In this document: piece after piece, positions 1-64,000 of the stretch
Layout of the letters: each line of letters begins with the position of its first letter
Numbering within the stretch: the stretch's first letter is position 1
DNA from: an uncultured Bacteroidales bacterium
Lineage (GTDB): Bacteria > Bacteroidota > Bacteroidia > Bacteroidales > JAFGXI01
NCBI GenBank assembly: GCA_947311115.1
Contig: CAMZKE010000078.1
Location: 33,892 to 97,891, forward strand
DNA length: 64,000 bases
Direction of reading: 5' to 3'
Translations under genes and position numbers: made by a program
Notes under the pieces: generated by a model
What the model was told of the DNA's origin: nothing
The model's database searches: none
The model's input: the letters and a program-made list of their open reading frames with translations, nothing else

Positions 1-776
1 TGTGCCATAAACGATAAATGAATTCCTTTATCAACAATTTTTTTGAAAAGTTTTAATATATCATCAGAGTCTTTATCATCAGTGTATTTGTATGGCCAAT
101 AAGCAAGCGATTTAGAACCAATTCTAATAGTTTTTAAGTTTGGTAAGTCAGCTTCTAAAAGAGGGTTAATATACGCTTCTAATCTTTTAGCCGACATAAC
201 CATTGGGTCGCCACCGGTAAATAACACATCAGTTATTTGGTCGTTTTTCTTAATATATTTTACAAGTAACTCAGTTTCGCGGGAAGCAAATTTTAATTCG
301 TCAATACCAATAAACTGAGGCCAACGAAAACAAAATGTGCAGTATGCATGGCAAGTTTGCCCATGATTAGGGAAAAACAAAACTGTTTGGTTGTATTTGT
401 GTTGCACGCCTGTTAATTTTACCCCTTCTATTTCCGGAATATTATCATTTTTTTGACCTGCAGGATGTGGGTTTAATTTAAAACGAATTTCATTAATTAT
501 CGTTCTTAATTTTTCTTTTGAGATATCACTATTTAAAGCTTTTTCTACAATTTCGTAATTTTCTTTAGTTAGCATTTCTTTTTGTGGAAAAACTAATTGA
601 AAAATAGCATCATTAGGAATATTACTCCAATTAATTAATTCGTCAATAACATAATTATTTATCTTGAAAGGAAGTACATTTCCAACAACTTTAATCGCAT
701 TTATTTGTTCGTTGGTAAGTTTTTTTATTTGTGGAATAGTCTCAAAATTACTAAGGTTATAATATTTTATATTCAT
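1..776 (-). CDS. KamA-family radical SAM aminomutase (lysine 2,3-aminomutase-like); partial, the 3' end runs off the window
   Basis: My own minus-strand translation from the ATG (complement of 774-776) reads MNIKYYNLSNFETIPQIKKLTNEQ.... It contains CHAYCTFC (the CX3CX2C radical-SAM cluster motif) followed by TDVLFTGGDPMVM, as in KamA/EpmB enzymes. It is absent from the ORF track because no stop codon lies inside the window. Confidence 0.75.
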   Translation of the reverse strand, partial: MNIKYYNLSNFETIPQIKKLTNEQINAIKVVGNVLPFKINNYVIDELINWSNIPNDAIFQLVFPQKEMLTKENYEIVEKALNSDISKEKLRTIINEIRFKLNPHPAGQKNDNIPEIEGVKLTGVQHKYNQTVLFFPNHGQTCHAYCTFCFRWPQFIGIDELKFASRETELLVKYIKKNDQITDVLFTGGDPMVMSAKRLEAYINPLLEADLPNLKTIRIGSKSLAYWPYKYTDDKDSDDILKLFKKIVDKGIHLSFMA

Positions 777-845
777 ATTTAATGGTGTTATATGTTAAGA
801 ATATATTTATTTAAAACAATATTCTATTGTATTTTTAAAAGCGTG

Positions 846-853
846 CAAAGATA
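846..853 (-). promoter_or_regulatory. Candidate Bacteroidota -7 promoter motif (TATCTTTG) for the KamA-like gene
   Basis: The minus strand reads TATCTTTG, matching the TAnnTTTG consensus of Bacteroidetes primary-sigma promoters. It lies 70 nt upstream of the ATG at 776. Confidence 0.3.
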
Positions 854-1077
854 ATCTAAATATCTATATATAATAGACGCTATTTTTATTCGTTTGATGA
901 ATATTATTGTTTTGCTGATAATATTTTTATAGATTTATGCGTAATACTAAAATATATATAATAACTTGTTATAACTTGTTAAAAATACCAATATATTTAT
1001 CTATAAATAAATTTTAGTTTAAATTTGCTTTTATTAATACACTATATCTACATACAAAAAAATACACTTTACTTATA

Positions 1078-1791
1078 TTGCTTGTAATAAGTAGTATATC
1101 TGCTTTTTCTCAAGAAAAGTATAAAGTGATTATTGGGCGAGTTTTAGACGATGAACAGCAAAATGGGATTGCTTATGTAAATGTTCAGAATATAACCGAT
1201 AATTATGGTACAATTACCGATTCGTTAGGAGTTTTTAAGATTAAAATATTAAGCGATACTATTGAGCTAAAAGTTTCAACAATAGGGTATTATACGAAAA
1301 AAATTAAGCTTGTAAAAAATGATTTTGTAATACCTTTTGATGTTTTATTAAAGTTTAGAATTTATGAAATAATGCAAGTTGATATTTATCCTTTTACAAA
1401 AAAAGAATTTAAGCATGAGTTTATTTATGCCGATATTAAAAAAGATGATATTGATGTTATTAAAGATAATTTGAAAACAAAGTTTAATTCTGTAAAACGA
1501 TTAAAAGAATTAACACCTACTCTGCAAATTCCATTAAATTTTAAGTCAAGAATTGAAAAACAAGAAGAATTATTAGAAAAAATAAAAGAACTTAGTAAAC
1601 TTAGACTCAAAAATTATGAAAGGATAAGAAGAGTAACACACTATAAAGGCAAAAAGCTATATGATTTTGATAGGTTTTGTAGGTTTAGTTATCATTTTCT
1701 TAAAAATGCATCAGAATATGTGATTTACAGAGAAATAAACAAACGTTGGAAAGAGTACAAAAAAATACAGTTTCTGAATGATGTTGATTAA
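1078..1791 (+). CDS. Hypothetical protein with an N-terminal carboxypeptidase-regulatory-like (CarboxypepD_reg) segment; start codon uncertain
   Basis: The segment YKVIIGRVLDDEQQNGIAYVNVQNITDNYGTITDSLGVFKIKI...LKVSTIGY resembles CarboxypepD_reg beta-sandwich domains. The in-frame upstream codons encode KKYTLLILLVISSISAFSQ (signal-peptide-like) but contain no ATG back to the stop at 1015. The TTG at 1078 therefore gives a truncated signal peptide. Confidence 0.45.
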   Translation: MLVISSISAFSQEKYKVIIGRVLDDEQQNGIAYVNVQNITDNYGTITDSLGVFKIKILSDTIELKVSTIGYYTKKIKLVKNDFVIPFDVLLKFRIYEIMQVDIYPFTKKEFKHEFIYADIKKDDIDVIKDNLKTKFNSVKRLKELTPTLQIPLNFKSRIEKQEELLEKIKELSKLRLKNYERIRRVTHYKGKKLYDFDRFCRFSYHFLKNASEYVIYREINKRWKEYKKIQFLNDVD

Positions 1792-1911
1792 GCTTGTTTT
1801 TTTATATTTTAATCAAATATTATATATATTTTTTGATTAACCAAAGTTTTGTACATATCTTGCAAGTACCTAATGAGATTTAAGCTATATGTAAAATATA
1901 ATTGTTGATAT

Positions 1912-2865
1912 TTGAAAAATTTTAATTATAAAAAATATTTTTTTAAGTTGATTGTTTTCATGCTATTTGTTAGCATGTCAGGTAATTTATATTCTCAACA
2001 ATTACCACTATCTAGTCAATTTATGTTTAACCAATTTCTGATAAATCCGGCTGCAACCGGAAACTCAAAATTTATGGAGTTAAGGTTAAATTCTCGTAAA
2101 CAATGGCTTGGATTAACAGCTGGTCCAACAACCTATAATGTTAGCATTCATAAATTACTTAGTAATAAAACAATGGGAATTGGTTTATCTTTGTTTTCCG
2201 ATAACTACGGACCAGAAACAAGGAATGGGATTAAAATATCTTATTCATATATTTTACCTATCAAAGTGTTAAAATCTAATTTGGCGATGGGGCTTGCTTT
2301 TCATGGATTTCAATATACTCTTGATTATACTAAGCTTATAGCTTACGATATAGGTGACCCATCGTTACAAACAGGAGCACAGTCGGTTTTTGTACCTGAT
2401 GCCGATTTTGGTATCTATTTATATAACAAAAAATATACTTTTGGTATTTCTGCAAACCAATTACTTAGTTTGCCAATAAACCTTGGAGGTATTACTTACT
2501 CGGAGAATGCAATGGTTCGTCATTTTTATGTTATTGGAAGTTATATATTTAACATTTCAGAAAATATAGATATAGAGCCTTCTGTATTGCTTAAAGGTAC
2601 TTTTAATACCCCATTTCAAGCTGATTTTAATTTCAGATTTATTTTTAATAAAAATTATTGGGCATCGGTATCGTACCGTACAAAAAATACTATGATAGCA
2701 ATGCTTGGTTTTAATTATAAACAATTTGTTTTTGGCTATGCTTACGATTATTATTTTAGCGAAATACAAAGTTTTCAGTCGGGTAGTCATGAAATAGTCC
2801 TTGGTTATAATTTTAGTCAAAATTTAATGTCTAAATCGTTATTAAATTCTATTAGAGATTTTTAA
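1912..2865 (+). CDS. Type IX secretion system membrane protein, PorP/SprF family
   Basis: The N-terminal signal is followed by QQLPLSSQFMFNQFLINPAATGN, the characteristic PorP/SprF N-terminal motif. The protein is about 317 aa with beta-barrel-like composition. Its TAA stop abuts the ATG of the next gene. Confidence 0.85.
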   Translation: MKNFNYKKYFFKLIVFMLFVSMSGNLYSQQLPLSSQFMFNQFLINPAATGNSKFMELRLNSRKQWLGLTAGPTTYNVSIHKLLSNKTMGIGLSLFSDNYGPETRNGIKISYSYILPIKVLKSNLAMGLAFHGFQYTLDYTKLIAYDIGDPSLQTGAQSVFVPDADFGIYLYNKKYTFGISANQLLSLPINLGGITYSENAMVRHFYVIGSYIFNISENIDIEPSVLLKGTFNTPFQADFNFRFIFNKNYWASVSYRTKNTMIAMLGFNYKQFVFGYAYDYYFSEIQSFQSGSHEIVLGYNFSQNLMSKSLLNSIRDF

Positions 2866-4800
2866 ATGAAAAAACAAATATTAATATTCTCAATAATCAG
2901 CATTTTGTTTCTTTCTTGTTCGCAAGATTTCTATATTAAAAAAGCAAATAAAGAATATAATCAAGAACATTTTTATTTAGCGAGTGTTCAGTATAAAAAA
3001 GCAATGTTTAAGGGCAGTAATATTTCTGATGATAATACTCTTAAAATAGCAAATACATTCTATAAAATTAAAGATTATAAAACAGCTCTTAAATATTACA
3101 AAAAAGTTGATGTTTCAAAACGTGATTATATTTCACAATTAAATTATGCTAGAATATTGCAATTTAATAAAGATTTTAAAAATGCAAAACAAGCATTTAC
3201 AAATCTAAAAAAAACAAATTCGAAGCAGTATAACGATAGTACAATTGATAAATTTATAGCTTCTTGCGATTTATCAATTACAAACACCAAAGTAAAAAAT
3301 AATCAATACAAAATAAAAAAATCGAAAATTAATGTACACGGCGAATCGTTTGGAGTTTGTTTTTACAATAATGGAATATTATATTCAGCACCTGTAAAAA
3401 CTATTGAAAATTATATTGTAAACATAGCTTTTGAGATTGATAAATATGGTAATACGTTTAAAAATATTTATTATTCAAATATAACTGAAAAAGGTGAAGT
3501 TTTAGATTCATCAATTTTTATTGATTCGGCAAATCGAAAACACCATATTGGTTCGGTTTCGTATTTGCCTGATAGCAATAGATTTTATTTTTCAGAAACA
3601 ATAAAAGAGAAAGAAAAATCTGTAATTAAAATTTTTAGTATCGATAAAGTAGCCGATGAATTTAAAAATTTAAAAGAGTTAAGTTTTAACAGCAATAAAT
3701 ATTCTTGTGCACATCCATCAATAACATCAGATGCTAAAACCATTTATTTTACTTCTGATATGAAAGGTGGTTACGGCGAGACTGATATTTATATGTCAAA
3801 ATTTGAGAATGGTAAATGGGGTAAAGCAATTAATTTAGGTAACGAAATAAATACCGAAGCTACCGAAATGTTTCCGTATATTAAAGAAAATGGAGTTTTG
3901 TATTTTTCGTCGAATGGAAAGGTAGGTTTTGGTGGTTTAGATATATATTATGCACTATATCGTAACGGTAAATGGACACATATTGTACACAAAGATATGC
4001 CTTTAAATTCCTATGCCGATGATTTTGCTTATGCTGAAAATTCAATAAATAATAAGCAAATATATTTTTCGTCAAATAGAAACTCAAAACCAGGTTTCGA
4101 TAATATTTATTTTGCTCAAAAATTTGACCTGCCTCCAGATACAATAAAAGGTAAAATAATTGATAATTTAACTGATAAAGCCTTATCAGGTGCAACATTA
4201 TGTTTGCTAATTGATAGTATATCAGGAGATACAATAGCTAAAGCATATACCGACGAAGATGGTAATTATTCGTTAGTTGTACCAAAAAAACGTGAAGATG
4301 AAGACGAAGAGCATCTTTTTACTGTAATTGAGAAAGAAGGTTACGAAGATAAAGTAATTGATTTTGAAGGTCGGTATAACGATACAGACCGTCCGCCACT
4401 AAGTAACTTAGATGTTGCAATGAAAGTTAAAATAAAAGAAGAGCAAGTTATAGAGTTTCATAATATATATTTCGATTTTGGAAAGGCAGATTTAAAACCA
4501 AGTTCAATACAAGTACTTGATAAACTTATTGATGTAATGAATGAAAACCCAAATATGAAAATAGAACTTAGTGCTCATACCGATAGTAAATCAAGTAAAA
4601 GATATAATCAGAAATTATCTGATAAAAGAGCCAATAGTGCAAAAACATATATGTTATCAAAAGGAATTCTTTCAAACAGAATTGTTGCAAAAGGTTATGG
4701 TGAAACTCGCTTGTTAAACAGATGTAAAGATGGAGTAGATTGTTCTGACGAAGAGCATGCAATAAACCGTAGAATTGAAGTTAAAGTATTATCAAATTAA
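2866..4800 (+). CDS. PorE-like (PG1058-type) OmpA-family lipoprotein: TPR + TolB-like PD40 beta-propeller + CarboxypepD_reg + OmpA_C
   Basis: A lipobox is present (ILFLSCSQ) and the N-terminus is TPR-like. Repeated PD40-type motifs occur (YFTSDMKGGYGETDIY, LYFSSNGKVGFGGLDIYY, IYFSSNR). A CarboxypepD_reg-like segment follows (IKGKIIDNLTDKALSGATL...DEDGNYSL). The C-terminal OmpA peptidoglycan-binding domain reads FDFGKADL...SAHTDSKSS..YNQKLSDKRANS...NRRIEV. Confidence 0.8.
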   Translation: MKKQILIFSIISILFLSCSQDFYIKKANKEYNQEHFYLASVQYKKAMFKGSNISDDNTLKIANTFYKIKDYKTALKYYKKVDVSKRDYISQLNYARILQFNKDFKNAKQAFTNLKKTNSKQYNDSTIDKFIASCDLSITNTKVKNNQYKIKKSKINVHGESFGVCFYNNGILYSAPVKTIENYIVNIAFEIDKYGNTFKNIYYSNITEKGEVLDSSIFIDSANRKHHIGSVSYLPDSNRFYFSETIKEKEKSVIKIFSIDKVADEFKNLKELSFNSNKYSCAHPSITSDAKTIYFTSDMKGGYGETDIYMSKFENGKWGKAINLGNEINTEATEMFPYIKENGVLYFSSNGKVGFGGLDIYYALYRNGKWTHIVHKDMPLNSYADDFAYAENSINNKQIYFSSNRNSKPGFDNIYFAQKFDLPPDTIKGKIIDNLTDKALSGATLCLLIDSISGDTIAKAYTDEDGNYSLVVPKKREDEDEEHLFTVIEKEGYEDKVIDFEGRYNDTDRPPLSNLDVAMKVKIKEEQVIEFHNIYFDFGKADLKPSSIQVLDKLIDVMNENPNMKIELSAHTDSKSSKRYNQKLSDKRANSAKTYMLSKGILSNRIVAKGYGETRLLNRCKDGVDCSDEEHAINRRIEVKVLSN

Positions 4801-4810
4801 TAAAAATAAA

Positions 4811-6727
4811 ATGAAAAGTATATTATTTGTATTTTTAGTTATAATGAGCACATTAAGTGCTTTTTCACAAAATTTACCAAACGAGGTAGAAACAAAACTT
4901 AAAGGGAAAAATATTAACGAACAGCTCGATATTCTTTTAGATTTTGGAAAGAAATATGGTGCAACTAATATTAATAACAGTATAAGTTGTTATAAAGCTG
5001 CCGCAGGTATATATGAAAAAGCAAAGGATAAAAGCGGAGTAGCATACTGTTTAAATAAAGCGGGGAAAGTGTACCTTCAAGCTAAAAAATACAATAATGC
5101 AATAAGCGAATTCGAAAAAGCTAAAGAGTTATATTTTGCCGAAGGGAATAAAAAAAGTCAGTATAATGTTAGCTTTAACATTGGAGATGCTTATATGTAT
5201 AAAAAAAAATATAAAAAGGCAATTAAAAGTTATAAAGAAGCATATAATTTAATAAAAAATAATTCTGATTATAAAGCACACGCATACCTCTTAAATCAGT
5301 TGGGTTCTGCATATGCTAAGGATAAACAAAAAAAAGAAGCTTACAATACTTATGAAAAAGCTTTATCTGCTGCAAAAAAAGCTAATCTAAACGATTTGGC
5401 TGATAATATTCAAATAAATTTAGATAAAGCAAAGTGGAACAAAGCATCAAAAAAAGAAAAACAAAAGATAAAAGAAGAAGAAGAAGTTAAAAATGCCGAA
5501 CTTGTACAAAATTTAAAAGAAGATATTGAAATAAAAGAGCAACAAAACTTATTATCGATGCAAGAAATTGAAAAACTTAGTTTCGAAATGCAGGCAAAAG
5601 AATTAAAGCTTATTCATATTCAAGATGAGTATGAAAAACAAGTTATGGAAAATGAAATTAAAGAAAGTAATATAAAACTCTTAGAAACTCAAAATAATCT
5701 TAAAGAATTTAAAATTAAAGAAGCTAAAACGAAAATAGCACAACAACGTAAAACGCTTATAATTATTGGTTCCGGTTTGGCGGTAGTTTCTATTTTGTTA
5801 TTGTTTATAATTGTATTGTATCGCCAAAAGCGAAAAAATCTTAAAATTGTAAAAAAACAAAAAGAGGAAATTGATGAGAAAAATATAGTATTAAGTCAAG
5901 CAAACGAAGAAATAGCAGCTCAGAGAGACGAGTTAGAAGAGCAAAAAGAAGTGTTAAATAAACAGCATCTTGAAATAACAGATAGTATAAAATATGCTGA
6001 AAAAATCCAAAATTCAATACTTCCATCTAACGATAGAATTTCGAAATATATTCCAAACTATTTTATATTATTTAGACCTAAAAATGTAGTAAGTGGCGAT
6101 TTTTACTGGTTTTATAAAAAAAATAACGAATATTGGGGTGCTGTTGTAGATTGTACAGGGCATGGTGTTCCGGGTGCATTTATGAGTATGATTGGTAATA
6201 GCTTGTTAAATAAAATTATACTTGAACAAGATGTTACAACTCCTGCAATTTTACTCAAAAAATTAAATAAAGAATTAGATTATGCTCTAAATCAAAATAG
6301 AGGTGGCGATACATCTGACGATGGTATGGATATGACTGTTGTAAAGATTAATCCGAAAGATAAAAAGTTTACAATTTCTCTCGCAAATCATAATGCAGTT
6401 GTTATCAAAGATAATATGCTAAACAGAATTGAAGGCGATATTTTCTCAATAGGAGGACTATTTTATTCCGAAGATAATGAGTTTACTAATCACGAAATTT
6501 CGATGGACGCAGGAACTTCTGTTTATATGTTTTCTGATGGGTATCAAGACCAATTTGGAGGTAAGGAAAATAAGAAATACACTATTGAAAAAATGGAGCA
6601 AAAATTCTTATCAATTCAAAATAAAACCTTGAAAGAACAGCATGATATTATGGCAGAAGAATTCGATACATGGAAAGGACTAAAAGAACAAATAGATGAT
6701 ATTTTATTGGTTGGAGTAAAATTTTAA
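4811..6727 (+). CDS. TPR / coiled-coil / single-TM SpoIIE (PP2C-type) protein phosphatase
   Basis: The signal peptide MKSILFVFLVIMSTLSAFSQ starts at ATG 4811; the track start at 4775 overlaps the upstream gene. TPR-like repeats and a long K/E coiled coil are followed by a TM segment (LIIIGSGLAVVSILLLFIIVLY). The C-terminal SpoIIE motifs are SGDFYW, DCTGHGVPGAFMSM, DGMDM, SDGYQDQFGG and DDILLVG. Confidence 0.85.
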   Translation: MKSILFVFLVIMSTLSAFSQNLPNEVETKLKGKNINEQLDILLDFGKKYGATNINNSISCYKAAAGIYEKAKDKSGVAYCLNKAGKVYLQAKKYNNAISEFEKAKELYFAEGNKKSQYNVSFNIGDAYMYKKKYKKAIKSYKEAYNLIKNNSDYKAHAYLLNQLGSAYAKDKQKKEAYNTYEKALSAAKKANLNDLADNIQINLDKAKWNKASKKEKQKIKEEEEVKNAELVQNLKEDIEIKEQQNLLSMQEIEKLSFEMQAKELKLIHIQDEYEKQVMENEIKESNIKLLETQNNLKEFKIKEAKTKIAQQRKTLIIIGSGLAVVSILLLFIIVLYRQKRKNLKIVKKQKEEIDEKNIVLSQANEEIAAQRDELEEQKEVLNKQHLEITDSIKYAEKIQNSILPSNDRISKYIPNYFILFRPKNVVSGDFYWFYKKNNEYWGAVVDCTGHGVPGAFMSMIGNSLLNKIILEQDVTTPAILLKKLNKELDYALNQNRGGDTSDDGMDMTVVKINPKDKKFTISLANHNAVVIKDNMLNRIEGDIFSIGGLFYSEDNEFTNHEISMDAGTSVYMFSDGYQDQFGGKENKKYTIEKMEQKFLSIQNKTLKEQHDIMAEEFDTWKGLKEQIDDILLVGVKF

Positions 6728-6737
6728 TATTATACTT

Positions 6738-6837
6738 AATCTGTTTGGGTTTAATTCCCCGTCCCTTGGGACGTATAAAATATTATTATTCCATAATGAT
6801 ATCTCGTTCGCTTACGGCGAGTAGATTCATTTTTTTT
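6738..6837 (+). repeat. Copy A of a roughly 95-nt two-hairpin intergenic repeat family (also at 34518 and 46401)
   Basis: The sequence is AATCTGTTTGGGTTTAATTCCCCGTCCCTTGGGACGTATAAAA...CTCGTTCGCTTACGGCGAG.AGATTCATTTTTTT. The first 43 nt are identical to copy C. Hairpins lie at 6760-6773 and 6803-6821. The ends AATCT/AGATT are complementary, and a T-run follows at the 3' end. Confidence 0.8.
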
Positions 6838-6867
6838 AGTAAAAGCTTAAATAAATAATAATTTTAG

Positions 6868-7500
6868 ATGGCATTACCATATAATTTTGAAAAAAAATAT
6901 ACTTTTTCGCAAGAAGATTATCCGCAAATAAATGCAAATTACTTGCGAACAGCAATTTTTAATGTTTTTGCTGAAGATAAATTTATTGATGAACAAGAAA
7001 ATAAAATAACTTTTAGTTCAAATAATACATTAGTAAACTTTAGGTTTTTATTCGATATTTTTATTGAAAACTCCGAAAAGTTAAAACTTAAGTTTGTAGT
7101 AAATTTAGTTAACCTTTTAAAAATTACACTATTTCTACTTGTTTTTATCGCCTTATTTTCAAAATTTGCTTTTCATAATTATTTATTATTTGCAGGTGTT
7201 TTTATATTTGTTTTTTACACTGTAAATCTTGTATTTATATCAAGTTATATTAATCGGAAAGTAGAAAAAGCATTATCAATGATGGGGTATAATAGAGAAG
7301 AACTGTTTAATCACGAACAACAAAAATGGCTGCAAAACCCTAATAAATGCTCGGCTTGTGGTACAAGTATTTCCGAAAACCATATTATATGTCCAAATTG
7401 CGGATTAAAAATAAAGCAAAACCCATACACAAAACCACTAAATTTATCGCCACAAAAACAAGATAATGCTATTAAATATCATTACAAATCAAAAAAATAA
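6868..7500 (+). CDS. Hypothetical membrane protein with a C-terminal zinc-ribbon
   Basis: Two hydrophobic segments are present (ITLFLLVFIALFSKF, LLFAGVFIFVFYTVNLVFISS). A CSACG...CPNCG zinc-ribbon motif lies near the C-terminus. I recognise no family. Confidence 0.5.
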   Translation: MALPYNFEKKYTFSQEDYPQINANYLRTAIFNVFAEDKFIDEQENKITFSSNNTLVNFRFLFDIFIENSEKLKLKFVVNLVNLLKITLFLLVFIALFSKFAFHNYLLFAGVFIFVFYTVNLVFISSYINRKVEKALSMMGYNREELFNHEQQKWLQNPNKCSACGTSISENHIICPNCGLKIKQNPYTKPLNLSPQKQDNAIKYHYKSKK

Positions 7501-7613
7501 ATAGCAATATATATTGTTAATAACCTTTTAAAAAACTTACTCGAAAAATATATTAAATTATAAGTCTTTTTTTACTTTTATAATTCATAAAATAAATTGA
7601 AAAATAATTACAG

Positions 7614-10556
7614 ATGAAAGCAATAAAAAAGATTTTAAAGTATTTAAGTATATTCATTTTAGTTGTACTAATAGCTCTAATATCAGTACCTTTTATGTTT
7701 AAGGCTAAACTAATTGAAATAGCAAAAGAGCAAATAAATGAGCAAGTAAATGCAAAAATTGAGTTTGGTGAGTTTGATTTATCAATATTCAGTACATTTC
7801 CAAATTTGCTTTTTGAGATAAACAAAGTAAAAGTTTCAGGAGTTGATAAATTTGAAGGTAAAACTCTTTTTCAAATGGATAAACTAGGTGCTAAGGTTGA
7901 TATTATGAGTGTTTTTGGCGATAATATTAAAGTTATTGCTATATCGCTTGATAGACCTATAATAAACGCAATAGTTTTACCTGATAGCAGTGCAAACTGG
8001 GATATTGCGAAAGCAACTACCGATACTCTGGCTGTTGAAACCGAAGAGGAAACTCCAAGTAATGATGGCGAATCAGGAAGTTTTAAATTATCCTTAAAAT
8101 CGTTCGAGATAAATAATGCTAATATTTCATATAACGATATGCCGGGTAATATGTCGGCAGCAATAGATGATTTAACATTTGCCTTAAGTGGCGATTTAGG
8201 AGCAGAAAAAACAGAACTTAAAATTTCTACATTAATAAAAAAGCTAACATTTAAACAAGATGGTGTTAATCTTGTAAATAAGGCAGAACTTGAATACAAT
8301 GCCGAGTTTGATGCCGATTTAGTAAATTCTAAATATATATTTAAAGAAAATACATTTAGAATAAATGCTTTAGAACTTGCATTCAACGGCTTTGTACAAA
8401 TGATGGAAAACGATGATATTAATCTTGATATAAAATTTAATACAAATAAACCTACTTTTAAAAGTTTATTATCAATGGTTCCTGCTGTATATATGACTGA
8501 TTTTGCAGATGTTAAAACAAAAGGTAATCTTGAATTAAAAGGCTTTGCAAAAGGTGCTTATAACGAAAATACATTACCGGCATTCGATTTAACATTAAAA
8601 GTTGGCGATGCAATGTTTAAATATCCTGATTTACCTGCTGCTGCAACAAATATTGCTATCGATTTAAACATAAATAACAAAGATGGAGTAGAAGACCATA
8701 CTGTTATCAACTTAAAGAAATTTCATGTTGAGTTGGCCGATAATCCTATTGATTTGCGTGTATTAACAAAAACTCCAATTTCAGACCCATATATTGACGG
8801 GAATTTAAAAGCAAATATCGATTTTGCAAAACTAAAAACTGTTGTGCCTCTCGATAGTATGTCTATGACCGGAACAATGACATCAGATATATCGTTTAAG
8901 GGAAATTTATCAACAATAGAGCAAGAACAATACGAAGATTTTCATGCAGAAGGTATATTAGCTCTTAATAATTTTATATTCAAATCTGCTGATTTTGAGC
9001 AAGGAATTACAATATCGGAAACAGAATTAGAATTTTCGCCAAAATATGTTGCTTTAAATAAATTTACAACTAAAATTGGCAAATCAGATATATCTGCAAA
9101 TGGGCGTATCGATAATTTATTATCATATTATTTTAAAGATGAAACCCTTAAAGGCGAATTTAATGTAAACTCTAATTTGCTTGATGCTAACGAATTTATG
9201 TCTGATGACGAAACTTCTGATATACAAACACAATCAACAGCAGAAAGTACCGAGCAAAAAACAGATGCAACATCGGAAACTACAGAAGAAACAGGAGTTG
9301 TTGAAATACCTAAAAACATTGATTTTAAATTAAATACCAATTTCAAAAAAGTACTTTACGAAGATTTAGTTATTACAGATATAAATGGAGCAATGAGCTT
9401 AAAAGAAGCTGTTGCATCAATGGATAACTTAAAAATGAATATGCTTGATGGAGCATTAAATTTATCTGGCGAATACTCAACAAAAGATATTACAAAACCT
9501 AGTGCAAAAATGACTTTTGGTATTTTAGGTTTTGATATTAAAAAAACTTACGATTCGTTTAAAATACTTCAAGAATCAGCGCCAATAGCCAAAAACTGTT
9601 CGGGTAAATTTACAATGATATTAAATTACCAATCGTTGTTAAACGACTCAATGATGCCAGTTATGGAAACCGTAAATGGCGGAGGAATGTTTTCTTCAAA
9701 ACAAATTACAATAGATAATTCTGATGTGTTTAATAAGCTTGCCGGTTTATTACAAAACGATAAATACAAAACTTTAGAATTAGCTGATTTAAATATTAAA
9801 TTTAAAATTGTTGATGGCAATATTGAAGTAGAACCATTTAAAACAAAATCGGGTAAAACTGAATTTGAAATAGGAGGTAAGCAAGGAATTGACCAAACAT
9901 TAGATTATAAAATGAATATTAAAATTCCTAGCTCAGAGTTAGGTTCATCGGCAAACGAAATAGCGGGCAAATTATCGGCATTGGCTGGTGCAAATGGATT
10001 AGATGTAAATATGCCTGAAATAATTGATATTAAAGGACTAATTACAGGAACTGTTCAAAAACCTAAAATTTCACTAGATTTAAAACAGCAAGCACAAAAT
10101 GTTGTTGAAGATATTAAAGAGCAAGTAAAAGAGGTAGTAAAACAAGAAATTGATAAAGCAAAAAAACAAGCAATAGAGGAAGCAAAAAAGCAAGCAGCAA
10201 AATTATTAGCCGAAGCCCAGAAACAAGCCGCAGCGGTTAAAAAGACAGCACAACAAACTGCCAAGTCTATACGTTCTAATGGTAAAAAAGCGGCTGCAGA
10301 TATTCGAAATGAAGCAAAAAAACAGGGCGATAAGCTAATTAAAGATGCAGGAATGAATCCACTGAAAAAGGCTGCAGCAAAAGAAGCCGCTAAACAATTA
10401 AATAAAGAAGCAGATAAAAAAGCTAAAAAAGTTGAAAATGAAGCAAATAATAAGGCAAATAAACTTGTAAACGAGGCAAATAAAAAAGCTGATGGTTTTG
10501 TTAACACCGCAAAACAAAAAGGCGACGATTTAATTAGAAAAGCCGAAAATGCTTAG
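7614..10556 (+). CDS. AsmA-family outer-membrane biogenesis protein with a Lys/Ala-rich C-terminal tail
   Basis: The N-terminal TM anchor (YLSIFILVVLIALISVPFMF) is followed by AsmA-like repetitive beta-rich sequence (IEFGEFDLSIFSTFPNL, FKLSLKSFEINNANISYND). The last roughly 170 aa are low-complexity KKQA/AKK repeats. Confidence 0.7.
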   Translation: MKAIKKILKYLSIFILVVLIALISVPFMFKAKLIEIAKEQINEQVNAKIEFGEFDLSIFSTFPNLLFEINKVKVSGVDKFEGKTLFQMDKLGAKVDIMSVFGDNIKVIAISLDRPIINAIVLPDSSANWDIAKATTDTLAVETEEETPSNDGESGSFKLSLKSFEINNANISYNDMPGNMSAAIDDLTFALSGDLGAEKTELKISTLIKKLTFKQDGVNLVNKAELEYNAEFDADLVNSKYIFKENTFRINALELAFNGFVQMMENDDINLDIKFNTNKPTFKSLLSMVPAVYMTDFADVKTKGNLELKGFAKGAYNENTLPAFDLTLKVGDAMFKYPDLPAAATNIAIDLNINNKDGVEDHTVINLKKFHVELADNPIDLRVLTKTPISDPYIDGNLKANIDFAKLKTVVPLDSMSMTGTMTSDISFKGNLSTIEQEQYEDFHAEGILALNNFIFKSADFEQGITISETELEFSPKYVALNKFTTKIGKSDISANGRIDNLLSYYFKDETLKGEFNVNSNLLDANEFMSDDETSDIQTQSTAESTEQKTDATSETTEETGVVEIPKNIDFKLNTNFKKVLYEDLVITDINGAMSLKEAVASMDNLKMNMLDGALNLSGEYSTKDITKPSAKMTFGILGFDIKKTYDSFKILQESAPIAKNCSGKFTMILNYQSLLNDSMMPVMETVNGGGMFSSKQITIDNSDVFNKLAGLLQNDKYKTLELADLNIKFKIVDGNIEVEPFKTKSGKTEFEIGGKQGIDQTLDYKMNIKIPSSELGSSANEIAGKLSALAGANGLDVNMPEIIDIKGLITGTVQKPKISLDLKQQAQNVVEDIKEQVKEVVKQEIDKAKKQAIEEAKKQAAKLLAEAQKQAAAVKKTAQQTAKSIRSNGKKAAADIRNEAKKQGDKLIKDAGMNPLKKAAAKEAAKQLNKEADKKAKKVENEANNKANKLVNEANKKADGFVNTAKQKGDDLIRKAENA

Positions 10557-10581
10557 ATAATTAAATACATTATAAAACTAA

Positions 10582-12645
10582 ATGAGACAAATTTTTTATA
10601 TGAGATATTTAATAATAATTTTATTTATAGGACTAATGGGGAACAGTTTGTTTTCACAAAGTGGGTGTCCTGAGCTGAAAAATAAAAAAGCAATAAAAAA
10701 ATATGAATATGGTTTAATAAAGCTTAAATCAAGGTTGTCTAAAGATAAAACAGAAGCTTATAAAGCATTATTGGAGGCAACAAAAATTGATGATAAATTT
10801 TTCCCTGCATTTTACGAATTAGCAGAAATTAATATGTTTAAGGCAGCCTTTGCAGAAGATATTCCAACCGTGCAAAGGTATAATAATAAAGCAGTTAAGT
10901 ATTATGAGAGTAGTATTAAAGGCTGTGAAAGTTATATGAATTATGATGCACAATATAAGCTTGGATATATATATTATAATAAACTAGAATACGAAAAAGC
11001 ATTAGAGTATTTATCAGTTTTTGTAAAAAATGGTATGAATAATAAAAGTTATTCTCGTGGTCAAAAAATGTATAATCATTGCGAAAAATATATTGAACTT
11101 ATTACAAAGCCTGTTTCGTTTAGTCCTGTAAAAATAGAAGGTGTAAGTACGCAAAGCGATGAATTTTTACCTCTAATTTCTCCTGATGGAGAGTTTATAT
11201 TTTATACTCGAAAATATCAGAAACATAAAAAAGGAGAATTAACATCTAAATATGTTAACGAATTTACATACAGTAAACGAACAAATGATTTATCAGAACA
11301 TAACCCTAAATTTTCTACAGGATTTATTATGCCGCCACCATTTAATAATGGTGCCGACCAAGGTGCAATAAGTATTTCTATCGATAATAATAATCTGTAT
11401 CTAACTATATGTAAAGATGTTAGGCGTAGAAGTGGAAGCGGTAAATATACAAATTGTGATTTGTATGTTTCTCATTTTGTTGATGAACAATGGACAGAAC
11501 CACAGAATTTAGGACCTAATATTAACGGTAGATATACTTGGGAAAGTCAACCATCAATTTCTGCTGATGGTAAAACTCTATATTTTGCAAGTATGCGACC
11601 TACAAATATTGGTTTCGATGTAAATAATTCGCAAACATATAATGTTGATTTGTATTATTCTGAAAAAGATAAAAATGATAAGTGGTTGCCAGCTAAAAAC
11701 TTAGGTAAAGTAATAAACACCGAAGGTAATGAAAAATCGCCATTTATGCACTCTGACAGTCAAACTCTTTATTTTTCATCTGATGGACGTGAAGGTATAG
11801 GTGGTTATGATATTTACTACTCTCAGAAAAATGACAAAGGTATTTGGTCAACACCAAAAAATATTGGCTATCCAATAAATACTGCAAAAGATGAAGTTGG
11901 TTTAATAGTAAGTACTAATGGCGAAAAAGCATATTTTTCATCAAATAAAATTGGAGATGGAAAAGGCTACGATATTTATTCGTTTGATTTGTACGAAGAA
12001 GCTCGTCCAAAAAGAGTTTTGTTTGCAAAAGGTAAACTTGCTGATGCAAATGGAAATATAATAGCAGGTGCTAAAATTGAAGTAAAATCAACAAAAACTA
12101 ATAAAATTACCTCCGGATTGGTTGATAGCTCAACCGGTAAATATGCAATAGCAGTGGCGGTAGAAGATAATGAAGAATTTTTAATGACTGTAAAAAAGGA
12201 AGATTTTGCTTTTACATCGGCATACCTAAAACCTAAAACAGAAGAACTTTTAACAGCTCCTGTAAAAATTAACTTCGAAATGAAACCTATTGAAGTAGGA
12301 GCAGAGGTTGAAATTAAAGATATTCATTTTGCATCAAACTCTTCGTTATTCGATAAGGAAAGTATGTTTGTACTTAATAGTTTTGTCGAATTTTTAGAGG
12401 ATAATCCAAGAGTTAAAATTGAAATACAAGGACATACCGATAATATTGGTAACCCTAAAGCAAATATGGAGCTTTCAAAAGAAAGAGCTAAAGCTGTAAG
12501 AGATTTTTTAATACTTATGGGTATTGATTCTACTAGAATTGTTGCGTACAAAGGGTTTGGACAATCTAAACCTGTTGCCTCAAATAATACTATAGAGGGG
12601 CGAGCTAAAAACCGTAGAACAGAGTTTGTAATTGTTGCGAAATAA
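10582..12645 (+). CDS. OmpA-family protein with TPR + PD40 beta-propeller + CarboxypepD_reg + OmpA_C (paralog of 2866..4800)
   Basis: The architecture matches the PorE-like gene. PD40 motifs are FIFYTRK, LYFASMRP, LYFSSDGREGIGGYDIYYS and AYFSSNKIGDGKGYDIYS. The OmpA_C domain reads IHFASNSS...QGHTDNIGNPKANMELSKERAKAV...NRRTEFVI. The alternative ATG at 10600 is also a possible start. Confidence 0.8.
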   Translation: MRQIFYMRYLIIILFIGLMGNSLFSQSGCPELKNKKAIKKYEYGLIKLKSRLSKDKTEAYKALLEATKIDDKFFPAFYELAEINMFKAAFAEDIPTVQRYNNKAVKYYESSIKGCESYMNYDAQYKLGYIYYNKLEYEKALEYLSVFVKNGMNNKSYSRGQKMYNHCEKYIELITKPVSFSPVKIEGVSTQSDEFLPLISPDGEFIFYTRKYQKHKKGELTSKYVNEFTYSKRTNDLSEHNPKFSTGFIMPPPFNNGADQGAISISIDNNNLYLTICKDVRRRSGSGKYTNCDLYVSHFVDEQWTEPQNLGPNINGRYTWESQPSISADGKTLYFASMRPTNIGFDVNNSQTYNVDLYYSEKDKNDKWLPAKNLGKVINTEGNEKSPFMHSDSQTLYFSSDGREGIGGYDIYYSQKNDKGIWSTPKNIGYPINTAKDEVGLIVSTNGEKAYFSSNKIGDGKGYDIYSFDLYEEARPKRVLFAKGKLADANGNIIAGAKIEVKSTKTNKITSGLVDSSTGKYAIAVAVEDNEEFLMTVKKEDFAFTSAYLKPKTEELLTAPVKINFEMKPIEVGAEVEIKDIHFASNSSLFDKESMFVLNSFVEFLEDNPRVKIEIQGHTDNIGNPKANMELSKERAKAVRDFLILMGIDSTRIVAYKGFGQSKPVASNNTIEGRAKNRRTEFVIVAK

Positions 12646-12756
12646 TTTATAATAATCAAATTAAGATTTGAATACGCTAAATAGCTATTACTACCGTTCT
12701 TTATTTATCTCATTTGGTCAAATAGCCTATTGAAAAAATAAAAAATAATAAATATA

Positions 12757-13251
12757 ATGCGTGGCAAAAAGGAAATATACGATAAACTTAACGAGTTAAA
12801 TATAAAATTTGAGTACTACGAGCATCCTTCAATACCAACAATTGAACTTGCAAAAATTCATAAAAAAGATATTGATGCAACTCATTGCAAGAATGTTTTT
12901 TTACGAAACCACAAAGGTAAAAAGCATTATTTTGTGGTATTAGAACAAAGTAAAAATGTAAATATTCGTCAATTAGAATTAATGTTAAAGCAAGGAAAAT
13001 TAAGTTTTGCAAGTGATAAACGACTAACTAAATACCTAAATACAAAACAAGGAGCTGTATCGCCACTTGGCTTAATTTTCGATGAAGAAAATAATACAAC
13101 TTTATTTATTGATAAAGAGCTGGAAGGCGAGCAGAAGCTAAGTTTTCATCCTAATGTTGACTATGCAAGTTTAGTAATATCCTACGCCGATTTAATTAAG
13201 TATATCAAAAATAAAGGTATTAGCTATGAATTGCTGGATTTATCATTGTAA
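12757..13251 (+). CDS. YbaK/ProX-type aminoacyl-tRNA editing domain protein
   Basis: This 164-aa protein has HCKNVFLRNHKGKKHYFVVL and GAVSPLGL segments resembling trans-editing YbaK/prolyl-tRNA-synthetase-associated domains. Confidence 0.6.
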   Translation: MRGKKEIYDKLNELNIKFEYYEHPSIPTIELAKIHKKDIDATHCKNVFLRNHKGKKHYFVVLEQSKNVNIRQLELMLKQGKLSFASDKRLTKYLNTKQGAVSPLGLIFDEENNTTLFIDKELEGEQKLSFHPNVDYASLVISYADLIKYIKNKGISYELLDLSL

Positions 13252-13369
13252 TAGATATATCAATCCTCATTTTTAAAATTTAGAATTACTTACTTTCGGT
13301 TCTAATCATAAAAAAACAAACCTGCCAACAAACACAAAAAATATTTTTCCGAAATTAATATGAAAAAAC

Positions 13370-13377
13370 TATCTTTG
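13370..13377 (+). promoter_or_regulatory. Candidate -7 promoter motif (TATCTTTG) for sucC
   Basis: Matches TAnnTTTG, 33 nt upstream of the sucC ATG. Confidence 0.35.
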
Positions 13378-13410
13378 GACTCGTAAAAATAAATTTAAAA
13401 AACTATATAT

Positions 13411-14619
13411 ATGAATATACACGAATATCAAGCAAAAGGTATTCTTAAGAGTTTTGGTGTAGGAATTCAAGAAGGAATTGTTGCAAAAACTCCAGAGGAA
13501 GCAGTAGAAGCTGCAAAGCAGTTAACAGAACAAACAGGAACAGAATGGTATGTTGTTAAAGCTCAAATTCATGCAGGTGGAAGAGGTAAAGGTACTATTA
13601 AAGAAACCGGTGCACATGGTGTTGTTTTAGCAAAAGGAATAGATAAAGTTGCCGATATTGTTAAAAGTATTGTAGGTGGTGTACTTGTTACAAAACAAAC
13701 AGGTGAAGATGGTAAAAAAGTGAACCAAATTCTTGTCGCTCAAGATGTTTACTATCCTGGAGAAGTTGAAACAGAAGAGTTTTATATGTCGGTATTATTA
13801 AACCGTCAAACTGGTCGTAACATTATTATGTATTCTACCGAAGGTGGAATGGATATTGAAACTGTTGCTGAAAAAACTCCTGAATTAATTTACAAAGAAG
13901 AAGTTGACCCAAAGGTTGGTCTTCAAGGATTTCAAGCACGTAAAATTGCTTTCAATTTAGGTCTTTCGGGTAACGCGTTTAAAGAAATGACAAAATTTGT
14001 TACATCTCTTTATAATGCTTATGTTGGTATAGATGCTTCAATGTTTGAGATTAACCCGGTGTTAAAAACATCTGATAATAAAATAATTGCTGTTGATGCA
14101 AAAGTAAATCTTGATGATAACGCACTTTTTCGTCATAAAGATTATGCTGCAATGCTTGATGAAAGCGAAGAAGATGCTGCTGAATTAGAAGCAGCAAAGC
14201 ATGATTTAAGTTTTGTAAAACTTGATGGTAATGTTGGCTGTATGGTAAATGGTGCTGGTCTTGCAATGGCAACAATGGATATTATTAAACTTTCTGGTGG
14301 CGACCCTGCAAACTTTCTTGACGTAGGAGGTGCAGCAAATGCTGTTACTGTTGAAGCGGGCTTTCGTATTATTTTAAAAGACCCTAACGTAAAAGCTATT
14401 TTGCTAAATATTTTTGGCGGTATTGTTCGTTGCGATAGAGTTGCTGCAGGTGTTGTTGAGGCTGTTAAAAGTATTGGCGATATAAATATACCTGTAATTG
14501 TCCGTTTACAAGGAACAAATGCCGAAGAAGGTAAAAAAATTATAGATGATTCAGGATTAAAAGTAAATTCTGCAATAACTTTACAAGATGCTGCTAATCT
14601 TGTTAAAGAGTTAGTATAA
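13411..14619 (+). CDS. sucC: Succinate--CoA ligase (ADP-forming) beta subunit
   Basis: The sequence reads MNIHEYQAKGILKSFGV...VVKAQIHAGGRGKG...NPV...GNVGCMVNGAGLAMATMD...PANFLDVGGGA-like...NIFGGIVRCD, a full-length SucC signature. Confidence 0.95.
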   Translation: MNIHEYQAKGILKSFGVGIQEGIVAKTPEEAVEAAKQLTEQTGTEWYVVKAQIHAGGRGKGTIKETGAHGVVLAKGIDKVADIVKSIVGGVLVTKQTGEDGKKVNQILVAQDVYYPGEVETEEFYMSVLLNRQTGRNIIMYSTEGGMDIETVAEKTPELIYKEEVDPKVGLQGFQARKIAFNLGLSGNAFKEMTKFVTSLYNAYVGIDASMFEINPVLKTSDNKIIAVDAKVNLDDNALFRHKDYAAMLDESEEDAAELEAAKHDLSFVKLDGNVGCMVNGAGLAMATMDIIKLSGGDPANFLDVGGAANAVTVEAGFRIILKDPNVKAILLNIFGGIVRCDRVAAGVVEAVKSIGDINIPVIVRLQGTNAEEGKKIIDDSGLKVNSAITLQDAANLVKELV

Positions 14620-14637
14620 AATACTAAACTTATTATA

Positions 14638-14675
14638 AATAAGGGCTATTCATTTTTTATGAATAGCCCTTATTT
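14638..14675 (+). terminator. Rho-independent terminator after sucC
   Basis: A perfect 16-bp stem AAATAAGGGCTATTCAT / ATGAATAGCCCTTATTT encloses a T-rich loop and is followed by T-rich sequence. Confidence 0.75.
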
Positions 14676-14696
14676 ATTTATTTATTAAAATTATAG

Positions 14697-14704
14697 TATA
14701 TTTG
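14697..14704 (+). promoter_or_regulatory. Candidate -7 promoter motif (TATATTTG)
   Basis: Matches TAnnTTTG and ends 14 nt upstream of ATG 14718. Confidence 0.35.
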
Positions 14705-14717
14705 TAAGGCTACCTAT

Positions 14718-16244
14718 ATGAAAAGGCTATTTACATATCTATTAGGAAACTCCCCTGAGTTTTCGCTAAATTACAGAATATCTAATGCTATTCTGCTGTT
14801 AAGCGTATTATTTGGAATACAATCCACCATTGGAAATATAATGTTAGATTTACCTGTAATAACAATTATTGCTTCGGCATTAGCAGGTGTAGTATTATTT
14901 TTTCTTTATTATATATCTCGATTTAAAAATAAAAGAGAAATAGCAGTAATTCTCGCATTATCCTTATCAGTAGTTTTTTATATTCCAATAATGTGGATTG
15001 GAAATGGGGGCTCAATAGGAGGTATGGTTTATTATATCTTTTTATATGGAGCCTTTACCATGTCGGCTTTAGATGGAAAGAAATCGTTTATATTTATTGG
15101 GTTATTTATTACAGTATCGTTTCTATTATACATTTTAGAATACAATCATCAAATAAAAATTTATGATTATAATACTCCTTTCGATAGACTTGCAGATATA
15201 CTAATAAGTTTTGTTTTTGTTTTACTTGGTATTTCAATAACAATATATATTTATAAATCTCAATATCAGAAAAGTAATACTTTGCTTGAAGGTAAAAATA
15301 TAGAATTAAGTCAGTTAGTTCAAGAAATTACATCGCAACGCGATGAAATAGAGACACAGAGAGACGAAATAATAACTCAAAGAGATAGAGTTTCTGAACA
15401 AAATAAAATAATATCTAAACAAAATAGAGATATTAAAGATAGCATAAATTATGCAAAAAAAATACAAAATGCAGTTTTACCACAAAATGAATTATTGCAA
15501 AAGATATTAAATAATTTTTTCATTATTTATAAACCTAAAGATGTAGTAAGTGGCGATTTTTATTGGGTTGCAGAAGTTGATAAATATAAAGTTATTGTTG
15601 TTGCCGACTGTACCGGACATGGAGTACCCGGTGGTTTTATGAGCATGTTAGGAGTTTCTTTTTTAAATGAAATTATACTTAAGGATAAAATATTGCAAGC
15701 ATCAAAAATAATACATACACTACGAAAATATATTATTTATTCGTTAAAACAACAGGGAAATATTGGAGAACAAGCTGATGGTATGGATTTGTCTGTATGT
15801 GTATTAAATACAGAAACTTATGAGTTGGAATATTCGGGTGCAAATAATTCAATTTATATAGTATCAAAAAATAATTTAGCCGAACAAAACCCTAATAGAA
15901 TAAAAGAATTTTTGTGTACAGAAAAAGATATTAAAAATAAATTATATCAAATTTTCCCCGATAAAATGCCTGTAAGCTATTATGTTAGAATGGATAGATT
16001 TACCAATGTTAATGTTAAATTACAAAAAAATGACTGCCTTTATATGCTTACTGATGGTTACGCCGACCAATTTGGAGGAAATAAAGGGCGTAAATTAGGG
16101 TATAAAAGATTAAGAAAAACTATTCTAATAAATAGTTGTACTGAGTTAACCGAGCAGAAAGCAAAATTTAATGAAGCACTAGATAATTGGCAAGCTTCTA
16201 CTGAGCAAATCGATGATATTACAGTTTTAGCTGTTAAAATCTAA
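14718..16244 (+). CDS. Polytopic-membrane SpoIIE (PP2C-type) protein phosphatase
   Basis: About six N-terminal TM segments are followed by a coiled coil with QRDEIETQRDEIITQRDRV repeats. The SpoIIE motifs are SGDFYW, DCTGHGVPGGFMSM, DGMDL, TDGYADQFGG and DDITVLA. It is a paralog of the catalytic domain of 4811..6727. Confidence 0.85.
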   Translation: MKRLFTYLLGNSPEFSLNYRISNAILLLSVLFGIQSTIGNIMLDLPVITIIASALAGVVLFFLYYISRFKNKREIAVILALSLSVVFYIPIMWIGNGGSIGGMVYYIFLYGAFTMSALDGKKSFIFIGLFITVSFLLYILEYNHQIKIYDYNTPFDRLADILISFVFVLLGISITIYIYKSQYQKSNTLLEGKNIELSQLVQEITSQRDEIETQRDEIITQRDRVSEQNKIISKQNRDIKDSINYAKKIQNAVLPQNELLQKILNNFFIIYKPKDVVSGDFYWVAEVDKYKVIVVADCTGHGVPGGFMSMLGVSFLNEIILKDKILQASKIIHTLRKYIIYSLKQQGNIGEQADGMDLSVCVLNTETYELEYSGANNSIYIVSKNNLAEQNPNRIKEFLCTEKDIKNKLYQIFPDKMPVSYYVRMDRFTNVNVKLQKNDCLYMLTDGYADQFGGNKGRKLGYKRLRKTILINSCTELTEQKAKFNEALDNWQASTEQIDDITVLAVKI

Positions 16245-16284
16245 TAGTTAAGAAAAATTAATAATTATTTCTGAAATTTTGAAG

Positions 16285-16292
16285 TATATTTG
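16285..16292 (+). promoter_or_regulatory. Candidate -7 promoter motif (TATATTTG)
   Basis: Matches TAnnTTTG, 22 nt upstream of ATG 16314. Confidence 0.3.
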
Positions 16293-16313
16293 TGCTTATT
16301 AAAATAAGTAGAA

Positions 16314-17369
16314 ATGAATAAATTCAAATTAATAGTAATTCTTGTATTTACATTCAATATAATGTTTTCGCAAGAAGTAAAAAAGCAAGACGACCACGCA
16401 AACTCTTTAATTCATTGGATGACAATTCAAGAGGCTCTACAAAAACAAAAAACACAACCAAAAAAGATTTTTGTTGATGTTTATACAGATTGGTGTGGCT
16501 GGTGTAAGCACATGAATAAAACTACTTTTTCAAATCCGCAAATTGCAGCTTATATTAATCAATATTATTACCCTGTACGTTTTAATGGCGAAACAAAAGA
16601 TACAATTATATATCTTGGCGATACACTTGTAAATAAAGGTACAAGTCGCAAATCGGCACACCAATTAACAGGTATTTTAACAAATAATCGTCCATCATAC
16701 CCAACAATTACTTACCTTGATGAGAAAGGGCGAGTAATAAGCCCTGTACCCGGTTATATGGACGTTAAGAAAATGGAGCCATATTTGGTGTTTTTTACAG
16801 AAAATGTTTTTCGTACAACACAATTTGAAACTTTTCATAAAGAGTTTGATAAAACTTTTACTGATAGTTTAAAAATAAAACCGGCAAAAGTTAATTGGAA
16901 AACTTTCATTAAAGCCGAATTAGCATCGCAAAAAAAACCTAAGTTAATATTAGTAAAAATAGAAGCTCCTTGGAGTGTAACTTCAAAAATAATGGATTCT
17001 ACTACTTATGGTGATGCAGAGCTATCTAAGTATATAAATCAAAATTTTTATCCTGTAAAGTTAAATAGTATTACAAAAGATACAATTCAATTTTTTGGTA
17101 AAGATTATCTTAACTATCCAAATAATCCTTTTAATGAGTTGGCAATTTATTTACAAAATAAACAAATGATTGTGCCTGCAACAGTGTTTGTTTCACCTGA
17201 TGGGGTTATTTTAAGTCATGTGCCGGGTTATTTTACAAAAGATGGTATTGAACCAATATTACATTTTTTTCAAGAAGGAGCTTACAAAGAGCAAAAATGG
17301 GAAGAATATATAAAAGAATACAAAGCTGATAAATCTAAAAAAAAGAACGTTAAGTCTGTGGGTAAATAA
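16314..17369 (+). CDS. Secreted tandem thioredoxin-fold (DUF255/thioredoxin-like) protein
   Basis: A signal peptide is present. The first domain carries a CXXC motif (VYTDWCGWCKHM). The second domain is homologous (ILVKIEAPWSVTSKIM ... YPVKLN ... VPGYF) but lacks both cysteines. Confidence 0.65.
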   Translation: MNKFKLIVILVFTFNIMFSQEVKKQDDHANSLIHWMTIQEALQKQKTQPKKIFVDVYTDWCGWCKHMNKTTFSNPQIAAYINQYYYPVRFNGETKDTIIYLGDTLVNKGTSRKSAHQLTGILTNNRPSYPTITYLDEKGRVISPVPGYMDVKKMEPYLVFFTENVFRTTQFETFHKEFDKTFTDSLKIKPAKVNWKTFIKAELASQKKPKLILVKIEAPWSVTSKIMDSTTYGDAELSKYINQNFYPVKLNSITKDTIQFFGKDYLNYPNNPFNELAIYLQNKQMIVPATVFVSPDGVILSHVPGYFTKDGIEPILHFFQEGAYKEQKWEEYIKEYKADKSKKKNVKSVGK

Positions 17370-17428
17370 ATGCCACGAAGGCAAGAATAAATTTATAATA
17401 TTTGTAAATGAATGGGTATAAATAAAAT

Positions 17429-17444
17429 CCACGAATACACGAAT
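17429..17444 (+). repeat. 16-mer CCACGAATACACGAAT (two CACGAAT octamer units), identical to 31644..31659
   Basis: An exact 16-nt identity exists between the two loci. Both lie on the + strand shortly 3' of a + strand stop codon. A degenerate version, CCACGAAGGCAAGAAT, lies at 17373-17388. Confidence 0.7.
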
Positions 17445-17486
17445 TAAATAAATTTTAAAAATTAAATTAGAATCATATAACACTTA

Positions 17487-17630
17487 ACCATAGAACCATA
17501 GAACAATAGAACCATAGAACAATAGAACCATAGAACAATAGAACCATAGAACAATAGAACAATAGAACCATAGAGCAATAGAGCAATAGAGCAATAGAGC
17601 AATAGAACCATAGAACCATAGAACAGTATA
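17487..17630 (+). repeat. Octanucleotide tandem array: 17 units plus 1 degenerate unit, ending 2 nt before the bioA ATG
   Basis: The units are ACCATAGA (P), ACAATAGA (Q) and GCAATAGA (R) in the order PPQPQPQPQQPRRRRPP, followed by ACAGTATA. I counted them by hand from the sequence. Confidence 0.95.
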
Positions 17631-17632
17631 AC

Positions 17633-18889
17633 ATGTCTAACTTCGATAAAGAACACATTTGGCACCCATATACTTCAATGACCAATCCACTTCCTGTTTT
17701 TGAGGTAGAATCAGCTAAAGGTGTATATATAAATCTAAAAAATGGTATTCGTCTTGTTGATGGTATGTCGTCGTGGTGGGCAGTAATTCATGGTTATAAC
17801 AATGAAGAACTAAATAATGCCGCAAAGCAACAGATTGATAAAATGAGCCACGTAATGTTTGGTGGTTTAACTCATAAGCCGGCAATAGAGCTTGCAAAAA
17901 AGCTCATTAATATAACTCCATCAAACTTACAAAAAGTATTTTATAGCGATTCAGGTTCGGTGGCAGTTGAAGTAGCAGTTAAAATGGCTGTACAATATTG
18001 GCAATCAAAACAAAAGCCCGGTAAAAATAAATTGCTTACAGTAAAATCAGGTTATCATGGCGACACATTTAAAGCTATGTCGGTTTGTGACCCGATAAAC
18101 GGAATGCATCATATTTTTACAGGCTCAATGCCAATAAATTATTTTGCAGAACAGCCAAGGGGTAGATTTAATCAAGAGTGGAATGAAAATGATATATCAT
18201 CATTAAAAAATATTTTAAAAACTGAACACAATAATATTGCTGCAGTAATTATAGAGCCAATAGTGCAAGGAGCAGGAGGGATGTGGTTTTATTCGGCAGA
18301 ATATTTAAATAAACTACGTGCATTATGCGACGAGTATAATGTTTTGTTAATTTTTGATGAAATAGCAACAGGATTTGGGCGTACGGGTGAATTATTTGCA
18401 ACAAATCATACCAATATTCAACCAGATATAATGTGTCTTGGTAAAGCAATTACAGGCGGATATATATCGTTTGCCGCAACTTTAACAACCAAAGATGTTG
18501 CAAATGTAATATCTGATGGCGAAGCAGGTGTATTTATGCACGGACCAACATTTATGGGAAATCCTTTAGCTTGTGCTATTGCCAATAAAAGTATTGAATT
18601 ATTACTATCGTATGATTGGAAATCTAAAATAAAACAAATTGAAGACCAATTGTATAAAGAGTTAATTGAGCTTAAAAATCACCCAAAAGTAAACGATGTT
18701 AGAGTTTTAGGTGCAATTGGCGTTGTGGAAATGAAAGAGTCTGTTAATATGGCTATTTTACAGCAAAAGTTTGTTGATTTAGGTGTTTGGATTCGTCCAT
18801 TTGGAAACCTTATATATTTAATGCCTCAGTATATTATAAAACCTGAAGAGTTATCTAAATTAACATTAGCTATAAAAGAAGTTATTTAG
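17633..18889 (+). CDS. bioA: Adenosylmethionine-8-amino-7-oxononanoate aminotransferase
   Basis: HIWHPYTSM is followed by an aminotransferase class-III core ([52 protein letters not shown] with the PLP lysine). The length is 418 aa. Confidence 0.9.
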
Positions 18890-18975
18890 AGGACTTCTAA
18901 TAATTTATTCGTATCAAAAATTAATTTATAGAAGCCCCTTTAGTTGCATATCTTACACTTTATGGCTAAAATAAT

Positions 18976-19137
18976 TTATGAATGTCCTTTTACAACCATC
19001 TTCATTATTTTGTAATTTAGTACAAAAAACTTGTACAGTTGATATATAAAACAACTTCGCCAAAACTTTGTTGTACGTGTTGGCATTGGAGGATAGTATT
19101 CGTCTTTATAATTATGTACTTTATTATTTGGTTTCAT
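18976..19137 (-). CDS. Possible small ORF (53 aa) downstream of the SQR-like gene
   Basis: My own translation gives MKPNNKVHNYKDEYYPPMPTRTTKFWRSCFIYQLYKFFVLNYKIMKMVVKGHS. The ATG lies 41 nt after the SQR stop. There is one hydrophobic stretch and no family I recognise. It is below the ORF-track length cutoff. Confidence 0.2.
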   Translation of the reverse strand: MKPNNKVHNYKDEYYPPMPTRTTKFWRSCFIYQLYKFFVLNYKIMKMVVKGHS

Positions 19138-19177
19138 TTTTATAAATTTTATAGTTAATAATTTGTTTTATTTGTTT

Positions 19178-20635
19178 TTACTCAGGTAATAACCACCAAA
19201 ACGGGTATCCTTTAGCTTTATGAAGAAACATATAATGAAGCAAGAGTTTTATCCAGTGTCCTGCTAAACCAACTTCGCCAACAGTTGCATTAATATCTCG
19301 TCCCCATTCCGGATATTTGTCCCAATCCGGTACAATTGGTGAAACAGTCATTGTAGCTGCTTTCCCATGACGTATTCCATAACCGGCAGAAACAATACAA
19401 GCTGCAGCCATTCTGCTCATACTTGCTTTGTGTTTATGTTCGGTTGCTCCGTTTTTTATAAAATTAGCTATATTTTGAGCTATTACTTTACCAATTACTC
19501 CTGATGGCATTCCTGTACGAGGAGGAGCAGGGAACATAGGAGTTCCATTAGCTGTTTTCATTGGTTTACTCATTGAGTGAGGAGGTGCAAAAGCAATACC
19601 AGCAGCGTAAATATTTTTATATTCAGGATTTTGATATGTTTCAGGCCAATCCTTTGCTGACCAATCTTCAAAATCTTTTGGAGTATAATCTGCATCAACG
19701 GTCATAAAACCATTGGGTTTAAACAGTTTCTCGGTAATATCATTACCATCTTTACCAAAAGCTTTTATACCTGCACCTGCAAAGCCCGGAATTAGCATTG
19801 CAAAATCAAATTCTTGAGTTTTATATTCGCCGGCAAGCGTTTCGAAATGAGCTATGCCTTTTTCTATTTTATTTACACCTGCTCTTTTTATCCAACGAAT
19901 ACCGTATTCTGCTAATATTGATTCTGCAAAAACCTTAGTAGGAGTTACGTATCCGCCTCGTTTTACAAAGGCTCCACCCATACCGAAATCGCCAAGTTCG
20001 TATTCATTTGTTATCCAAATAATATCGGCAAGATGTTCTAATTTTCGTTTTTTAACTTCAAAAGCTACATTTAATGCATATTCAAAGGCTGCTCCTTGAC
20101 AGGTAGCCATTGCATGTCCGGTTCCAATTAAAAATGTTTGATGCTTTCCTTGTTCCATTAATGCTAAGGACTTTTGCAATTCTTCCCATGCATGTGCAGC
20201 GTGGTCGTATGCACAAACAGAAACGGTATGTCCTTTTGGTCCTAATCCTGGAGTGGCTTCAAAATTTAATTTAGGACCGGTTGCGTTTACTAAATAGTCG
20301 TAATCAACTTTTTCTTGTTGCCCTTGTTTATCACCTACAACATACTCAACAGTTACAAAACCTTTAGATATTTCGCTATTTCCTTCGGGATTTATAGAAA
20401 TAGCTTTTGCTTGTTTATATATAACACTCCATTTTTTATATACTTTGTCTAATTTAAAACGAACCTGATCTACAGTCATTTGTCCAATCCCAACCCATAT
20501 ATTTGAAGGAACCCACTGATAATAACTATTTGGCGATATCATTACAACTTCATGCTTTTTCCCTAATTTCTTTTTTAAAAAAGCTACTGCTGTATGCCCC
20601 GATACACCTGCTCCAAGAACTACTACTTTTGCCAT
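19178..20635 (-). CDS. FAD-dependent pyridine nucleotide-disulfide oxidoreductase, sulfide:quinone oxidoreductase (SQR)-like
   Basis: The N-terminal Rossmann motif is KVVVLGAGVSGHTAV. There is a second dinucleotide fold (FLIGTGHAMATCQGAAFEYA, containing a conserved Cys). The overall length (485 aa) and layout resemble SQR-family flavoproteins. Confidence 0.65.
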   Translation of the reverse strand: MAKVVVLGAGVSGHTAVAFLKKKLGKKHEVVMISPNSYYQWVPSNIWVGIGQMTVDQVRFKLDKVYKKWSVIYKQAKAISINPEGNSEISKGFVTVEYVVGDKQGQQEKVDYDYLVNATGPKLNFEATPGLGPKGHTVSVCAYDHAAHAWEELQKSLALMEQGKHQTFLIGTGHAMATCQGAAFEYALNVAFEVKKRKLEHLADIIWITNEYELGDFGMGGAFVKRGGYVTPTKVFAESILAEYGIRWIKRAGVNKIEKGIAHFETLAGEYKTQEFDFAMLIPGFAGAGIKAFGKDGNDITEKLFKPNGFMTVDADYTPKDFEDWSAKDWPETYQNPEYKNIYAAGIAFAPPHSMSKPMKTANGTPMFPAPPRTGMPSGVIGKVIAQNIANFIKNGATEHKHKASMSRMAAACIVSAGYGIRHGKAATMTVSPIVPDWDKYPEWGRDINATVGEVGLAGHWIKLLLHYMFLHKAKGYPFWWLLPE

Positions 20636-20866
20636 AATAAGTTTTTATTTAGTTTATCTTATCAAAGTATTTAAATACTTTAATGCGAAGATATTTAAAA
20701 TTATTCTAAATAACAAATGCTATGGGGGTAAATTTATATTTAATCTATTAGTCACAAACTAACGAGTTGATTTATTAATTGATAGAATTTATAGTGATAA
20801 TATAAAAACGGTAAAAGTAAAAGACTAAAATAAGCTTTGTTAAATTAACTAGAATCATGTTGAGTA

Positions 20867-23035
20867 TTACTCAGCATGATTCTTTTTTATAACATTATCA
20901 TAAATATTCCAAGCCTTTTGTTTTTTCTTATATTCTTGTCCTAATATCCATTGTTTATAAATACGGTCAAATGTGCCATCTTGTTTTCTGAAATCAATCC
21001 AATTATCGATGTATCGTTTCCAAACATTATCGGTTAATAATGGGAATACCAGATTGTTATTAATATGGTATGGTAATGGGTTTACTACCTTGTAATTAGG
21101 TTTGAACACAGTTATTGCAGCAGCACGTTCTGCACTAGTTAAATGAGCATCAATTTTAATTGTATCAAGATTTTCTCTGTAAAAAAACTCTTGTATATTT
21201 CTTACTTTATAATAACCTCCATTAGGTAAATACGATAAAAATTCTTTCGCAATTTCTGTTCTTTCAATATATGATATTGTAAAAGTATCAAGTTTACTTG
21301 CTTCTTCAAAGTTATTGAAATTATTGTTGTCTTTTGCAACAAGAAGAGCAAGAGAAACTCCTAAATATGGTTTTGAAAGTTCAATTTCTTCGGCATATTT
21401 ACTCGAAGTAAAAATATCAGACATTACAATATCGAAATAATCGTGTTTTAAACCTTGAATTAATTCGCCTTTGTTAATCGGGACAAAATCAATATTAACT
21501 CCTAAATCGTTAGCAAGTTGAAAAGCTAAATCAATTCCATAGCCGACTAATACGGAATCTTTGTTGAAAAAACTAAAAGGCATAGCGTTTTTATAGAATC
21601 CTATTCTAATTGTTCCGCATCGTTTTATTCGACTTAATACGTTCTCTTTTTTCCATAAGAATTTAGGATTTCTACTTGCTTTTTCTAAAACTCTATACTC
21701 AGTTTGTTTGCTAATTATTTTAAAGCTATTGAACATTTCTTCGTTTGATGGAATGGATGACATACTGTTGTTTAATAATGCTTTCATTCCAAAAATAGAA
21801 ACAAAACTTGTTACAGATATTATTATTACACCTTCAATAAATTTTCGTTTTTTAAATTTTAAAAAACCACCGCTGGCTGAAATTGTAAGCAATGTTAGAG
21901 TTATTAAGTGAAATGCACCTAAAACAACTCTAATTCTATCGGTTAAAACTGTAGAAACAACAAATAACTCGAATGTTTCTTTTGGTATATCTAATAAATC
22001 TAAGCTAAAGGGTAAACCTGTAATTGGTGCAACAAAACTACTTAGTAATGTAGAGCTTAGAAATAAAGGGTAATCGCCATTTGTTAATGTATGACCTGTG
22101 TACCATGCTGCAAATGGAACAAAAATAAAAATTAGTAATGTTCCTAAATTTGGAAAAGGGTAGGCAAGAGGTAATAAAATATCTACTTCGTTTTTTGCTT
22201 GTTCCGATTTGTGTTCTTCCGATTCAATAATTTGTTTAATATTTTCTATTAACTGTGGAAAAACAACTATTATTTTACCTGTTGCAAAAATTGTAATTAA
22301 TGTAGAATATGTTATTTTAAAAACAGTTTTAGCAGAGTATGGTGTGAAAATTGAAATTAAATAAGGTAAAACAATAAATGTTAGAATTATTACTGCTAAT
22401 AAATAAACAAGTAGATAGCCTTGCAGTCGGCTTAAGTCAGACCAACTAAGTTTACTTACAACTCCTGTGGCAATGCTAAAAACACCAATAGGAGTAATCT
22501 TTACAATCATTTTATTTATTTGATTTAAACCAGATGTCATTACATCAAGTGGTTTAAGTAATATTTCTTTATTTGGTAATTTCATTAAACCTAAACCAAC
22601 AAAAATACTGAATAGAACTACTGCCGGAACTATGTTGTTACTAAGCGAGAAAAAAGGATTTGCAGGTATATATAGTTTTACAAAATCGAAGGGTATTTGT
22701 TGTTGTACAAAATCGCTACTGTAGAAACTGCCTGAACCCCAATCGGGGAAAGCAAAAGGTAATATTGTTAAAAATAATAATCCAATTGCTATTAGTAACG
22801 CCAAAAATATTAAACCCGATTTAATTAGTTTTTTCCCCGTATCAAATGATAAGCGACCAATGTTTACCATTAACGAAAACATAATATAAGGTAGAACGGT
22901 CATTTGTAATAAGCCTATAAAAACATTGCCTATTACCGAGAACCAACCAACTCTTTCGCCTAAAAGCAACCCAAAAAATATTCCTGTAAATACTCCAATA
23001 AGTACTTTTGTTGATAATGATATTTTTTTAGTCAT
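20867..23035 (-). CDS. Fusion protein: dicarboxylate/amino acid:cation symporter (DAACS) domain plus a C-terminal family-3 solute-binding domain
   Basis: The N-terminal roughly 400 aa are polytopic and DAACS-like (VLIGVFTGIFFGLLLG, LQMTVLPYIMFSLM, ITPIGVFSIATGV). After an extra TM segment, the C-terminal roughly 255 aa (about 20870-21643) resemble SBP_bac_3 (IRIGFYKNAMPFSFFNKD..LVGYGIDLAFQLANDLGV...FDIVMSDI...SKPY). Confidence 0.7.
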   Translation of the reverse strand: MTKKISLSTKVLIGVFTGIFFGLLLGERVGWFSVIGNVFIGLLQMTVLPYIMFSLMVNIGRLSFDTGKKLIKSGLIFLALLIAIGLLFLTILPFAFPDWGSGSFYSSDFVQQQIPFDFVKLYIPANPFFSLSNNIVPAVVLFSIFVGLGLMKLPNKEILLKPLDVMTSGLNQINKMIVKITPIGVFSIATGVVSKLSWSDLSRLQGYLLVYLLAVIILTFIVLPYLISIFTPYSAKTVFKITYSTLITIFATGKIIVVFPQLIENIKQIIESEEHKSEQAKNEVDILLPLAYPFPNLGTLLIFIFVPFAAWYTGHTLTNGDYPLFLSSTLLSSFVAPITGLPFSLDLLDIPKETFELFVVSTVLTDRIRVVLGAFHLITLTLLTISASGGFLKFKKRKFIEGVIIISVTSFVSIFGMKALLNNSMSSIPSNEEMFNSFKIISKQTEYRVLEKASRNPKFLWKKENVLSRIKRCGTIRIGFYKNAMPFSFFNKDSVLVGYGIDLAFQLANDLGVNIDFVPINKGELIQGLKHDYFDIVMSDIFTSSKYAEEIELSKPYLGVSLALLVAKDNNNFNNFEEASKLDTFTISYIERTEIAKEFLSYLPNGGYYKVRNIQEFFYRENLDTIKIDAHLTSAERAAAITVFKPNYKVVNPLPYHINNNLVFPLLTDNVWKRYIDNWIDFRKQDGTFDRIYKQWILGQEYKKKQKAWNIYDNVIKKNHAE

Positions 23036-23051
23036 ATATTATTATTTAGTA

Positions 23052-24206
23052 TTACTTATTGATAACAATTTTCTTTTTTATTTCAAAATTATCATCGCCA
23101 AACTCTATAATTACCATACCTTCATAATTTTGGGGTAATTGTATTTGAAAAGTTTTACTGTTGTATCCATCTTCTAAAATTAATTGTCCTTTAAGGTTAT
23201 ATACCGAGAAATATTCAATATCTCTTGAGCTGTTAACGTAAACAATATTTCCTTTTGAGTACAAATTAATATCGTTTTCTTTAACAATATTATTTATCGA
23301 TAATTGAATTCCATCGCAAAGTTCATCTAAGTCGCGTACACAAACATAAGGTATAAACCCATTATTTGCGGCTACATTCACATATTGGTCAATTTTTGTT
23401 TGGTCTGATAAATAATCAATAGAAAAAACTTTTTTTCCGGCGTTTAAGTAATCACCTAAAATAGCAATTCTTTCATTATCAGGATTATAATCGTTATCCA
23501 TATCTAAGTCGCCGGGAAAGAAAACATCTTCAACTCCAATAGCATCAATAGCCGAAAAATATTTTGCTCGTAATGCCGCAGAGCCATTAGTATCATCAAT
23601 TACATAAGCACCATTTTGTGGTATTATATAAAATGTATTTGATGTTTCGTTATCAATATGTTGTCTTAATTTATAAACAAAATCAACCATAAGTGTATCG
23701 GCAAACGGTTCTCTGTCTGATATAGGAGCTTCTTCAGTCCAATAATAATAACCGTCAATTATATCAAGATAAATCCCATCAAAACCTTGAGAAATAATTG
23801 TATCAACATAATCGAATACTATTTGTTGCCATTCAGGATACCAATATTTTACTTCAAAATTACCAGCCCAATCCGGATTTTCAGCACCAAGCCAAGCAGG
23901 TGGATTTGTTCCCCAATCAGATTGCCAATAATAGCGATAATCTTCGGCTTCACCTATTGAAATATAGCAAATTGCAAGTTTTCCGCTATCTTTTATTTGC
24001 TGTATTTGAGCAGATGTAAATTTTTCTATATCAGTACCATCTTGCGAGTAGTCCATAACAATTAAATCGAAAGTGTTGTTTGCTGCAACTGACGGGATAT
24101 TAATGTTTTGCAGTTGGTATGCCCAAGTATTTACATTTGATAAATTTTGAGCAAAACCTGCTACTGAAATAATTTGCACTATTAGTGCCAAAATTGTTGT
24201 TCTCAT
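23052..24206 (-). CDS. Secreted GH114/TM1410-family putative glycoside hydrolase (endo-alpha-1,4-polygalactosaminidase-like) with a T9SS C-terminal sorting domain
   Basis: A signal peptide is present. The TIM-barrel-like motifs are WAYQLQN, DLIVMDYS, ICYISIGEAEDYRYYW and GFDGIYLDIID. The C-terminal roughly 80 aa (YSKGNIVYV...FSVYNLKGQLIL...IKKKIVINK) look like a Por secretion tail. Confidence 0.6.
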   Translation of the reverse strand: MRTTILALIVQIISVAGFAQNLSNVNTWAYQLQNINIPSVAANNTFDLIVMDYSQDGTDIEKFTSAQIQQIKDSGKLAICYISIGEAEDYRYYWQSDWGTNPPAWLGAENPDWAGNFEVKYWYPEWQQIVFDYVDTIISQGFDGIYLDIIDGYYYWTEEAPISDREPFADTLMVDFVYKLRQHIDNETSNTFYIIPQNGAYVIDDTNGSAALRAKYFSAIDAIGVEDVFFPGDLDMDNDYNPDNERIAILGDYLNAGKKVFSIDYLSDQTKIDQYVNVAANNGFIPYVCVRDLDELCDGIQLSINNIVKENDINLYSKGNIVYVNSSRDIEYFSVYNLKGQLILEDGYNSKTFQIQLPQNYEGMVIIEFGDDNFEIKKKIVINK

Positions 24207-24217
24207 AATAAATAAAT

Positions 24218-25663
24218 TTATAAATTGTTTTGTGTAATGTTTTGTTCTCTATGTTCTAAAAATAATTCAACATCGTATTTGTTGTTTAAATAATTAAATA
24301 AATGCTCAGCAGAATATACCGAACGATGTTGTCCGCCGGTACATCCAAAGTTAAATGTTAAATAATCGAATTTACGGTCAATATATTTTTTCACGTGCTT
24401 ATCAGCCAAAGAATACACATTATTAATAAAATCAGTCATTTCTTCTTCTTTATCAAGAAACTCTATTACCGGTTTATCCATACCTGTAAGTTTTTTATAT
24501 TTGTCGTACCTTCCCGGATTATGAATTCCTCTACAATCAAAAATATAACCTCCGCCATGTTCTGTTGAATCAATAGGTAAGCCTTTTTTATACGAGAAGC
24601 TGGATATTCTTATTTGTAGTTTATTCGATTTTATTAGCTCTCCATATTTTTGTAATTCTGTATTGTTTAAAATACTGTTTATTACCTTATTTAACTCAGG
24701 TAATTCAAGTAAATATTTAAACTTATTTGTTAATTGTTTTAGGTTAATTAATGCAAACGGAATACTGTTTAAGAAATATAATTTACGTTCGTAAAATCCT
24801 CTAAAACCGTAAGCACCCATGGCCTGTAATATTCTTATTAGTGCGTATCCATAAAAGTAACTTTCAAATTTTATTTCATCAACATTAAGTCTCTTTTTAA
24901 GCTCATTTATATAATAATTATAAAGCTCGTCTCTAAACCTTAACGGTAAATTTGCTTTCGAGTTAAATAGGATAGAAGCAAGGTCGTATTGTAATGCTCC
25001 TTTTCGTCCCCCTTGATAATCTATAAAATATACATCTTCATCTTTAATCATAATATTTCGTGCTTGAAAATCGCGAAACATAAAGAAGTTTGTGTCGGTA
25101 GTTAATAAATAATCTGATAGCTTATTAAAATCGTCTTCTAAAAGTTGTTCGTCAAAAGGTATTTTAGCAAGTTTTAAAAAATAATATTTAAAATAGCTTA
25201 AATCCCATATCATAGATTGTTTATCAAAACTTTGGCGAGGATAACAATATTTGTAATTAATATTTTTAGCGAGTTGTAACTCTATCAATTGAGATAAAGA
25301 CCTTTTGTAATATTCAGCAATTTTATCAGGAATATTTTCTGTTTTTCGCTCTTGCAAAAGAATATCTAAAAGTGTAGTATTTCCTAAATCTTCTAACAAA
25401 TACACTTTATTTTTTAAATCTTCAGCAATAATTTTAGGAACTTTAATATTGTTTTTTAAAAACGATTTTGTAAACTCAATAAATGCAATATTTTCTTTGT
25501 CGTCGAAATTGTATGCACCTATACAGGTTTTATTATTATCGTAAAAAATGCGAAAATATACTCTGTCGGAGCCTGATAAAGCTAGTTGAACTATTTTATC
25601 GGGAGAAATATTAAATGTGTTAGAAAACAGATTAAGTATGTTTTTTTCTTTTAAATTTTTCAA
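24218..25663 (-). CDS. Fusion protein: AmgK-like (APH-fold) sugar/aminoglycoside-type kinase domain plus a RapZ C-terminal-like domain
   Basis: The N-terminal part has SGSDRVYFRI, FRDFQARNIMI and FIDYQGGRKGALQYDLASIL, which is the APH/AmgK-type catalytic loop and DxQ motif. The C-terminal roughly 120 aa (about 24254-24619) carry FSYKKGLP...GGYIFDCRGIHNPGR...LTGMD..V..FL...YLTFNFGCTGGQHRSVY, matching the conserved C-terminal domain of RapZ/YvcJ. The apparent start codon is TTG. Confidence 0.7.
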   Translation of the reverse strand: MKNLKEKNILNLFSNTFNISPDKIVQLALSGSDRVYFRIFYDNNKTCIGAYNFDDKENIAFIEFTKSFLKNNIKVPKIIAEDLKNKVYLLEDLGNTTLLDILLQERKTENIPDKIAEYYKRSLSQLIELQLAKNINYKYCYPRQSFDKQSMIWDLSYFKYYFLKLAKIPFDEQLLEDDFNKLSDYLLTTDTNFFMFRDFQARNIMIKDEDVYFIDYQGGRKGALQYDLASILFNSKANLPLRFRDELYNYYINELKKRLNVDEIKFESYFYGYALIRILQAMGAYGFRGFYERKLYFLNSIPFALINLKQLTNKFKYLLELPELNKVINSILNNTELQKYGELIKSNKLQIRISSFSYKKGLPIDSTEHGGGYIFDCRGIHNPGRYDKYKKLTGMDKPVIEFLDKEEEMTDFINNVYSLADKHVKKYIDRKFDYLTFNFGCTGGQHRSVYSAEHLFNYLNNKYDVELFLEHREQNITQNNL

Positions 25664-25804
25664 ATTATAAATGTTAAAAGGTTAATAAAACTAAAAGTTT
25701 ATAAGTTTTAAAGTAATATTTTAAAAAATAAAATATTTACTCTTTACTTTGCAATTACAATCAGTAAATATAAAATAATAATTAATATAATTAAAATAAA
25801 AAAT

Positions 25805-26119
25805 ATGTCAGTATTAATGAATTTAGCAATGTTTCCTACCGATAAAGGAACAAGCGTAAGTAGTGAGGTAAGTAAGGTGATAAAAATGATTAGTGAAAGT
25901 GGAGCTGATTACAAACTTTCGGCAATGAGTACCGTTGTTGAAACTGAAACAATGGAAGAAGCTTTAAAAATTGTACAAAAAGCTTACGATATTTTAAATC
26001 CAAATTCCGATAGAATTTATTCTGCAATAACTTTTGATATTCAGAATAACAAAAAAGGCAGTCGAATAAAATCTAAGATTGCCTCTGTAGAAAATAAAAT
26101 TGGAATAGTAAATAAGTAG
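25805..26119 (+). CDS. MTH1187/YkoF-family (UPF0045) small thiamine-binding-like protein
   Basis: This 104-aa protein has LAMFPTDKGTSVSSEVSKVIKMISESG..YKLSAMSTVVE, typical of MTH1187-family proteins. Confidence 0.65.
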   Translation: MSVLMNLAMFPTDKGTSVSSEVSKVIKMISESGADYKLSAMSTVVETETMEEALKIVQKAYDILNPNSDRIYSAITFDIQNNKKGSRIKSKIASVENKIGIVNK

Positions 26120-26173
26120 TCAAATAACATAATTATCAATGATAAAAATCATTTAGATATTTATCAATAATTG

Positions 26174-26181
26174 TAACTTTG
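26174..26181 (+). promoter_or_regulatory. Candidate -7 promoter motif (TAACTTTG) for pta
   Basis: Matches TAnnTTTG, 22 nt upstream of ATG 26203. Confidence 0.4.
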
Positions 26182-26202
26182 TGATAATAAAAAATAAATA
26201 AA

Positions 26203-27207
26203 ATGTCATTATTAGAAACTATTAAGGCAAATGCAAAACAATTAAACAAACGAATTGTTTTACCCGAAGGATTAGAAGAAAGAACCCTTAAAGCAGCAAA
26301 CGAAATAATAGCAGATGGAATTGCTGATATTATTTTAATTGGAAATCCTGAGCAAGTAAAAAGTAAAGCTTCTGAATTAGGATTAATAAACATTGAGAAA
26401 GCAGCTATTGTAAATCCAATTAAGCACGATAAAAAAGATGCTTATGCCGATTTAATGGTTGAACTACGAAAAAGTAAAGGCTTATCTAAAGACGAAGCTC
26501 TTAAATTATTAGAAAACCCTCTTTATTTAGCTACCTTAATGATAAAAGCAGGTGATGCTGACGGTGAGGTTGCCGGAGCTGAAAACGCAACTGGCGATGT
26601 GCTTCGTCCGGCATTTCAGTATGTAAAAACTTTACCTGGTATTTCAGTTGTATCAGGGGCATTTATAATGATTTTACCGGAAAAAGAATATGGCGAAAAC
26701 GGAATGTTAGTATTTGCCGATTGTGCTGTTCACCCTGACCCTGACGCAAAACAACTTGCCGAAATAGCTGTGGCTACAGCAAAAACAACTAAAGCAATTA
26801 CAGGAATGGAGTCAAAAGTTGCATTGCTAAGTTTTTCAACTAAAGGAAGTGCAAAACATGCAATGGTTGATAAGGTTGTAGAAGCAACAAAGCTGGCACA
26901 AGAAGCTGCTCCAGAATTTGATTTTGATGGCGATTTACAAGCTGATGCAGCAATAGTTGAAGCTGTGGGTAAAAAGAAAGCTCCTGATAGTAAAATTGCA
27001 GGAAAAGCTAATGTGTTGGTCTTCCCTGATTTACAGTCTGGAAATATATCGTATAAATTAGTGCAACGTATGGCTCATGCAGAAGCTATTGGTCCTGTTT
27101 TACAAGGAATGGCAGCACCAATAAATGATTTATCTAGAGGTTGTTCGGTTAGCGATATAGTTAATTTAGTTGCTATTACAGCAAATCAAGCATCAGGTAA
27201 TATGTAA
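26203..27207 (+). CDS. pta: Phosphate acetyltransferase (short form)
   Basis: At 334 aa, it has IVLPEG.EERTLKAA, a DAAIV-type segment, LVFPDLQSGNISYKLVQR and PINDLSRG, a PTA_PTB family signature with Pta-like spacing. Confidence 0.85.
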   Translation: MSLLETIKANAKQLNKRIVLPEGLEERTLKAANEIIADGIADIILIGNPEQVKSKASELGLINIEKAAIVNPIKHDKKDAYADLMVELRKSKGLSKDEALKLLENPLYLATLMIKAGDADGEVAGAENATGDVLRPAFQYVKTLPGISVVSGAFIMILPEKEYGENGMLVFADCAVHPDPDAKQLAEIAVATAKTTKAITGMESKVALLSFSTKGSAKHAMVDKVVEATKLAQEAAPEFDFDGDLQADAAIVEAVGKKKAPDSKIAGKANVLVFPDLQSGNISYKLVQRMAHAEAIGPVLQGMAAPINDLSRGCSVSDIVNLVAITANQASGNM

Positions 27208-27230
27208 TTAATAATTAAAAAATAATTAAA

Positions 27231-28199
27231 ATGAGTGATATAAAAATAGAACCAATATCGAATTATGCACTAAGCAAAGAAAATAGACCTAAAGCTGTTT
27301 TTTCAAAGGTAGGGATAGTTGGTTGTGGAACAGTAGGGCAAAACCTTGCCCGTATGATTAGTGCCAAAGGTATTGAGGTTGTATTTGTTGAAATTTCGGA
27401 AGAAAGAGTAGAAAATGCATACAAAAGAATTGATGAAGATTTAGACCGAATGATAGATCGTTGGGGTATGACATCGGGCGAAAAACGAGCCGTTATTTCT
27501 CGTATTGAGGGAACTACAGATTGTTCTAATTTGAAAGATTGCGAAATAGTTTTTGAAGCTATAAGGTCAAAGTCAAAAGTTGCCGAAACAGAATTAGTTC
27601 AGCAAGTATTTCAAAAGATAGAGAAGAATATTAGTAAAGATGCAATAATTGCAACAAACGCAACAATATTAGGAGTTACCGAACTAGCATCGGTATTAGC
27701 GTATCCGGAGCGAGCATTAGCTATTCATTTTTTACTTTCTGTACCCGATGCACCAGTTGTTGAGGTTACTACAGGTGTGAAAACATCGGATGAAACAATA
27801 CGTAAAGCTAATGTTTTTGTTAAAATGCTTGGCCGCCGTGTAATACCTGTTTTTGAATCTCCAGGTGGTATAAGTGCAAGGTTGGTTTCTCCATTAATTA
27901 ATGATGCTTGTCAAATGTACCTTGAAGGAGTTGGTACTCTTGATGACATTGATGATATGATGACAAAGGGCTTAGGTATGCGTTTCGGACCTTTTGCTAT
28001 AGCTGATAAAATTGGAGTAGATAAAATTTTATTATGGCTTGATGGCATGTATGAAGAATATGGAGATTTAAAATATAAAGCACATACATTACTTAAAACT
28101 AAGGTTAGAGCAAATCATCTTGGTCGTAAAACGCAAGAGGGCTTTTACAAATACGATGAACATGGAAGAAGAACTGATAGAGCAAAATGTTGTCAGTAA
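27231..28199 (+). CDS. 3-hydroxyacyl-CoA (3-hydroxybutyryl-CoA) dehydrogenase family protein
   Basis: The Rossmann motif is VGIVGCGTVGQNLA. The 3HCDH N- and C-terminal domain layout is present (EAIRSK...; PGGISARLVSPLINDACQMYLEGVG..DDIDDMMTKGLGMRFGPF). Confidence 0.7.
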   Translation: MSDIKIEPISNYALSKENRPKAVFSKVGIVGCGTVGQNLARMISAKGIEVVFVEISEERVENAYKRIDEDLDRMIDRWGMTSGEKRAVISRIEGTTDCSNLKDCEIVFEAIRSKSKVAETELVQQVFQKIEKNISKDAIIATNATILGVTELASVLAYPERALAIHFLLSVPDAPVVEVTTGVKTSDETIRKANVFVKMLGRRVIPVFESPGGISARLVSPLINDACQMYLEGVGTLDDIDDMMTKGLGMRFGPFAIADKIGVDKILLWLDGMYEEYGDLKYKAHTLLKTKVRANHLGRKTQEGFYKYDEHGRRTDRAKCCQ

Positions 28200-28221
28200 T
28201 AAATAAAAAAAATATAGCAAA

Positions 28222-29424
28222 ATGAATATATTAGTATTGAACTGTGGAAGTTCATCAATAAAATATCAACTTTTTGATATGACAACAAATGTTGTAAAAG
28301 CAAAAGGTTTAGTCGATAAAATTGGAATGAAAGGAGCTTCTCTAACAAACACAAGAGAAGATAACGATAAAGTAAAGCTTGAAGGCGAAATCATTGACCA
28401 TCAAATAGGTATAGAGTATGTGTTAGGTGTGTTAACCAGCGAAAAACATGGCAGTATTAAATCTATTGATGAAATAAATGCTGTTGGACACAGAGTAGTA
28501 CATGGTGCCGAAAAATTTAAATCAAGTGTGTTTATTGATGATGATGTAATATTTCAAATGGAAAAATGTGTTGAGTTGGCTCCGTTGCATAATCCACCAA
28601 ATTTAAAAGGTATTTATGCAATGAAACAACTGTTACCTGATGTACCTCAGTGTGGAGTTTTTGATACAGCTTTTCATCAAACTATGCCGGCACATTCATA
28701 TATGTACGCTTTACCTTATTCTCTTTATAAAAAGCATGGTGTTCGTCGTTACGGATTTCACGGAGCAAGTCACAGGTACGTTTCTAAACGAGCTTGCGAA
28801 ATATTAGGAGTCGATTATAATAAGCAAAAAATTATAACTTGTCATCTTGGAAACGGTGCGTCAATAGCTGCTATAGATAAAGGTAAATCGGTTGATACCT
28901 CAATGGGATTAACTCCTGTAGAAGGTTTAATGATGGGTACACGTGTTGGCGATGTTGATGCAGGTGCTTTAACTTTTATAATGAACAAAGAGGAAATAGG
29001 TTATAATCAACTTAATACAATGTTGAATAAACATAGTGGAGTTCTAGGCGTTTCGGGTGTATCATCTGATATGCGTGAAGTGGAAGAGGCTGCCGAAGCA
29101 GGAAATGAAAGAGCAGCATTATCGCTTGAAATGTATGCATACAGAGTTAAAAAATATATTGGCTCGTATGCTGCAATATTAGGAGGTGTTGATATTATTA
29201 TTTTTACAGGCGGTATAGGTGAAAATGCTTGTGAGTTAAGGGCTGATTGTGTTTCTGACTTAGCATTTATGGGAATTGATTTAGATAATAGTTTAAATGA
29301 TGGTGCCAGAAGTGTTGAGAAAATTATTAGTACAGACAGTTCAAAAACAAAAATAATGATTGTTCCAACAGATGAAGAGCTTGTTATTGCTCAGGATACA
29401 TTGGAAATAGTGAATAAAATGTAA
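28222..29424 (+). CDS. ackA: Acetate kinase
   Basis: The sequence reads ILVLNCGSSSIKYQLF...GHRVVHGAEKF...PLHNPPNL...FDTAFHQTMP...YGFHGASHRYV...HLGNGASI...GLTPVEGLMMGTRVGDVD...FTGGIGEN. Confidence 0.95.
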   Translation: MNILVLNCGSSSIKYQLFDMTTNVVKAKGLVDKIGMKGASLTNTREDNDKVKLEGEIIDHQIGIEYVLGVLTSEKHGSIKSIDEINAVGHRVVHGAEKFKSSVFIDDDVIFQMEKCVELAPLHNPPNLKGIYAMKQLLPDVPQCGVFDTAFHQTMPAHSYMYALPYSLYKKHGVRRYGFHGASHRYVSKRACEILGVDYNKQKIITCHLGNGASIAAIDKGKSVDTSMGLTPVEGLMMGTRVGDVDAGALTFIMNKEEIGYNQLNTMLNKHSGVLGVSGVSSDMREVEEAAEAGNERAALSLEMYAYRVKKYIGSYAAILGGVDIIIFTGGIGENACELRADCVSDLAFMGIDLDNSLNDGARSVEKIISTDSSKTKIMIVPTDEELVIAQDTLEIVNKM

Positions 29425-29432
29425 ATTTGTTG

Positions 29433-29468
29433 CTCAACTATAATACTTTATAGTTGGGCATTTTTTTA
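29433..29468 (+). terminator. Rho-independent terminator after ackA
   Basis: An 11-bp stem CTCAACTATAA / TTATAGTTGGG (one G.U pair) has loop TACT and is followed by CATTTTTTT. Confidence 0.7.
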
Positions 29469-29516
29469 TATAATAATTTAGACTTTACATCAAATAAAAA
29501 AATGGAAATAATTATG

Positions 29517-29524
29517 TAGTTTTG
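29517..29524 (+). promoter_or_regulatory. Candidate -7 promoter motif (TAGTTTTG) for ptb-buk
   Basis: Matches TAnnTTTG, 27 nt upstream of ATG 29551. Confidence 0.4.
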
Positions 29525-29550
29525 CAAAAAAAAAATAAACCTTTTCGTAT

Positions 29551-30450
29551 ATGGAATTAAATAAGCTATCTCAAATTATTGATAAAGCAAAAAATATAGA
29601 AACAAAAACTCTTGTTGTTGCTGCTGCAGAAGATTTACACGTTTTACAAGCCGTAAAAAAAGCTATCGAAGAAAATATAGTTAAAGCTATTTTAGTTGGC
29701 GATTCAAGTAAAATTGAAGAATTTGCAAAACAAATAAATTTTGACATTTCAAGTATTGAAGTTATACATGAGTTAGATGTTGTAAAATCCTGTAAAACAG
29801 CAGTAAATATTGTTAGGCAGGGTGGGGGTGATATACTTATGAAAGGACTTGTAAGTACTGGCGTTTTATTAAAAGCAGTATTAGATAAAGAGTCAGGTTT
29901 ACGAAAAGGAGGTTTGTTAAGTCATGTTGCATTATTTGAAACGGCTCATTATCATAAACTAATTGGAATTACTGATGCAGCAATGAATGTAGAGCCTACA
30001 GTAACCGAAAAAGCTCATATTATTGAAAATTCGGTTGAACTATTTAATCGTTTGGGTGTTGAAAAGCCAAAAGTGTCTGTTTTAGCTGCTGTTGAGCTTG
30101 TTAATCCTAAAATGCAAGCAACACTTGATGCTGCAACATTAACAACAATGAACAACAGAGGACAAATTAAAAATTGTATTGTTGATGGTCCTTTGGCATT
30201 AGATATTTCCGTTTCAAAAGAAGCTGCTGAACATAAAGGTATAGTTAGCGATGTAGCCGGCGATGCCGATTTATTATTAGCTCACGATATAAATGTAGGT
30301 AATGTACTTTATAAATCGTTAAACTTTTTAGGAGGAGCAAATTCTGCCGCATTAATAATGGGAGCACAAGCACCAATAGTATTAACATCAAGGTCTGATA
30401 ATGAAAAAAGCAAAATGCTTTCAATAGCATTAGCTGCAGCTTTAGATTGA
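29551..30450 (+). CDS. ptb: Phosphate butyryltransferase
   Basis: This 299-aa PTA_PTB family member (VVAAAEDLHVLQAVKKA, ILMKGLVST, DGPLALD, LLAHDINVGNVLYKSL) lies directly upstream of butyrate kinase. Confidence 0.8.
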   Translation: MELNKLSQIIDKAKNIETKTLVVAAAEDLHVLQAVKKAIEENIVKAILVGDSSKIEEFAKQINFDISSIEVIHELDVVKSCKTAVNIVRQGGGDILMKGLVSTGVLLKAVLDKESGLRKGGLLSHVALFETAHYHKLIGITDAAMNVEPTVTEKAHIIENSVELFNRLGVEKPKVSVLAAVELVNPKMQATLDAATLTTMNNRGQIKNCIVDGPLALDISVSKEAAEHKGIVSDVAGDADLLLAHDINVGNVLYKSLNFLGGANSAALIMGAQAPIVLTSRSDNEKSKMLSIALAAALD

Positions 30451-30527
30451 TTTTCTTCGTATGTTAATGAATTTGCTAATATTAAATACTTATCTTATTG
30501 ATAGATAAATATAAACAAAATAAAATA

Positions 30528-31634
30528 ATGGAAGAGTTTTTACAGCATAATATAGACGAAGAAATTAGGATAATTGCAATTAATCCGGGGTCTACAACCA
30601 CAAAAATTGCAGTTTATCAAAATATGAATCCCGTATATTTAAAGACAATTAGGCATAGTATAGAAGAGCTAAAAGAATTTGAATCAATTATTGACCAATT
30701 AGCTTACAGAAAGCAAATTATATGTAAAGAATTGCGTGATGCAGATATTAAATTAGATTTGGTTCGTGCTGTTGTTGGTCGTGGAGGATTGGTTAAGCCC
30801 ATAGAATCAGGTGTTTATGAAGTAAATGAAGCAATGATTCGTGATTTAACAAATAGCCCATTAGGAGAGCATGCAAGTAACTTAGGTGGTTTAATTGCTT
30901 CAGATATGGCTGAAACACTGCCAAATGCACGTGCGTTTATTGCCGACCCTGTTGTTGTTGATGAATTATCTGATATAGCACGTGTTTCCGGTCATCCTGC
31001 ATTTAGGCGAATTTCTATTTTTCATGCACTAAACCAAAAGGCTGTAGCTCGTCAACATGCAAAATCAATATTAAAACACTATGAAGATTTAAACTTAATA
31101 GTTATACATCTTGGCGGAGGAATTACTGTTGGAGCACATCAAAAAGGAAAGGTTATTGATGTTAATAATGGCTTAGATGGTGAAGGGCCTTTTTCTCCTG
31201 AAAGAAGCGGTACATTACCTGTTGGGCAGTTAGTTTCTATGTGCTTTAGTGGTAATTACACAAAGTCAAAAATTAAGAAAATGATTAAAGGCGAAGGTGG
31301 ACTTGTTGCGTATCTCGGAACAAATTCAGCCTACGAAATAGAGCAAAAAGCTGCTGCAGGAGACGATAAAGCTATGTTTTATTACGAAGCAATGGCATAT
31401 CAAGTATCAAAACAAATCGGTTCAATGTGTCCGGTATTAAAAGGAAATGTTGATGGAATAATAATTACAGGAGGAATTGCCCATAGCAAATTTTTTGTAA
31501 ATATGGTTATTGAAAGAGTCTACAGAATTGCTCCTGTACATGTTTACCCAGGCGAAGATGAAATGAAGGCGTTGGTTTCTAATGGTTTAATGGCTCTTAA
31601 AGGTGAAATTAAAATTAAAATTTACGATAAGTAA
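30528..31634 (+). CDS. buk: Butyrate kinase
   Basis: The motifs are IIAINPGSTTTKIAVY, HASNLGG, HLGGGITVGAH, PERSGTLP and ITGGIAHS. I prefer ATG 30528 over the track's TTG at 30498. Confidence 0.9.
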   Translation: MEEFLQHNIDEEIRIIAINPGSTTTKIAVYQNMNPVYLKTIRHSIEELKEFESIIDQLAYRKQIICKELRDADIKLDLVRAVVGRGGLVKPIESGVYEVNEAMIRDLTNSPLGEHASNLGGLIASDMAETLPNARAFIADPVVVDELSDIARVSGHPAFRRISIFHALNQKAVARQHAKSILKHYEDLNLIVIHLGGGITVGAHQKGKVIDVNNGLDGEGPFSPERSGTLPVGQLVSMCFSGNYTKSKIKKMIKGEGGLVAYLGTNSAYEIEQKAAAGDDKAMFYYEAMAYQVSKQIGSMCPVLKGNVDGIIITGGIAHSKFFVNMVIERVYRIAPVHVYPGEDEMKALVSNGLMALKGEIKIKIYDK

Positions 31635-31643
31635 TATTTAAAG

Positions 31644-31659
31644 CCACGAATACACGAAT
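31644..31659 (+). repeat. 16-mer CCACGAATACACGAAT, second copy
   Basis: Identical to 17429..17444. It lies 10 nt after the buk stop and is followed by a weak hairpin, AATACC...GGTATT. Confidence 0.7.
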
Positions 31660-31730
31660 ACCAATTTATATTTAGGTATTAAATGGTGGATATAATTGCC
31701 GTTTCAGACTCTTTATTTTAAGGACAAATG

Positions 31731-33053
31731 CTAATTAATATACTTATCAAATTTACTCCAAAGCTGTTCTTTAATTTTTGTTCTATCAAAAATTTCACAA
31801 TCATCAATGCTATCAACTTCTACTGTTGTGTAGATTAGTTTTTCTTTAAAATCAGGAGCTCTTCTAACACCTTCGCCTACATTGATTAATACAATGTCAT
31901 TATCTTTAATTAATCCCTGTTTTAGTGATTTTAAAAAGCCGCCGAGTGCAATAGTAGAAGCCGGACCAACTCTAACACCTGTTTCATAAGCAACTAAACG
32001 AGCAATATCATAAATTTCAGCTTCATCAAAATTTAAAATATCGCCTTTGCTCTTTTTAACAAGCGATGCTATAATAGGATATGTTGCAGGGTTTCCTGTT
32101 GCTAAAGTAGGTACTGCTGTTATCGGGCTTTCAAGTATTGGGTAATCTGTTTCCCATCCTTCAGGAAAACCATTGGCTTTAGCTTTTTCCCAGCCTTGAG
32201 TCATTGGGTCGCAGTTGCTTGGCTGAACCATAATATAACGAGGGTAATGCTCAACTAAATGTAGGTCTTTAATATCGTCAAGAGCTTTATCAATGGCAAT
32301 TGGACCTGTTCCGCCACTTAGTGCTTGAATATAAACCGTTGGGAATGTATCCATCTGGCGAATCCACTCAAAAACCATTGTTTTTTTAGCTTCAACACGT
32401 GCAGGGTCAACATTACCACCTGACATTAGTATATTATATTTTGCAGCATACTCTGCTGCAATTTTCTTTGCTTTTGCATAATCACCTTTAACTCTGTAAA
32501 CTCTTTGTCCGTACACAGAAACTTCTGCTTCGTTTGCCATTAAAGCATCTTGAGGAATAAATACAGATAATGAAATACCTGCTTTAGCTAAATAATAAGC
32601 AAAAGCTGTTGCTATATTTCCGGTACTTGCAATACAATATTCTTTAATACCATTTTCTTTTAGTACACTTGCAGCCATTGCAGCGGCGACATCTTTAAAT
32701 GTGCCTGTACCCGGGTTTTTATCGTTTCTATAAATAAATACTTCTGTGTTTTTTAATCCGGCTCTTTTTGTTAGTTCTGTTAATGTATGACAATCTTCAA
32801 CAGGAATAAGCCCTTCGCCTTCAGTAACAATATTTTCTCTATTGTTTAATGGTAAATAATCGAAGTATATATCTAAAAAAGAATTTCCTTGTTTGGCATA
32901 AATAATATTTTTTAATTCGTCAACATCCTCTGTATATTCAACTTTTGAATAGTTCGAACCACACTCAGGACATTTTTGATTATTTGCAAACCAAGTTTTG
33001 TAATCTGGTGTAACATAGTTACATTTAGTACATTTTAATTTATATTTACTCAT
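31731..33053 (-). CDS. Threonine synthase-like PLP-dependent enzyme (ThrC/cysteate synthase family) with an N-terminal zinc ribbon
   Basis: The N-terminal zinc ribbon is CTKCNY...CPECG. The PLP-lysine motif is NPGTGTFKDVAAA, followed by ASTGNIATAFAYY and SGGTGPIA, features of fold-type II PLP enzymes. It overlaps the upstream TPR gene by 8 nt. Confidence 0.65.
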   Translation of the reverse strand: MSKYKLKCTKCNYVTPDYKTWFANNQKCPECGSNYSKVEYTEDVDELKNIIYAKQGNSFLDIYFDYLPLNNRENIVTEGEGLIPVEDCHTLTELTKRAGLKNTEVFIYRNDKNPGTGTFKDVAAAMAASVLKENGIKEYCIASTGNIATAFAYYLAKAGISLSVFIPQDALMANEAEVSVYGQRVYRVKGDYAKAKKIAAEYAAKYNILMSGGNVDPARVEAKKTMVFEWIRQMDTFPTVYIQALSGGTGPIAIDKALDDIKDLHLVEHYPRYIMVQPSNCDPMTQGWEKAKANGFPEGWETDYPILESPITAVPTLATGNPATYPIIASLVKKSKGDILNFDEAEIYDIARLVAYETGVRVGPASTIALGGFLKSLKQGLIKDNDIVLINVGEGVRRAPDFKEKLIYTTVEVDSIDDCEIFDRTKIKEQLWSKFDKYIN

Positions 33054-34443
33054 TGTTATTTTGTTTTTTTATAAAATCTTTAATAGATTTTGATATTTGT
33101 ATATCTGAAAAATTTTCGAGAATTTCCTCAAAAATTGAATTGTCAAGTTTTAATGCTTGTTCAAAATAGTTTTTACTTTCATCTATATTATTTATAAATG
33201 CGTAGTAAAAAGCCAATCTATATTTTATTTCGGCACTATCAAAAATATGCTGTTCTGCTTTTAGCAAAATTTCTATTGCAGCATCAATATCGTTTAATTT
33301 GTAGTATAAATCTGATAAAGTGTAGCTAAATTCGGCATCAATAGGGTTAATGCTTATTGCTCTTTTGTAAGCTTTTATAGCATCAGAATAAAACTCTAAT
33401 TTATAATTAACATTACCTAATTCAAAATGATATTCTTCGTTTTCTTCGTCTAACAATAAAGCACGTTTAATAAAATACAAACTCTCAAAATACACTTCGG
33501 TTTCGTACTTTATCATAGCTAAACCAAACCATGCATCAGCAAACTTTTGATTAATTTTTAGTGCTTTTGTATAGCATTTGTATGCTTTGTCATATTTTTT
33601 AATTCGCTCGTAACATTCGCCAATTAAGCAATATACCTCATGTTTATATTCGCTAAATTCTAAAAACTCTTTATATACATCAATAGCTTTGATAAATTCG
33701 TCCTTAGCAATGTAAATACTTGCAATATTAAGGTATGCAGGTTGGTATTGTGGATTTATAGTGATTGAAAACTCATAAGATTCAATTGCTTTTTTATAAT
33801 TTAATTCGTTTTCATAAACTGAGGCTAGGTTAAACCAAGCTGTTTCGTCAAAAGGGTCAGTATCAATATACTTTTTGTAATAAACAATAGCTTTTTTATG
33901 GTTCTTAATTCGCTCATAGGTTATAGCTATATCGTTTAATACAAATGTATTGGTGCTATTAATACTGTATGATTTAAATAAAAATTTAATTGCAATATCA
34001 TGCCATTTGTTTAACGATAAATAAGAAATTGCGATTTTGTAAATAGAATCAAAAGTTTGCTCTCTGCTTTCGTTTAAGCAAAATTCAATATGTTTATTGT
34101 ATAATTCGCTATTAGATTTTATTAAATATGCTGAAGCTTTTAATAGTTCAGTATCATAGTTTGATGCTCCTAAAAGGTTTAAAATAGTTAGTGCTTTGTC
34201 TGCTTTTTTACTAAGTATGTATAATTCAGCCTCTTTTTTCTGAATTTCGTATGCACCTGGGTGCTGATTGTATGCATATTCAATAGCATTTAATACATTA
34301 TTAAATTCATAATTATCAAAATAATATTCAATTATTTCAATAAATTCCTCTACATCAAAGTATTGATGCCTATTATTTTGTAAAGTATTTTCAAAACGAT
34401 CTATTATTAAAGCAATATCGTCGTTCGTTCCATATTCTAGCAT
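33046..34443 (-). CDS. Tetratricopeptide repeat protein
   Basis: Many 34-aa TPR-like units are present (AWFNLASVYENELNYKKAIESYEFSITINPQY, AYLNIASIYIAKDEFIKAIDVYKEFL, and others). Confidence 0.75.
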   Translation of the reverse strand: MLEYGTNDDIALIIDRFENTLQNNRHQYFDVEEFIEIIEYYFDNYEFNNVLNAIEYAYNQHPGAYEIQKKEAELYILSKKADKALTILNLLGASNYDTELLKASAYLIKSNSELYNKHIEFCLNESREQTFDSIYKIAISYLSLNKWHDIAIKFLFKSYSINSTNTFVLNDIAITYERIKNHKKAIVYYKKYIDTDPFDETAWFNLASVYENELNYKKAIESYEFSITINPQYQPAYLNIASIYIAKDEFIKAIDVYKEFLEFSEYKHEVYCLIGECYERIKKYDKAYKCYTKALKINQKFADAWFGLAMIKYETEVYFESLYFIKRALLLDEENEEYHFELGNVNYKLEFYSDAIKAYKRAISINPIDAEFSYTLSDLYYKLNDIDAAIEILLKAEQHIFDSAEIKYRLAFYYAFINNIDESKNYFEQALKLDNSIFEEILENFSDIQISKSIKDFIKKQNNNE

Positions 34444-34517
34444 TTTGCAAAATTATGAAATTTTAATGGGATATTATAAAAACCTTATAGTAACATATTA
34501 ACAATATGATATATTTT

Positions 34518-34606
34518 TATCTGTTTGGGTTAAATTACACGCTACTTGGGGCGTATAAATATTATTTCCCGTAATGATACTTTGTTCGCTTGCGGCTAGA
34601 AGATTA
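34518..34606 (+). repeat. Copy B (the diverged copy) of the two-hairpin repeat family
   Basis: TATCTGTTTGGGTTAAATTACACGCTACTTGGGGCGTATAAAT...CTTTGTTCGCTTGCGGCTAGAAGATT aligns with copies A and C along its whole length. Confidence 0.7.
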
Positions 34607-34626
34607 ATTAACGAGTAGTAAAGTAT

Positions 34627-35733
34627 CTATTTTAATGCTTTAGCTTCTTTAATCGATGTTTTTTTACCATCAACAAAAGCAACAGGAAATGAGTCTTTAA
34701 ACTTCTTTTTTACTTCTTTGTATAGAGTTGAAATTTTATCGTAATCTTTTTCTTTACCGTAAAAATATTTGTAAACATTAGCATCTTTAAACTCAAAAAC
34801 ATTTTTATAGCCCTTAAATTTAGAAGGTTTTATTTTTACTTGTTTTTTTGAAGTTGCTATTTGAATACTATAGTATATATCATGTTTTTTCACCTCTTTT
34901 TTTGTTTCTTTTTCTTCATATATTTTCTGTACTGGCTTATCAAATATTTCCTGTTTGTACTTTTTAAAAGCTCTGTATATAGCTGAAGCCATATATGTTT
35001 CACCATCTTCCGAAAATAAATATGTTGCTTCTTTTACATTAGATACAAAGCCTAATTCAATTAATACACTTGGCATTACAGTTTTATAAAGCACCCAAAA
35101 ACCAGCTTGTTTTACACCTCTGTCGTACCTACCAACTCTATTTTTAAATTGTTTTTGTATTTCGCCTGCTAAAAATGCACTTTGGTTTAGGTATTCGTTT
35201 TGGTATAACGAGAAAATTATTTGTCCTTCGGCAGAATTAGGGTCAAAACCTTCGTATTGTTCTTCGTAATTATCTTCTTGTAAAATAACCGAGTTTTCCT
35301 TTTTTGCTACAGCCAAATTACTAGCTGACTTATGTAACCCCATTATCCAACTCTCACAACCATAGGCTTTTGGGTTGTCATTTGAGTTTGCATGAATAGA
35401 AATAAACAAATCGGCATTTGCTTTGTTTGCAATTTGAGCTCGCCTATACAATTCAACAAATACATCGGTATTACGTGTATATATAACTTTAACATCTTTT
35501 AAGTTTTCCTCAATATACTTACCAAGTTTTAAAGCAACAGCTAAAACTAAATCTTTTTCGTTTCCTTTAGGTCCCATTGCACCAGGGTCTTTTCCGCCGT
35601 GTCCTGCATCTATTACCACTACCATCTTCTTTTTTGATGATGAATTATCTTGCGAAAAAGTTGAAAACGAAATAATTATTAGCAATGCTAACGAAATTAT
35701 TCTGAATAAGTTATATTTACTGGTATTTCTCAT
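34627..35733 (-). CDS. N-acetylmuramoyl-L-alanine amidase (Amidase_3) with a C-terminal SPOR-like domain
   Basis: A signal peptide is followed by VVIDAGHGGKDPGA...ISIHANS...GFVSN. The C-terminal segment YYSIQIATSKKQV...FEFKDANVYKYFYGKEKDYDKISTLYKEVKKKF resembles SPOR. Confidence 0.85.
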   Translation of the reverse strand: MRNTSKYNLFRIISLALLIIISFSTFSQDNSSSKKKMVVVIDAGHGGKDPGAMGPKGNEKDLVLAVALKLGKYIEENLKDVKVIYTRNTDVFVELYRRAQIANKANADLFISIHANSNDNPKAYGCESWIMGLHKSASNLAVAKKENSVILQEDNYEEQYEGFDPNSAEGQIIFSLYQNEYLNQSAFLAGEIQKQFKNRVGRYDRGVKQAGFWVLYKTVMPSVLIELGFVSNVKEATYLFSEDGETYMASAIYRAFKKYKQEIFDKPVQKIYEEKETKKEVKKHDIYYSIQIATSKKQVKIKPSKFKGYKNVFEFKDANVYKYFYGKEKDYDKISTLYKEVKKKFKDSFPVAFVDGKKTSIKEAKALK

Positions 35734-35734
35734 T

Positions 35735-38563
35735 ATGTTTAGTGCAATATTTTATATAATTTTGAAGTTTGCTTTTTTATTAAATTACTACAAAAATAAT
35801 ACTAAAAGTTTGTATTTAAAATTAGATAGATATATTTTTATTTTATTAATTGTAATCACTTCAGTTACAGGTGGATACTCGCAAGTTGAAAAAGGCTTAA
35901 CAATAAATCAAAACGATTCGGTTAAGGCATTAACAAACGATACAATTATAATGTTATCGGCTGATACAGTGCAAGGTTTTAATATAGATACAACTAATAC
36001 ATATAACGAAATTTCCAACGATTCATTAATTAATGATAATAATAAATCAAAAAAAAATGAATCAAAAAAGGTTTTAGATGCTCCGTTCGATTATAAAGCA
36101 AAAGATTCAATAGTTTTTAATTTAGAGACACAAGAAGTGTTATTATACGGAGAAGCAGAGGTTATATACGAATCAATAAATTTAAAAGCAGAAATGATTT
36201 CTATAAATATGGGAACGAAAATTGTTTTTGCTCATGGTATTACTGATTCAACAGGGACAGAAAAAGGTAAACCTATTTTTAAAGATGGTGGAGATGAGTT
36301 TAATGCTGATACAATTAGGTATAATCTTGAAACAAAAAAAGGAATAATAAAAGGAGTTATTACAGAACAAGGTGGTGGCTATTTGCATAGCAAGAAAACA
36401 AAAAAATTACCAGATAATTCTATTTGTATTAAAAATGGAAAGTTCACTACATGTGATGCAAATCATCCGCATTTTTATTTAAATTTAACAAAAGCACGAG
36501 TTATACCTGATGATAAAATTGTTGCAGGTCCTGCATATTTGGTTATTGAAGATATTCCTCTTCCTATTGGATTACCTTTCGGAATTTTTCCTGACCAAAA
36601 AAAGCATTCCTCAGGAATAATTATACCTACTTATGGAGAGGAAGAAACAAGGGGCTTTTTTCTACGCGACGGAGGTTATTACTTTCACATTAACGATTAT
36701 GTAGATGCTACCTTACTCTTCGATTTATATACAAACGGTTCGTGGGGAGTAAAGGGCTTAACAAATTATAAAAAAAGATATAAATATGATGGTAATCTAA
36801 AATTAGATTATTCAGTAATGAAAATAGGCGAAGATTTTGAACCTAACTATTCGGAAAACGAAGTGTATTGGATAAAATGGAATCACAGACAAGACCCTAA
36901 AGCACGCCCAAACAGTAGTTTTACAGCTCAAGTAAATATGGGTTCAAGTAAGTTTAAGGCTTTTAATAGCATGAGTTATAATGATAGGTTATCAGGTTCA
37001 ACAAACTCGGCAGTTACCTACAGCTTAAAATTTCCAAACTCACCATTTAGTTTAAATGTAGCAGCACGTCAGGCACAAAGTACAAGTAGCGAAGCGGGTA
37101 AAAATGGTTATATGGATTTAACCTTACCGGAAATGTCATTAAATATGTCGCGAATATATCCGTTTAAGAAAAAGAAACGAGTAGGAAAAGCTAAATGGTA
37201 CGAAAAAGTTGGAATATCGTATAAAACAAATTTTAAAAATATTGTAACACAAATACACGAAGACACCATTTTTACACAAGATGGATTCGACCAATTTAGA
37301 AATGGATTAAAGCATACTATACCTGTAAGCACATCAATGAAAGTTTTAAAATTCTTGAATTTCAGTCCATCGTTTACATATAACGAAAGATGGTATTTTA
37401 AATCGATAAACCGTACTTATTACGATGAGTATATTACTCCAACCGATACAATTCAAGATTATTTTAAAGTTGATACAGTTAATGGTTTTGCCAGAGCCGG
37501 TGATTTTTTAATATCCTTACCTTTAACAACTAAAATATATGGAATGTACCAGTTTGCTGGTAAAGACCCAATAATTCAAGCTGTCAGGCATACAATGACA
37601 CCATCTGTTAGTTTTAGCTGGCGACCAGATTTTGGCGACCCTAAATATGGTTATTATCAAACATTTACAAAGCAAGATGGTAGCGAGGTTCAATATTCTG
37701 TTTTTGATGGTGGAAATGGTGCATGGAAAGGAATTTATGGAAATGCTCCTAAAGGAAAATATGGAAGTGTTGGTTTAAGTTTAAATAATAATTTTGAGAT
37801 GAAAGCTCGTAACAGAGCCGATTCGTTGGGTAAAGGTAAAAAAATAACACTGTTAAACTCATTAAATTTTAGTAGTGCATATAACTTAGCTATAGATTCA
37901 ATTAATTGGGCACCACTGAGTATTAGAGCAAACTCAACACTTTTAAGGAAATTACGATTAAATTTTAGCACAAGTTTGAGCTTTTACGATATTGATACCC
38001 TAGGTAGAAAAATAAATACATTTTTAATTCAGAGTAAAAATAAATTTGCAAGACTTGAAAATTGGAATTTATCGGTTGGTTTAACGCTTAATTCAAAAGG
38101 TTTAACTCCCGGCAAAACACCAAAACCTATAACACAAACTCAGCAAGATATTTCGCGAGCAACAGGTACTCCAATAAATGCATATTATAATTATTCCGAT
38201 TTTAGTATGCCATGGAACTTAAATATTGATTATAGCTTAATATTGAACAATTTATATAGTGTAACCGAACAAGCTTACGACCCAAAACTTACACAAACGC
38301 TACGTTTTTCGGGTAATGTAACAATTACTAAAAAATGGAAATTTGTTTATACTTCGGGTTACGATTTAGAAAAAAACGAATTATCATATACATCGTTAAA
38401 TTTAGTAAGAGATTTGCATTGTTGGGAAATGAGTTTAAACTTAATACCATTTGGTAACTATAAAAGTTATACGTTTTCTATTCATGTAAAAGCTGCAATG
38501 TTAAAAGATTTAGCATTGCCAATGCGTAGAAATTGGATAGATAATTTCGATTTTAACAAATAA
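35735..38563 (+). CDS. Putative LPS assembly protein LptD (Bacteroidota long form); start uncertain
   Basis: The OstA-like N-terminal region reads FDYKAKDSIVFNLETQEVLLYGEAEVIYESINLKAEMISINM, DTIRYNLETKKG. A roughly 700-aa beta-barrel-like region follows. It is divergent from the amidase gene. The signal-like segment IFILLIVITSVTGGYSQ lies about 30 aa into the ORF. Confidence 0.7.
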   Translation: MFSAIFYIILKFAFLLNYYKNNTKSLYLKLDRYIFILLIVITSVTGGYSQVEKGLTINQNDSVKALTNDTIIMLSADTVQGFNIDTTNTYNEISNDSLINDNNKSKKNESKKVLDAPFDYKAKDSIVFNLETQEVLLYGEAEVIYESINLKAEMISINMGTKIVFAHGITDSTGTEKGKPIFKDGGDEFNADTIRYNLETKKGIIKGVITEQGGGYLHSKKTKKLPDNSICIKNGKFTTCDANHPHFYLNLTKARVIPDDKIVAGPAYLVIEDIPLPIGLPFGIFPDQKKHSSGIIIPTYGEEETRGFFLRDGGYYFHINDYVDATLLFDLYTNGSWGVKGLTNYKKRYKYDGNLKLDYSVMKIGEDFEPNYSENEVYWIKWNHRQDPKARPNSSFTAQVNMGSSKFKAFNSMSYNDRLSGSTNSAVTYSLKFPNSPFSLNVAARQAQSTSSEAGKNGYMDLTLPEMSLNMSRIYPFKKKKRVGKAKWYEKVGISYKTNFKNIVTQIHEDTIFTQDGFDQFRNGLKHTIPVSTSMKVLKFLNFSPSFTYNERWYFKSINRTYYDEYITPTDTIQDYFKVDTVNGFARAGDFLISLPLTTKIYGMYQFAGKDPIIQAVRHTMTPSVSFSWRPDFGDPKYGYYQTFTKQDGSEVQYSVFDGGNGAWKGIYGNAPKGKYGSVGLSLNNNFEMKARNRADSLGKGKKITLLNSLNFSSAYNLAIDSINWAPLSIRANSTLLRKLRLNFSTSLSFYDIDTLGRKINTFLIQSKNKFARLENWNLSVGLTLNSKGLTPGKTPKPITQTQQDISRATGTPINAYYNYSDFSMPWNLNIDYSLILNNLYSVTEQAYDPKLTQTLRFSGNVTITKKWKFVYTSGYDLEKNELSYTSLNLVRDLHCWEMSLNLIPFGNYKSYTFSIHVKAAMLKDLALPMRRNWIDNFDFNK

Positions 38564-38634
38564 ATAAGTTTTTTAAACAAAACAAATTGTATTTTAGCAA
38601 AAACAGATTAAATATAAACTTTAAATAAATAAAA

Positions 38635-39480
38635 ATGAGTAATCAACAGTATCAAACAATTAGCCCAAATAAAGGTAAAATATCTGCATTAATTGGGATA
38701 GGAGTATTAATAGTAATAATATTATTGTTCAGTAATAGTATGTTTGTAACAATACAGCCGGGCGAAGCAGGAGTTATTTTTCGTAAATTTTCTGGCGGAT
38801 TAGATAAAGAAAACATATATTCGCAAGGATTTCAGGTAATTGCACCGTGGAATAAAATGATTGTGTACGAAGTACGCGAGCAACAAACCGAAGAAACAAT
38901 GGATGTTTTAGATAAAAATGGTTTATCAATAAGTGTTGATGTTTCGGTTCGTTTTAATCCTGTTTTTGCCAAAATTGGCGATTTACACGAAACTTTTGGT
39001 TTAGATTATAAAACTCGATTAGTTGGTCCTGAGGTTCGTTCTGCTGTACGTAAAATAATGGGTAGATTTTCAGCCGAAGAAATATACTCTACCAAACGTA
39101 AAGAAGTAGAAGATGCAATAGAATTGGAAACCGAAAATAGATTAAAAAATAACGATATTCAAATGACTGCCCTTTTAATTCGTTCTATTAATTTACCAGA
39201 TAAAATTAAATTAGCTATAGAAAATAAATTACAGCAAGAACAGCAAGCACTTGCTTATAGGTTTAAACTTGAAAAAGAAAAATCGGAAGCTGAACGTAAA
39301 CGTATTGCTGCAGAAGGTGAAGCTGCGGCAAATAAAATAATTAATAGTAGTTTAACTTCCAGTTTACTTAAAATGCGTGGTATTGAGGCAACTATTGAGT
39401 TGTCGAAGTCGCCTAATGCAAAAACAATTGTAATTGGAAGTAGTAAAGATGGGTTGCCTTTAATTTTGGGAAATAACTAA
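38635..39480 (+). CDS. SPFH/Band 7 (prohibitin/HflC-like) membrane protein
   Basis: An N-terminal TM segment is followed by VQPGEAGVIFRKF, VDVSVRF, GPEVRSAVRKIMG and a coiled coil (QQEQQALAYRFKLEKEKSEAERKRIAAEGEA). Confidence 0.85.
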   Translation: MSNQQYQTISPNKGKISALIGIGVLIVIILLFSNSMFVTIQPGEAGVIFRKFSGGLDKENIYSQGFQVIAPWNKMIVYEVREQQTEETMDVLDKNGLSISVDVSVRFNPVFAKIGDLHETFGLDYKTRLVGPEVRSAVRKIMGRFSAEEIYSTKRKEVEDAIELETENRLKNNDIQMTALLIRSINLPDKIKLAIENKLQQEQQALAYRFKLEKEKSEAERKRIAAEGEAAANKIINSSLTSSLLKMRGIEATIELSKSPNAKTIVIGSSKDGLPLILGNN

Positions 39481-39516
39481 AACTAATTCAAAATTCAAAA
39501 TTTATAATTATTAAAG

Positions 39517-40038
39517 ATGGCATTTTTTAAAGAAGATTTAGTAAAAGTAAAAGCATTTGTTTTCGATGTCGATGGTGTATTCTCACAAGCAATATTGCAT
39601 TTGCATCATTCTGGTGATATAATGCGAACAACAAATATAAAAGATGGTTTTGCAGTACAACACGCAATAAAACAGGGCTATAAAATTTGTATAATATCCG
39701 GTGGAAGTTCAGAATCTATTCCTCCACGTTTTAAAGCTTTAGGGGTAGAGGATATTTACATGAAATCGTATCATAAAGTTAAAAATTATGAAGAGTTTTT
39801 AGCAAAATATAGTTTAACTGATAAAGATGTTCTTTATATGGGTGATGATTTACCTGATTATCCTGTAATGAAGAGGGTAGGAGTGCCTACTTGTCCGCTT
39901 GATGCTGCTGAAGAAATAAAAGCAATTTCGGCTTATATTTCAGATAAAAAAGGAGGCGAAGCATGTGTGCGTGATGTAATTGAACAGGTTATGCGTACCC
40001 AAAACAAATGGCTTGTTCCTGAAGCGTTTGAGTGGTAA
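39517..40038 (+). CDS. kdsC: 3-deoxy-D-manno-octulosonate 8-phosphate phosphatase (HAD-IIIA, KdsC family)
   Basis: The motifs are FVFDVDGV, NIKDG, IISGG and YMGDDLPD, in a protein of about 173 aa. Confidence 0.85.
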   Translation: MAFFKEDLVKVKAFVFDVDGVFSQAILHLHHSGDIMRTTNIKDGFAVQHAIKQGYKICIISGGSSESIPPRFKALGVEDIYMKSYHKVKNYEEFLAKYSLTDKDVLYMGDDLPDYPVMKRVGVPTCPLDAAEEIKAISAYISDKKGGEACVRDVIEQVMRTQNKWLVPEAFEW

Positions 40039-40303
40039 AATATTGTAGTAAAGTAGATCGTGAATACAATTACAATATACAGATAATCATTTTTTACACT
40101 TATAACCCTCACAAAGGGTTTACAAGGCAGACACACACTAAAAATAATATAATTCAATAATATTACGTATAGTTTATTTGTAACCCTAATTATTAATATT
40201 GATTAACCCAAATTATTCATAGAAATTTAAAATTTAACAATTAAATCCATAATAACTAACTGATTAACCCAAAATGCAAACACCCCAATTTGGTTAATTA
40301 ATT

Positions 40304-40406
40304 TTATGCATTTTTCTTTTCCTGATACTTTGTTGCAAACCATTTGCAGTATTCATATACAGCTTCATGGTTCTACGATTTGTCTAAGAAAAACGTATGA
40401 ATAATG
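40304..40406 (-). repeat. Left copy of a 102/103-nt inverted repeat pair (partner at 50057..50158)
   Basis: The reverse complement aligns with 50057-50158. By hand alignment, 90 of 102 positions are identical, with one 1-nt indel. It contains a 45-nt core hairpin (40332-40376) of the form GTAGAACCAT...ATGGTTTGCAAC. It starts 23 nt after the gatD stop codon. Confidence 0.85.
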
Positions 40407-40428
40407 CGGGCTATAGAAGTTTCCTAAA

Positions 40429-41814
40429 TTATTTTCTCACATCTTTAATAAAATTTTCAACTTCAGGTACACCACCTTGAAGCACAATATATCCGTTATA
40501 AGGTTCTCGTTCAGTAATTTCGTCATTAACAGGAGTTAACATCATTTCTTTTACTTTAACAGGGTCTTTAGTTTGTCCCATTACCCAACCAAGTTTAACC
40601 CAAGCAACTTCAGGCAACATATTACCAAGCGGAGTTATTCCCATTGCCATAAGGTCGCGACCGGTATCGTAAACAAACATATGTACATATCCCCAAAGAG
40701 TTTGAAGGGTCATAAATAGTAACACTCCTTTTTCTTTAGCTCGTTTAATTGCCGGGTATAAATCTTTATTTACGTGACCTAAACCTGTACCAACAATAAT
40801 AATACCTTCGTAACCATTATCAATCATAGAATCTAATGAATCAGGTTGCATACCCGGCCAAAAGTAAAGCATTCCTATCTTTTTAGAGAAAAAAGGTTTT
40901 ATATCTACATTTTTATCTTTTCTACGAGGCTTATAGTCTTTTTTTATAGGAGTTTGAGAGTTACGTGTAATCATTGCAAGTGGTGTATCTCCAATAGTAC
41001 GAAAAGTAGAACGATACGACGAGTGCATTTTTCTTACACGAGTACCCTTGTGTAGCAATCCGTAATCGTCAGAAGTTGGGCCAAACATACATACCATAAC
41101 TTCTGCTATATCGCCATTACCTGCGGCATTCATAGCATGCATAAGGTTAAGTGCTGCATCAGAGCTAGGTCTATCTGACGAACGTTGCGACCCAACAAGC
41201 ACAATAGGTATAGGCGAGTTTTGCACCATAAATGTTAATGCTGCAGCAGTATGATGCAAAGTATCGGTTCCGTGTCCAATAACAATACCATCAATACCGT
41301 TTTCAATTTCTTTACCAATAGCTTTTGCAAGAGCAATATATTGGTCTGGCCCCATATTCTCAGAAAATACAGCAAAAACTTTTTCTGTATCTAAATTACA
41401 GATATCAGCTAACTCAGGCACAGCACCGTATAATTCGCCGGGTGAAAATGCAGGAATTACAGCACCTGTACGATAATCTAATCGTGAGGCTATTGTTCCG
41501 CCTGTTCCAAAAAGTTTTACACTCGGCAAACCCGGTGTATTAGGAAATTCTTGTTCAGGAATTGCGTAATTAGCTTTTTTGTAGCCTGTTTCTACCATTG
41601 TATTAATAGTAGTAACGTCAACTCCAATATTGTAGCCTGTAATTACTTTTACAACAATATGTAAATCGTCGTCGTTTTCCGAACGAGGTAAAATAGTTCC
41701 TTTAAATATACCACGAGTTGTGTCTATTTCTGCTTGACCCCAAACTCTTACATTATATTTCTTTAAAAGCTTTAAAGCTTCTCCTTTGTATCCTTGAAAA
41801 AAATCAGCATTCAT
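40429..41814 (-). CDS. gatD: Glutamyl-tRNA(Gln) amidotransferase subunit D (archaeal-type, asparaginase fold)
   Basis: The GatD-specific N-terminal domain reads DDLHIVVKVITGYNIGVDV. The asparaginase-type motifs are FGTGGTIASRLDYRTGAV, GHGTDTLHHTAAAL, SQRSSDRPSSDAALN, KMHSSYRSTF and VGTGLGH. The C-terminal motif is LPEVAWVKLGWVMGQT. The gene lies 6 nt downstream of gatE. Confidence 0.9.
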   Translation of the reverse strand: MNADFFQGYKGEALKLLKKYNVRVWGQAEIDTTRGIFKGTILPRSENDDDLHIVVKVITGYNIGVDVTTINTMVETGYKKANYAIPEQEFPNTPGLPSVKLFGTGGTIASRLDYRTGAVIPAFSPGELYGAVPELADICNLDTEKVFAVFSENMGPDQYIALAKAIGKEIENGIDGIVIGHGTDTLHHTAAALTFMVQNSPIPIVLVGSQRSSDRPSSDAALNLMHAMNAAGNGDIAEVMVCMFGPTSDDYGLLHKGTRVRKMHSSYRSTFRTIGDTPLAMITRNSQTPIKKDYKPRRKDKNVDIKPFFSKKIGMLYFWPGMQPDSLDSMIDNGYEGIIIVGTGLGHVNKDLYPAIKRAKEKGVLLFMTLQTLWGYVHMFVYDTGRDLMAMGITPLGNMLPEVAWVKLGWVMGQTKDPVKVKEMMLTPVNDEITEREPYNGYIVLQGGVPEVENFIKDVRK

Positions 41815-41820
41815 CTTTTT

Positions 41821-43794
41821 TTAATTTTTTAGTTTTGAAATAGTTTTTCTTAACTCTTTTAAATCAATATTTCCAATAGCCTGTTTTCGTAATTCACCCA
41901 TTACCCAGTTTATTATTGCATCTTCATGTTTATTTTTATTAATTACTTTAAATTTTTCTAACAGAAAACCTACTGGTGCTATAAGTTCATCTTTTGTACG
42001 CTTTTTAAATTTAACATCTTCTAAAACTGATGTTAATTGCATGCGTGGATGCTGATATATCATTGGTAAAATTTCTTCGGCTATATTTAGGTTTAATTTC
42101 TCATCTTTAATAAACTTAAACAAATCGTAAATTACATTATAATTAAACTCGGCTCCAGCAGTGTAATGACCTTCTACATATTTTAACTTATGACCTAAAA
42201 ATGTGCCTATAAATTTTGCATTAATTTTTAAGTCTTTTACAATTTTTTCAATTAATGGCACCAAATTGTTTTTAAGAATGTATGTGAAAGTATCTTCAGG
42301 TATTTTCCATTTTCTGAGCTGTGCAAAACGGTCAACAACCTCAACAGGCATTCTCTTTGCTAATTTATCAATATATTCGTTTGCCAATGGTATTGGCGCT
42401 GAATCGGTATCAGGATACATTCTGTCGGCACCAGGCAATACTCTTTCAAAAATAGTACTTCCGTCGTGGAAAGATTTACGAGTTTCTTCAGGTACACCTT
42501 CAAAAGCCATTTGGCAACGTTCCTCTATAACTTCAAGAGCAGTTTGCATATCTTCTTCGGGTCCCCAAATTATTATTTGAGCATCGTTATCGCCTGCACC
42601 AAGCATAGGTGCAATTATTTCTAAATCTATATCTGTTATTATTGGTTCAAAATCTTCGGTATGAACCATGTTTGGTTTTTCAAGACAAGCTATTACTTTT
42701 AAACGGTCTGCAATTTCATTAGCAAATATTTTTGTTGGCTGTGTAAAATGTGACATTATACCCTTAAATTCAGGTAAATTTATTGCAATTAGTTTAAATC
42801 CATTATCTTTAGCATCTTTAATAGGTTCGTAAGTAATATTGAACATATCAAAATCGAGATATTCGTAATTCATTTTCCAATTTTTTGGATTTGAAACACG
42901 TTTGTTTAATTCTTTTTTTATAGCAAGTAATGCCCATTGTCTGTATGATTCAACATGAGTAAGCTCTGGAATCCATTTTGTATGTGCTACTCCTTTTATT
43001 TCAATACGAGTTCCGCCTTTGCAACTTACATTTACATCTTGACGACCAGCTCCCTGGCCTGTACGCACTTTGTCAGTACTACGGTTTAAGAAACGTATAT
43101 AATCGCAAGCCTCTTTAACTTCATCAGGGTTTACCATTTCCGGATATGTAACTGTTTCAATTAATGGCATTCCTAAACGGTCAGTCTTATATACTCGTTT
43201 GTGTCCAATATCAGATATTTCTCTAGCACTATCTTCTTCAATACTAAGTTGAATAAGTTTTACTTTTTTGTTTTTTAATGGTATTTCGCCTTCAACACCT
43301 AAAATAGCTGTACGCTGAAATCCGGCAGGAATACTACCATCTAAATATTGTTTACGAGTAATATGTACTTCGCCTACAATATTAAATTTACATAAAAGTG
43401 AAATTTCTAAAGCATTTTCTAAAGCTTCTCTATCCATAGGAAATGGCGGAGTATCATCAATTTCGTATGTACAAGCATTCTTGTTATTTATTCTATATGT
43501 TATTTCTTTTCGAGTCCTAAACTCCATTAATGCTGTACCATCGTACTCGCCAAGTTCGGAAAGTGTTGGCCGCATGTGGCGAATTAACTCAGCATCGTAA
43601 TCATCGTGCTTATTAAAAACTCCTGCCGGACAATGACAAAAAAGTTTCTTTTTTGTTAAAATTTGCTGATGGACCTCCAGCCCGGACATAAAACCAATTC
43701 TGTCGTAATCTTTTTGTGTAGCTTCCTTACGAGATACGTAGCCAATAGCCTTTTTGGTTTTCTCGTAGTTTTGTTTAGGATCAAACTTATTCAT
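41821..43794 (-). CDS. gatE: Glutamyl-tRNA(Gln) amidotransferase subunit E (archaeal-type)
   Basis: This 657-aa protein has the GatB/E core (GLEVHQQI, KLFCHCP, MRPTLSELGEYD, YEIDDTPPFP, SIPAGFQRTAILG, SIEEDSAREI, GAGRQDVNVS). It also has the long insertion and C-terminal extension typical of GatE rather than the roughly 480-aa GatB. It is paired with gatD. Confidence 0.88.
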   Translation of the reverse strand: MNKFDPKQNYEKTKKAIGYVSRKEATQKDYDRIGFMSGLEVHQQILTKKKLFCHCPAGVFNKHDDYDAELIRHMRPTLSELGEYDGTALMEFRTRKEITYRINNKNACTYEIDDTPPFPMDREALENALEISLLCKFNIVGEVHITRKQYLDGSIPAGFQRTAILGVEGEIPLKNKKVKLIQLSIEEDSAREISDIGHKRVYKTDRLGMPLIETVTYPEMVNPDEVKEACDYIRFLNRSTDKVRTGQGAGRQDVNVSCKGGTRIEIKGVAHTKWIPELTHVESYRQWALLAIKKELNKRVSNPKNWKMNYEYLDFDMFNITYEPIKDAKDNGFKLIAINLPEFKGIMSHFTQPTKIFANEIADRLKVIACLEKPNMVHTEDFEPIITDIDLEIIAPMLGAGDNDAQIIIWGPEEDMQTALEVIEERCQMAFEGVPEETRKSFHDGSTIFERVLPGADRMYPDTDSAPIPLANEYIDKLAKRMPVEVVDRFAQLRKWKIPEDTFTYILKNNLVPLIEKIVKDLKINAKFIGTFLGHKLKYVEGHYTAGAEFNYNVIYDLFKFIKDEKLNLNIAEEILPMIYQHPRMQLTSVLEDVKFKKRTKDELIAPVGFLLEKFKVINKNKHEDAIINWVMGELRKQAIGNIDLKELRKTISKLKN

Positions 43795-43932
43795 ACTCTA
43801 TACTTCTACTTTATAAAAAATATAAGCTATAAAAGTAATGTGTATTTTTTATTTTTTAGAATTTTTGACTAATAAAAAATAAATTGATTAATTATTAGTT
43901 GACTTTTAGTGTTTTAAAAACTGTAAATAGTA

Positions 43933-46005
43933 TTAATGAGTGTAAATATTATTAGAATTTCTGTATCCGGAATTATTAGAATACCAATCAGTGTAAATAC
44001 TTCCTCCACTTTCAGCCCAATTTCCAAATTTTAAATACGCATCAATAACCGATGCTTTTTCTTTTGGATAATCAAAAGTTTTTGGAATATTTATAGCCCA
44101 AGGTAAATTTCGAGTTGTTTTATAATACCTGTTAGATGGTGGATTACTATCATCATTTCCTGTTCCTAATAAGTTTTCATCGGCTAAATCAGTTGGAGTC
44201 ATATCTGCTAAATGTACTTCTTTACCTCTGTCTAAATCAATAATAATAAATGGATTGTATGGCGGTGTGCCTAAAATATCACTTCTTATAGGGGTGTTAA
44301 ATTTAATTACTAGCTTTATTGTATCAGGTTGTACGTAAGTACTTCCAATTACTGTATTTATTCCTGTGCCACCTCCAGGATGTGTTAATACATTAAACGC
44401 ATTATCAAAGACTACAATTACAGCGTTTGTTTGTCCACTTTCAGTGCCATTAGAAGAAATATTTATATACGACTCTTGAATATTTTGCCCTTTTATTGAG
44501 CTTATTAAACTTGGCGATATAGGTAGCTCAAATGCAAAACCGTTTTTATAGCTTGCACCAATTGCTTTAACTATAAATTTCACATCCATCTCTGTTATTA
44601 GATTTTCAGGATTTGAAATGCTATTAAATTGATAATCAATAACCAAATCGTTATAATCATAATCTCCTGTATATGGCCATAAATCTTCAAAAGCTAATGT
44701 TCCAAAAGTTTCGCTATTTGGAAAAGCTGTATTAAATGCTTTTGTGTTGTCGTCAGGATAATCATCGGCATTATCATTTATTCCATCACCATCGGTATCT
44801 TGACTATCAGAGTCAACAGTTTCTATGTTATCGGTAGTAATAGCTGTACTAGGGCTTGCTGTTGCATAAAATACAGCATCATTAAAATCATTATCGCACC
44901 AACTTTCTCTGTTTAAATCTTCGAAACCAATTAAAACTAAATTACGCTGATTATCATAAAGTAAAACATTATGCTGCTTTAAACTAACATCGGTCTCGGG
45001 ATTAAATTCAGGAATAGAATAATAATTATATTTTCCATCTCCTACATTTGTACCATTCCAAGCATCAGACACTAAAAACCAGCCAATAACTGTTCCTGAT
45101 GGAAATTCATTAACAAAGGATTGGGTATTTTCATCATAATATTTTAATTGAACTTTATCGCCTGTTTGTAATTCGCCTCCCGAATTTAAGTACGATGTGT
45201 TAGGAAATGCAATTGTGTAATTATTTATATCATCAACCGAAGTTGGTGGATTATCTTGTTGATATGTGAAATAACCCAAAGTATTACGATACCCGGCACC
45301 TTCATGCACAAATGTTATCCACACTTCTGCATTTTCCTGTAAAACTAGATTTGTTTCTACTCCAGCTAAAAATTCAGGGTGAGTTACAGGTATTCCACCG
45401 GATACATTTTCAGGTAACGATGTGTTAATATCATCTAACAAACCCTGTTCAACTATATCAGAAATAGGATATAAATAATCGGGTAATCCTTGAGAATTCC
45501 AAGCCCCTAATGTTAAATATCCATTTTGCTTTACTTTATGTATTGATTTGTTTGTATTTACAGTATTTATACCTCCAAATGTATAATTTATATTAGATGC
45601 TGTTGAAAATTCAATATTTGTTTCTACCCCTAAATATCTTGGTGATATATAAATTTTTTCTAAGCTTTTTGGAACAAAAATAGTACTAAATAACTGTCCA
45701 TTATTATCGGTTACTCCTGAATATAATAGGTTTGCTTTTTTATTTTGTTGAGCTTCAAACGATGAATTTGCATCATAAATATCAATTCTAACATTGTTTA
45801 AAGCAGAACCATCGTTTGCTTTAGCAAAAAGTTGTAAATCAATATTTTTAATTAATTTATAGTCGAAATACTTATCAATTTTTAAATCATTTAATGCTTG
45901 AGGTTTTATTGTAGCAGGTATATCCTCGTTAATCTCATCTTTATTACACGATGAGAATATAAACAATATAATAGCAGAAATTATAGTTAAATACTTTATA
46001 TACAT
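43933..46005 (-). CDS. LruC-domain (DUF4842) surface lipoprotein with DUF4114-like and thrombospondin-type Ca-binding segments
   Basis: The lipobox is FIFSSCNKDE. GFEDLNRESWCDNDFNDAVFY is DUF4114-like. DSDSQDTDGDGINDNADDYPDD is a TSP3-like calcium-binding segment. AFEDLWPYTGDYDYNDLVIDY is the LruC/DUF4842 hallmark. Confidence 0.7.
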   Translation of the reverse strand: MYIKYLTIISAIILFIFSSCNKDEINEDIPATIKPQALNDLKIDKYFDYKLIKNIDLQLFAKANDGSALNNVRIDIYDANSSFEAQQNKKANLLYSGVTDNNGQLFSTIFVPKSLEKIYISPRYLGVETNIEFSTASNINYTFGGINTVNTNKSIHKVKQNGYLTLGAWNSQGLPDYLYPISDIVEQGLLDDINTSLPENVSGGIPVTHPEFLAGVETNLVLQENAEVWITFVHEGAGYRNTLGYFTYQQDNPPTSVDDINNYTIAFPNTSYLNSGGELQTGDKVQLKYYDENTQSFVNEFPSGTVIGWFLVSDAWNGTNVGDGKYNYYSIPEFNPETDVSLKQHNVLLYDNQRNLVLIGFEDLNRESWCDNDFNDAVFYATASPSTAITTDNIETVDSDSQDTDGDGINDNADDYPDDNTKAFNTAFPNSETFGTLAFEDLWPYTGDYDYNDLVIDYQFNSISNPENLITEMDVKFIVKAIGASYKNGFAFELPISPSLISSIKGQNIQESYINISSNGTESGQTNAVIVVFDNAFNVLTHPGGGTGINTVIGSTYVQPDTIKLVIKFNTPIRSDILGTPPYNPFIIIDLDRGKEVHLADMTPTDLADENLLGTGNDDSNPPSNRYYKTTRNLPWAINIPKTFDYPKEKASVIDAYLKFGNWAESGGSIYTDWYSNNSGYRNSNNIYTH

Positions 46006-46184
46006 AATCTTGATTTTTAGTTGTTTTATACAGCTTTTACAATCAGAACTACGATATAAATAAATTCTGGTTTCAGTTTAATATAGAAACCTTATTATCA
46101 GTGCTTAAATTGAGTGTTTGTACTTATTTTATCTTACTTTATATTATTAAAATTTGTCGTTAAATACCGATGTATTTTATAAAT

Positions 46185-46400
46185 TTACTCCGATATAATA
46201 CTAATATTATTCTCGTTTAACAATTTAATTGTTTTGCTACAAATATTATTATCTTTAATTATTAAACTTATTTGCACATCTGGTTTTACTGTTTTTATTG
46301 CTTTAGATTGTTCAATAATTTTTAAACCATCTTTAACAATAATACGACTTTTTCGCTTTTTTACAATAGCTATTTCATTTTTTGATAATTGCAACAATTT
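46185..46400 (-). CDS. Possible small hypothetical protein (about 70 aa); its 5' end is obscured by repeat copy C
   Basis: The open frame reads LLQLSKNEIAIVKKRKSRIIVKDGLKIIEQSKAIKTVKPDVQISLIIKDNNICSKTIKLLNENNISIISE. The only ATG (46457) lies inside the repeat element, so the real start, if any, would be a TTG near 46395. I cannot assign a family. Confidence 0.25.
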   Translation of the reverse strand, partial: KLLQLSKNEIAIVKKRKSRIIVKDGLKIIEQSKAIKTVKPDVQISLIIKDNNICSKTIKLLNENNISIISE

Positions 46401-46497
46401 AATCTGTTTGGGTTTAATTCCCCGTCCCTTGGGACGTATAAAAGAATAGTATTCCAAAACGATACCTCATCCGCTTGCGGCGAGGAGATTCATTTTT
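46401..46497 (+). repeat. Copy C of the two-hairpin repeat family
   Basis: The first 43 nt are identical to copy A. The second hairpin is CCTCATCCGCTTGCGGCGAGG (a CUUG loop closed by CCG/CGG), followed by AGATTCATTTTT. Confidence 0.8.
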
Positions 46498-46546
46498 ACT
46501 ACATAAATTATAATCTTTTGAATTTAACTGTTTTGCTTCCATAAAT

Positions 46547-49500
46547 TTAATATTCAACATCAACAACACATCTAAAACCAACCCAGTTTGTAGGTTTCTG
46601 ATAATGACAATTTGTATTTTCTTTTCCCCCTGTCCAGTTACAGCCACGAGCAACACCTTTTTCCGATGTCATTTCCGAAACATTATCATCGAAAGCATAA
46701 ATACCAATTTTATTTCTCCAATAATAATAAACCGACGATGTTAAACCTTTGCTTATACGTGTATTAACAGCGTTCTCTTTTTTTGCAACAGGCGGAGTAA
46801 AATCTGGTTTTATCATACCTTCATCAGGCATATAAATTGAATCTAAAGTAAGAATATTATCCCATTCTTCAGGAGTAGGTAAACGATATGTAACACGCTT
46901 TGGAACATCAATACTTCTTGGATATTTTAAATGATATAGTTTATACAAACTGTTTATATATTCCGTACGCCATTGAGAATATAAAACTGCTTGCTCGTAT
47001 GTAACACCCACTAACGGATTATTATAGAAAGTTCTGTTTGTAAAATATTCTTTCGATAAATCTATTCCATCAACAATATAAGAGTTCCAAACACTTTCGT
47101 CAGGTAAAACTTCTTTATATTCAGGGCTATTAACACCATATCTGTTTTTTATAATATTTATAAATCCTAAGTAATCAATATTTCTCATTTCAAGAACATC
47201 TACCCCAAAATTTTTATTTAATAGTACTGTTCCCGGAGGTATTCTGCTCATAATTTTTGCAAAAATTAAACTATCAACCTTTTGTGGAAGTTCCATTTTT
47301 TGTCTGAAACCAACAAAAGGCGATGGCTCATTATTCCACTGTTCAGATAAGTTGTTATTAATTTTATTGAAATATGAATTACAACTACCACCCATAACTA
47401 TATTATTAGTATCAATAATTTCAGAAACATTTCCGATAAGCTTATTAATCCCCAATAAATTTGGCTGAGATTTATTTGTTAAATACGGATACTTATGATA
47501 TGTAAAATATTTAGTTAAAAACTTCTTATATTTAATTAATTTAGATGATTGTTCGTATAACTGTTTTGAATATTTCTCAGGTAAATCACCGTATTTTAAA
47601 TGTAATTCATCTGATGTTGTATAAGTGTATAAGCTATCGTTTATATATTTACTAATTTTATCGTAAAACGAAGTATTAATATTTGCAATATTTTGTAATT
47701 TATAATCAAGCATTTTACTTGACAGTCCTGATTTTTTTAAATATTCTTTTGCAAAATACTCCCATTCTTTTTTAGTTGGTAAATTAATTTCACTTACAAA
47801 ATTAGTATTTATATATGTTTGAGTCATCCATTTATTAAACTCATTAACAGCTTCGTAAGAAATATTTACTACAGGTAAATTATCGTATTTTAAATCTTTG
47901 AAATAATACAAATAGTTATCGTTATACTGCTCCCACAAACTATCTTTAGGTAAGTATTTTTTTGCAAGGTCAACTTTATTACTATCAATTAAATTAATAA
48001 TAAATTTACGCCAAATACCATTTGTTACTTCATTAATATTTATTAATCTAATATTCTTTACACTAACCTTAATATTCCATTTATTAAGAGTATCAGATTC
48101 GTAAAAAGAACTATCTATAACAATTTTTTTGAAATATTTTTTATAGTTTGTTGGATAATCGTTGTATCTATCATAATTGTAAGTACCAACAATTTTTAAT
48201 AAAGAATCTTTATGCAACTCTTCTTTTTCTTTTATTTTAACAACGTACCTGAAACCAATTGTTGAGTATTGAGTTTTTGGATTTACAAAACGCTTTAAAA
48301 ATATACCTGCCTTATTTACTTGTGTTTTCACATCATTAACATTGGTATATACCATCGACTCACGGTAATCTAAATAATTTGCACCAACCACTAAATATCC
48401 GTTTTTATCGTTTTTATTATCGTAGTAATCTTCAATTTTTGAACTTAACATATTATCGTCTGATGTTTTTAACATATTTTTATGTAAGGAATAAATATTA
48501 TCCCAATTAATTGCATAATTATCAGATAACCATTCAGAAACGTTGCCATCAAGCCATTCTATTCCGTTTTGTAAAATATGATTGTATTTTGTAGCGTAGC
48601 GTTTATCGTTTTTATATGTTGAGTTAAGATTTTTTAGCGATACATTTGTAATACTATTTTCAAATAAAAAATTCTTTTGCAATGAATAATTGCTTGATAA
48701 AACTTTATTATCTAACAATTTATCGAGTTCAGTTTTAGCTGCTGTTTTTGTAAATTGTAATTCGCACAACCAGTTAGATGAATTATTATAGCCTGTTGCT
48801 TGTTCGTATTCAATTAAACTTGGAAGTGTATATTCTACATCGTAATTTATACCAATATCGTTTAAATATTTTTGGTGAAAATGTTGTTTCCAATCTAAAA
48901 ACGCTAGAGCTTGATAATAATTAACTCCCATTACCGGATATTGCGAATTTTTATAATCTGAAAAATAAATAGGATTTACACTATAATAAGGATTAGCACT
49001 ATTTTTTTTAGGGAAATACAGTTCAATACTGTCAATAGGTGCAATACAAATATCTTGTTTAGATGAATCGAAAAAAGAATAATTATAAGCTTTATTTCTA
49101 TCTATTTTCCACACTAACCTCTCATCTGTAAGAGTATCAGAACTATTTAATTTTGATACTGTTTTATATTTTACAATATTATAAGTTAGTGTATTATATC
49201 CGTTTGTTTGCAATACCCAATTTAAAAACTCTTTATATTCTTTTACCGAAACTTCTTTTTTTGAGAAATAAAAAGGTTTAATTATTTTTTGAATTTGTTC
49301 TGAGCTTAACTGATTCAAATCAATTTTTCCATTTTTTGTTAACTTATAATTATTTAAGTAATAGATTATTGATGATGGTAAACTAATTATTTGGTTTGAT
49401 GGATAATAAACCGGTTTATCATTATTTATGTATGTTTCAAATTTATCAGGATTAATATTTGCAATATCTTGGCCTACATTGATATACACAAAATTGCCCA

Positions 49501-49786
49501 TGCCACTACTAAAAGGCTGACCGTTATAATAAGGCTCAAAAAAATTAAGTTTTTTATTAATACTGAATTCGTCGTTTAAATTTTCCGGCACTACAATAAA
49601 ACGCTTAATTTTTAACTTATAAGATACATTATTTGCTAATGTATTAAAGTATGGTCCGGGTAATTCTATTACTGTATCGTTTGTATTTGTTACAACTTTA
49701 TTTGTATCGCTAGCTATAGATTGTAAAGTTGAAAATGTAAAAATTGAAAATAATAAAATTGTTTTAAATAATTTTGAATAATTCAT
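46547..49786 (-). CDS. Large secreted protein with three FGE-sulfatase (SUMF1/GldJ-like) domains
   Basis: The signal peptide MNYSKLFKTILLFSIFTFSTLQSIA begins at ATG 49786. There are three domain endings of the FGE type: STIGFRYVVKI, PFVGFRQKM, and ARGCNW...WVGFRCVVDV at the C-terminus. Repeated PVVNISYEA/PLVGVTYEQA/PVMGVNYYQA motifs are also present. Confidence 0.7.
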   Translation of the reverse strand: MNYSKLFKTILLFSIFTFSTLQSIASDTNKVVTNTNDTVIELPGPYFNTLANNVSYKLKIKRFIVVPENLNDEFSINKKLNFFEPYYNGQPFSSGMGNFVYINVGQDIANINPDKFETYINNDKPVYYPSNQIISLPSSIIYYLNNYKLTKNGKIDLNQLSSEQIQKIIKPFYFSKKEVSVKEYKEFLNWVLQTNGYNTLTYNIVKYKTVSKLNSSDTLTDERLVWKIDRNKAYNYSFFDSSKQDICIAPIDSIELYFPKKNSANPYYSVNPIYFSDYKNSQYPVMGVNYYQALAFLDWKQHFHQKYLNDIGINYDVEYTLPSLIEYEQATGYNNSSNWLCELQFTKTAAKTELDKLLDNKVLSSNYSLQKNFLFENSITNVSLKNLNSTYKNDKRYATKYNHILQNGIEWLDGNVSEWLSDNYAINWDNIYSLHKNMLKTSDDNMLSSKIEDYYDNKNDKNGYLVVGANYLDYRESMVYTNVNDVKTQVNKAGIFLKRFVNPKTQYSTIGFRYVVKIKEKEELHKDSLLKIVGTYNYDRYNDYPTNYKKYFKKIVIDSSFYESDTLNKWNIKVSVKNIRLININEVTNGIWRKFIINLIDSNKVDLAKKYLPKDSLWEQYNDNYLYYFKDLKYDNLPVVNISYEAVNEFNKWMTQTYINTNFVSEINLPTKKEWEYFAKEYLKKSGLSSKMLDYKLQNIANINTSFYDKISKYINDSLYTYTTSDELHLKYGDLPEKYSKQLYEQSSKLIKYKKFLTKYFTYHKYPYLTNKSQPNLLGINKLIGNVSEIIDTNNIVMGGSCNSYFNKINNNLSEQWNNEPSPFVGFRQKMELPQKVDSLIFAKIMSRIPPGTVLLNKNFGVDVLEMRNIDYLGFINIIKNRYGVNSPEYKEVLPDESVWNSYIVDGIDLSKEYFTNRTFYNNPLVGVTYEQAVLYSQWRTEYINSLYKLYHLKYPRSIDVPKRVTYRLPTPEEWDNILTLDSIYMPDEGMIKPDFTPPVAKKENAVNTRISKGLTSSVYYYWRNKIGIYAFDDNVSEMTSEKGVARGCNWTGGKENTNCHYQKPTNWVGFRCVVDVEY

Positions 49787-49828
49787 TCTAAATAAGTTTA
49801 TATTATTGTATAATATTTTTATCGACTT

Positions 49829-49836
49829 CAAAGCTA
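49829..49836 (-). promoter_or_regulatory. Candidate -7 promoter motif (TAGCTTTG) for the triple-FGE gene
   Basis: The minus strand matches TAnnTTTG, 43 nt upstream of ATG 49786. It lies inside the ORF-track N-terminal extension, which supports the internal start. Confidence 0.35.
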
Positions 49837-50056
49837 ATATTTTTTCTAAAAAAAACAAAAAAAGTATTACATTAATGTAAATTAAGTGTGAAAAGCTAAA
49901 TTTTTCAGATATTATTATAAAAACAATTAAAACACTTGCTAATAAATATTAAAATAAAAATTTAATACAAAGTTGATTTAAAGATGTTAGTTGAGTATCA
50001 TCAGAATAGTAAAAATATGTAAAGTATTGTGAGGTTTTTTTAATATTTTTAACATA

Positions 50057-50158
50057 CATTATTCATACATTTTTATTAGACAAGGTGTTGAACCATGCTG
50101 CTGTATATTAATACTGCAAATGGTTTGCAACTAAGTGTCAGGAAAATAAAAAGCATAA
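50057..50158 (+). repeat. Right copy of the 102/103-nt inverted repeat pair (partner at 40304..40406)
   Basis: The sequence is CATTATTCATACATTTTTATTAGACAAGGTGTTGAACCATGCTGCTGTATATTAATACTGCAAATGGTTTGCAACTAAGTGTCAGGAAAATAAAAAGCATAA. The core hairpin is at 50087-50131. A perfect 16-nt palindrome, TTCCCAAATTTGGGAA, follows at 50173-50188. Confidence 0.85.
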
Positions 50159-50255
50159 TATATAAAATATATTTCCCAAATTTGGGAATTAATATTTTAG
50201 ATTATAACTTCCCATAATCACGCGCAATAGTGCGAAACTTCAGTTAATAATAAAA

Positions 50256-50450
50256 CCTAAAATATCTTTTGTAATAAGGTTTAGTAAATGGATAATAGGT
50301 ACAGGTATTTATTTAGATGATGTTTATGATGAAATATCTGAATTAATAACTGATTCTTATAGGAGTTTAACAATACAACTATTTATTTTATTATTGTCGT
50401 TTATTGTAATGTATTTAATATTAAATAAATACATTAAAAAATTTTGTTAA
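50256..50450 (+). pseudogene. Remnant of a paralog of the downstream Cache sensor gene (region around the second TM segment)
   Basis: It translates to PKISFVIRFSKWIIGTGIYLDDVYDEISELITDSYRSLTIQLFILLLSFIVMYLILNKYIKKFC*. This aligns with residues about 329-395 of the 50578 ORF (PKISYVKKFAKWNWIVGSGVYLDDVYDEIAVLKADSYKNLAMQLFILLLSFVIMYFVLSYYLK). It has no start codon and lacks both the upstream and downstream domains. Confidence 0.75.
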
Positions 50451-50577
50451 AAATATTGTTTGTTTTATTTATAATGATTTTAAATTCAGTTTGTTTTATC
50501 AAAATACTTAGCTAATTTTTAATATTTATTATCAATATTTTATACATTAGTATTAATAAAATTTAAATTTACACAAA

Positions 50578-53055
50578 ATGAAAAAAATCAGAATCAACAG
50601 TATTGCAAAAGCTGTAACTTTAATTATTCTTTCAACAATGTTCTTAATTTTTGTTCTCGTAGGAACATTTAGAGTTATAAAAACACAAAATGATTTATCA
50701 ATAAGGAAAGAAAAATTAATTGAATCGAGAAAAGAAAATCTTAAAAGTTTTATCGAAATAGCATTTAATACAATTCAAAAGAATTACGATAAATCGCAAA
50801 GTAAAGAGGAAATTAAATTAAGAGCCGGCGATAAACTTGAACAATCTGTTGATATATTAATAAGTTTATTGAAGACTTATTACAACCAGAACAAAAATAT
50901 TTTATCGGAAAACGATTTAAAAAATAATCTTATTAAAATTGTAAAAAATTATAAAGGCAAAAACAATGAGTATTTTTGGATAAATGATACTAGTTTACCG
51001 TATCCGGTGATGGTTATGCACCCTAATTCTCCACAACTTGATGGCAAAGTACTAAATAACTCAAAATATAACTGTGCGATGGGTAAAAATCAAAACTTAT
51101 TTCAAGCAATGGTTGAAGTTTGTAATAAGCATGGCGAAGGCTATGTCGATTATGTTTGGGATAAACCTACAAATAATGGCGTAAAACCAAATCAGCCTAA
51201 GTTATCTTTTGTAAAACTATTTAAGCCATATAAATGGGTTATTGGTACTGGTGCTTATATTGATGATATAGAAAATAATATTAAACAAGAATGTATAAAC
51301 GAAATTAAGCAAATGCGCTACGAAAACGGAACAGGTTATTTTTGGATAAACGACGATAAACTTCCGTACCCAACAATGATAATGCACCCAACAGCTCCTC
51401 AGCTTGATGGTAAAGTACTTGATAATCCTAAATATAATTGTGCAATGGGTAAAAACCAAAACCTTTTTCAAGCTATGGCTGAGGTTTGTAACAAGCAAGG
51501 AGATGGTTTTGTTGATTATGTTTGGAGCAAACCAACAAAAGATGGTTTAAAAACTGATGTTCCTAAAATATCTTACGTAAAGAAATTTGCCAAATGGAAT
51601 TGGATAGTAGGTTCAGGAGTATATCTTGATGATGTATATGATGAAATTGCTGTTTTAAAAGCGGATTCGTATAAGAATTTAGCTATGCAACTATTTATTT
51701 TATTATTATCTTTTGTAATTATGTATTTTGTGCTTAGTTATTATTTAAAAAATATTGTTGTAAAGCAACTAAAAGTTGTTCAAAATTCTATAAACAAGTT
51801 AAGTAGAGGTGTTTTTCCTGAGCCGTTAAAAGTTAAATCAGAAAACGAAATAGGTCAAATTACAAAATCGACAAACACAATGATAGAAAATTTAACTAAT
51901 GTAAAGGACTTTGCCTTAGAAGTGGGTAAAGGTAATTTAGATATGGAATTTTCTGCCCTAAGTGACGAAGATGAATTAGGTACATCGTTAATTGAAATGC
52001 GTAAAAATTTACAAGATGCCAGAGAAAAAGAACAAATAAGAAAAAAAGAAGATAAGCAACGTAATTGGGCTACTCAAGGATTAGCCAAGTTTGCTGAAAT
52101 TCTTAGAAATAATAACGATAATATTGAAGAGTTATCTTATTCAATAATAAGTAATTTAATCGATTATTTAGGAGCTAATCAAGGCGGATTCTTCTTATTA
52201 ACAAACACTGGTGAAGATGCTGTAAAAAATGAAGATAAATCGTTTAAGTTAGAAGCTTGTTATGCCTATAACAGAAAAAAATACTTAGAAAAAAATATAG
52301 AATGGGGCGAAGGTCTAATTGGTAGATGTGGATTGGAAATGCAAACTATTTTCTTAACTGATATTCCTGAAAATTATATAACAATTACTTCAGGTTTAGG
52401 CGATGCTAACCCAACAAGCTTATTACTTATACCATTGTTATTAAACGATGAAATATTTGGCGTAATAGAAATTGCTTCATTTAAAGTTTTTGAACCATAT
52501 CAAATAGAGTTTGTTGAAAAAGTAGGCGAGAGTATAGCATCAACTATTTCAAGTGTTCAAGTAAATAATAAAACTAAATTCTTATTAGAGCAATCGCAAC
52601 AACAAACCGAAGAAATGAAAGCTCAAGAGGAAGAAATGCGTCAGAATCTTGAAGAAATGCAGGCTACGCAAGAAGAAATGGCAAGAGCCAAGAAAGATGC
52701 TGAACAAGCTCAAAATAATTTAGATAGTGTAATGAATCCGATAATAAGTATTGATAAAGAGTTTAATATTACATATATAAACGAAGCCGGTATTAAGATT
52801 TCCGGAGTTTCAAAAGATAATGCCTTAACTAAAAAATGTTTTGAGCTGTGGGAAAATCCACACTGTCATACAGAAAACTGTAGATGTGCATTGGCAATGA
52901 CAAGCAAAAAAGAAGAAACAGGTAAAACAACAATAAATGCAACAAACGAAGAAATAGTATATACCGGTACACCAATATACGACGAAGAAGGAAATGTTAC
53001 CGGAGCCGTTGAAGAAATAATATTATTAACAGAACTTAAAAAAGTATTAAAATGA
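50578..53055 (+). CDS. Membrane sensor protein: tandem sCache-like domains, TM, HAMP, GAF, coiled coil and a Cys-rich PAS domain; no recognisable output domain
   Basis: TM1 is VTLIILSTMFLIFVLVG. There are two roughly 100-aa repeats (YFWIND..LPYP.M.MHP..PQLDGKVL.N.KYNCAMGKNQNLFQAM.EVCNK.G.G.VDYVW.KPT). TM2 is followed by a HAMP-like region, a GAF-like region (LGANQGGFFLL...FGVIEIASF), a QEEEMRQNLEEMQATQEEM coil, and a PAS-like C-terminus with C754, C763, C768 and C770. Confidence 0.75.
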   Translation: MKKIRINSIAKAVTLIILSTMFLIFVLVGTFRVIKTQNDLSIRKEKLIESRKENLKSFIEIAFNTIQKNYDKSQSKEEIKLRAGDKLEQSVDILISLLKTYYNQNKNILSENDLKNNLIKIVKNYKGKNNEYFWINDTSLPYPVMVMHPNSPQLDGKVLNNSKYNCAMGKNQNLFQAMVEVCNKHGEGYVDYVWDKPTNNGVKPNQPKLSFVKLFKPYKWVIGTGAYIDDIENNIKQECINEIKQMRYENGTGYFWINDDKLPYPTMIMHPTAPQLDGKVLDNPKYNCAMGKNQNLFQAMAEVCNKQGDGFVDYVWSKPTKDGLKTDVPKISYVKKFAKWNWIVGSGVYLDDVYDEIAVLKADSYKNLAMQLFILLLSFVIMYFVLSYYLKNIVVKQLKVVQNSINKLSRGVFPEPLKVKSENEIGQITKSTNTMIENLTNVKDFALEVGKGNLDMEFSALSDEDELGTSLIEMRKNLQDAREKEQIRKKEDKQRNWATQGLAKFAEILRNNNDNIEELSYSIISNLIDYLGANQGGFFLLTNTGEDAVKNEDKSFKLEACYAYNRKKYLEKNIEWGEGLIGRCGLEMQTIFLTDIPENYITITSGLGDANPTSLLLIPLLLNDEIFGVIEIASFKVFEPYQIEFVEKVGESIASTISSVQVNNKTKFLLEQSQQQTEEMKAQEEEMRQNLEEMQATQEEMARAKKDAEQAQNNLDSVMNPIISIDKEFNITYINEAGIKISGVSKDNALTKKCFELWENPHCHTENCRCALAMTSKKEETGKTTINATNEEIVYTGTPIYDEEGNVTGAVEEIILLTELKKVLK

Positions 53056-54338
53056 AAAAAGTAATTATTGCAGTAGCTATTTTAGCTTTACCATTTGTGG
53101 TTAAATCACAAGAAAAAGAAAAACCTAAATTTGGAATAAAATTTAGTGGTTTTATTCGTAACGATGTAATTTATAATTCACGGCAGGTTCTTGCTGCACG
53201 TGGCGAGAACGATTTTGTGTTAGTTCCTGACCAAATTATTCTTGATGAAGATGGTAATGATATTAATGCAGTACCAAACTTTAATATTATTAGTTTTACA
53301 ACAAGAGTACGTGCTAAAATTACCGGACCTAACGCGTTTGGTGCTAAAACTTCGGGTTTAATTGAAGGCGATTTTTTAGGTGCAACAGGAGTATCTAAAT
53401 TTAATTTAAGATTAAGGCACGCAATTGTAAAATTAGATTGGGAAAAATCTCATTTAATGATGGGACAGTATTGGCACCCAATGTTTGTAACCGATTGTTA
53501 TCCTAAAACACTATCGTTTGGTGCAGGTATTACTTTTAATCCTTTTGCAAGGAATCCACAGATACGCTATACTTATAATTTTACTGATAAGTTTACTGTT
53601 TCGGCAGCAGTATTATCGCAGGGTATGTACCGAAGTAAAGGCGACCATTATTCACAGCAAAACTCAGGAATACCTGAAAGTAATATTCATATACAATACA
53701 AGTCAGATTTATTAACCGTTGGTGCACAATTCGATTATCAAGTATTAAAACCAAGATTAGTAACCGATTCAAACTATACTACAAATACAACAGTTTCGAG
53801 TATGAGTTATTTGGCTTACGCAAAACTTAGCTTAAAACCAATAACTATTAAATTGTATGGTATTTACGGACAAAGTAACGATAATATGGTTATGATGGGT
53901 GGTTACGCAATAAAAGACAGAGAATATACACCAGCAGAAGTTAGTAAAAATATTGTTGAATATATACCATACAACACACTTTCTACTTGGTTAGATTTTG
54001 AAACAACAGGTAAAAAAGTGCAATTTGGTTTGTTTTTAGGATATTCAAAAAATATGGGAGCTGCTGACTCTGTGTTAACATCGTCTTATACAGGGCGTTG
54101 GGGTAATGTAAATACATTAATGCGAGTTGCTCCAAGAGTAATTGTAACATCAAATAAGTTTAAAGTAGGTTTTGAGGTAGAGTATTCTACAGCTGACTAC
54201 GCAGAGCAAAAACTTGATGCAAACGGAATAGCTGTTGCAGGTTCTGATATTGGAGGTATTGATAAATTTGGTAATGTAACAAATTTTAATACTGCTAATA
54301 ATATTAAGTTTTTACTTTCGGTAGCTTATATATTCTGA
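53052..54338 (+). CDS. Outer-membrane beta-barrel porin-like protein
   Basis: A signal peptide (AILALPFVVKSQ) is followed by alternating beta-strand-like composition and a C-terminal aromatic residue (...LLSVAYIF). The start ATG overlaps the sensor stop (ATGA). Confidence 0.55.
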   Translation: MKKVIIAVAILALPFVVKSQEKEKPKFGIKFSGFIRNDVIYNSRQVLAARGENDFVLVPDQIILDEDGNDINAVPNFNIISFTTRVRAKITGPNAFGAKTSGLIEGDFLGATGVSKFNLRLRHAIVKLDWEKSHLMMGQYWHPMFVTDCYPKTLSFGAGITFNPFARNPQIRYTYNFTDKFTVSAAVLSQGMYRSKGDHYSQQNSGIPESNIHIQYKSDLLTVGAQFDYQVLKPRLVTDSNYTTNTTVSSMSYLAYAKLSLKPITIKLYGIYGQSNDNMVMMGGYAIKDREYTPAEVSKNIVEYIPYNTLSTWLDFETTGKKVQFGLFLGYSKNMGAADSVLTSSYTGRWGNVNTLMRVAPRVIVTSNKFKVGFEVEYSTADYAEQKLDANGIAVAGSDIGGIDKFGNVTNFNTANNIKFLLSVAYIF

Positions 54339-54433
54339 TTTTTAATATAATAGCCACTCGTTGCCAAAATAGGATTTAATAAATTGTTTATTAAATCCTA
54401 TTTTTTTTACATAATAGGCAACTAAAGTTTGAT

Positions 54434-54441
54434 TAACTTTG
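54434..54441 (+). promoter_or_regulatory. Candidate -7 promoter motif (TAACTTTG)
   Basis: Matches TAnnTTTG, 35 nt upstream of ATG 54476. Confidence 0.35.
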
Positions 54442-54475
54442 TCTGAAAAACAAATAAACCGTTAAATTAAATAAA

Positions 54476-56065
54476 ATGACAAAGCAAATTTTTCTTATAG
54501 TGTTAGTTACACTATCGTTCTTTTTTGGAACAAACAATGCAGATGCACAAACAAATTTACCTCCTGAAATTTGTGGCAGATATGCTGAATTAAATTATTC
54601 AGGAACAATACCAACAGGATATACCGGTTATTGGATTGACTCCACAAATACAGTAGTAAATTGGTGGCAAGTTGTTAACCAAACACAAGGTAATGGACCT
54701 AACACAACTGCTGAAGTTGGAAACTATGGACAAAATGCTTTTGCATTTGTAACAACCAATGGTACTGAGCATGATACAACAGCTTGGGTTACTACTGTTT
54801 TTATGCAAAAACCAACAGTTGACGCATGTCCAAGTTGTTACAGATTAGAAAACGTAACACTTGATAATGTTAACGGTGGCTATACTGTTGAAATTGGAAG
54901 CGTACGTACTGATACAATATGTTTATACGATAATAGTTCCTTTTATACATTAAATCCGGCATTTAATATTGGTCAGCCAAAATGGTCAAAAAGTTTAAAC
55001 GGAATTGATTTTGCAAATGGCGTTCCTCCTGTTTATAATGAAACACAAGAAGCATACGATTCTGTGTATGTTAATATTTATAATTCTGATGAAGCTAATG
55101 CTGTCGGCGATTATTATATGTTAGTTTTTAAATCAGAAAATGGAGCCGGTTGTGCCGATTCTGACACATTACTTGTTTCGTTTGTAAAACAACCAAGTGC
55201 TACAATTGAATTTAGACAACCATATTGCCACGGTCAAGATGGACTTGTGTGGACTGCTATTGATTATGAAGCAAACCCAACAAGTTTTAATTGGGATTTC
55301 GGAAATAATGCAATTATAGATTCTACATATATTGATGTTACAACTCCTGATAGTGTATATTCAGTGTCTTGGGGAAATAATAATGATTGTGATAATCTTA
55401 TTCATCAAATTAGATTAACAGCAAGTAACGATTGGGGTTGTGTGTCATCATTAAATTCGGTATATGTTGAAGAACCCGGATTACCTAATCCTACATTTAA
55501 TAGTGTCCAACCCGATTGTGGAGTTGCTAATGGTATAATTAGAATCTCGCATGATAGTTTAATTGTTTGTGAAGACACAATAAATTATGCTTATTTACAT
55601 GAGTGGATTAATTCAACAATATCCGGTTATGATTATCAAGTTGATTATGGGAATAATACAATAATTGATTCATTAATTAATGTTTCGTCACAAGATACAA
55701 GTTGGTTAGAGTTTACATATACTTCTTTTATAACAAGCGACACATCTTGGGTTGGACCACAATTTCAGTGTAAAGATACAATACAAATAATTTTAGATGA
55801 TTGTACATTTATTTTTAACTATAATAATAATGAGGCAAACATTAATGTATATCCAAATCCAACAATTGAAAGTATTACAATTGAAGTAAATAATTATCAG
55901 CTTATTAAAAATAAAGAAATTATTACTATTACCAATTTAACAGGTAAAGTTGTTAAATCAAGTATTTTAGAGTCAAGTAATTTCACACTAAATGTTTCAG
56001 AATTAATAACAGGTATATACATATTAAAAATAGGAAATACAGTAAGTAAATTTGTGAAAGAATGA
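54476..56065 (+). CDS. Secreted Cys-rich protein with a T9SS type A C-terminal sorting domain
   Basis: A signal peptide is present. The C-terminal roughly 85 aa (INVYPNPTIESITIEVN...ITNLTGKVVKSS...ITGIYILKIGNTVSKFVKE) match the Por secretion tail pattern. Confidence 0.8.
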   Translation: MTKQIFLIVLVTLSFFFGTNNADAQTNLPPEICGRYAELNYSGTIPTGYTGYWIDSTNTVVNWWQVVNQTQGNGPNTTAEVGNYGQNAFAFVTTNGTEHDTTAWVTTVFMQKPTVDACPSCYRLENVTLDNVNGGYTVEIGSVRTDTICLYDNSSFYTLNPAFNIGQPKWSKSLNGIDFANGVPPVYNETQEAYDSVYVNIYNSDEANAVGDYYMLVFKSENGAGCADSDTLLVSFVKQPSATIEFRQPYCHGQDGLVWTAIDYEANPTSFNWDFGNNAIIDSTYIDVTTPDSVYSVSWGNNNDCDNLIHQIRLTASNDWGCVSSLNSVYVEEPGLPNPTFNSVQPDCGVANGIIRISHDSLIVCEDTINYAYLHEWINSTISGYDYQVDYGNNTIIDSLINVSSQDTSWLEFTYTSFITSDTSWVGPQFQCKDTIQIILDDCTFIFNYNNNEANINVYPNPTIESITIEVNNYQLIKNKEIITITNLTGKVVKSSILESSNFTLNVSELITGIYILKIGNTVSKFVKE

Positions 56066-56096
56066 ATTATATTCTTTTAGAGAAAATATTGAAAGT

Positions 56097-56125
56097 CTTA
56101 CCATAATTATGGTAGGGCTTTTTTT
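56097..56125 (+). terminator. Rho-independent terminator between convergent genes
   Basis: The palindrome CTTACCATAATTATGGTAGG is followed by GCTTTTTTT. Confidence 0.65.
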
Positions 56126-56140
56126 ATGTTTCGATAATAT

Positions 56141-57169
56141 TTATTCGCAAAACAAAACTAACTTTTTAGCTGTTTCTTTTGGGTTATCTTCAGTTAAATT
56201 AAGCTCAGAAACTGTTTTAAGTTCACGTTTAAGTAAACCGTGATTATAAGCTTTGTCATAATAGGTTAAGCTTAGGTTGACAGCATAAGTCATATCGCCA
56301 TTTTGTACCGATTCTATTGCAAGTTTAGTTTCGTTTGGTCCTAGTCGTTTTTTTATACGATTTAGATGATAAATTAATACCTCTTTGTCAGCATAAGTAT
56401 AATCTTTAACCAAACGCTTTATACGAACTTCTTTTGGAACATTAATTTTAATAACAGGAGCTTGTCGCATCTGCAAGAATATCTCGTCAGGAATATGATT
56501 TAAACCAATAGCTTTACTTTCGTCTTCAATCCAAATACGCTTATGTAAATTTAATTTTGACCAAGCTTTGTATAAGTTGTTTTCAAATTGTTCGGTACTA
56601 TGTTGTTTCTTTTCGCCAATAGCACCAAAAGCAGAGCCTTTATGATGTGCAATTCCTTCTAAATCTATAATTTGTTCGCCAAGTTTTTTGAGTTCCTTTA
56701 AAATATCGGTTTTACCACTACCGGTAGAGCCACTTAAAATGGTAATATTAGCTTGCTTTGCAAGTTCATTTTTAATGAATTGTCGGTAAGCTTTATACCC
56801 ACCTTCAAGAATTTCTACATTTAAACCTGCTGTTTTGAAAAGCCACGCCATACTACCACTACGCATTCCTCCACGCCAACAATGAATAAGTATTTTGTTG
56901 TTTTTTGCTATTTTTTTAGCTTTTACAACAAACTTAGCCATTTTAGGACCAACAATATCTAAACCTGCAAGAATAGCTTTGTCTTTGTTTTGTTTTTTAT
57001 AAATTGTACCAACTTTGGCACGTTCGTCATTATCGAAAAGTGGTAAATTAATAGCTCCGGGAATATGAGCTTGAGCAAACTCACCCGGCGACCTAACATC
57101 AATAATAGGTATATCAATCCCTTTTTCAAGAAATATTTTTGGTTCTATACTTGGGATTTCTATTTTCAT
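56141..57169 (-). CDS. mnmH: tRNA 2-selenouridine synthase
   Basis: The rhodanese domain reads IIDVRSPGEFAQAHIPGAINLPL...HCWRGGMRS (active-site Cys). A P-loop follows (SGSTGSGKT). The length is 342 aa, typical of MnmH/SelU. Confidence 0.85.
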   Translation of the reverse strand: MKIEIPSIEPKIFLEKGIDIPIIDVRSPGEFAQAHIPGAINLPLFDNDERAKVGTIYKKQNKDKAILAGLDIVGPKMAKFVVKAKKIAKNNKILIHCWRGGMRSGSMAWLFKTAGLNVEILEGGYKAYRQFIKNELAKQANITILSGSTGSGKTDILKELKKLGEQIIDLEGIAHHKGSAFGAIGEKKQHSTEQFENNLYKAWSKLNLHKRIWIEDESKAIGLNHIPDEIFLQMRQAPVIKINVPKEVRIKRLVKDYTYADKEVLIYHLNRIKKRLGPNETKLAIESVQNGDMTYAVNLSLTYYDKAYNHGLLKRELKTVSELNLTEDNPKETAKKLVLFCE

Positions 57170-57210
57170 TTAATTATATTTATTTATTAATCATAGGTCT
57201 CAATTTTCCC

Positions 57211-57252
57211 GTCTAACCTCTGACTTCTGACCTCTGACCTCAGACATCTCAC
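57211..57252. repeat. Heptanucleotide tandem array (6 units, consensus NTCTGAC)
   Basis: The units are GTCTAAC CTCTGAC TTCTGAC CTCTGAC CTCAGAC ATCTCAC. The array lies between the metG stop and the mnmH start. Confidence 0.85.
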
Positions 57253-57272
57253 GAATAACATCTCCAATCTCC

Positions 57273-59315
57273 CTACTTAATCTCGCCTCCATTAATTATT
57301 GTTTTTTCAGGACTCATAAATGCAAGCGAACCATCAGCATTTTCTGCCATCAGTATCATTCCTTGCGACTCAACACCTTTAAGTTTACGAGGTTCTAAGT
57401 TTACTAAGATACTTACTTGTTTACCAATAATATCCTCTGGTTTGTAATATTCTGCAATACCCGAGACAACTGTACGAACATCTATTCCTGTATCAACAGT
57501 GATTTTTAATAGCTTTTTAGTTTTTGCAAGTTTTTCTGCTTCGGTAATTGTACCAACTCTAATATCAAGTTTTGTAAAATCGTCGAAAACTATATTCTCT
57601 TTTTGAGGTTTAGCAACAGCTTGCTCAATTTCGTTAGCTTTTTTTGTTTCAAGTAATTTATTTACTTGTGCTTCAACTTCAATATCCTCAATTTTAGAGA
57701 ATAGGAGAGTAGGTTTGTTAATTAAATGACCTTGCTTTAATAAATTACACTCACCAATTATACTCCAGTCGGTTTCTGAAATATTGAGCATGTCACGTAT
57801 TTTTTTGGCTGTAAAAGGTAAAAATGGTTCAAAAACTTGCGATAACGAAGCTGATAACTGTAAAGTCATATACATAATATTTTTAACTCTTTCAGGATTT
57901 GTTTTTATCTGCTTCCAAGGTTCACTATCAGCAAGATATTTATTCCCCAAACGAGCAATATTCATTGCATTTTTTAAAGCTTCTCTAAAATGATATGTTT
58001 CAATATTTTTATCTATAGTTTCTTTAAGTTCGCTTACTTGTTCTTTTAACTCTCTGTCTGCAGCTCTAAATTCTTGAGGCTCTGGTTCCGGTACTTCGCC
58101 AGCATAATATTTATTTGTTAATACAACAACTCTATTAATAAAGTTACCTAGAATTGCCACAAGTTCGTTGTTATTTCGGTCTTGAAAATCTTTCCAAGTA
58201 AAATCGTTATCCTTTGTTTCCGGTGCGTTTGCAGTTAAAGTATATCGTAAAACATCTTGCTTGTTAGGGAAATCTTTTAAATATTCGTGTAGCCAAACTG
58301 CCCAATTTCTTGATGTTGAAATTTTATCGCCTTCAAGGTTAAGAAACTCGTTAGCAGGTACATTATCAGGTAAAATATAGCTTCCTTCTGCTTTAAGCAT
58401 GCTTGGAAAAACTATACAGTGAAAAACAATATTATCTTTTCCAATAAAATGAATGAGTTTTGTGTCTTCGTCTTTCCAATATTTTTCCCAATCAGGAGTT
58501 AGGTCTTTTGTTGCCGAAATATAGCCTATAGGAGCATCGAACCAAACGTAAAGTACTTTTCCTTCGGCACCTTTAACAGGAACAGGTACACCCCAATCTA
58601 AATCACGACTTACAGCACGAGGCTGTAAACCCATATCAAACCACGATTTGCATTGTCCGTAAACATTTGGTTTCCATTCTTTATGTTCTTCTAAAATCCA
58701 TTTTTCTAAAAATGGCTGATATTTGTCTAATGGTAAAAACCAGTGTTTTGTTTCTTTAAGTGTTGGTGCATTGCCGGTTATAGCTGATTTTGGATTAATT
58801 AAATCGGTAGCGTTTAATGATGTTCCGCAAGCTTCGCATTGGTCGCCATAAGCTTTTTCGTTTCCGCAATGTGGGCAAGTACCTGTAATGTATCGGTCTG
58901 CTAAATATTGATTAGCTTCTTTATCGTAAAGTTGATTAGAGGTTTTTTCAATAAACTCGCCTTTTTCGTAAAGATTTGTAAAAAACTCTGACGATGTTTT
59001 TGCGTGAGTTTTAGAACTTGTTCGTGAATAAATATCGAAAGAAATTCCAAATTCTTTAAACGAATCTTTTATTATTTTGTTGTATCTATCAACAATATCT
59101 TTCGGTGTAACACCCTCTTTTTGAGCTTTTAGCGTTATTGGGACTCCGTGTTCGTCTGAACCACATACGTAAATAACATCTTTTTTTTGTAAACGTAAGT
59201 ATCTAACATAAATATCAGCAGGAATGTAAACTCCGGCTAAATGTCCAATATGTACTGGTCCGTTGGCATAAGGTAATGCAGCTGTAACGGTATATCTTTT
59301 AAATTCTTTTGACAT
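57273..59315 (-). CDS. metG: Methionine--tRNA ligase with a C-terminal tRNA-binding (Trbp111/EMAP-like) domain
   Basis: The motifs are [14 protein letters not shown] (HIGH), zinc knuckles CPHCG...CEACG, KISTSR (KMSKS-like), and a C-terminal DIRVGTI...VVSGI...[12 protein letters not shown]. Confidence 0.95.
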
Positions 59316-59331
59316 CTGTTTTGTTTTTTTG

Positions 59332-59339
59332 CAAAATTA
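59332..59339 (-). promoter_or_regulatory. Candidate -7 promoter motif (TAATTTTG) for metG
   Basis: The minus strand matches TAnnTTTG, 16 nt upstream of the metG ATG. Confidence 0.4.
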
Positions 59340-59352
59340 GTGTTTTTATCAT

Positions 59353-59382
59353 AAAAAAACGCAGACTTTCAAAAATCTGCGT
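59353..59382 (-). terminator. Rho-independent terminator after the serpin gene
   Basis: The minus strand reads ACGCAGA TTTTTGAAAG TCTGCGT followed by TTTTTTT. Confidence 0.7.
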
Positions 59383-59404
59383 TATATAATTAAAATAATT
59401 ATTT

Positions 59405-60535
59405 CTATAAATTAGGATTTACAATATTTCCGATAAATAATATCGAGTTTGTTTCGGTATCTTTAATTATAACAATAAAAGGACGGTTAACTTTAAATTC
59501 TTTTATTGGATGCGGTGCAACACTTGTTGTACGCATTAATACCGCTGTTACAGCAGCTGCTTCTGTTCCTTTTTCGTTTACGCCAATATATGTTTTGTGT
59601 ATTACATTCGATATAAATAGCTTTTGCTTACTTATTCCGCTATAATCTGCCGTTGGTGTAAATGCCTCTTTCATTCCCAATTCTGATAGTGCATCTTTTA
59701 ATTTAAACGATGATTCAAACTCAAATTTTGGCATATAGAACTTAATTTTTTCTTTTTTTAAGCCGTTTAATACGTCGGTGTAATTATTTATATTAAAGTT
59801 ACTTATATTTGTTTTAGGCATAATAACAATCATTGATAATTTATCGCCTTTATATGGTAACTCGATAGCTTGTAAGCCTTTATTTTCAAAATATTTATAC
59901 TTTTCTTTATGATACATCATGTTTACTGTAACAACTTTGTTTTCTACAGTAGTAAATTTATCTTTTTTTGTTGATTTTGTAATAAATGGATATTTCCATT
60001 CTGCATTAAAATAAACCGCATTTGTTAATATCAATTTAGAGCTTGCTACATCGTTATCATCAACAATATTTTTAATTTTATTATTAGTATTATCGCTTGC
60101 CCATTTGTTTATTTTCTTAGCATTTGTTTTTGGATAAACAGCTGATTCAAAATATTTTTTATTTCTTCTTTTAAAGAAATACTTTAACTTTAAATTTTTA
60201 TCAATCCAAAGTGCATTTGCAATATCTAAAGTTAAGTTTGAGTCGTTATAAGTTTTCATTGTTTTGTTTAATAACTTAAAACTTTTGGCTGTATTTTTAT
60301 TAAAATACATTGTTTTTTCCATTACAGTTTTTGTGTTGTTTTTTGCACCCAAGTATGTCATAGCAAGTGCCGAACTTATACTATAAGGCGATATAAATAC
60401 ATTTTCGCTTGTAGATATTAATGTTTTTCTAATATCGAATGCAAATTTATTATTGTTATTTGCTTGTTCGTTGTTTTGAGCAAGTAATGCTGTTGCCATA
60501 AAACTTAGTACTAATGTATATATAAGTGTTTTCAT
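59405..60535 (-). CDS. Serpin-family protease inhibitor
   Basis: The signal peptide MKTLIYTLVLSFMATALLAQ begins at ATG 60535. Serpin motifs include FAFDIRK, NVFISPYSISSALAMTYLGAKNNT, NAVYFNAEW, a hinge/RCL region (GTEAAAVTAVLM) and FKVNRPF. Confidence 0.85.
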   Translation of the reverse strand: MKTLIYTLVLSFMATALLAQNNEQANNNNKFAFDIRKTLISTSENVFISPYSISSALAMTYLGAKNNTKTVMEKTMYFNKNTAKSFKLLNKTMKTYNDSNLTLDIANALWIDKNLKLKYFFKRRNKKYFESAVYPKTNAKKINKWASDNTNNKIKNIVDDNDVASSKLILTNAVYFNAEWKYPFITKSTKKDKFTTVENKVVTVNMMYHKEKYKYFENKGLQAIELPYKGDKLSMIVIMPKTNISNFNINNYTDVLNGLKKEKIKFYMPKFEFESSFKLKDALSELGMKEAFTPTADYSGISKQKLFISNVIHKTYIGVNEKGTEAAAVTAVLMRTTSVAPHPIKEFKVNRPFIVIIKDTETNSILFIGNIVNPNL

Positions 60536-60577
60536 TAAATTATTTTTTTGTAAAGATATTCTATTTAGTAATACAAA

Positions 60578-60610
60578 AAAAGCTTGCAAATTAATTATTT
60601 ACAAGCTTTT
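60578..60610 (-). terminator. Hairpin plus T-run after the lipoprotein gene
   Basis: The minus strand reads AAAAGCTTG (15-nt loop) CAAGCTTTT followed by T residues. It lies inside the ORF-track N-terminal extension of the serpin ORF, which argues for the internal serpin start. Confidence 0.5.
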
Positions 60611-60627
60611 TATATTAAAAAAAATTA

Positions 60628-61419
60628 TTACTGAAGGTAATTTATTTCATTATTGTTTTTTTCTTTATCAAGTTTTACTTCAACAAAAACATCACCTTTA
60701 TTTTTTGCATAATAGCGATAAAAATATGTAGTGTCAATTTGAGGTCCATTTCCTGAAATATCAGGACTAATAGTCATTTTACTTATTGATTGTACATATT
60801 GTTTTATACAAGTCTCGGTACCAGTTGGTGTTTTAACTTTCTCTTGAGAAATATTTTTGTAAGATGTTTCTAAGTCTAATGTTAATGTAATTTCCATTTG
60901 AAATCCACTTAAATTTACCATTGTAGAACCGCTTCCTGTACTAGTATCGTGCAAGGTGTCTCCAACAGCTAGAGGAAACTCTAACATTGTTAAATTATCT
61001 GTATTAATAATGTTAATTTCGGTTGTATCATTCATATCTACTGACATTCCTAAAATTTCTACTTTATCAGATGCTTTATTCATATATAACCTGTTATTTC
61101 CTGCATCTAATACTAAATTAGCATTATTAAACAATGAACCCGAAGTGTAATCTGATGGGCTTCTAAAACGAGTAGTATCGTTATAATCGCTAACTAACAT
61201 ACTTAAATCAACAATACCATTTTTTACTTCTAACGAAAGTGTATCTACATTAGATGAGTCTATTTTATGGTAATAAGTATCATCTACACCACCTAAATCA
61301 CTTGATGTTATAGTGATAGTTGAACTTCCTGATGAAGGTGTTGAATTTTCTTCATCATCTTTTTTACAAGATGCAAAAACAACAGCGAAAATAATTGTAA
61401 ATAGAGCTATTTTTTTCAT
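60628..61419 (-). CDS. Hypothetical lipoprotein
   Basis: The lipobox is VVFASCKKDDE. The mature protein is Ser/Thr/Asp-rich, and I recognise no family. Confidence 0.55.
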   Translation of the reverse strand: MKKIALFTIIFAVVFASCKKDDEENSTPSSGSSTITITSSDLGGVDDTYYHKIDSSNVDTLSLEVKNGIVDLSMLVSDYNDTTRFRSPSDYTSGSLFNNANLVLDAGNNRLYMNKASDKVEILGMSVDMNDTTEINIINTDNLTMLEFPLAVGDTLHDTSTGSGSTMVNLSGFQMEITLTLDLETSYKNISQEKVKTPTGTETCIKQYVQSISKMTISPDISGNGPQIDTTYFYRYYAKNKGDVFVEVKLDKEKNNNEINYLQ

Positions 61420-61504
61420 TATATTTAGTTTTAAATTTCAATAAAAGTACATAAATTTTATAATTAATCAATAAAATTTTATATTTACACCCAAAATATT
61501 GAAA

Positions 61505-62569
61505 ATGAAAAACCTATTAATCACATTATTACTTATTAGTTTTGGTTATGTTTTTTCTGCAAAAACAGACACAACAACAATAATATTTTTGCATCCAACG
61601 GTAAAAAACATTAAAACTTTTGTGTTTTTAAAAGATAACAATTTCATTAATATTGAAAAAGTTAAATATATAGGTGTTTATTACAATAAAGAGGAATACG
61701 ACTATCAGAAAAGTATCGATTTTTTAAAAGACACAACAATAAATTATATTTCGTTATACAGAGTAACCGGTGATATTGAACAAAAAGACATATATAAAAA
61801 TAATAATTTAACAAATATTTTTGATAGTTTATTTACAATAAGTAATGGTATTGTTTTTATGGGTGGCGATGATATTCCACCTGCGGTTTACGAAAGTAAA
61901 ATGAATTTATTAACTGAAGTTGATGACCCGTATCGTCATTTTTTTGAAATAAGTTTTATGTATCACTTAATAGGTAATAATGATATTACTTTTAACCCAT
62001 TACTTGATAAAAATAATAATTATGTAGTATGGGCAATTTGCCTTGGTATGCAAACAATGAATGTTGCAATGGATGGCGATTTGTATCAAGATATTCCGTC
62101 GGAAATATATGGATTTAAGCATGTTGAAGATGTTGTGGCAAAACCACAATTAATGCACAAAAATTATTTTAGCAATTTAATGTATAACGATTCGCTTTTA
62201 GGTGCAACAATGCACGAAATAAAAGCAACAAAACATAGTAATAAAATTTTTGGACTGTTAAATTCAAACAAAACGCCTTATGTTTTAAGTTGGCATCATC
62301 AGGCAATAAAAACACTTGGCGATAATTTAGATGTTATTTTTACATCAATAGATGGGAGAGTGGCTGAAGGAATTGCACATAACGATTACCCCAATGTATA
62401 TGGTTTTCAGTTTCATCCCGAATATACAAAACTTTATAAAGGCGATATATTAATTAAGGAGTATCCTAACTCTAAAGCCATAAGTTTGAAATCAATTTTA
62501 GTTGAACGAAATAGCTTGCAGTTTCATAAAGACTTATGGCAGTTTTTTTCAAATCTATTTACAAAATAA
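61505..62569 (+). CDS. Class I glutamine amidotransferase-like, peptidase C26 / gamma-glutamyl-GABA hydrolase family protein (secreted)
   Basis: A signal peptide is present. The catalytic triad context is WAICLGMQTMN (Cys), SWHHQAI and FQFHPE (His/Glu). Confidence 0.7.
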   Translation: MKNLLITLLLISFGYVFSAKTDTTTIIFLHPTVKNIKTFVFLKDNNFINIEKVKYIGVYYNKEEYDYQKSIDFLKDTTINYISLYRVTGDIEQKDIYKNNNLTNIFDSLFTISNGIVFMGGDDIPPAVYESKMNLLTEVDDPYRHFFEISFMYHLIGNNDITFNPLLDKNNNYVVWAICLGMQTMNVAMDGDLYQDIPSEIYGFKHVEDVVAKPQLMHKNYFSNLMYNDSLLGATMHEIKATKHSNKIFGLLNSNKTPYVLSWHHQAIKTLGDNLDVIFTSIDGRVAEGIAHNDYPNVYGFQFHPEYTKLYKGDILIKEYPNSKAISLKSILVERNSLQFHKDLWQFFSNLFTK

Positions 62570-62621
62570 AACTTGTTAATAAAAAAACAATTAAAAAATT
62601 ATTAAATTAAAAATAAAGCTT

Positions 62622-62629
62622 TAGATTTG
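62622..62629 (+). promoter_or_regulatory. Candidate -7 promoter motif (TAGATTTG) driving the cobalamin riboswitch
   Basis: Matches TAnnTTTG and ends 4 nt before the riboswitch P1 stem. Confidence 0.45.
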
Positions 62630-62632
62630 TAT

Positions 62633-62796
62633 TGATTTTTGGTTAAGGGAATACTGTTAAAATCAGTAGCTGTCCCCGCAGCCGTAATCTCGACTCTGCT
62701 TGCAGAGTAGTATGTTTTTATTCTACACCACTGGTTGTTGTATAACCGGGAAGGTAATTAAAAATCGAGAGAGCCGGAAGACCTGCCAGTAAATCA
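62633..62796 (+). promoter_or_regulatory. Cobalamin (B12) riboswitch
   Basis: The conserved core elements are GGTTAAGGGAATACTGTTAAAATCAGTAGCTGTCCCCGCAGCCGTAA, CCACTGG, CCGGGAAGG and GAGCCGGAAGACCTGCCAG (B12 box). The P1 stem pairs TGATTT with AAATCA. Confidence 0.9.
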
Positions 62797-62916
62797 CAAT
62801 TTTTCGTAGCTTTCGGGTGAAAAGGCTTAGAGGATATACTTTATTTATTCTCCATTCTTTATTCCGATTAGTGAACGAGTATTTAATATTATTTGTTTAA
62901 CTAATTTTTTATTAAA

Positions 62917-64000
62917 ATGAAAAAAACTTTACTTTTCGTAAATCTGCTAATTATAGCAGTAGTGTTTAATGCAAAATCGCAAATAGATTTTGAAGCTATG
63001 TTGCACGACTATCAAAACGGAGCAACTTTAAATGGTGGTTTTCACAGTAACAACTACCAATTCCCCAATTATTATAATGCAGCTTGGAACTCGTGGAGTG
63101 GTTTTGCGTACAGCAAAATGACAGATGCCACAACAAGCGGTTATACTAATCAGTACAGTGCTGTAGCCGGCTCGGGCTATAATGCTAGTGCAAATTATTT
63201 AGTAGCAAATGTATCAACTTATAATGCAGGAACTTATATAAAGTTTGATACTGCAAGTGCAATTAATGGCTTTTACGTAACTAACTCAACTTACGCACAT
63301 AACAGTATGCGTGATGGCGATAGTTTTGCCAAAAAATTTGGTACTGATACTAGTGCAACAGGTGTTAATGACGGAACAAATGGTGAAGACTGGTTTTTAT
63401 TAACTATAAAAGGTTTTAATAACGGAGTTTTTACCGATTCGGTTAACTTTTATTTAGCTGATTATCGTTTTTCTGATGATTCCCAAGATTATATTATTGA
63501 TGCTTGGACAATGGTTGATTTAACAAGTTTAAATACAGTTGATAGTATTAGTTTTGGCTTGTCATCATCTGATGTAGGAACATACGGAATGAATACACCA
63601 GCATATTTTTGTTTAGATTTTATTGCTGATGAAAACAATGTTTCTACCGATTTTGAAGAATTTCAGTTTGATTATTATAATGGCTCTGATTTAGCAGGAG
63701 GTTTTACAAGTGGAGAAGGATATTTTTATAACAATTATAACGAAGCCTGGGGGGCTTGGAGTGGTTTTTCATACTCACGTGTAACAGATAATATTACTTC
63801 TGGTTGGGCAAATCAATATAGTGCAATTACAGGTGAGGGCTATAATAGCTCAGAAACTTACGCTGTTTCTTATAGTACATCATCAATAAAATTAGATTCT
63901 GTTTATACCGTAAATAGTATTTTTGTAACAAACTCAACTTATGCTTATAACAGTATGCGTGATGGCGATGCCTACGGAAAACAATTTGGTTCTACAACTA
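62917..64000 (+). CDS. Secreted protein with two tandem DUF4465-like domains; partial, runs off the window
   Basis: My own translation gives MKKTLLFVNLLIIAVVFNAKSQ... There are two homologous modules (NGGFHSNNYQFPNYYNAAWNSWSGFAYSKMTD..SGYTNQYSAVAGSGYN...VTNSTYAHNSMRDGDSFAKKFG and AGGFTSGEGYFYNNYNEAWGAWSGFSYSRVTD..SGWANQYSAITGEGYN...VTNSTYAYNSMRDGDAYGKQFG). It is absent from the ORF track because no stop codon lies in the window. Confidence 0.6.
   Translation, partial: MKKTLLFVNLLIIAVVFNAKSQIDFEAMLHDYQNGATLNGGFHSNNYQFPNYYNAAWNSWSGFAYSKMTDATTSGYTNQYSAVAGSGYNASANYLVANVSTYNAGTYIKFDTASAINGFYVTNSTYAHNSMRDGDSFAKKFGTDTSATGVNDGTNGEDWFLLTIKGFNNGVFTDSVNFYLADYRFSDDSQDYIIDAWTMVDLTSLNTVDSISFGLSSSDVGTYGMNTPAYFCLDFIADENNVSTDFEEFQFDYYNGSDLAGGFTSGEGYFYNNYNEAWGAWSGFSYSRVTDNITSGWANQYSAITGEGYNSSETYAVSYSTSSIKLDSVYTVNSIFVTNSTYAYNSMRDGDAYGKQFGSTT

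Follow-up and report, generated by a model that had tools for sequence, protein, structure and literature searches.

Two inverted copies of a 103-nt palindromic repeat lie at gene-order breakpoints around the gatED genes of an uncultured Bacteroidales bacterium

The closest described counterparts of the repeat reported here are the MITE-type intergenic repeats – RUP of Streptococcus pneumoniae (107 bp), Correia of Neisseria (approximately 104-157 bp), and ERIC of enterobacteria (approximately 127 bp) – together with the classical REPs, which are G+C-rich and 20-40 nt long (Delihas 2011, PMC3184786). Here, we analyze a 64-kb stretch of the genome of an uncultured Bacteroidales bacterium (64,000 nucleotides, referred to as the window), in which two copies of a 103-nt repeat in inverted orientation bracket a block of genes including gatD and gatE. 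We conclude with moderate confidence that the pair represents two copies of a lineage-specific, non-coding, imperfectly palindromic repeat of the REP/ERIC/RUP/Correia, MITE-like kind, located at gene-order breakpoints, and not the ends of an island.

The initial annotation described an inverted pair with 90 identical positions and one indel, and a global alignment of the reverse complement of the left copy with the right copy returns the same count (90 of 103 columns identical, one indel, longest identical run of 22 nt). A repeat search of the window reports inverted arms of 96 nt at 40311-40406 and 50057-50152 that are 88% complementary and separated by 9650 nt, and blastn within the window recovers the pair as a 106-nt match with 86.8% identity (E 1e-31); as a chance comparison, the second-ranked inverted repeat of the window is 65 nt long at 71%. 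The repeat has a G+C content of 27-32% and is non-coding; the ATG frame common to both copies differs only by non-synonymous changes and a frameshift. On reading the flanks, no target-site duplication is seen at the left copy, and the right copy has at most TA or TAT, which is meaningless in DNA of 30% G+C. The genes said to be enclosed – those for GatD, GatE, the LruC-domain protein, the 90-aa ORF, and the protein with three FGE domains – are all present, as is one copy of a separate 99-nt repeat (Table 1).

Table 1. Features of the repeat pair, the bracketed block and its neighbors (window coordinates)
Feature	Position	Strand	Remarks
YbaK-like tRNA-editing-domain gene	12757..13251	+	
KdsC-type phosphatase gene (kdsC)	39517..40038	+	
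Small hairpin GATTAACCCAAA...TTTGGTTAAT	40262..40300	.	Outer side of left copy
Left copy of the palindromic repeat	40304..40406	.	103 nt; 22 nt past gatD stop and 266 nt past kdsC stop, between these convergent genes
gatD	40429-41814	-	Archaeal-type Glu-tRNA(Gln) amidotransferase
gatE	41821-43794	-	Archaeal-type Glu-tRNA(Gln) amidotransferase
LruC-domain protein gene	43933-46005	-	DUF4114 + DUF4842
90-aa ORF	46185-46457	-	
99-nt repeat family, one copy	46399..46497	+	Separate family
Gene for protein with three FGE-sulfatase-type domains	46547..49786	-	Database gene call of 1079 aa, start at 49786
Right copy of the palindromic repeat	50057..50158	.	102 nt; inverted relative to left copy, in divergent spacer of the triple-FGE and Cache sensor genes
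Perfect 16-nt palindrome TTCCCAAATTTGGGAA	50173..50188	.	Outer side of right copy
Remnant of paralogous Cache sensor gene	50256..50438	+	Against Cache residues ~329-391; 62% amino acid identity, E 8e-23
Cache-HAMP-GAF-PAS sensor gene	50578-53055	+	
Porin-like gene	53052-54338	+	428 aa; overlaps sensor gene
T9SS-sorted protein gene	54476..56065	+	529 aa

Both copies fold as a long imperfect hairpin with about 32 consensus pairs, in which the terminal segments of approximately 25 nt pair with each other; such terminal inverted repeats forming a long stem-loop are a hallmark of MITEs, as are the small size (102-103 nt) and the lack of a transposase gene inside the element. All 14 differences between the copies fall in unpaired columns or preserve pairing; among them are a C-G to A-U double change and a change from U.G to C-G. 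The consensus structure was built from the same two copies, and two sequences provide almost no power to detect covariation. When one copy is given 13 random substitutions, the mutants fold as well as the actual second copy in only 2-4% of trials for the strand that is plus at the left copy and minus at the right copy (p 0.02-0.04), and hairpin retention on the other strand has p values of 0.08-0.44. The folding energies of the former strand are -23.1 and -25.1 kcal/mol, compared to -17.5 and -20.9 kcal/mol for the opposite strand, and the right copy has a folding z of -4.4. The 45-nt GTTG...CAAC core attributed to each copy is exact in the right one, but the left copy reads GTAG, which costs the outer stem one base pair.

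The small CCCAAA/TTTGGG palindromes noted earlier on the outer side of each copy are both present, and the pattern CCCAAA.{0,25}TTTGG occurs only at these two places in the 64 kb; taken as wholes, the outer flanks show no more similarity than shuffled sequence does. A terminator scan scores the palindrome beside the right copy as terminator-like on both strands, and no gene ends at that site. The truncated sensor remnant described just outside the right copy is borne out by its 62% match to Cache residues and, at a distance of about 100 nt from the repeat, constitutes a rearrangement scar.

No third copy of the repeat was found in the 64-kb window by blastn, and with a covariance model run with filters off all other matches in the window scored 20 bits or less. 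Searches of 190 related or otherwise fetched loci (about 2.2 Mb) with nhmmer, and of 1.36 Mb of such loci with the covariance model, recovered no copies, nor were any found in plasmid and phage records; the genome, viral, and metagenome collections that were scanned yielded chance matches only. On these searches the repeat is most likely restricted to this Bacteroidales lineage. A precise empty site was not found because the corresponding spacers of relatives are rearranged and do not align.

The genomes of at least 589 Bacteroidales species have gatE and gatD as a conserved pair (75-97% identity), with GatD 95-97% identical in the closest relatives, and the pair is kept in 80 of the 80 related loci retained; gatED thus belongs to the core and is inherited vertically. 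At loci L082/L083, L092, and L190 the next same-strand gene downstream of gatD is a homologue of the 529-aa protein gene, which in the window sits 12.7 kb away on the opposite strand from gatD. The initial annotation raised the prospect of finding kdsC next to the Cache sensor gene wherever the block is absent, but in L101, L102, and L103 kdsC is followed by a homologue of the YbaK-like gene, and not by gatD or the sensor gene. In the nearest relative, L082, the LruC gene and the 90-aa ORF are syntenic with gatED (DUF4842-gatE-gatD together), and the DNA homology to L082 ends at 46405, inside the 99-nt repeat copy, so that this copy marks the join between an orf90-LruC-gatED segment and an FGE segment. 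The triple-FGE protein has its nearest homologues at only 62-63% identity, encoded in unrelated contexts; in L096/L097 the FGE gene is located among housekeeping genes and not with gatED. Given the gatD-529-aa and kdsC-YbaK adjacencies and the location of the FGE gene elsewhere in relatives, the bracketed block is therefore a mosaic of core genes in which two or more ancestral segments meet, with a join at the 99-nt repeat. Both copies of the 103-nt repeat are located at gene-order breakpoints relative to these genomes, and the window contains at least six further breakpoints without any repeat. Gene order changes unusually fast in this group: between genomes that are still 83-87% identical in DNA, it is scrambled at almost all inter-operon spacers.

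Other repeats are also present in this group of genomes. The 99-nt repeat is a second lineage-specific family, with three copies that are also at breakpoints. The spot after gatD is occupied in L083, L092, and L190 by three different long hairpins, all unrelated to the 103-nt repeat. The hairpin of the L083 type (GTCATTGCGAGCG...CGCTCGCAATGAC) recurs in L101 (9920-10000), L102 (7183-7219), and L094 (238-286), and the Band7-kdsC spacer offers a clean comparison of a filled with an empty site for it. This family (L082/L083, L101, L102, L094) resembles the 103-nt repeat in occupying the same position after gatD as the left copy, in forming a long stable hairpin (-47.7 kcal/mol), and in being dispersed over several spacers with presence or absence varying between genomes; it differs in its unrelated sequence, its length of about 68 nt, its high G+C content, and its absence from the window.

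Several other explanations for the paired geometry warrant consideration. Inverted repeats around several genes could delimit a genomic island or composite transposon with gatED, the LruC gene, and the FGE gene as cargo, and other bacteria are known to carry composite structures between a pair of MITE copies (PMC13367494). The ends of an old insertion or island, as initially proposed, are contradicted by the kdsC-YbaK order, by the core nature of gatED – paired at the loci of all those hundreds of species – and by contents that do not form a unit and are not co-located in relatives, where kdsC is not beside the Cache sensor gene. Direct repeats do not flank the pair, and Pfam scans of 40 ORFs of at least 150 aa across the whole window found no transposase, recombinase, integrase, or RAYT, in keeping with the earlier remark that none lies inside the block. 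We found neither movement as a unit, nor outer flanks that are adjacent in relatives, nor a mobility gene, and consider a mobile unit very unlikely. A 9.65-kb segment that inverts actively (phase variation), through a site-specific recombinase or homologous recombination between the arms, is hardly to be expected either. The arms do surround genes that include those for surface or lipoprotein-type products, but known invertible segments have near-perfect arms, and these are just 87% identical with no stretch of identity beyond 22 nt; with no recombinase gene nearby, or anywhere in the 64 kb, active inversion is therefore unlikely. Flipping would, moreover, join or cut no recognizable promoter, and the block genes all read in one direction and would only be moved. 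What survives of the initial suggestion of an invertible or rearranged segment is rearrangement in a weak sense, in that both copies are at breakpoints and gatD has lost its ancestral neighbor.

A past inversion is less improbable, though still unlikely: the pair could have arisen when the gatED block was turned around, either as an inverted duplication of a breakpoint sequence through staggered breaks or because a small element underwent intramolecular replicative transposition. Alternatively, recombination between two existing copies could have inverted the block. On this view the genome may hold just these two. The breakpoints at both copies are consistent with this, as are their proximity and inverted orientation, the truncation of a sensor gene about 100 nt beyond the right copy, and the arrangement of gatD, which is now convergent with kdsC while its ancestral same-strand neighbor is on the other strand; flipping 40407-50056 back makes gatD and the 529-aa gene co-oriented. 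However, exact restoration of that adjacency requires a right end near 54420 rather than 50057, a flip between the repeats recovers neither ancestral adjacency, the ends show no inverted target-site pattern, and the other breakpoints in the window lack a repeat. Several events would be needed in any case, given the mosaic make-up of the block and its additional junction at 46405. We are more doubtful of another of the initial suggestions, that the repeat is a small structured RNA – an sRNA gene or a cis-acting element – with the plus strand functional at the left copy and the minus strand at the right. Retention of the hairpin beyond chance on that strand only, its stabler fold there in both copies, one compensatory change and the U.G to C-G change, and the small CCCAAA/TTTGG hairpin beside each copy all point in this direction. 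Against it, Rfam gave no match for either copy at gathering scores (E-value mode returned only chance-level hits, E of at least 0.6, far below threshold), and no Bacteroidetes-type promoter box (TAnnTTTG) is present in the left spacer or adjoins either copy; the sole box of the right spacer, at 49836 on the minus strand, is downstream of the repeat and fits the promoter of the FGE gene itself. The two contexts are also unlike – the 3' region of convergent genes versus a divergent promoter region – no homologue was found in any relative searched, a pattern seldom expected of a functional RNA, and the covariation signal is that of two sequences that also define the structure.

Under the preferred reading of two copies of a MITE-like repeat, the element would belong to this genome's own hairpin-repeat family, spread by transposition in trans or by recombination; dispersal is inferred by analogy only, because just two copies are visible, 9.65 kb apart. 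The left copy probably serves as a 3' hairpin – a terminator or RNA-end stabilizer – for the convergent kdsC and gatD transcripts, and the unrelated hairpins after gatD in relatives presumably play the same part, although the long hairpin at the left copy was not among the terminators called by the scan. No gene ends at the right copy, which is probably a passive insertion. Palindromic repeats may have promoted the breaks behind the local scrambling of gene order. It would be surprising, in our estimation, if the hairpin were kept by selection on one strand and proved to be an undescribed structured RNA of the lineage, or if long A+T-rich palindromes were the break-and-rejoin points that drive the scrambling, with this pair as an inversion scar.

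Annotation of the gatED/LruC/FGE block as an island or phase-variable cassette is not warranted. For this uncultured Bacteroidales lineage, the analysis contributes two repeat families, the undescribed palindromic one and the 99-nt one. Such a finding is rather ordinary and has little significance beyond annotation. The more useful by-product is comparative, in that four close lineages have four unrelated long hairpins after gatD, and the clade is a reasonable setting for studying the turnover of terminator-like repeats and its link to rearrangements.

Among known systems, two small inverted elements around several kilobases of genes recall the TIME-COMPs (PMC13367494) and inversions between inverted IS copies. 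The present case differs in that the genes between the elements belong to the chromosomal core and come from separate ancestral locations, the arms have diverged by 13%, and Tn3-type end sequences, transposase, and resolvase are all lacking. REP proper, a short G+C-rich stem-loop with RAYT, does not describe a 103-nt A+T-rich unit for which the window holds no RAYT-type transposase gene and for which no U-tract terminator was called. The left copy is nonetheless like REP/BIME and the SPRITE of S. pneumoniae (PMC3184786) in being a palindrome just past a stop codon between convergent genes, a possible 3' hairpin, with other hairpin families at the equivalent place in relatives. From RUP, Correia, and ERIC the repeat differs in lacking sequence similarity to any known element, a recognizable target-site duplication, and a cognate transposase within 64 kb, and in being very A+T-rich with two copies in the window. 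It shares with them a similar size (approximately 100-130 bp in the known elements), an intergenic location, the lack of coding capacity, confinement to a single lineage, paired terminal arms that form one long imperfect stem-loop, and a position at gene ends and rearrangement junctions.

The 102/103-nt inverted repeat pair reported in the initial annotation is real. It is recovered by a repeat search of the window (96-nt arms, 88% complementary, spacing 9650 nt), by blastn within the window, which lengthens the match to 106 nt (86.8%, E 1e-31), and by global alignment of the two copies, which are identical in 90 of 103 columns with one indel, 22 nt being the longest uninterrupted match. The runner-up among inverted repeats of the 64 kb window spans 65 nt (71%), and no third copy was found there by blastn or with covariance model R1, filters off. 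Similarity between the flanks is not significant relative to shuffled sequence. Small CCCAAA/TTTGG hairpins are indeed present, one on the outer side of each copy, and account for both occurrences of the pattern CCCAAA.{0,25}TTTGG in the window. The enclosed genes are as originally listed – encoding GatD, GatE, an LruC-domain protein, a 90-aa ORF and a triple-FGE protein, with one copy of a repeat measured here at 99 nt – and the scan of 40 large ORFs across the window likewise found no transposase or recombinase gene.

Both copies are imperfect palindromes that form a single long hairpin of ~32 pairs each, and the 103-nt unit has the putative termini TTATGC...GTATGAATAATG. All 14 inter-copy differences are in unpaired columns or preserve pairing (a double change from C-G to A-U, and one from U.G to C-G); since these two sequences also supplied the consensus structure, that count is to some extent circular. 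As a fairer test, we mutated 13 random positions in one copy, refolded it, and compared its stability with that of the real other copy; 2-4% of trials matched it (left copy on the window-plus strand, right copy on the window-minus strand), versus 8-44% on the opposite strand. The hairpin is thus retained, with a modest strand preference. A peptide-coding reading, from an ATG frame shared by the copies (MLLYINTANGLQ... and MKLYMNTANGLQ...), was rejected, as all differences are non-synonymous and the indel shifts the frame; the element is not protein-coding.

The search for further copies in related genomes, as had been proposed, found none. The element is absent from all other fetched loci (~2.2 Mb, nhmmer), and covariance model R1 has no match beyond the window in 1.36 Mb of them. 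A 31-mer with one N has no match in the genome contigs collection, a conserved 22-mer has none in viral or metagenome contigs, and blastn found none in plasmids and phages. The single match of the 22-mer in genome contigs, inside an Agriterribacter coding region, was rejected because its flanks are unrelated, and nhmmer recognised none of the 15 matches, in unrelated taxa, to a two-terminus gapped pattern.

The window derives from the chromosome of an uncultured, low-G+C (30%) Bacteroidales bacterium, and the gatE-gatD pair within the block is core, not cargo. At least 589 stretches in a one-genome-per-species collection encode a GatD relative (hundreds of Bacteroidales and Lentimicrobiaceae species genomes), and gatE is directly upstream of gatD in 80 of the 80 loci kept, wherever the contig extends far enough. 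GatD and GatE both score above their NCBIfam equivalog cut-offs, as the archaeal-type enzyme. These amidotransferase genes form a conserved, vertically inherited pair (loci L001-L080).

The nearest GatD relatives (95-97% identical) are in three lineages, represented by loci L082/L083, L092 and L190, with DNA ~87% identical to the window across gatED. Downstream of gatD, at a gap of ~110 nt and on the same strand, each has a homologue of the window's 529-aa gene, whose product is a T9SS-sorted protein. In L082, as in the window, an LruC-domain gene and small ORF precede gatE, and homology ends at window position 46405, exactly at the start of a 99-nt repeat copy; beyond this point a radical-SAM gene follows, not the FGE gene. 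Homologues of the FGE protein are only 62-63% identical, and are located between glycoside hydrolase and ychF/gcvT genes or adjoining ubiD/der. The proposed test of whether kdsC adjoins the Cache sensor where the block is absent gave a negative answer, since kdsC is followed instead by a YbaK-like tRNA-editing gene in L101, L102 and L103 (94%, 92% and 73% identity). It follows that the block combines at least two ancestral segments in a mosaic, and that both repeat copies are at gene-order breakpoints.

Several other properties of the neighborhood were noted. The triple-FGE protein is uncommon: of 5.8 billion proteins, only 14 reach E <=1e-30. Its best NCBIfam match is GldK/PorK-like and far under the cut-off, and its gene region has the lowest G+C of the window (24-27%). 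The truncated sensor-gene remnant outside the right copy, also an earlier observation, is a Cache sensor paralogue with the end of the Cache domain and a transmembrane helix, truncated on both sides, and 62% identical in amino acids (E 8e-23) to residues 329-391 encoded by the complete gene that follows. The 825-aa Cache-HAMP-GAF-PAS protein has no recognisable output domain, and its stop codon overlaps the start of the porin-like 428-aa gene by 4 nt; in relatives a divergent DUF4212/sodium:solute symporter pair precedes the porin-like gene instead. Loci with this porin-like gene (L093-L095) were dropped as orthologous anchors, as their DNA is only 72% identical and the next gene along has 45% identity with the 529-aa gene, versus 63% for the gatD-linked homologue.

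Different long hairpins are also found right after gatD in the three closely related lineages: GTCATTGCGAGCG...CGCTCGCAATGAC in L082/L083, AGATGTGAGATGC...CATATCTCACATCT in L092, and CCCTCTCTTTAGGAGAGGG... in L190. No two of them are related, nor is any related to the window element, such that four different hairpins occupy one site 3' of gatD. The L083-type family is dispersed, and it fills the Band7-kdsC spacer in L101 and L102 whereas the window has a clean, empty site. The 99-nt family of the window forms two G+C-rich hairpins in which some changes appear compensatory, is on the plus strand in all three copies regardless of neighboring gene orientation, and was not found in ~2.2 Mb of loci from relatives; two of the three copies are exactly at synteny breaks with L082 and L101. 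Each genome of the clade thus carries private hairpin-repeat families, which are gained and lost in spacers and recur at the gatD 3' end. By its position and by analogy with the relatives' hairpins, the left copy probably serves the kdsC and gatD transcripts, which converge there, as their 3' hairpin.

Positions of repeats, hairpins and other features in the window and in related loci (L numbers)
Feature	Sequence	Positions	Strand	Remarks
103-nt element, left copy	window	40304-40406		arm 40311-40406
103-nt element, right copy	window	50057-50158		arm 50057-50152
99-nt repeat family	window	6736-6834, 34515-34609, 46399-46497	all +	lineage-specific
L083-type family	L082	8838-8952		relatives' dispersed G+C-rich palindromes
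L083-type family	L101	9920-10000
L083-type family	L102	7183-7219
L083-type family	L094	238-286
L083-type family, empty site	window	39481-39516
Hairpin after gatD	L083	3546-3613		68 nt, G+C-rich, -47.7 kcal/mol
Hairpin after gatD	L092	2074-2130		-33 kcal/mol
Hairpin after gatD	L190	about 1735-1775
gatE-gatD	window	40429-43794
Triple-FGE gene	window	46547-49786
TAnnTTTG box	window	49836	minus
Cache sensor fragment	window	50256-50438
Cache-HAMP-GAF-PAS gene	window	within 50578-54338
529-aa gene	window	54476-56065
YbaK-like gene	window	12757-13251
8-nt tandem array	window	17470-17630		~20 copies
Cobalamin riboswitch	window	62623-62804		Rfam RF00174, 74.7 bits
SpoIIE-type phosphatase genes	window	4775-6727, 14718-16244		paralogues

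In this clade the order of genes is broken up at almost all inter-operon spacers, so finding a repeat at a breakpoint does little to show that the repeat caused the break. Relative to window 12.7-40 kb, L101 and L102 are heavily reordered though the DNA is still 83-87% identical: L101 joins, in order, segments 34633-40037, 12754-13252, 18975-20726 and 31738-34534, and L102 joins 34628-40038, 12754-13251 and 62572-63994. The cobalamin riboswitch precedes the last gene of the window, and its homologous region in L102 directly follows the ybaK-like gene. Elsewhere, the 8-nt tandem array (AACCATAG / AACAATAG / AGCAATAG) is immediately upstream of a class-III aminotransferase gene (start 17633), and the SpoIIE-type paralogues share several 43-85-nt stretches of 71-81% identity.

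On balance, the element is probably a new REP/MITE-like intergenic repeat, palindromic and confined to its lineage. Because gatD has been parted from its ancestral downstream neighbor and is turned toward kdsC instead, the left junction took part in some inversion or translocation, and an old inversion in which the element originated, or to which it contributed, is a tentative and rather unlikely explanation. The inversion that exactly restores gatD-to-529-aa adjacency has its right end at ~54420, after the porin-like gene terminator and not at the right repeat, a flip between the repeats restores neither of the two ancestral adjacencies, and at least six further window breakpoints (versus L101 and L102) have no repeat. 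No one inversion turns the relatives' adjacencies into the window order, and GC skew was uninformative as a test of recent inversion, as it tracks gene strand across the whole window.

We give little credence to a structured RNA with a function, a reading to be set beside the retained hairpin; neither copy has an Rfam match, the left spacer contains no Bacteroidetes-type -7 box (TAnnTTTG), and the sole box of the right spacer (TTTG 23 nt upstream), which has the element on one side and the FGE start codon on the other, fits a promoter of the FGE gene itself. The initial annotation had also raised an island or an invertible segment from the bracketing repeats. Both an island and an active inverton run counter to the synteny, to the absence of mobility genes from the 40 large ORFs scanned and to the 13% divergence of the arms, and both are hardly credible. 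MITEs are characterised as elements that carry no transposase, have terminal inverted repeats and target-site duplications, and fold into long stem-loops (Delihas 2011, PMC3184786). The element, a candidate for MITEs proper rather than an established member, departs from them in showing no recognisable target-site duplications; it resembles them in its terminal arms, its lack of coding capacity, and its size, comparable examples being RUP (107 bp), Correia (about 104-157 bp) and ERIC (about 127 bp; Delihas 2011, PMC3184786).

Follow-up and report, generated by a model that had tools for sequence, protein, structure and literature searches.

The stretch of DNA analysed here (64 kb, the window) carries on its minus strand two adjacent genes coding for the subunits of a GatDE amidotransferase, with the following features:

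40429..41814, minus strand: gatD, 461 aa, ATG start, asparaginase-type glutaminase subunit
41815..41820, minus strand: spacer of 6 nt from the gatE stop to the gatD start
41821..43794, minus strand: gatE, 657 aa, ATG start, tRNA-dependent kinase/transamidase subunit
41824..42381, minus strand: GatE aa ~472-657, the helical domain plus the YqeY-like tail domain, all-helical in a confident AF2 model and expected to bind the tRNA D-loop
42532..42897, minus strand: AspRS-like insertion domain of GatE, aa ~300-421, a gap in 5 of 5 GatB outgroup sequences
43042..43068, minus strand: first-base-pair loop of GatE, aa 243-251 (VRTGQGAGR), located by alignment position
43711..43794, minus strand: N-terminal extension of GatE, aa 1-28, pattern FDP..NY..T...GYV.RK.ATQ.DYDR
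43795..43932, minus strand: A+T-rich stretch of 138 nt upstream of gatE, the presumed promoter

The ORF coordinates bear out the minus-strand pair and the 6-nt spacing that an earlier note on this DNA had described, and with so short a spacer we take the two genes to be co-transcribed as a single operon. A scan of the gatE upstream region for sigma-70-type promoters, which does not cover Bacteroidota promoters, returned 18 sites against 17.9 expected from shuffled sequences, terminators likewise showed no excess, and Rfam gave zero matches within the operon region. The surroundings are Bacteroidota-like, as had also been claimed: we confirmed PorP/SprF, a T9SS sorting domain, KdsC, an AmiA/B/C-type amidase, LptD and AsmA, and found further Bacteroidota-type genes (a PorE-like OmpA and a GldK/J-like protein). 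Neither glnS, gltX, gatCAB nor tRNA-Gln was found within the 64-kb window.

When probed with profile models, as the earlier note had proposed, both subunits scored above the NCBIfam equivalog cut-offs. GatD reached 489 bits with TIGR02153 (cut-off 324) and 488.9 with NF003217 (cut-off 310), and its Pfam domains follow the order GatD_N (PF18195, 36.5 bits, cut-off 25.7), Asparaginase (PF00710) and Asparaginase_C (PF17763), in agreement with the full-length protein, carrying a GatD-specific N-terminal domain and an asparaginase fold, that had been predicted. The best PDB sequences were 2d6f_A (2.4e-111), to which residues 8-437 align, and 1zq1_A (9e-111), with 375 bits to crystallised GatD. GatD catalysis relies on a Thr nucleophile and a Thr-Lys-Asp triad (PMC2330236); the corresponding T107 and T183-D184-K262 are invariant in 29 GatD sequences, both crystallised proteins included, whose alignment has 102 invariant columns. 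The four motifs listed in the earlier note (TGGTIAS, HGTDT, DRPSSDA and GTGLGH) are all in the translation. Type I L-asparaginases (Thermococcus kodakarensis 5OT0; TIGR00519) match residues 96-434 with 361 bits and share the same catalytic residues, but GatD is set apart from them by the PF18195 domain, by its higher GatD equivalog scores and by the position of its gene directly after gatE.

GatE scored 401.9 bits with the equivalog TIGR00134 (cut-off 319.55) and 476.6 with NF003107 (cut-off 456), the small margin of the latter (20 bits) being due to divergence from the archaeal seed sequences. GatB models gave 52-127 bits against cut-offs of 314-680 (at best 126.7 vs 338). The closest PDB sequences were 2d6f_C (1e-83) and 1zq1_C (1.2e-82), with 285 bits to crystallised GatE. 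An AF2 model of the protein (pLDDT 90.1) retrieved archaeal GatE as top Foldseek matches (1zq1_C, E 1e-43, TMt 0.83, and 2d6f), with a TMt of 0.79-0.83 for GatE structures vs 0.54-0.76 for GatB. GatB, the paralogue of GatE in bacterial GatCAB (3IP4, 3H0L, 3AL0), has the cradle fold and the Mg site in common with it, but lacks two insertions (aa 66-103 and ~300-421) that are GatE-specific in an alignment with five GatB sequences, and its partners are the amidase-family GatA and GatC instead of an asparaginase-type GatD. Pfam GatB_N is stretched over GatE residues 37-475 (439 residues for a model of 277 positions), a sign of the large insertion; equivalog scores, Pfam and the GatB alignment concur on the full-length GatE, with GatB/E core and large insertion, described at first.

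In Methanothermobacter thermautotrophicus GatE, H15, E157 and E184 are the Mg2+ ligands of the kinase site (PMC2330236). By alignment they correspond to H42, E186 and E213, kept in 133-135 of 135 GatE sequences, and the window protein agrees with the consensus at 62/62 of the columns whose conservation in this set is 95% or more. The functional call of the earlier note depended on such residues, and the Mg ligands of GatE as well as the Thr and triad of GatD are all in place. Outside the kinase site, the model gave weak Foldseek matches to AspRS structures, in line with the AspRS-like insertion at aa ~300-421, and the tail showed a weak sequence match to Pfam GatB_Yqey (PF02637, residues 515-654, 27.7 bits, cut-off 27), a family with no precomputed match in most relatives of the Bacteroidota-type subclade defined below; G633 and G641 of the tail are at least 90% conserved. 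The N-terminal extension, of which aa 6-17 form a confident helix in the AF2 model, is conserved at 25-28 aa throughout this subclade of 21 sequences, and is missing from other bacterial-type GatE, from archaeal GatE and from GatB.

The subunits and their domain order are the same as in archaeal GatDE (M. thermautotrophicus 2D6F; Pyrococcus abyssi 1ZQ1): GatD_N and a type-I asparaginase with catalytic Thr and Thr-Asp-Lys in GatD, and the cradle, AspRS-like insertion, helical and YqeY-like tail domains with a His-Glu-Glu Mg site in GatE. The differences lie in the host, which is bacterial here, and in the identity, just 30-35% for GatE and 43-45% for GatD. We consider it likely that the gatE-gatD operon codes for a functional GatDE tRNA-dependent amidotransferase, probably an alpha2-beta2 heterodimer, belonging to an ancient, archaeon-derived bacterial clan. 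If the enzyme works like its archaeal counterpart, GatE would bind mischarged Glu-tRNA(Gln) supplied by a non-discriminating GluRS and phosphorylate its gamma-carboxyl in the H42/E186/E213 Mg2+ site; GatD would free ammonia from Gln or Asn by means of T107 and T183-D184-K262, and the ammonia would pass through an inter-subunit tunnel from GatD to GatE, which would amidate the phosphorylated intermediate to give Gln-tRNA(Gln).

Archaeal tRNA(Gln) begins with an A1-U72 base pair. [quoted passage not shown] The loop reads V-K-R-G-L/I-G-T-I-R in the archaeal consensus, V-R-T-G-I-G-A-G-R in the Bacteroidota-type subclade and V-R-R/T-G-x-G-A-A/T-R in other bacterial-type GatE. The tail has (A)xxNWxMG (EDAIINW-VMG in the window) in place of the archaeal GXXAXGX-type motif, which is absent from 20/20 full-length members of the subclade and from 27/29 other bacterial members. 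Hence the window GatE, like its clan, is without both archaeal-type discrimination elements, the KRG(L/I)GTI loop and the GXXAXGX-type tail. These changes concern specificity and not catalysis, so the enzyme may differ from archaeal GatDE in its choice of substrate; we presume that the tRNA-contacting elements were remodelled for bacterial tRNA(Gln). U1-A72 is the first base pair of bacterial tRNA(Gln) and of bacterial tRNA(Asn) alike (PMC2330236; PMC4206432), a pair that GatB recognises through a 3-10 turn, for which GatE has no equivalent (PMC2811023).

A change of this kind might also have altered or broadened the specificity, for instance to Asp-tRNA(Asn) plus Glu-tRNA(Gln), and the enzyme may then have replaced GatCAB in these lineages. 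Both elements are altered clan-wide, the loop from KRG(L/I)GTI to R(T/R)GxGA(G/A) and the tail by loss of its motif, and re-tuning to the U1-A72 pair common to the two bacterial tRNAs could admit both. Against this, the AspRS-like insertion domain, which according to modelling excludes ND-AspRS (PMC2330236), is retained, and the absence of GXXAXGX is weak evidence because the strict pattern occurs in just 17/75 archaeal tails. We thus regard a changed specificity as possible, though rather unlikely, beside the archaeal-type reaction described above.

The earlier note implied that the operon was something like a rare archaeal island in a bacterial chromosome. Neither the rarity nor the island character is supported, as the family is widespread in bacteria: the best 120 database relatives of GatE are 66-95% identical to it, and those that are named are all Bacteroidota/Bacteroidales MAGs, while remoter relatives (40-55%) come from Calditrichia, KSB1, Aminicenantes, Latescibacteria, Krumholzibacteria, Cloacimonadota and Desulfobacterota. 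What stands of that picture is the archaeal ancestry of the genes and their genuine bacterial host. GatDE is not restricted to Archaea: the present pair sits on a Bacteroidota contig, and the named members of the bacterial clan are all bacterial, those of the other clan all archaeal. The closest archaeal sequences share 30-38% identity with GatE and 43-45% with GatD; bacterial relatives come as close as 95% and 97%, respectively.

Unlike the archaeal genes, the bacterial ones are nearly always joined in a gatE-gatD operon. gatD lies directly after gatE in 27/30 loci from GTDB species (in one locus, L011, the gatD start is at the contig end), and also in the five loci L031-L035. This adjacency is the sole conserved synteny, always amid bacterial housekeeping genes, the neighbours across phyla including DnaA, L28, PNPase, SecA, RecO and FtsEX. 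A conserved third gene was not apparent in 35 related loci, where no neighbour family was common to more than 4, and the 530 kb of related loci contained no linked tRNA-Gln, gltX or other pathway partner, and no GatB or asparaginase paralogue. The ORF at 46185-46457 (minus strand) was considered as a GatC-like helper, since its counterpart is directly upstream of gatE in L032, and was rejected: this close relative is the only one that has it, it is Pfam-negative, and in the window a LruC-domain gene stands between it and gatE.

We then built neighbour-joining trees of GatE from corrected p-distances with 200 bootstraps. The bacterial clan and archaeal GatE were split in 200/200 replicates. The nearest neighbour of the bacterial clan was a Heimdallarchaeota-labelled cluster (137/200), and in 182/200 the clan and an Asgard-containing set (9 Asgard-like sequences, 3 of them with organism names) split from other archaea. 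The earlier note had named a widespread, vertically inherited bacterial family as the finding that would undo the transfer or novelty aspect, and the results largely go that way, with a widespread bacterial group that is monophyletic and distinct from the archaeal one. In 193/200 replicates the GatB outgroup attached among archaeal sequences, and in the other 7/200 it joined at the bacterial clan or within it. Distances to GatB approach saturation (about 2.1-2.3) and so determine the root weakly; it is unstable between two intra-archaeal positions (96 vs 97 of 200), and supports a negative statement only, namely that the bacterial branch does not carry the root.

The closest archaeal proteins in the tree, GatE from Asgard archaea (the Heimdallarchaeota TET29438.1 cluster; Thor- and Odinarchaeota), are ~37% identical to the bacterial clan. 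Signatures spread over the whole cradle domain, such as RHMRPTLSELGEYDGTALMEF, RKQYLDGSIP and EEDsCRE, distinguish the bacterial clan from archaeal GatE, as do the altered loop and tail and, in the Bacteroidota-type subclade, the N-terminal extension. Heimdall-type GatE has several signatures in common with the bacterial clan, RHMRPTLSELGEYD, RKQYLDGSIPTGFQRT and EEDSCRE among them, in a mosaic intermediate between the bacterial and archaeal clans, and differs from it in that the archaeal loop KVKRGIGTIRQD and the archaeal tail GQRALGKLMG...RGKIDGK are kept in Asgard GatE. The clan structure and a GatB root inside archaea suggest that the genes passed once, long ago, from an archaeon to a bacterium and then spread to further bacteria; of the relatives that survive, Asgard-like sequences are the nearest. 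Later on, anaerobic bacteria of the FCB group and others would have both inherited the clan vertically and exchanged it. The window genes are ordinary, vertically maintained members of this clan.

Alternatively, bacterial GatDE could have been inherited vertically from LUCA and lost in most bacteria, with no archaeal acquisition. The idea of Sheppard and Soll, as summed up in PMC9499178, places both amidotransferases in LUCA, the bacterial clan is deep, diverse and spread over many phyla, its members being on average about as distant from each other as those of the archaeal clan, and midpoint rooting separates the two clans. We find this improbable: besides the outgroup placement, a split of the bacterial clan from all archaeal GatE was seen in 5/200 of the GatB-rooted replicates, the Asgard-like sequences side with the clan, the signatures of the Heimdall-type ones are mosaic, and the distribution is patchy across bacterial phyla, the Bacteroidota-type subclade (L007, L012) and the wider bacterial group each including Aminicenantes-labelled sequences.

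Since cultured Bacteroidetes normally have GlnRS and frequently GatCAB (PMC4206432), GatDE could be redundant here, and its recruitment to a non-tRNA amidation or its decay to a remnant would be conceivable, all the more with a tail domain just above the Pfam threshold. Such a fate is very improbable, as catalytic and near-universal residues are all kept, the AF2 model is confident in the tRNA-binding helical domain and tail, the operon is kept across phyla, and both genes are under purifying selection with a dN/dS of 0.03-0.07 (gatE 0.047 and gatD 0.034 in comparison with a relative of 93-97% identity; 0.067 and 0.060 with one of 83-90%).

The composition agrees with the claim that any transfer was not recent. 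GC is 0.33 in gatE, 0.37 in gatD and 0.30 in the window, and GC3 (0.21 and 0.22) lies inside the range of 14 other window genes (0.14-0.23). More than 35 independent assemblies, one a single contig of 5.98 Mb, have the pair in a bacterial context, and bacterial-type GatE was absent from 72,556 plasmids and 50,697 phage records, where matches were to gatB and one haloarchaeal replicon only. An origin of the pair as an assembly chimera, from contaminating archaeal DNA or by a recent transfer from archaea into this genome, for which nothing speaks except the archaeal ancestry of the family, is scarcely credible given this neighbour-like composition, the many assemblies, the lack of a bacterial plasmid or phage carrier, and the far greater identity to bacterial than to archaeal sequences. 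The window genes are neither a recent nor an unusual import, and belong to a large, old and purely bacterial branch of the family.

GatDE is described in textbooks as an archaea-only enzyme. It has been called an 'archaeal signature protein' (PMC2330236), found 'exclusively in archaea' (PMC2811023), a view of its distribution, not of its structure, that is still held in reviews up to 2022. NCBI and JGI annotations already call the bacterial genes GatD and GatE and the sequences are public, but we found no discussion of a bacterial clan in the searched papers that mention GatDE, and the genome paper of Caldithrix is silent on amidotransferases. The window operon is a real, ordinary member of this under-reported bacterial clade, and a deep, purely bacterial GatDE clan contradicts the archaeal-signature view. 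Tentatively, GatDE might be the sole tRNA-dependent amidotransferase of these uncultured anaerobic hosts, having displaced GatCAB and/or GlnRS after one ancient Asgard-related acquisition, with loop and tail re-tuned from A1-U72 to U1-A72 and possibly a dual Gln/Asn specificity. The clan bears on the age of GatDE, that is, on its presence in LUCA versus movement between domains, and points to Asgard-like archaea as its closest kin. It also offers a natural experiment, in which an amidotransferase that co-evolved with the archaeal A1-U72 tRNA(Gln) adapts to bacterial tRNAs.

The gatE-gatD pair consists of two adjacent ORFs:

41821-43794, minus strand: gatE, 657-aa ORF
40429-41814, minus strand: gatD, 461-aa ORF

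The ORF list places them 6 nt apart, as the earlier note had described, and the four GatD motifs that it quoted were all found in the GatD translation. Its identification of the two proteins also held, since both score above the cut-offs of NCBI equivalog models (GatD, 489 bits against 324; GatE, 476.6 against 456 and 402 against 319.55) while GatE reaches at most 127 bits on models of its paralogue GatB, with cut-offs of at least 314. In Pfam, GatD is composed of GatD_N, Asparaginase and Asparaginase_C domains. The GatB_N match of GatE is spread across 439 residues for a model of 277 positions, and the YqeY-type tail is a borderline match; an alignment with five GatB sequences locates GatE-specific insertions at residues 66-103 and about 300-421.

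The catalytic residues of both subunits are retained. The GatD nucleophile Thr107 and the triad Thr183-Asp184-Lys262 are invariant in an alignment of 29 GatD sequences, which includes both crystallised archaeal proteins and has 102 invariant columns. GatE keeps the Mg2+ ligands H42, E186 and E213, equivalent to H15, E157 and E184 of M. thermautotrophicus GatE, mutation of which abolishes kinase and transamidase activity (PMC2330236), and it carries the consensus residue at each of the 62 columns with a conservation of 95% or more among 135 GatE sequences. An AlphaFold2 model of GatE, generated from a 75-sequence alignment, has a mean pLDDT of 90.1 and a pTM of 0.87. In the PDB it is closest to GatE of P. 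abyssi (1zq1_C, E 1e-43, TMt 0.83) and of M. thermautotrophicus (2d6f); GatB chains rank after these, at about 1e-20. Against the closest related locus, L032, dN/dS (Nei-Gojobori) is 0.047 in gatE and 0.034 in gatD; against a second one, L001, it is 0.067 and 0.060. The GC3 of the pair is 0.21 and 0.22, and that of 14 other window genes 0.14-0.23. Catalytic residues, fold, selection and composition agree, and therefore gatE and gatD are intact, strongly constrained and native in composition.

The claim that the surroundings are of bacterial, Bacteroidota type was borne out. The neighbours are bacterial and for the most part typical of Bacteroidota (PorP/SprF, PorE-like OmpA, a T9SS sorting domain, a protein of GldK/J type, KdsC, an Ami-type amidase, LptD, AsmA), and the window has housekeeping and fermentation genes as well (MetRS, MnmH, BioA, SucC, pta-ackA-ptb-buk). 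The 390-nt non-coding gap between the convergent gatD and kdsC genes (40039-40428) contains no ORF of at least 80 aa, Rfam match or terminator-like hairpin. Further features of the window are:

2866-4800 and 10582-12645, plus strand: paralogue pair, PorE/CHU_0125-like OmpA-domain proteins
4775-6727 and 14718-16244, plus strand: paralogue pair, SiaA-like PP2C phosphatase-domain proteins
12757-13251, plus strand: free-standing tRNA_edit protein, 164 aa (Pfam, YbaK/ProX type, 78.6 bits)
26203-31634, plus strand: contiguous fermentation cluster of pta, a 3-hydroxybutyryl-CoA dehydrogenase-like gene, ackA, ptb and buk
56141-57169, minus strand: MnmH, tRNA 2-selenouridine synthase (386 bits, cut-off 241)
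57273-59315, minus strand: methionyl-tRNA synthetase (871 bits), adjoining MnmH
59405-60589, minus strand: bacterial serpin (Pfam Serpin, 342 bits)
61499-62569: Peptidase_C26 / class-I glutamine amidotransferase-like gene
62623-62804, plus strand: cobalamin riboswitch RF00174 (74.7 bits, gathering score 31.5), just after the Peptidase_C26 gene

The fermentation cluster points to an anaerobic lifestyle with production of acetate and butyrate, which fits the sediment and digester origin of the relatives, and MnmH indicates that the organism uses selenium for tRNA modification. Both paralogue pairs lie within 14 kb, with PorP/SprF and AsmA genes between. The aminoacyl-tRNA editing-domain protein is another translation-fidelity factor in the window, with no established link to GatDE. 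The serpin family is uncommon among bacteria. The riboswitch presumably controls a gene past 62.8 kb.

Among 5.8 billion proteins searched, the best 120 GatE matches are all close relatives (66-95% identity); those with a name are without exception labelled Bacteroidota, Bacteroidales or Marinilabiliales, and NCBI or JGI already term them GatE. Using one genome per GTDB species and patterns sensitive to close relatives only, we found 30 loci, mostly in Bacteroidales MAGs, the rest being labelled Aminicenantes, Cloacimonadota, Deltaproteobacteria, Eubacteriales and Labilibaculum. gatD directly follows gatE in 27 of them. Among the exceptions, one contig (L010) ends just past gatE, and two Bacteroidales MAG contigs carry an RNase H-like gene in the place of gatD (L004, 7215-7847; L006, 2237-2935), so their lineage must have gatD at another site or have lost it. 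Around the related gatE-gatD loci we found neither a conserved neighbour besides gatD nor a nearby tRNA-Gln. Even in L032, a 93%-identical relative, the flanks differ, with the exception of one small ORF:

46185-46457, minus strand (window) and 3987-4253, plus strand (L032): small ORF of 88-90 aa, 76% identical between the two

This ORF has no Pfam match and was not found in the other 34 related loci. It lies 111 nt upstream of gatE in L032, whereas in the window a gene for an LruC-domain lipoprotein (43933-46005, 690 aa) separates the two, which suggests an insertion or rearrangement. L032 also carries an IS200-type Y1 transposase gene (11243-11518) about 3.4 kb downstream of gatD.

When 1.84 billion cluster representatives were searched exhaustively with HMMER, 605 matches were obtained at E <= 1e-30. 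Distance-based (neighbour-joining) trees of 133-135 full-length GatE sequences, over about 610 columns, resolve three tiers. The first is the Bacteroidota-type subclade that includes the window, monophyletic in 200/200 bootstraps. The second comprises diverse sequences with 42-51% identity to the window, for which a profile search returned bacterial names only (Calditrichia, KSB1, Aminicenantes, Latescibacteria, Krumholzibacteria, Clostridiales and Ca. Desulfaltia). Four loci of this tier, one of them on a 5.98-Mb single contig (ERZ25042269:ctg13255c, closed), have gatE-gatD amid clearly bacterial genes (DnaA, L28, PNPase, SecA, RecO, FtsEX, Fpg). Assemblies with the operon include DYMG01, AWNV01 (Ca. 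Aminicenans sakinawicola), GCA_054681835.1 (Calditrichia) and GCA_011771545.1 (Latescibacteria). The third is a large group at 30-38% identity that includes both PDB archaeal proteins, and its profile search returned archaeal names only.

All bacterial-type GatE split from all archaeal GatE in 200/200 bootstraps. Among archaeal sequences, those closest to the bacterial clan have Heimdallarchaeota, Thorarchaeota and Odinarchaeota labels, and the Heimdall-type GatE mixes bacterial-type with archaeal-type signatures. The clan groups with the Heimdall-type cluster in 137/200 replicates, and together with nine Asgard-containing sequences, three of them named, it is set against 73 other archaeal sequences in 182/200. 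An outgroup of five bacterial GatB sequences from plasmid and chromid records, at distances near saturation, joins the archaeal sequences in 193/200 replicates and falls at or inside the bacterial clan in 7/200. The root separates bacteria from all archaea in 5/200. The most economical reading of these trees would be a single ancient transfer of GatDE from an archaeon to a bacterium, with later diversification and a degree of exchange between phyla. Such exchange is suggested by Aminicenantes-labelled sequences in both the Bacteroidota-type subclade (L007, L012) and the wider bacterial group. These two contigs, together with L015 and L019 (Eubacteriales) and L025 (Deltaproteobacteria), carry Bacteroidota-type GatDE with GatD 70-74% identical to that of the window, reflecting either inter-phylum operon transfer among anaerobes or mis-binning. 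The window pair is a true GatDE, archaeal in ancestry, within a bacterial chromosome, and its transfer is old, in line with the view of the earlier note that any transfer was not recent. The implied rarity of the pair was not supported: the genes are no anomaly of this genome but one member of a large bacterial clan.

The bacterial clan shares its catalytic core with archaeal GatDE but is marked by signatures of its own, and both elements tied by the literature to tRNA discrimination differ. Where GatB reads U1-A72 with a 3-10 turn, GatE has a short basic loop (PMC2811023). This first-base-pair loop is V-K-R-G-L/I-G-T-I-R in archaeal GatE, V-R-T-G-I-G-A-G-R in the Bacteroidota-type subclade and V-R-R/T-G-x-G-A-A/T-R in other bacterial GatE. 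The tail pattern of archaeal GatE is G..A.G.LMG...RGK.DGK; in its place the wider bacterial set has (A)RLR(Y/F)..G...RGR.PG, and the Bacteroidota-type subclade has (A)..NW.MG...A.GN(I/M). This subclade also conserves an N-terminal extension of ~25-28 aa, a confident helix in the model. [quoted passage not shown]

The functional role of the window GatDE depends on whether GlnRS, GatCAB or both are missing from its host. GlnRS is usual in cultured Bacteroidetes, some of which have AsnRS and GatCAB as well (PMC4206432). Neither the window nor the 530 kb of related loci, a sampling depth too shallow to inform on this point, contains a gene for GlnRS, AsnRS, GatCAB or tRNA-Gln.

We found no report of bacterial GatDE in the open-access and bioRxiv literature; given this scope, one may have been overlooked. 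No named relative is from a cultured isolate, which is probably why experimental work is lacking. The bacterial GatDE clan is large and already annotated, yet apparently undiscussed. It merits dedicated study, both for its relation to Asgard-type sequences and its remodelled tRNA-recognition elements and for the possible displacement of GatCAB or GlnRS by bacterial GatDE.
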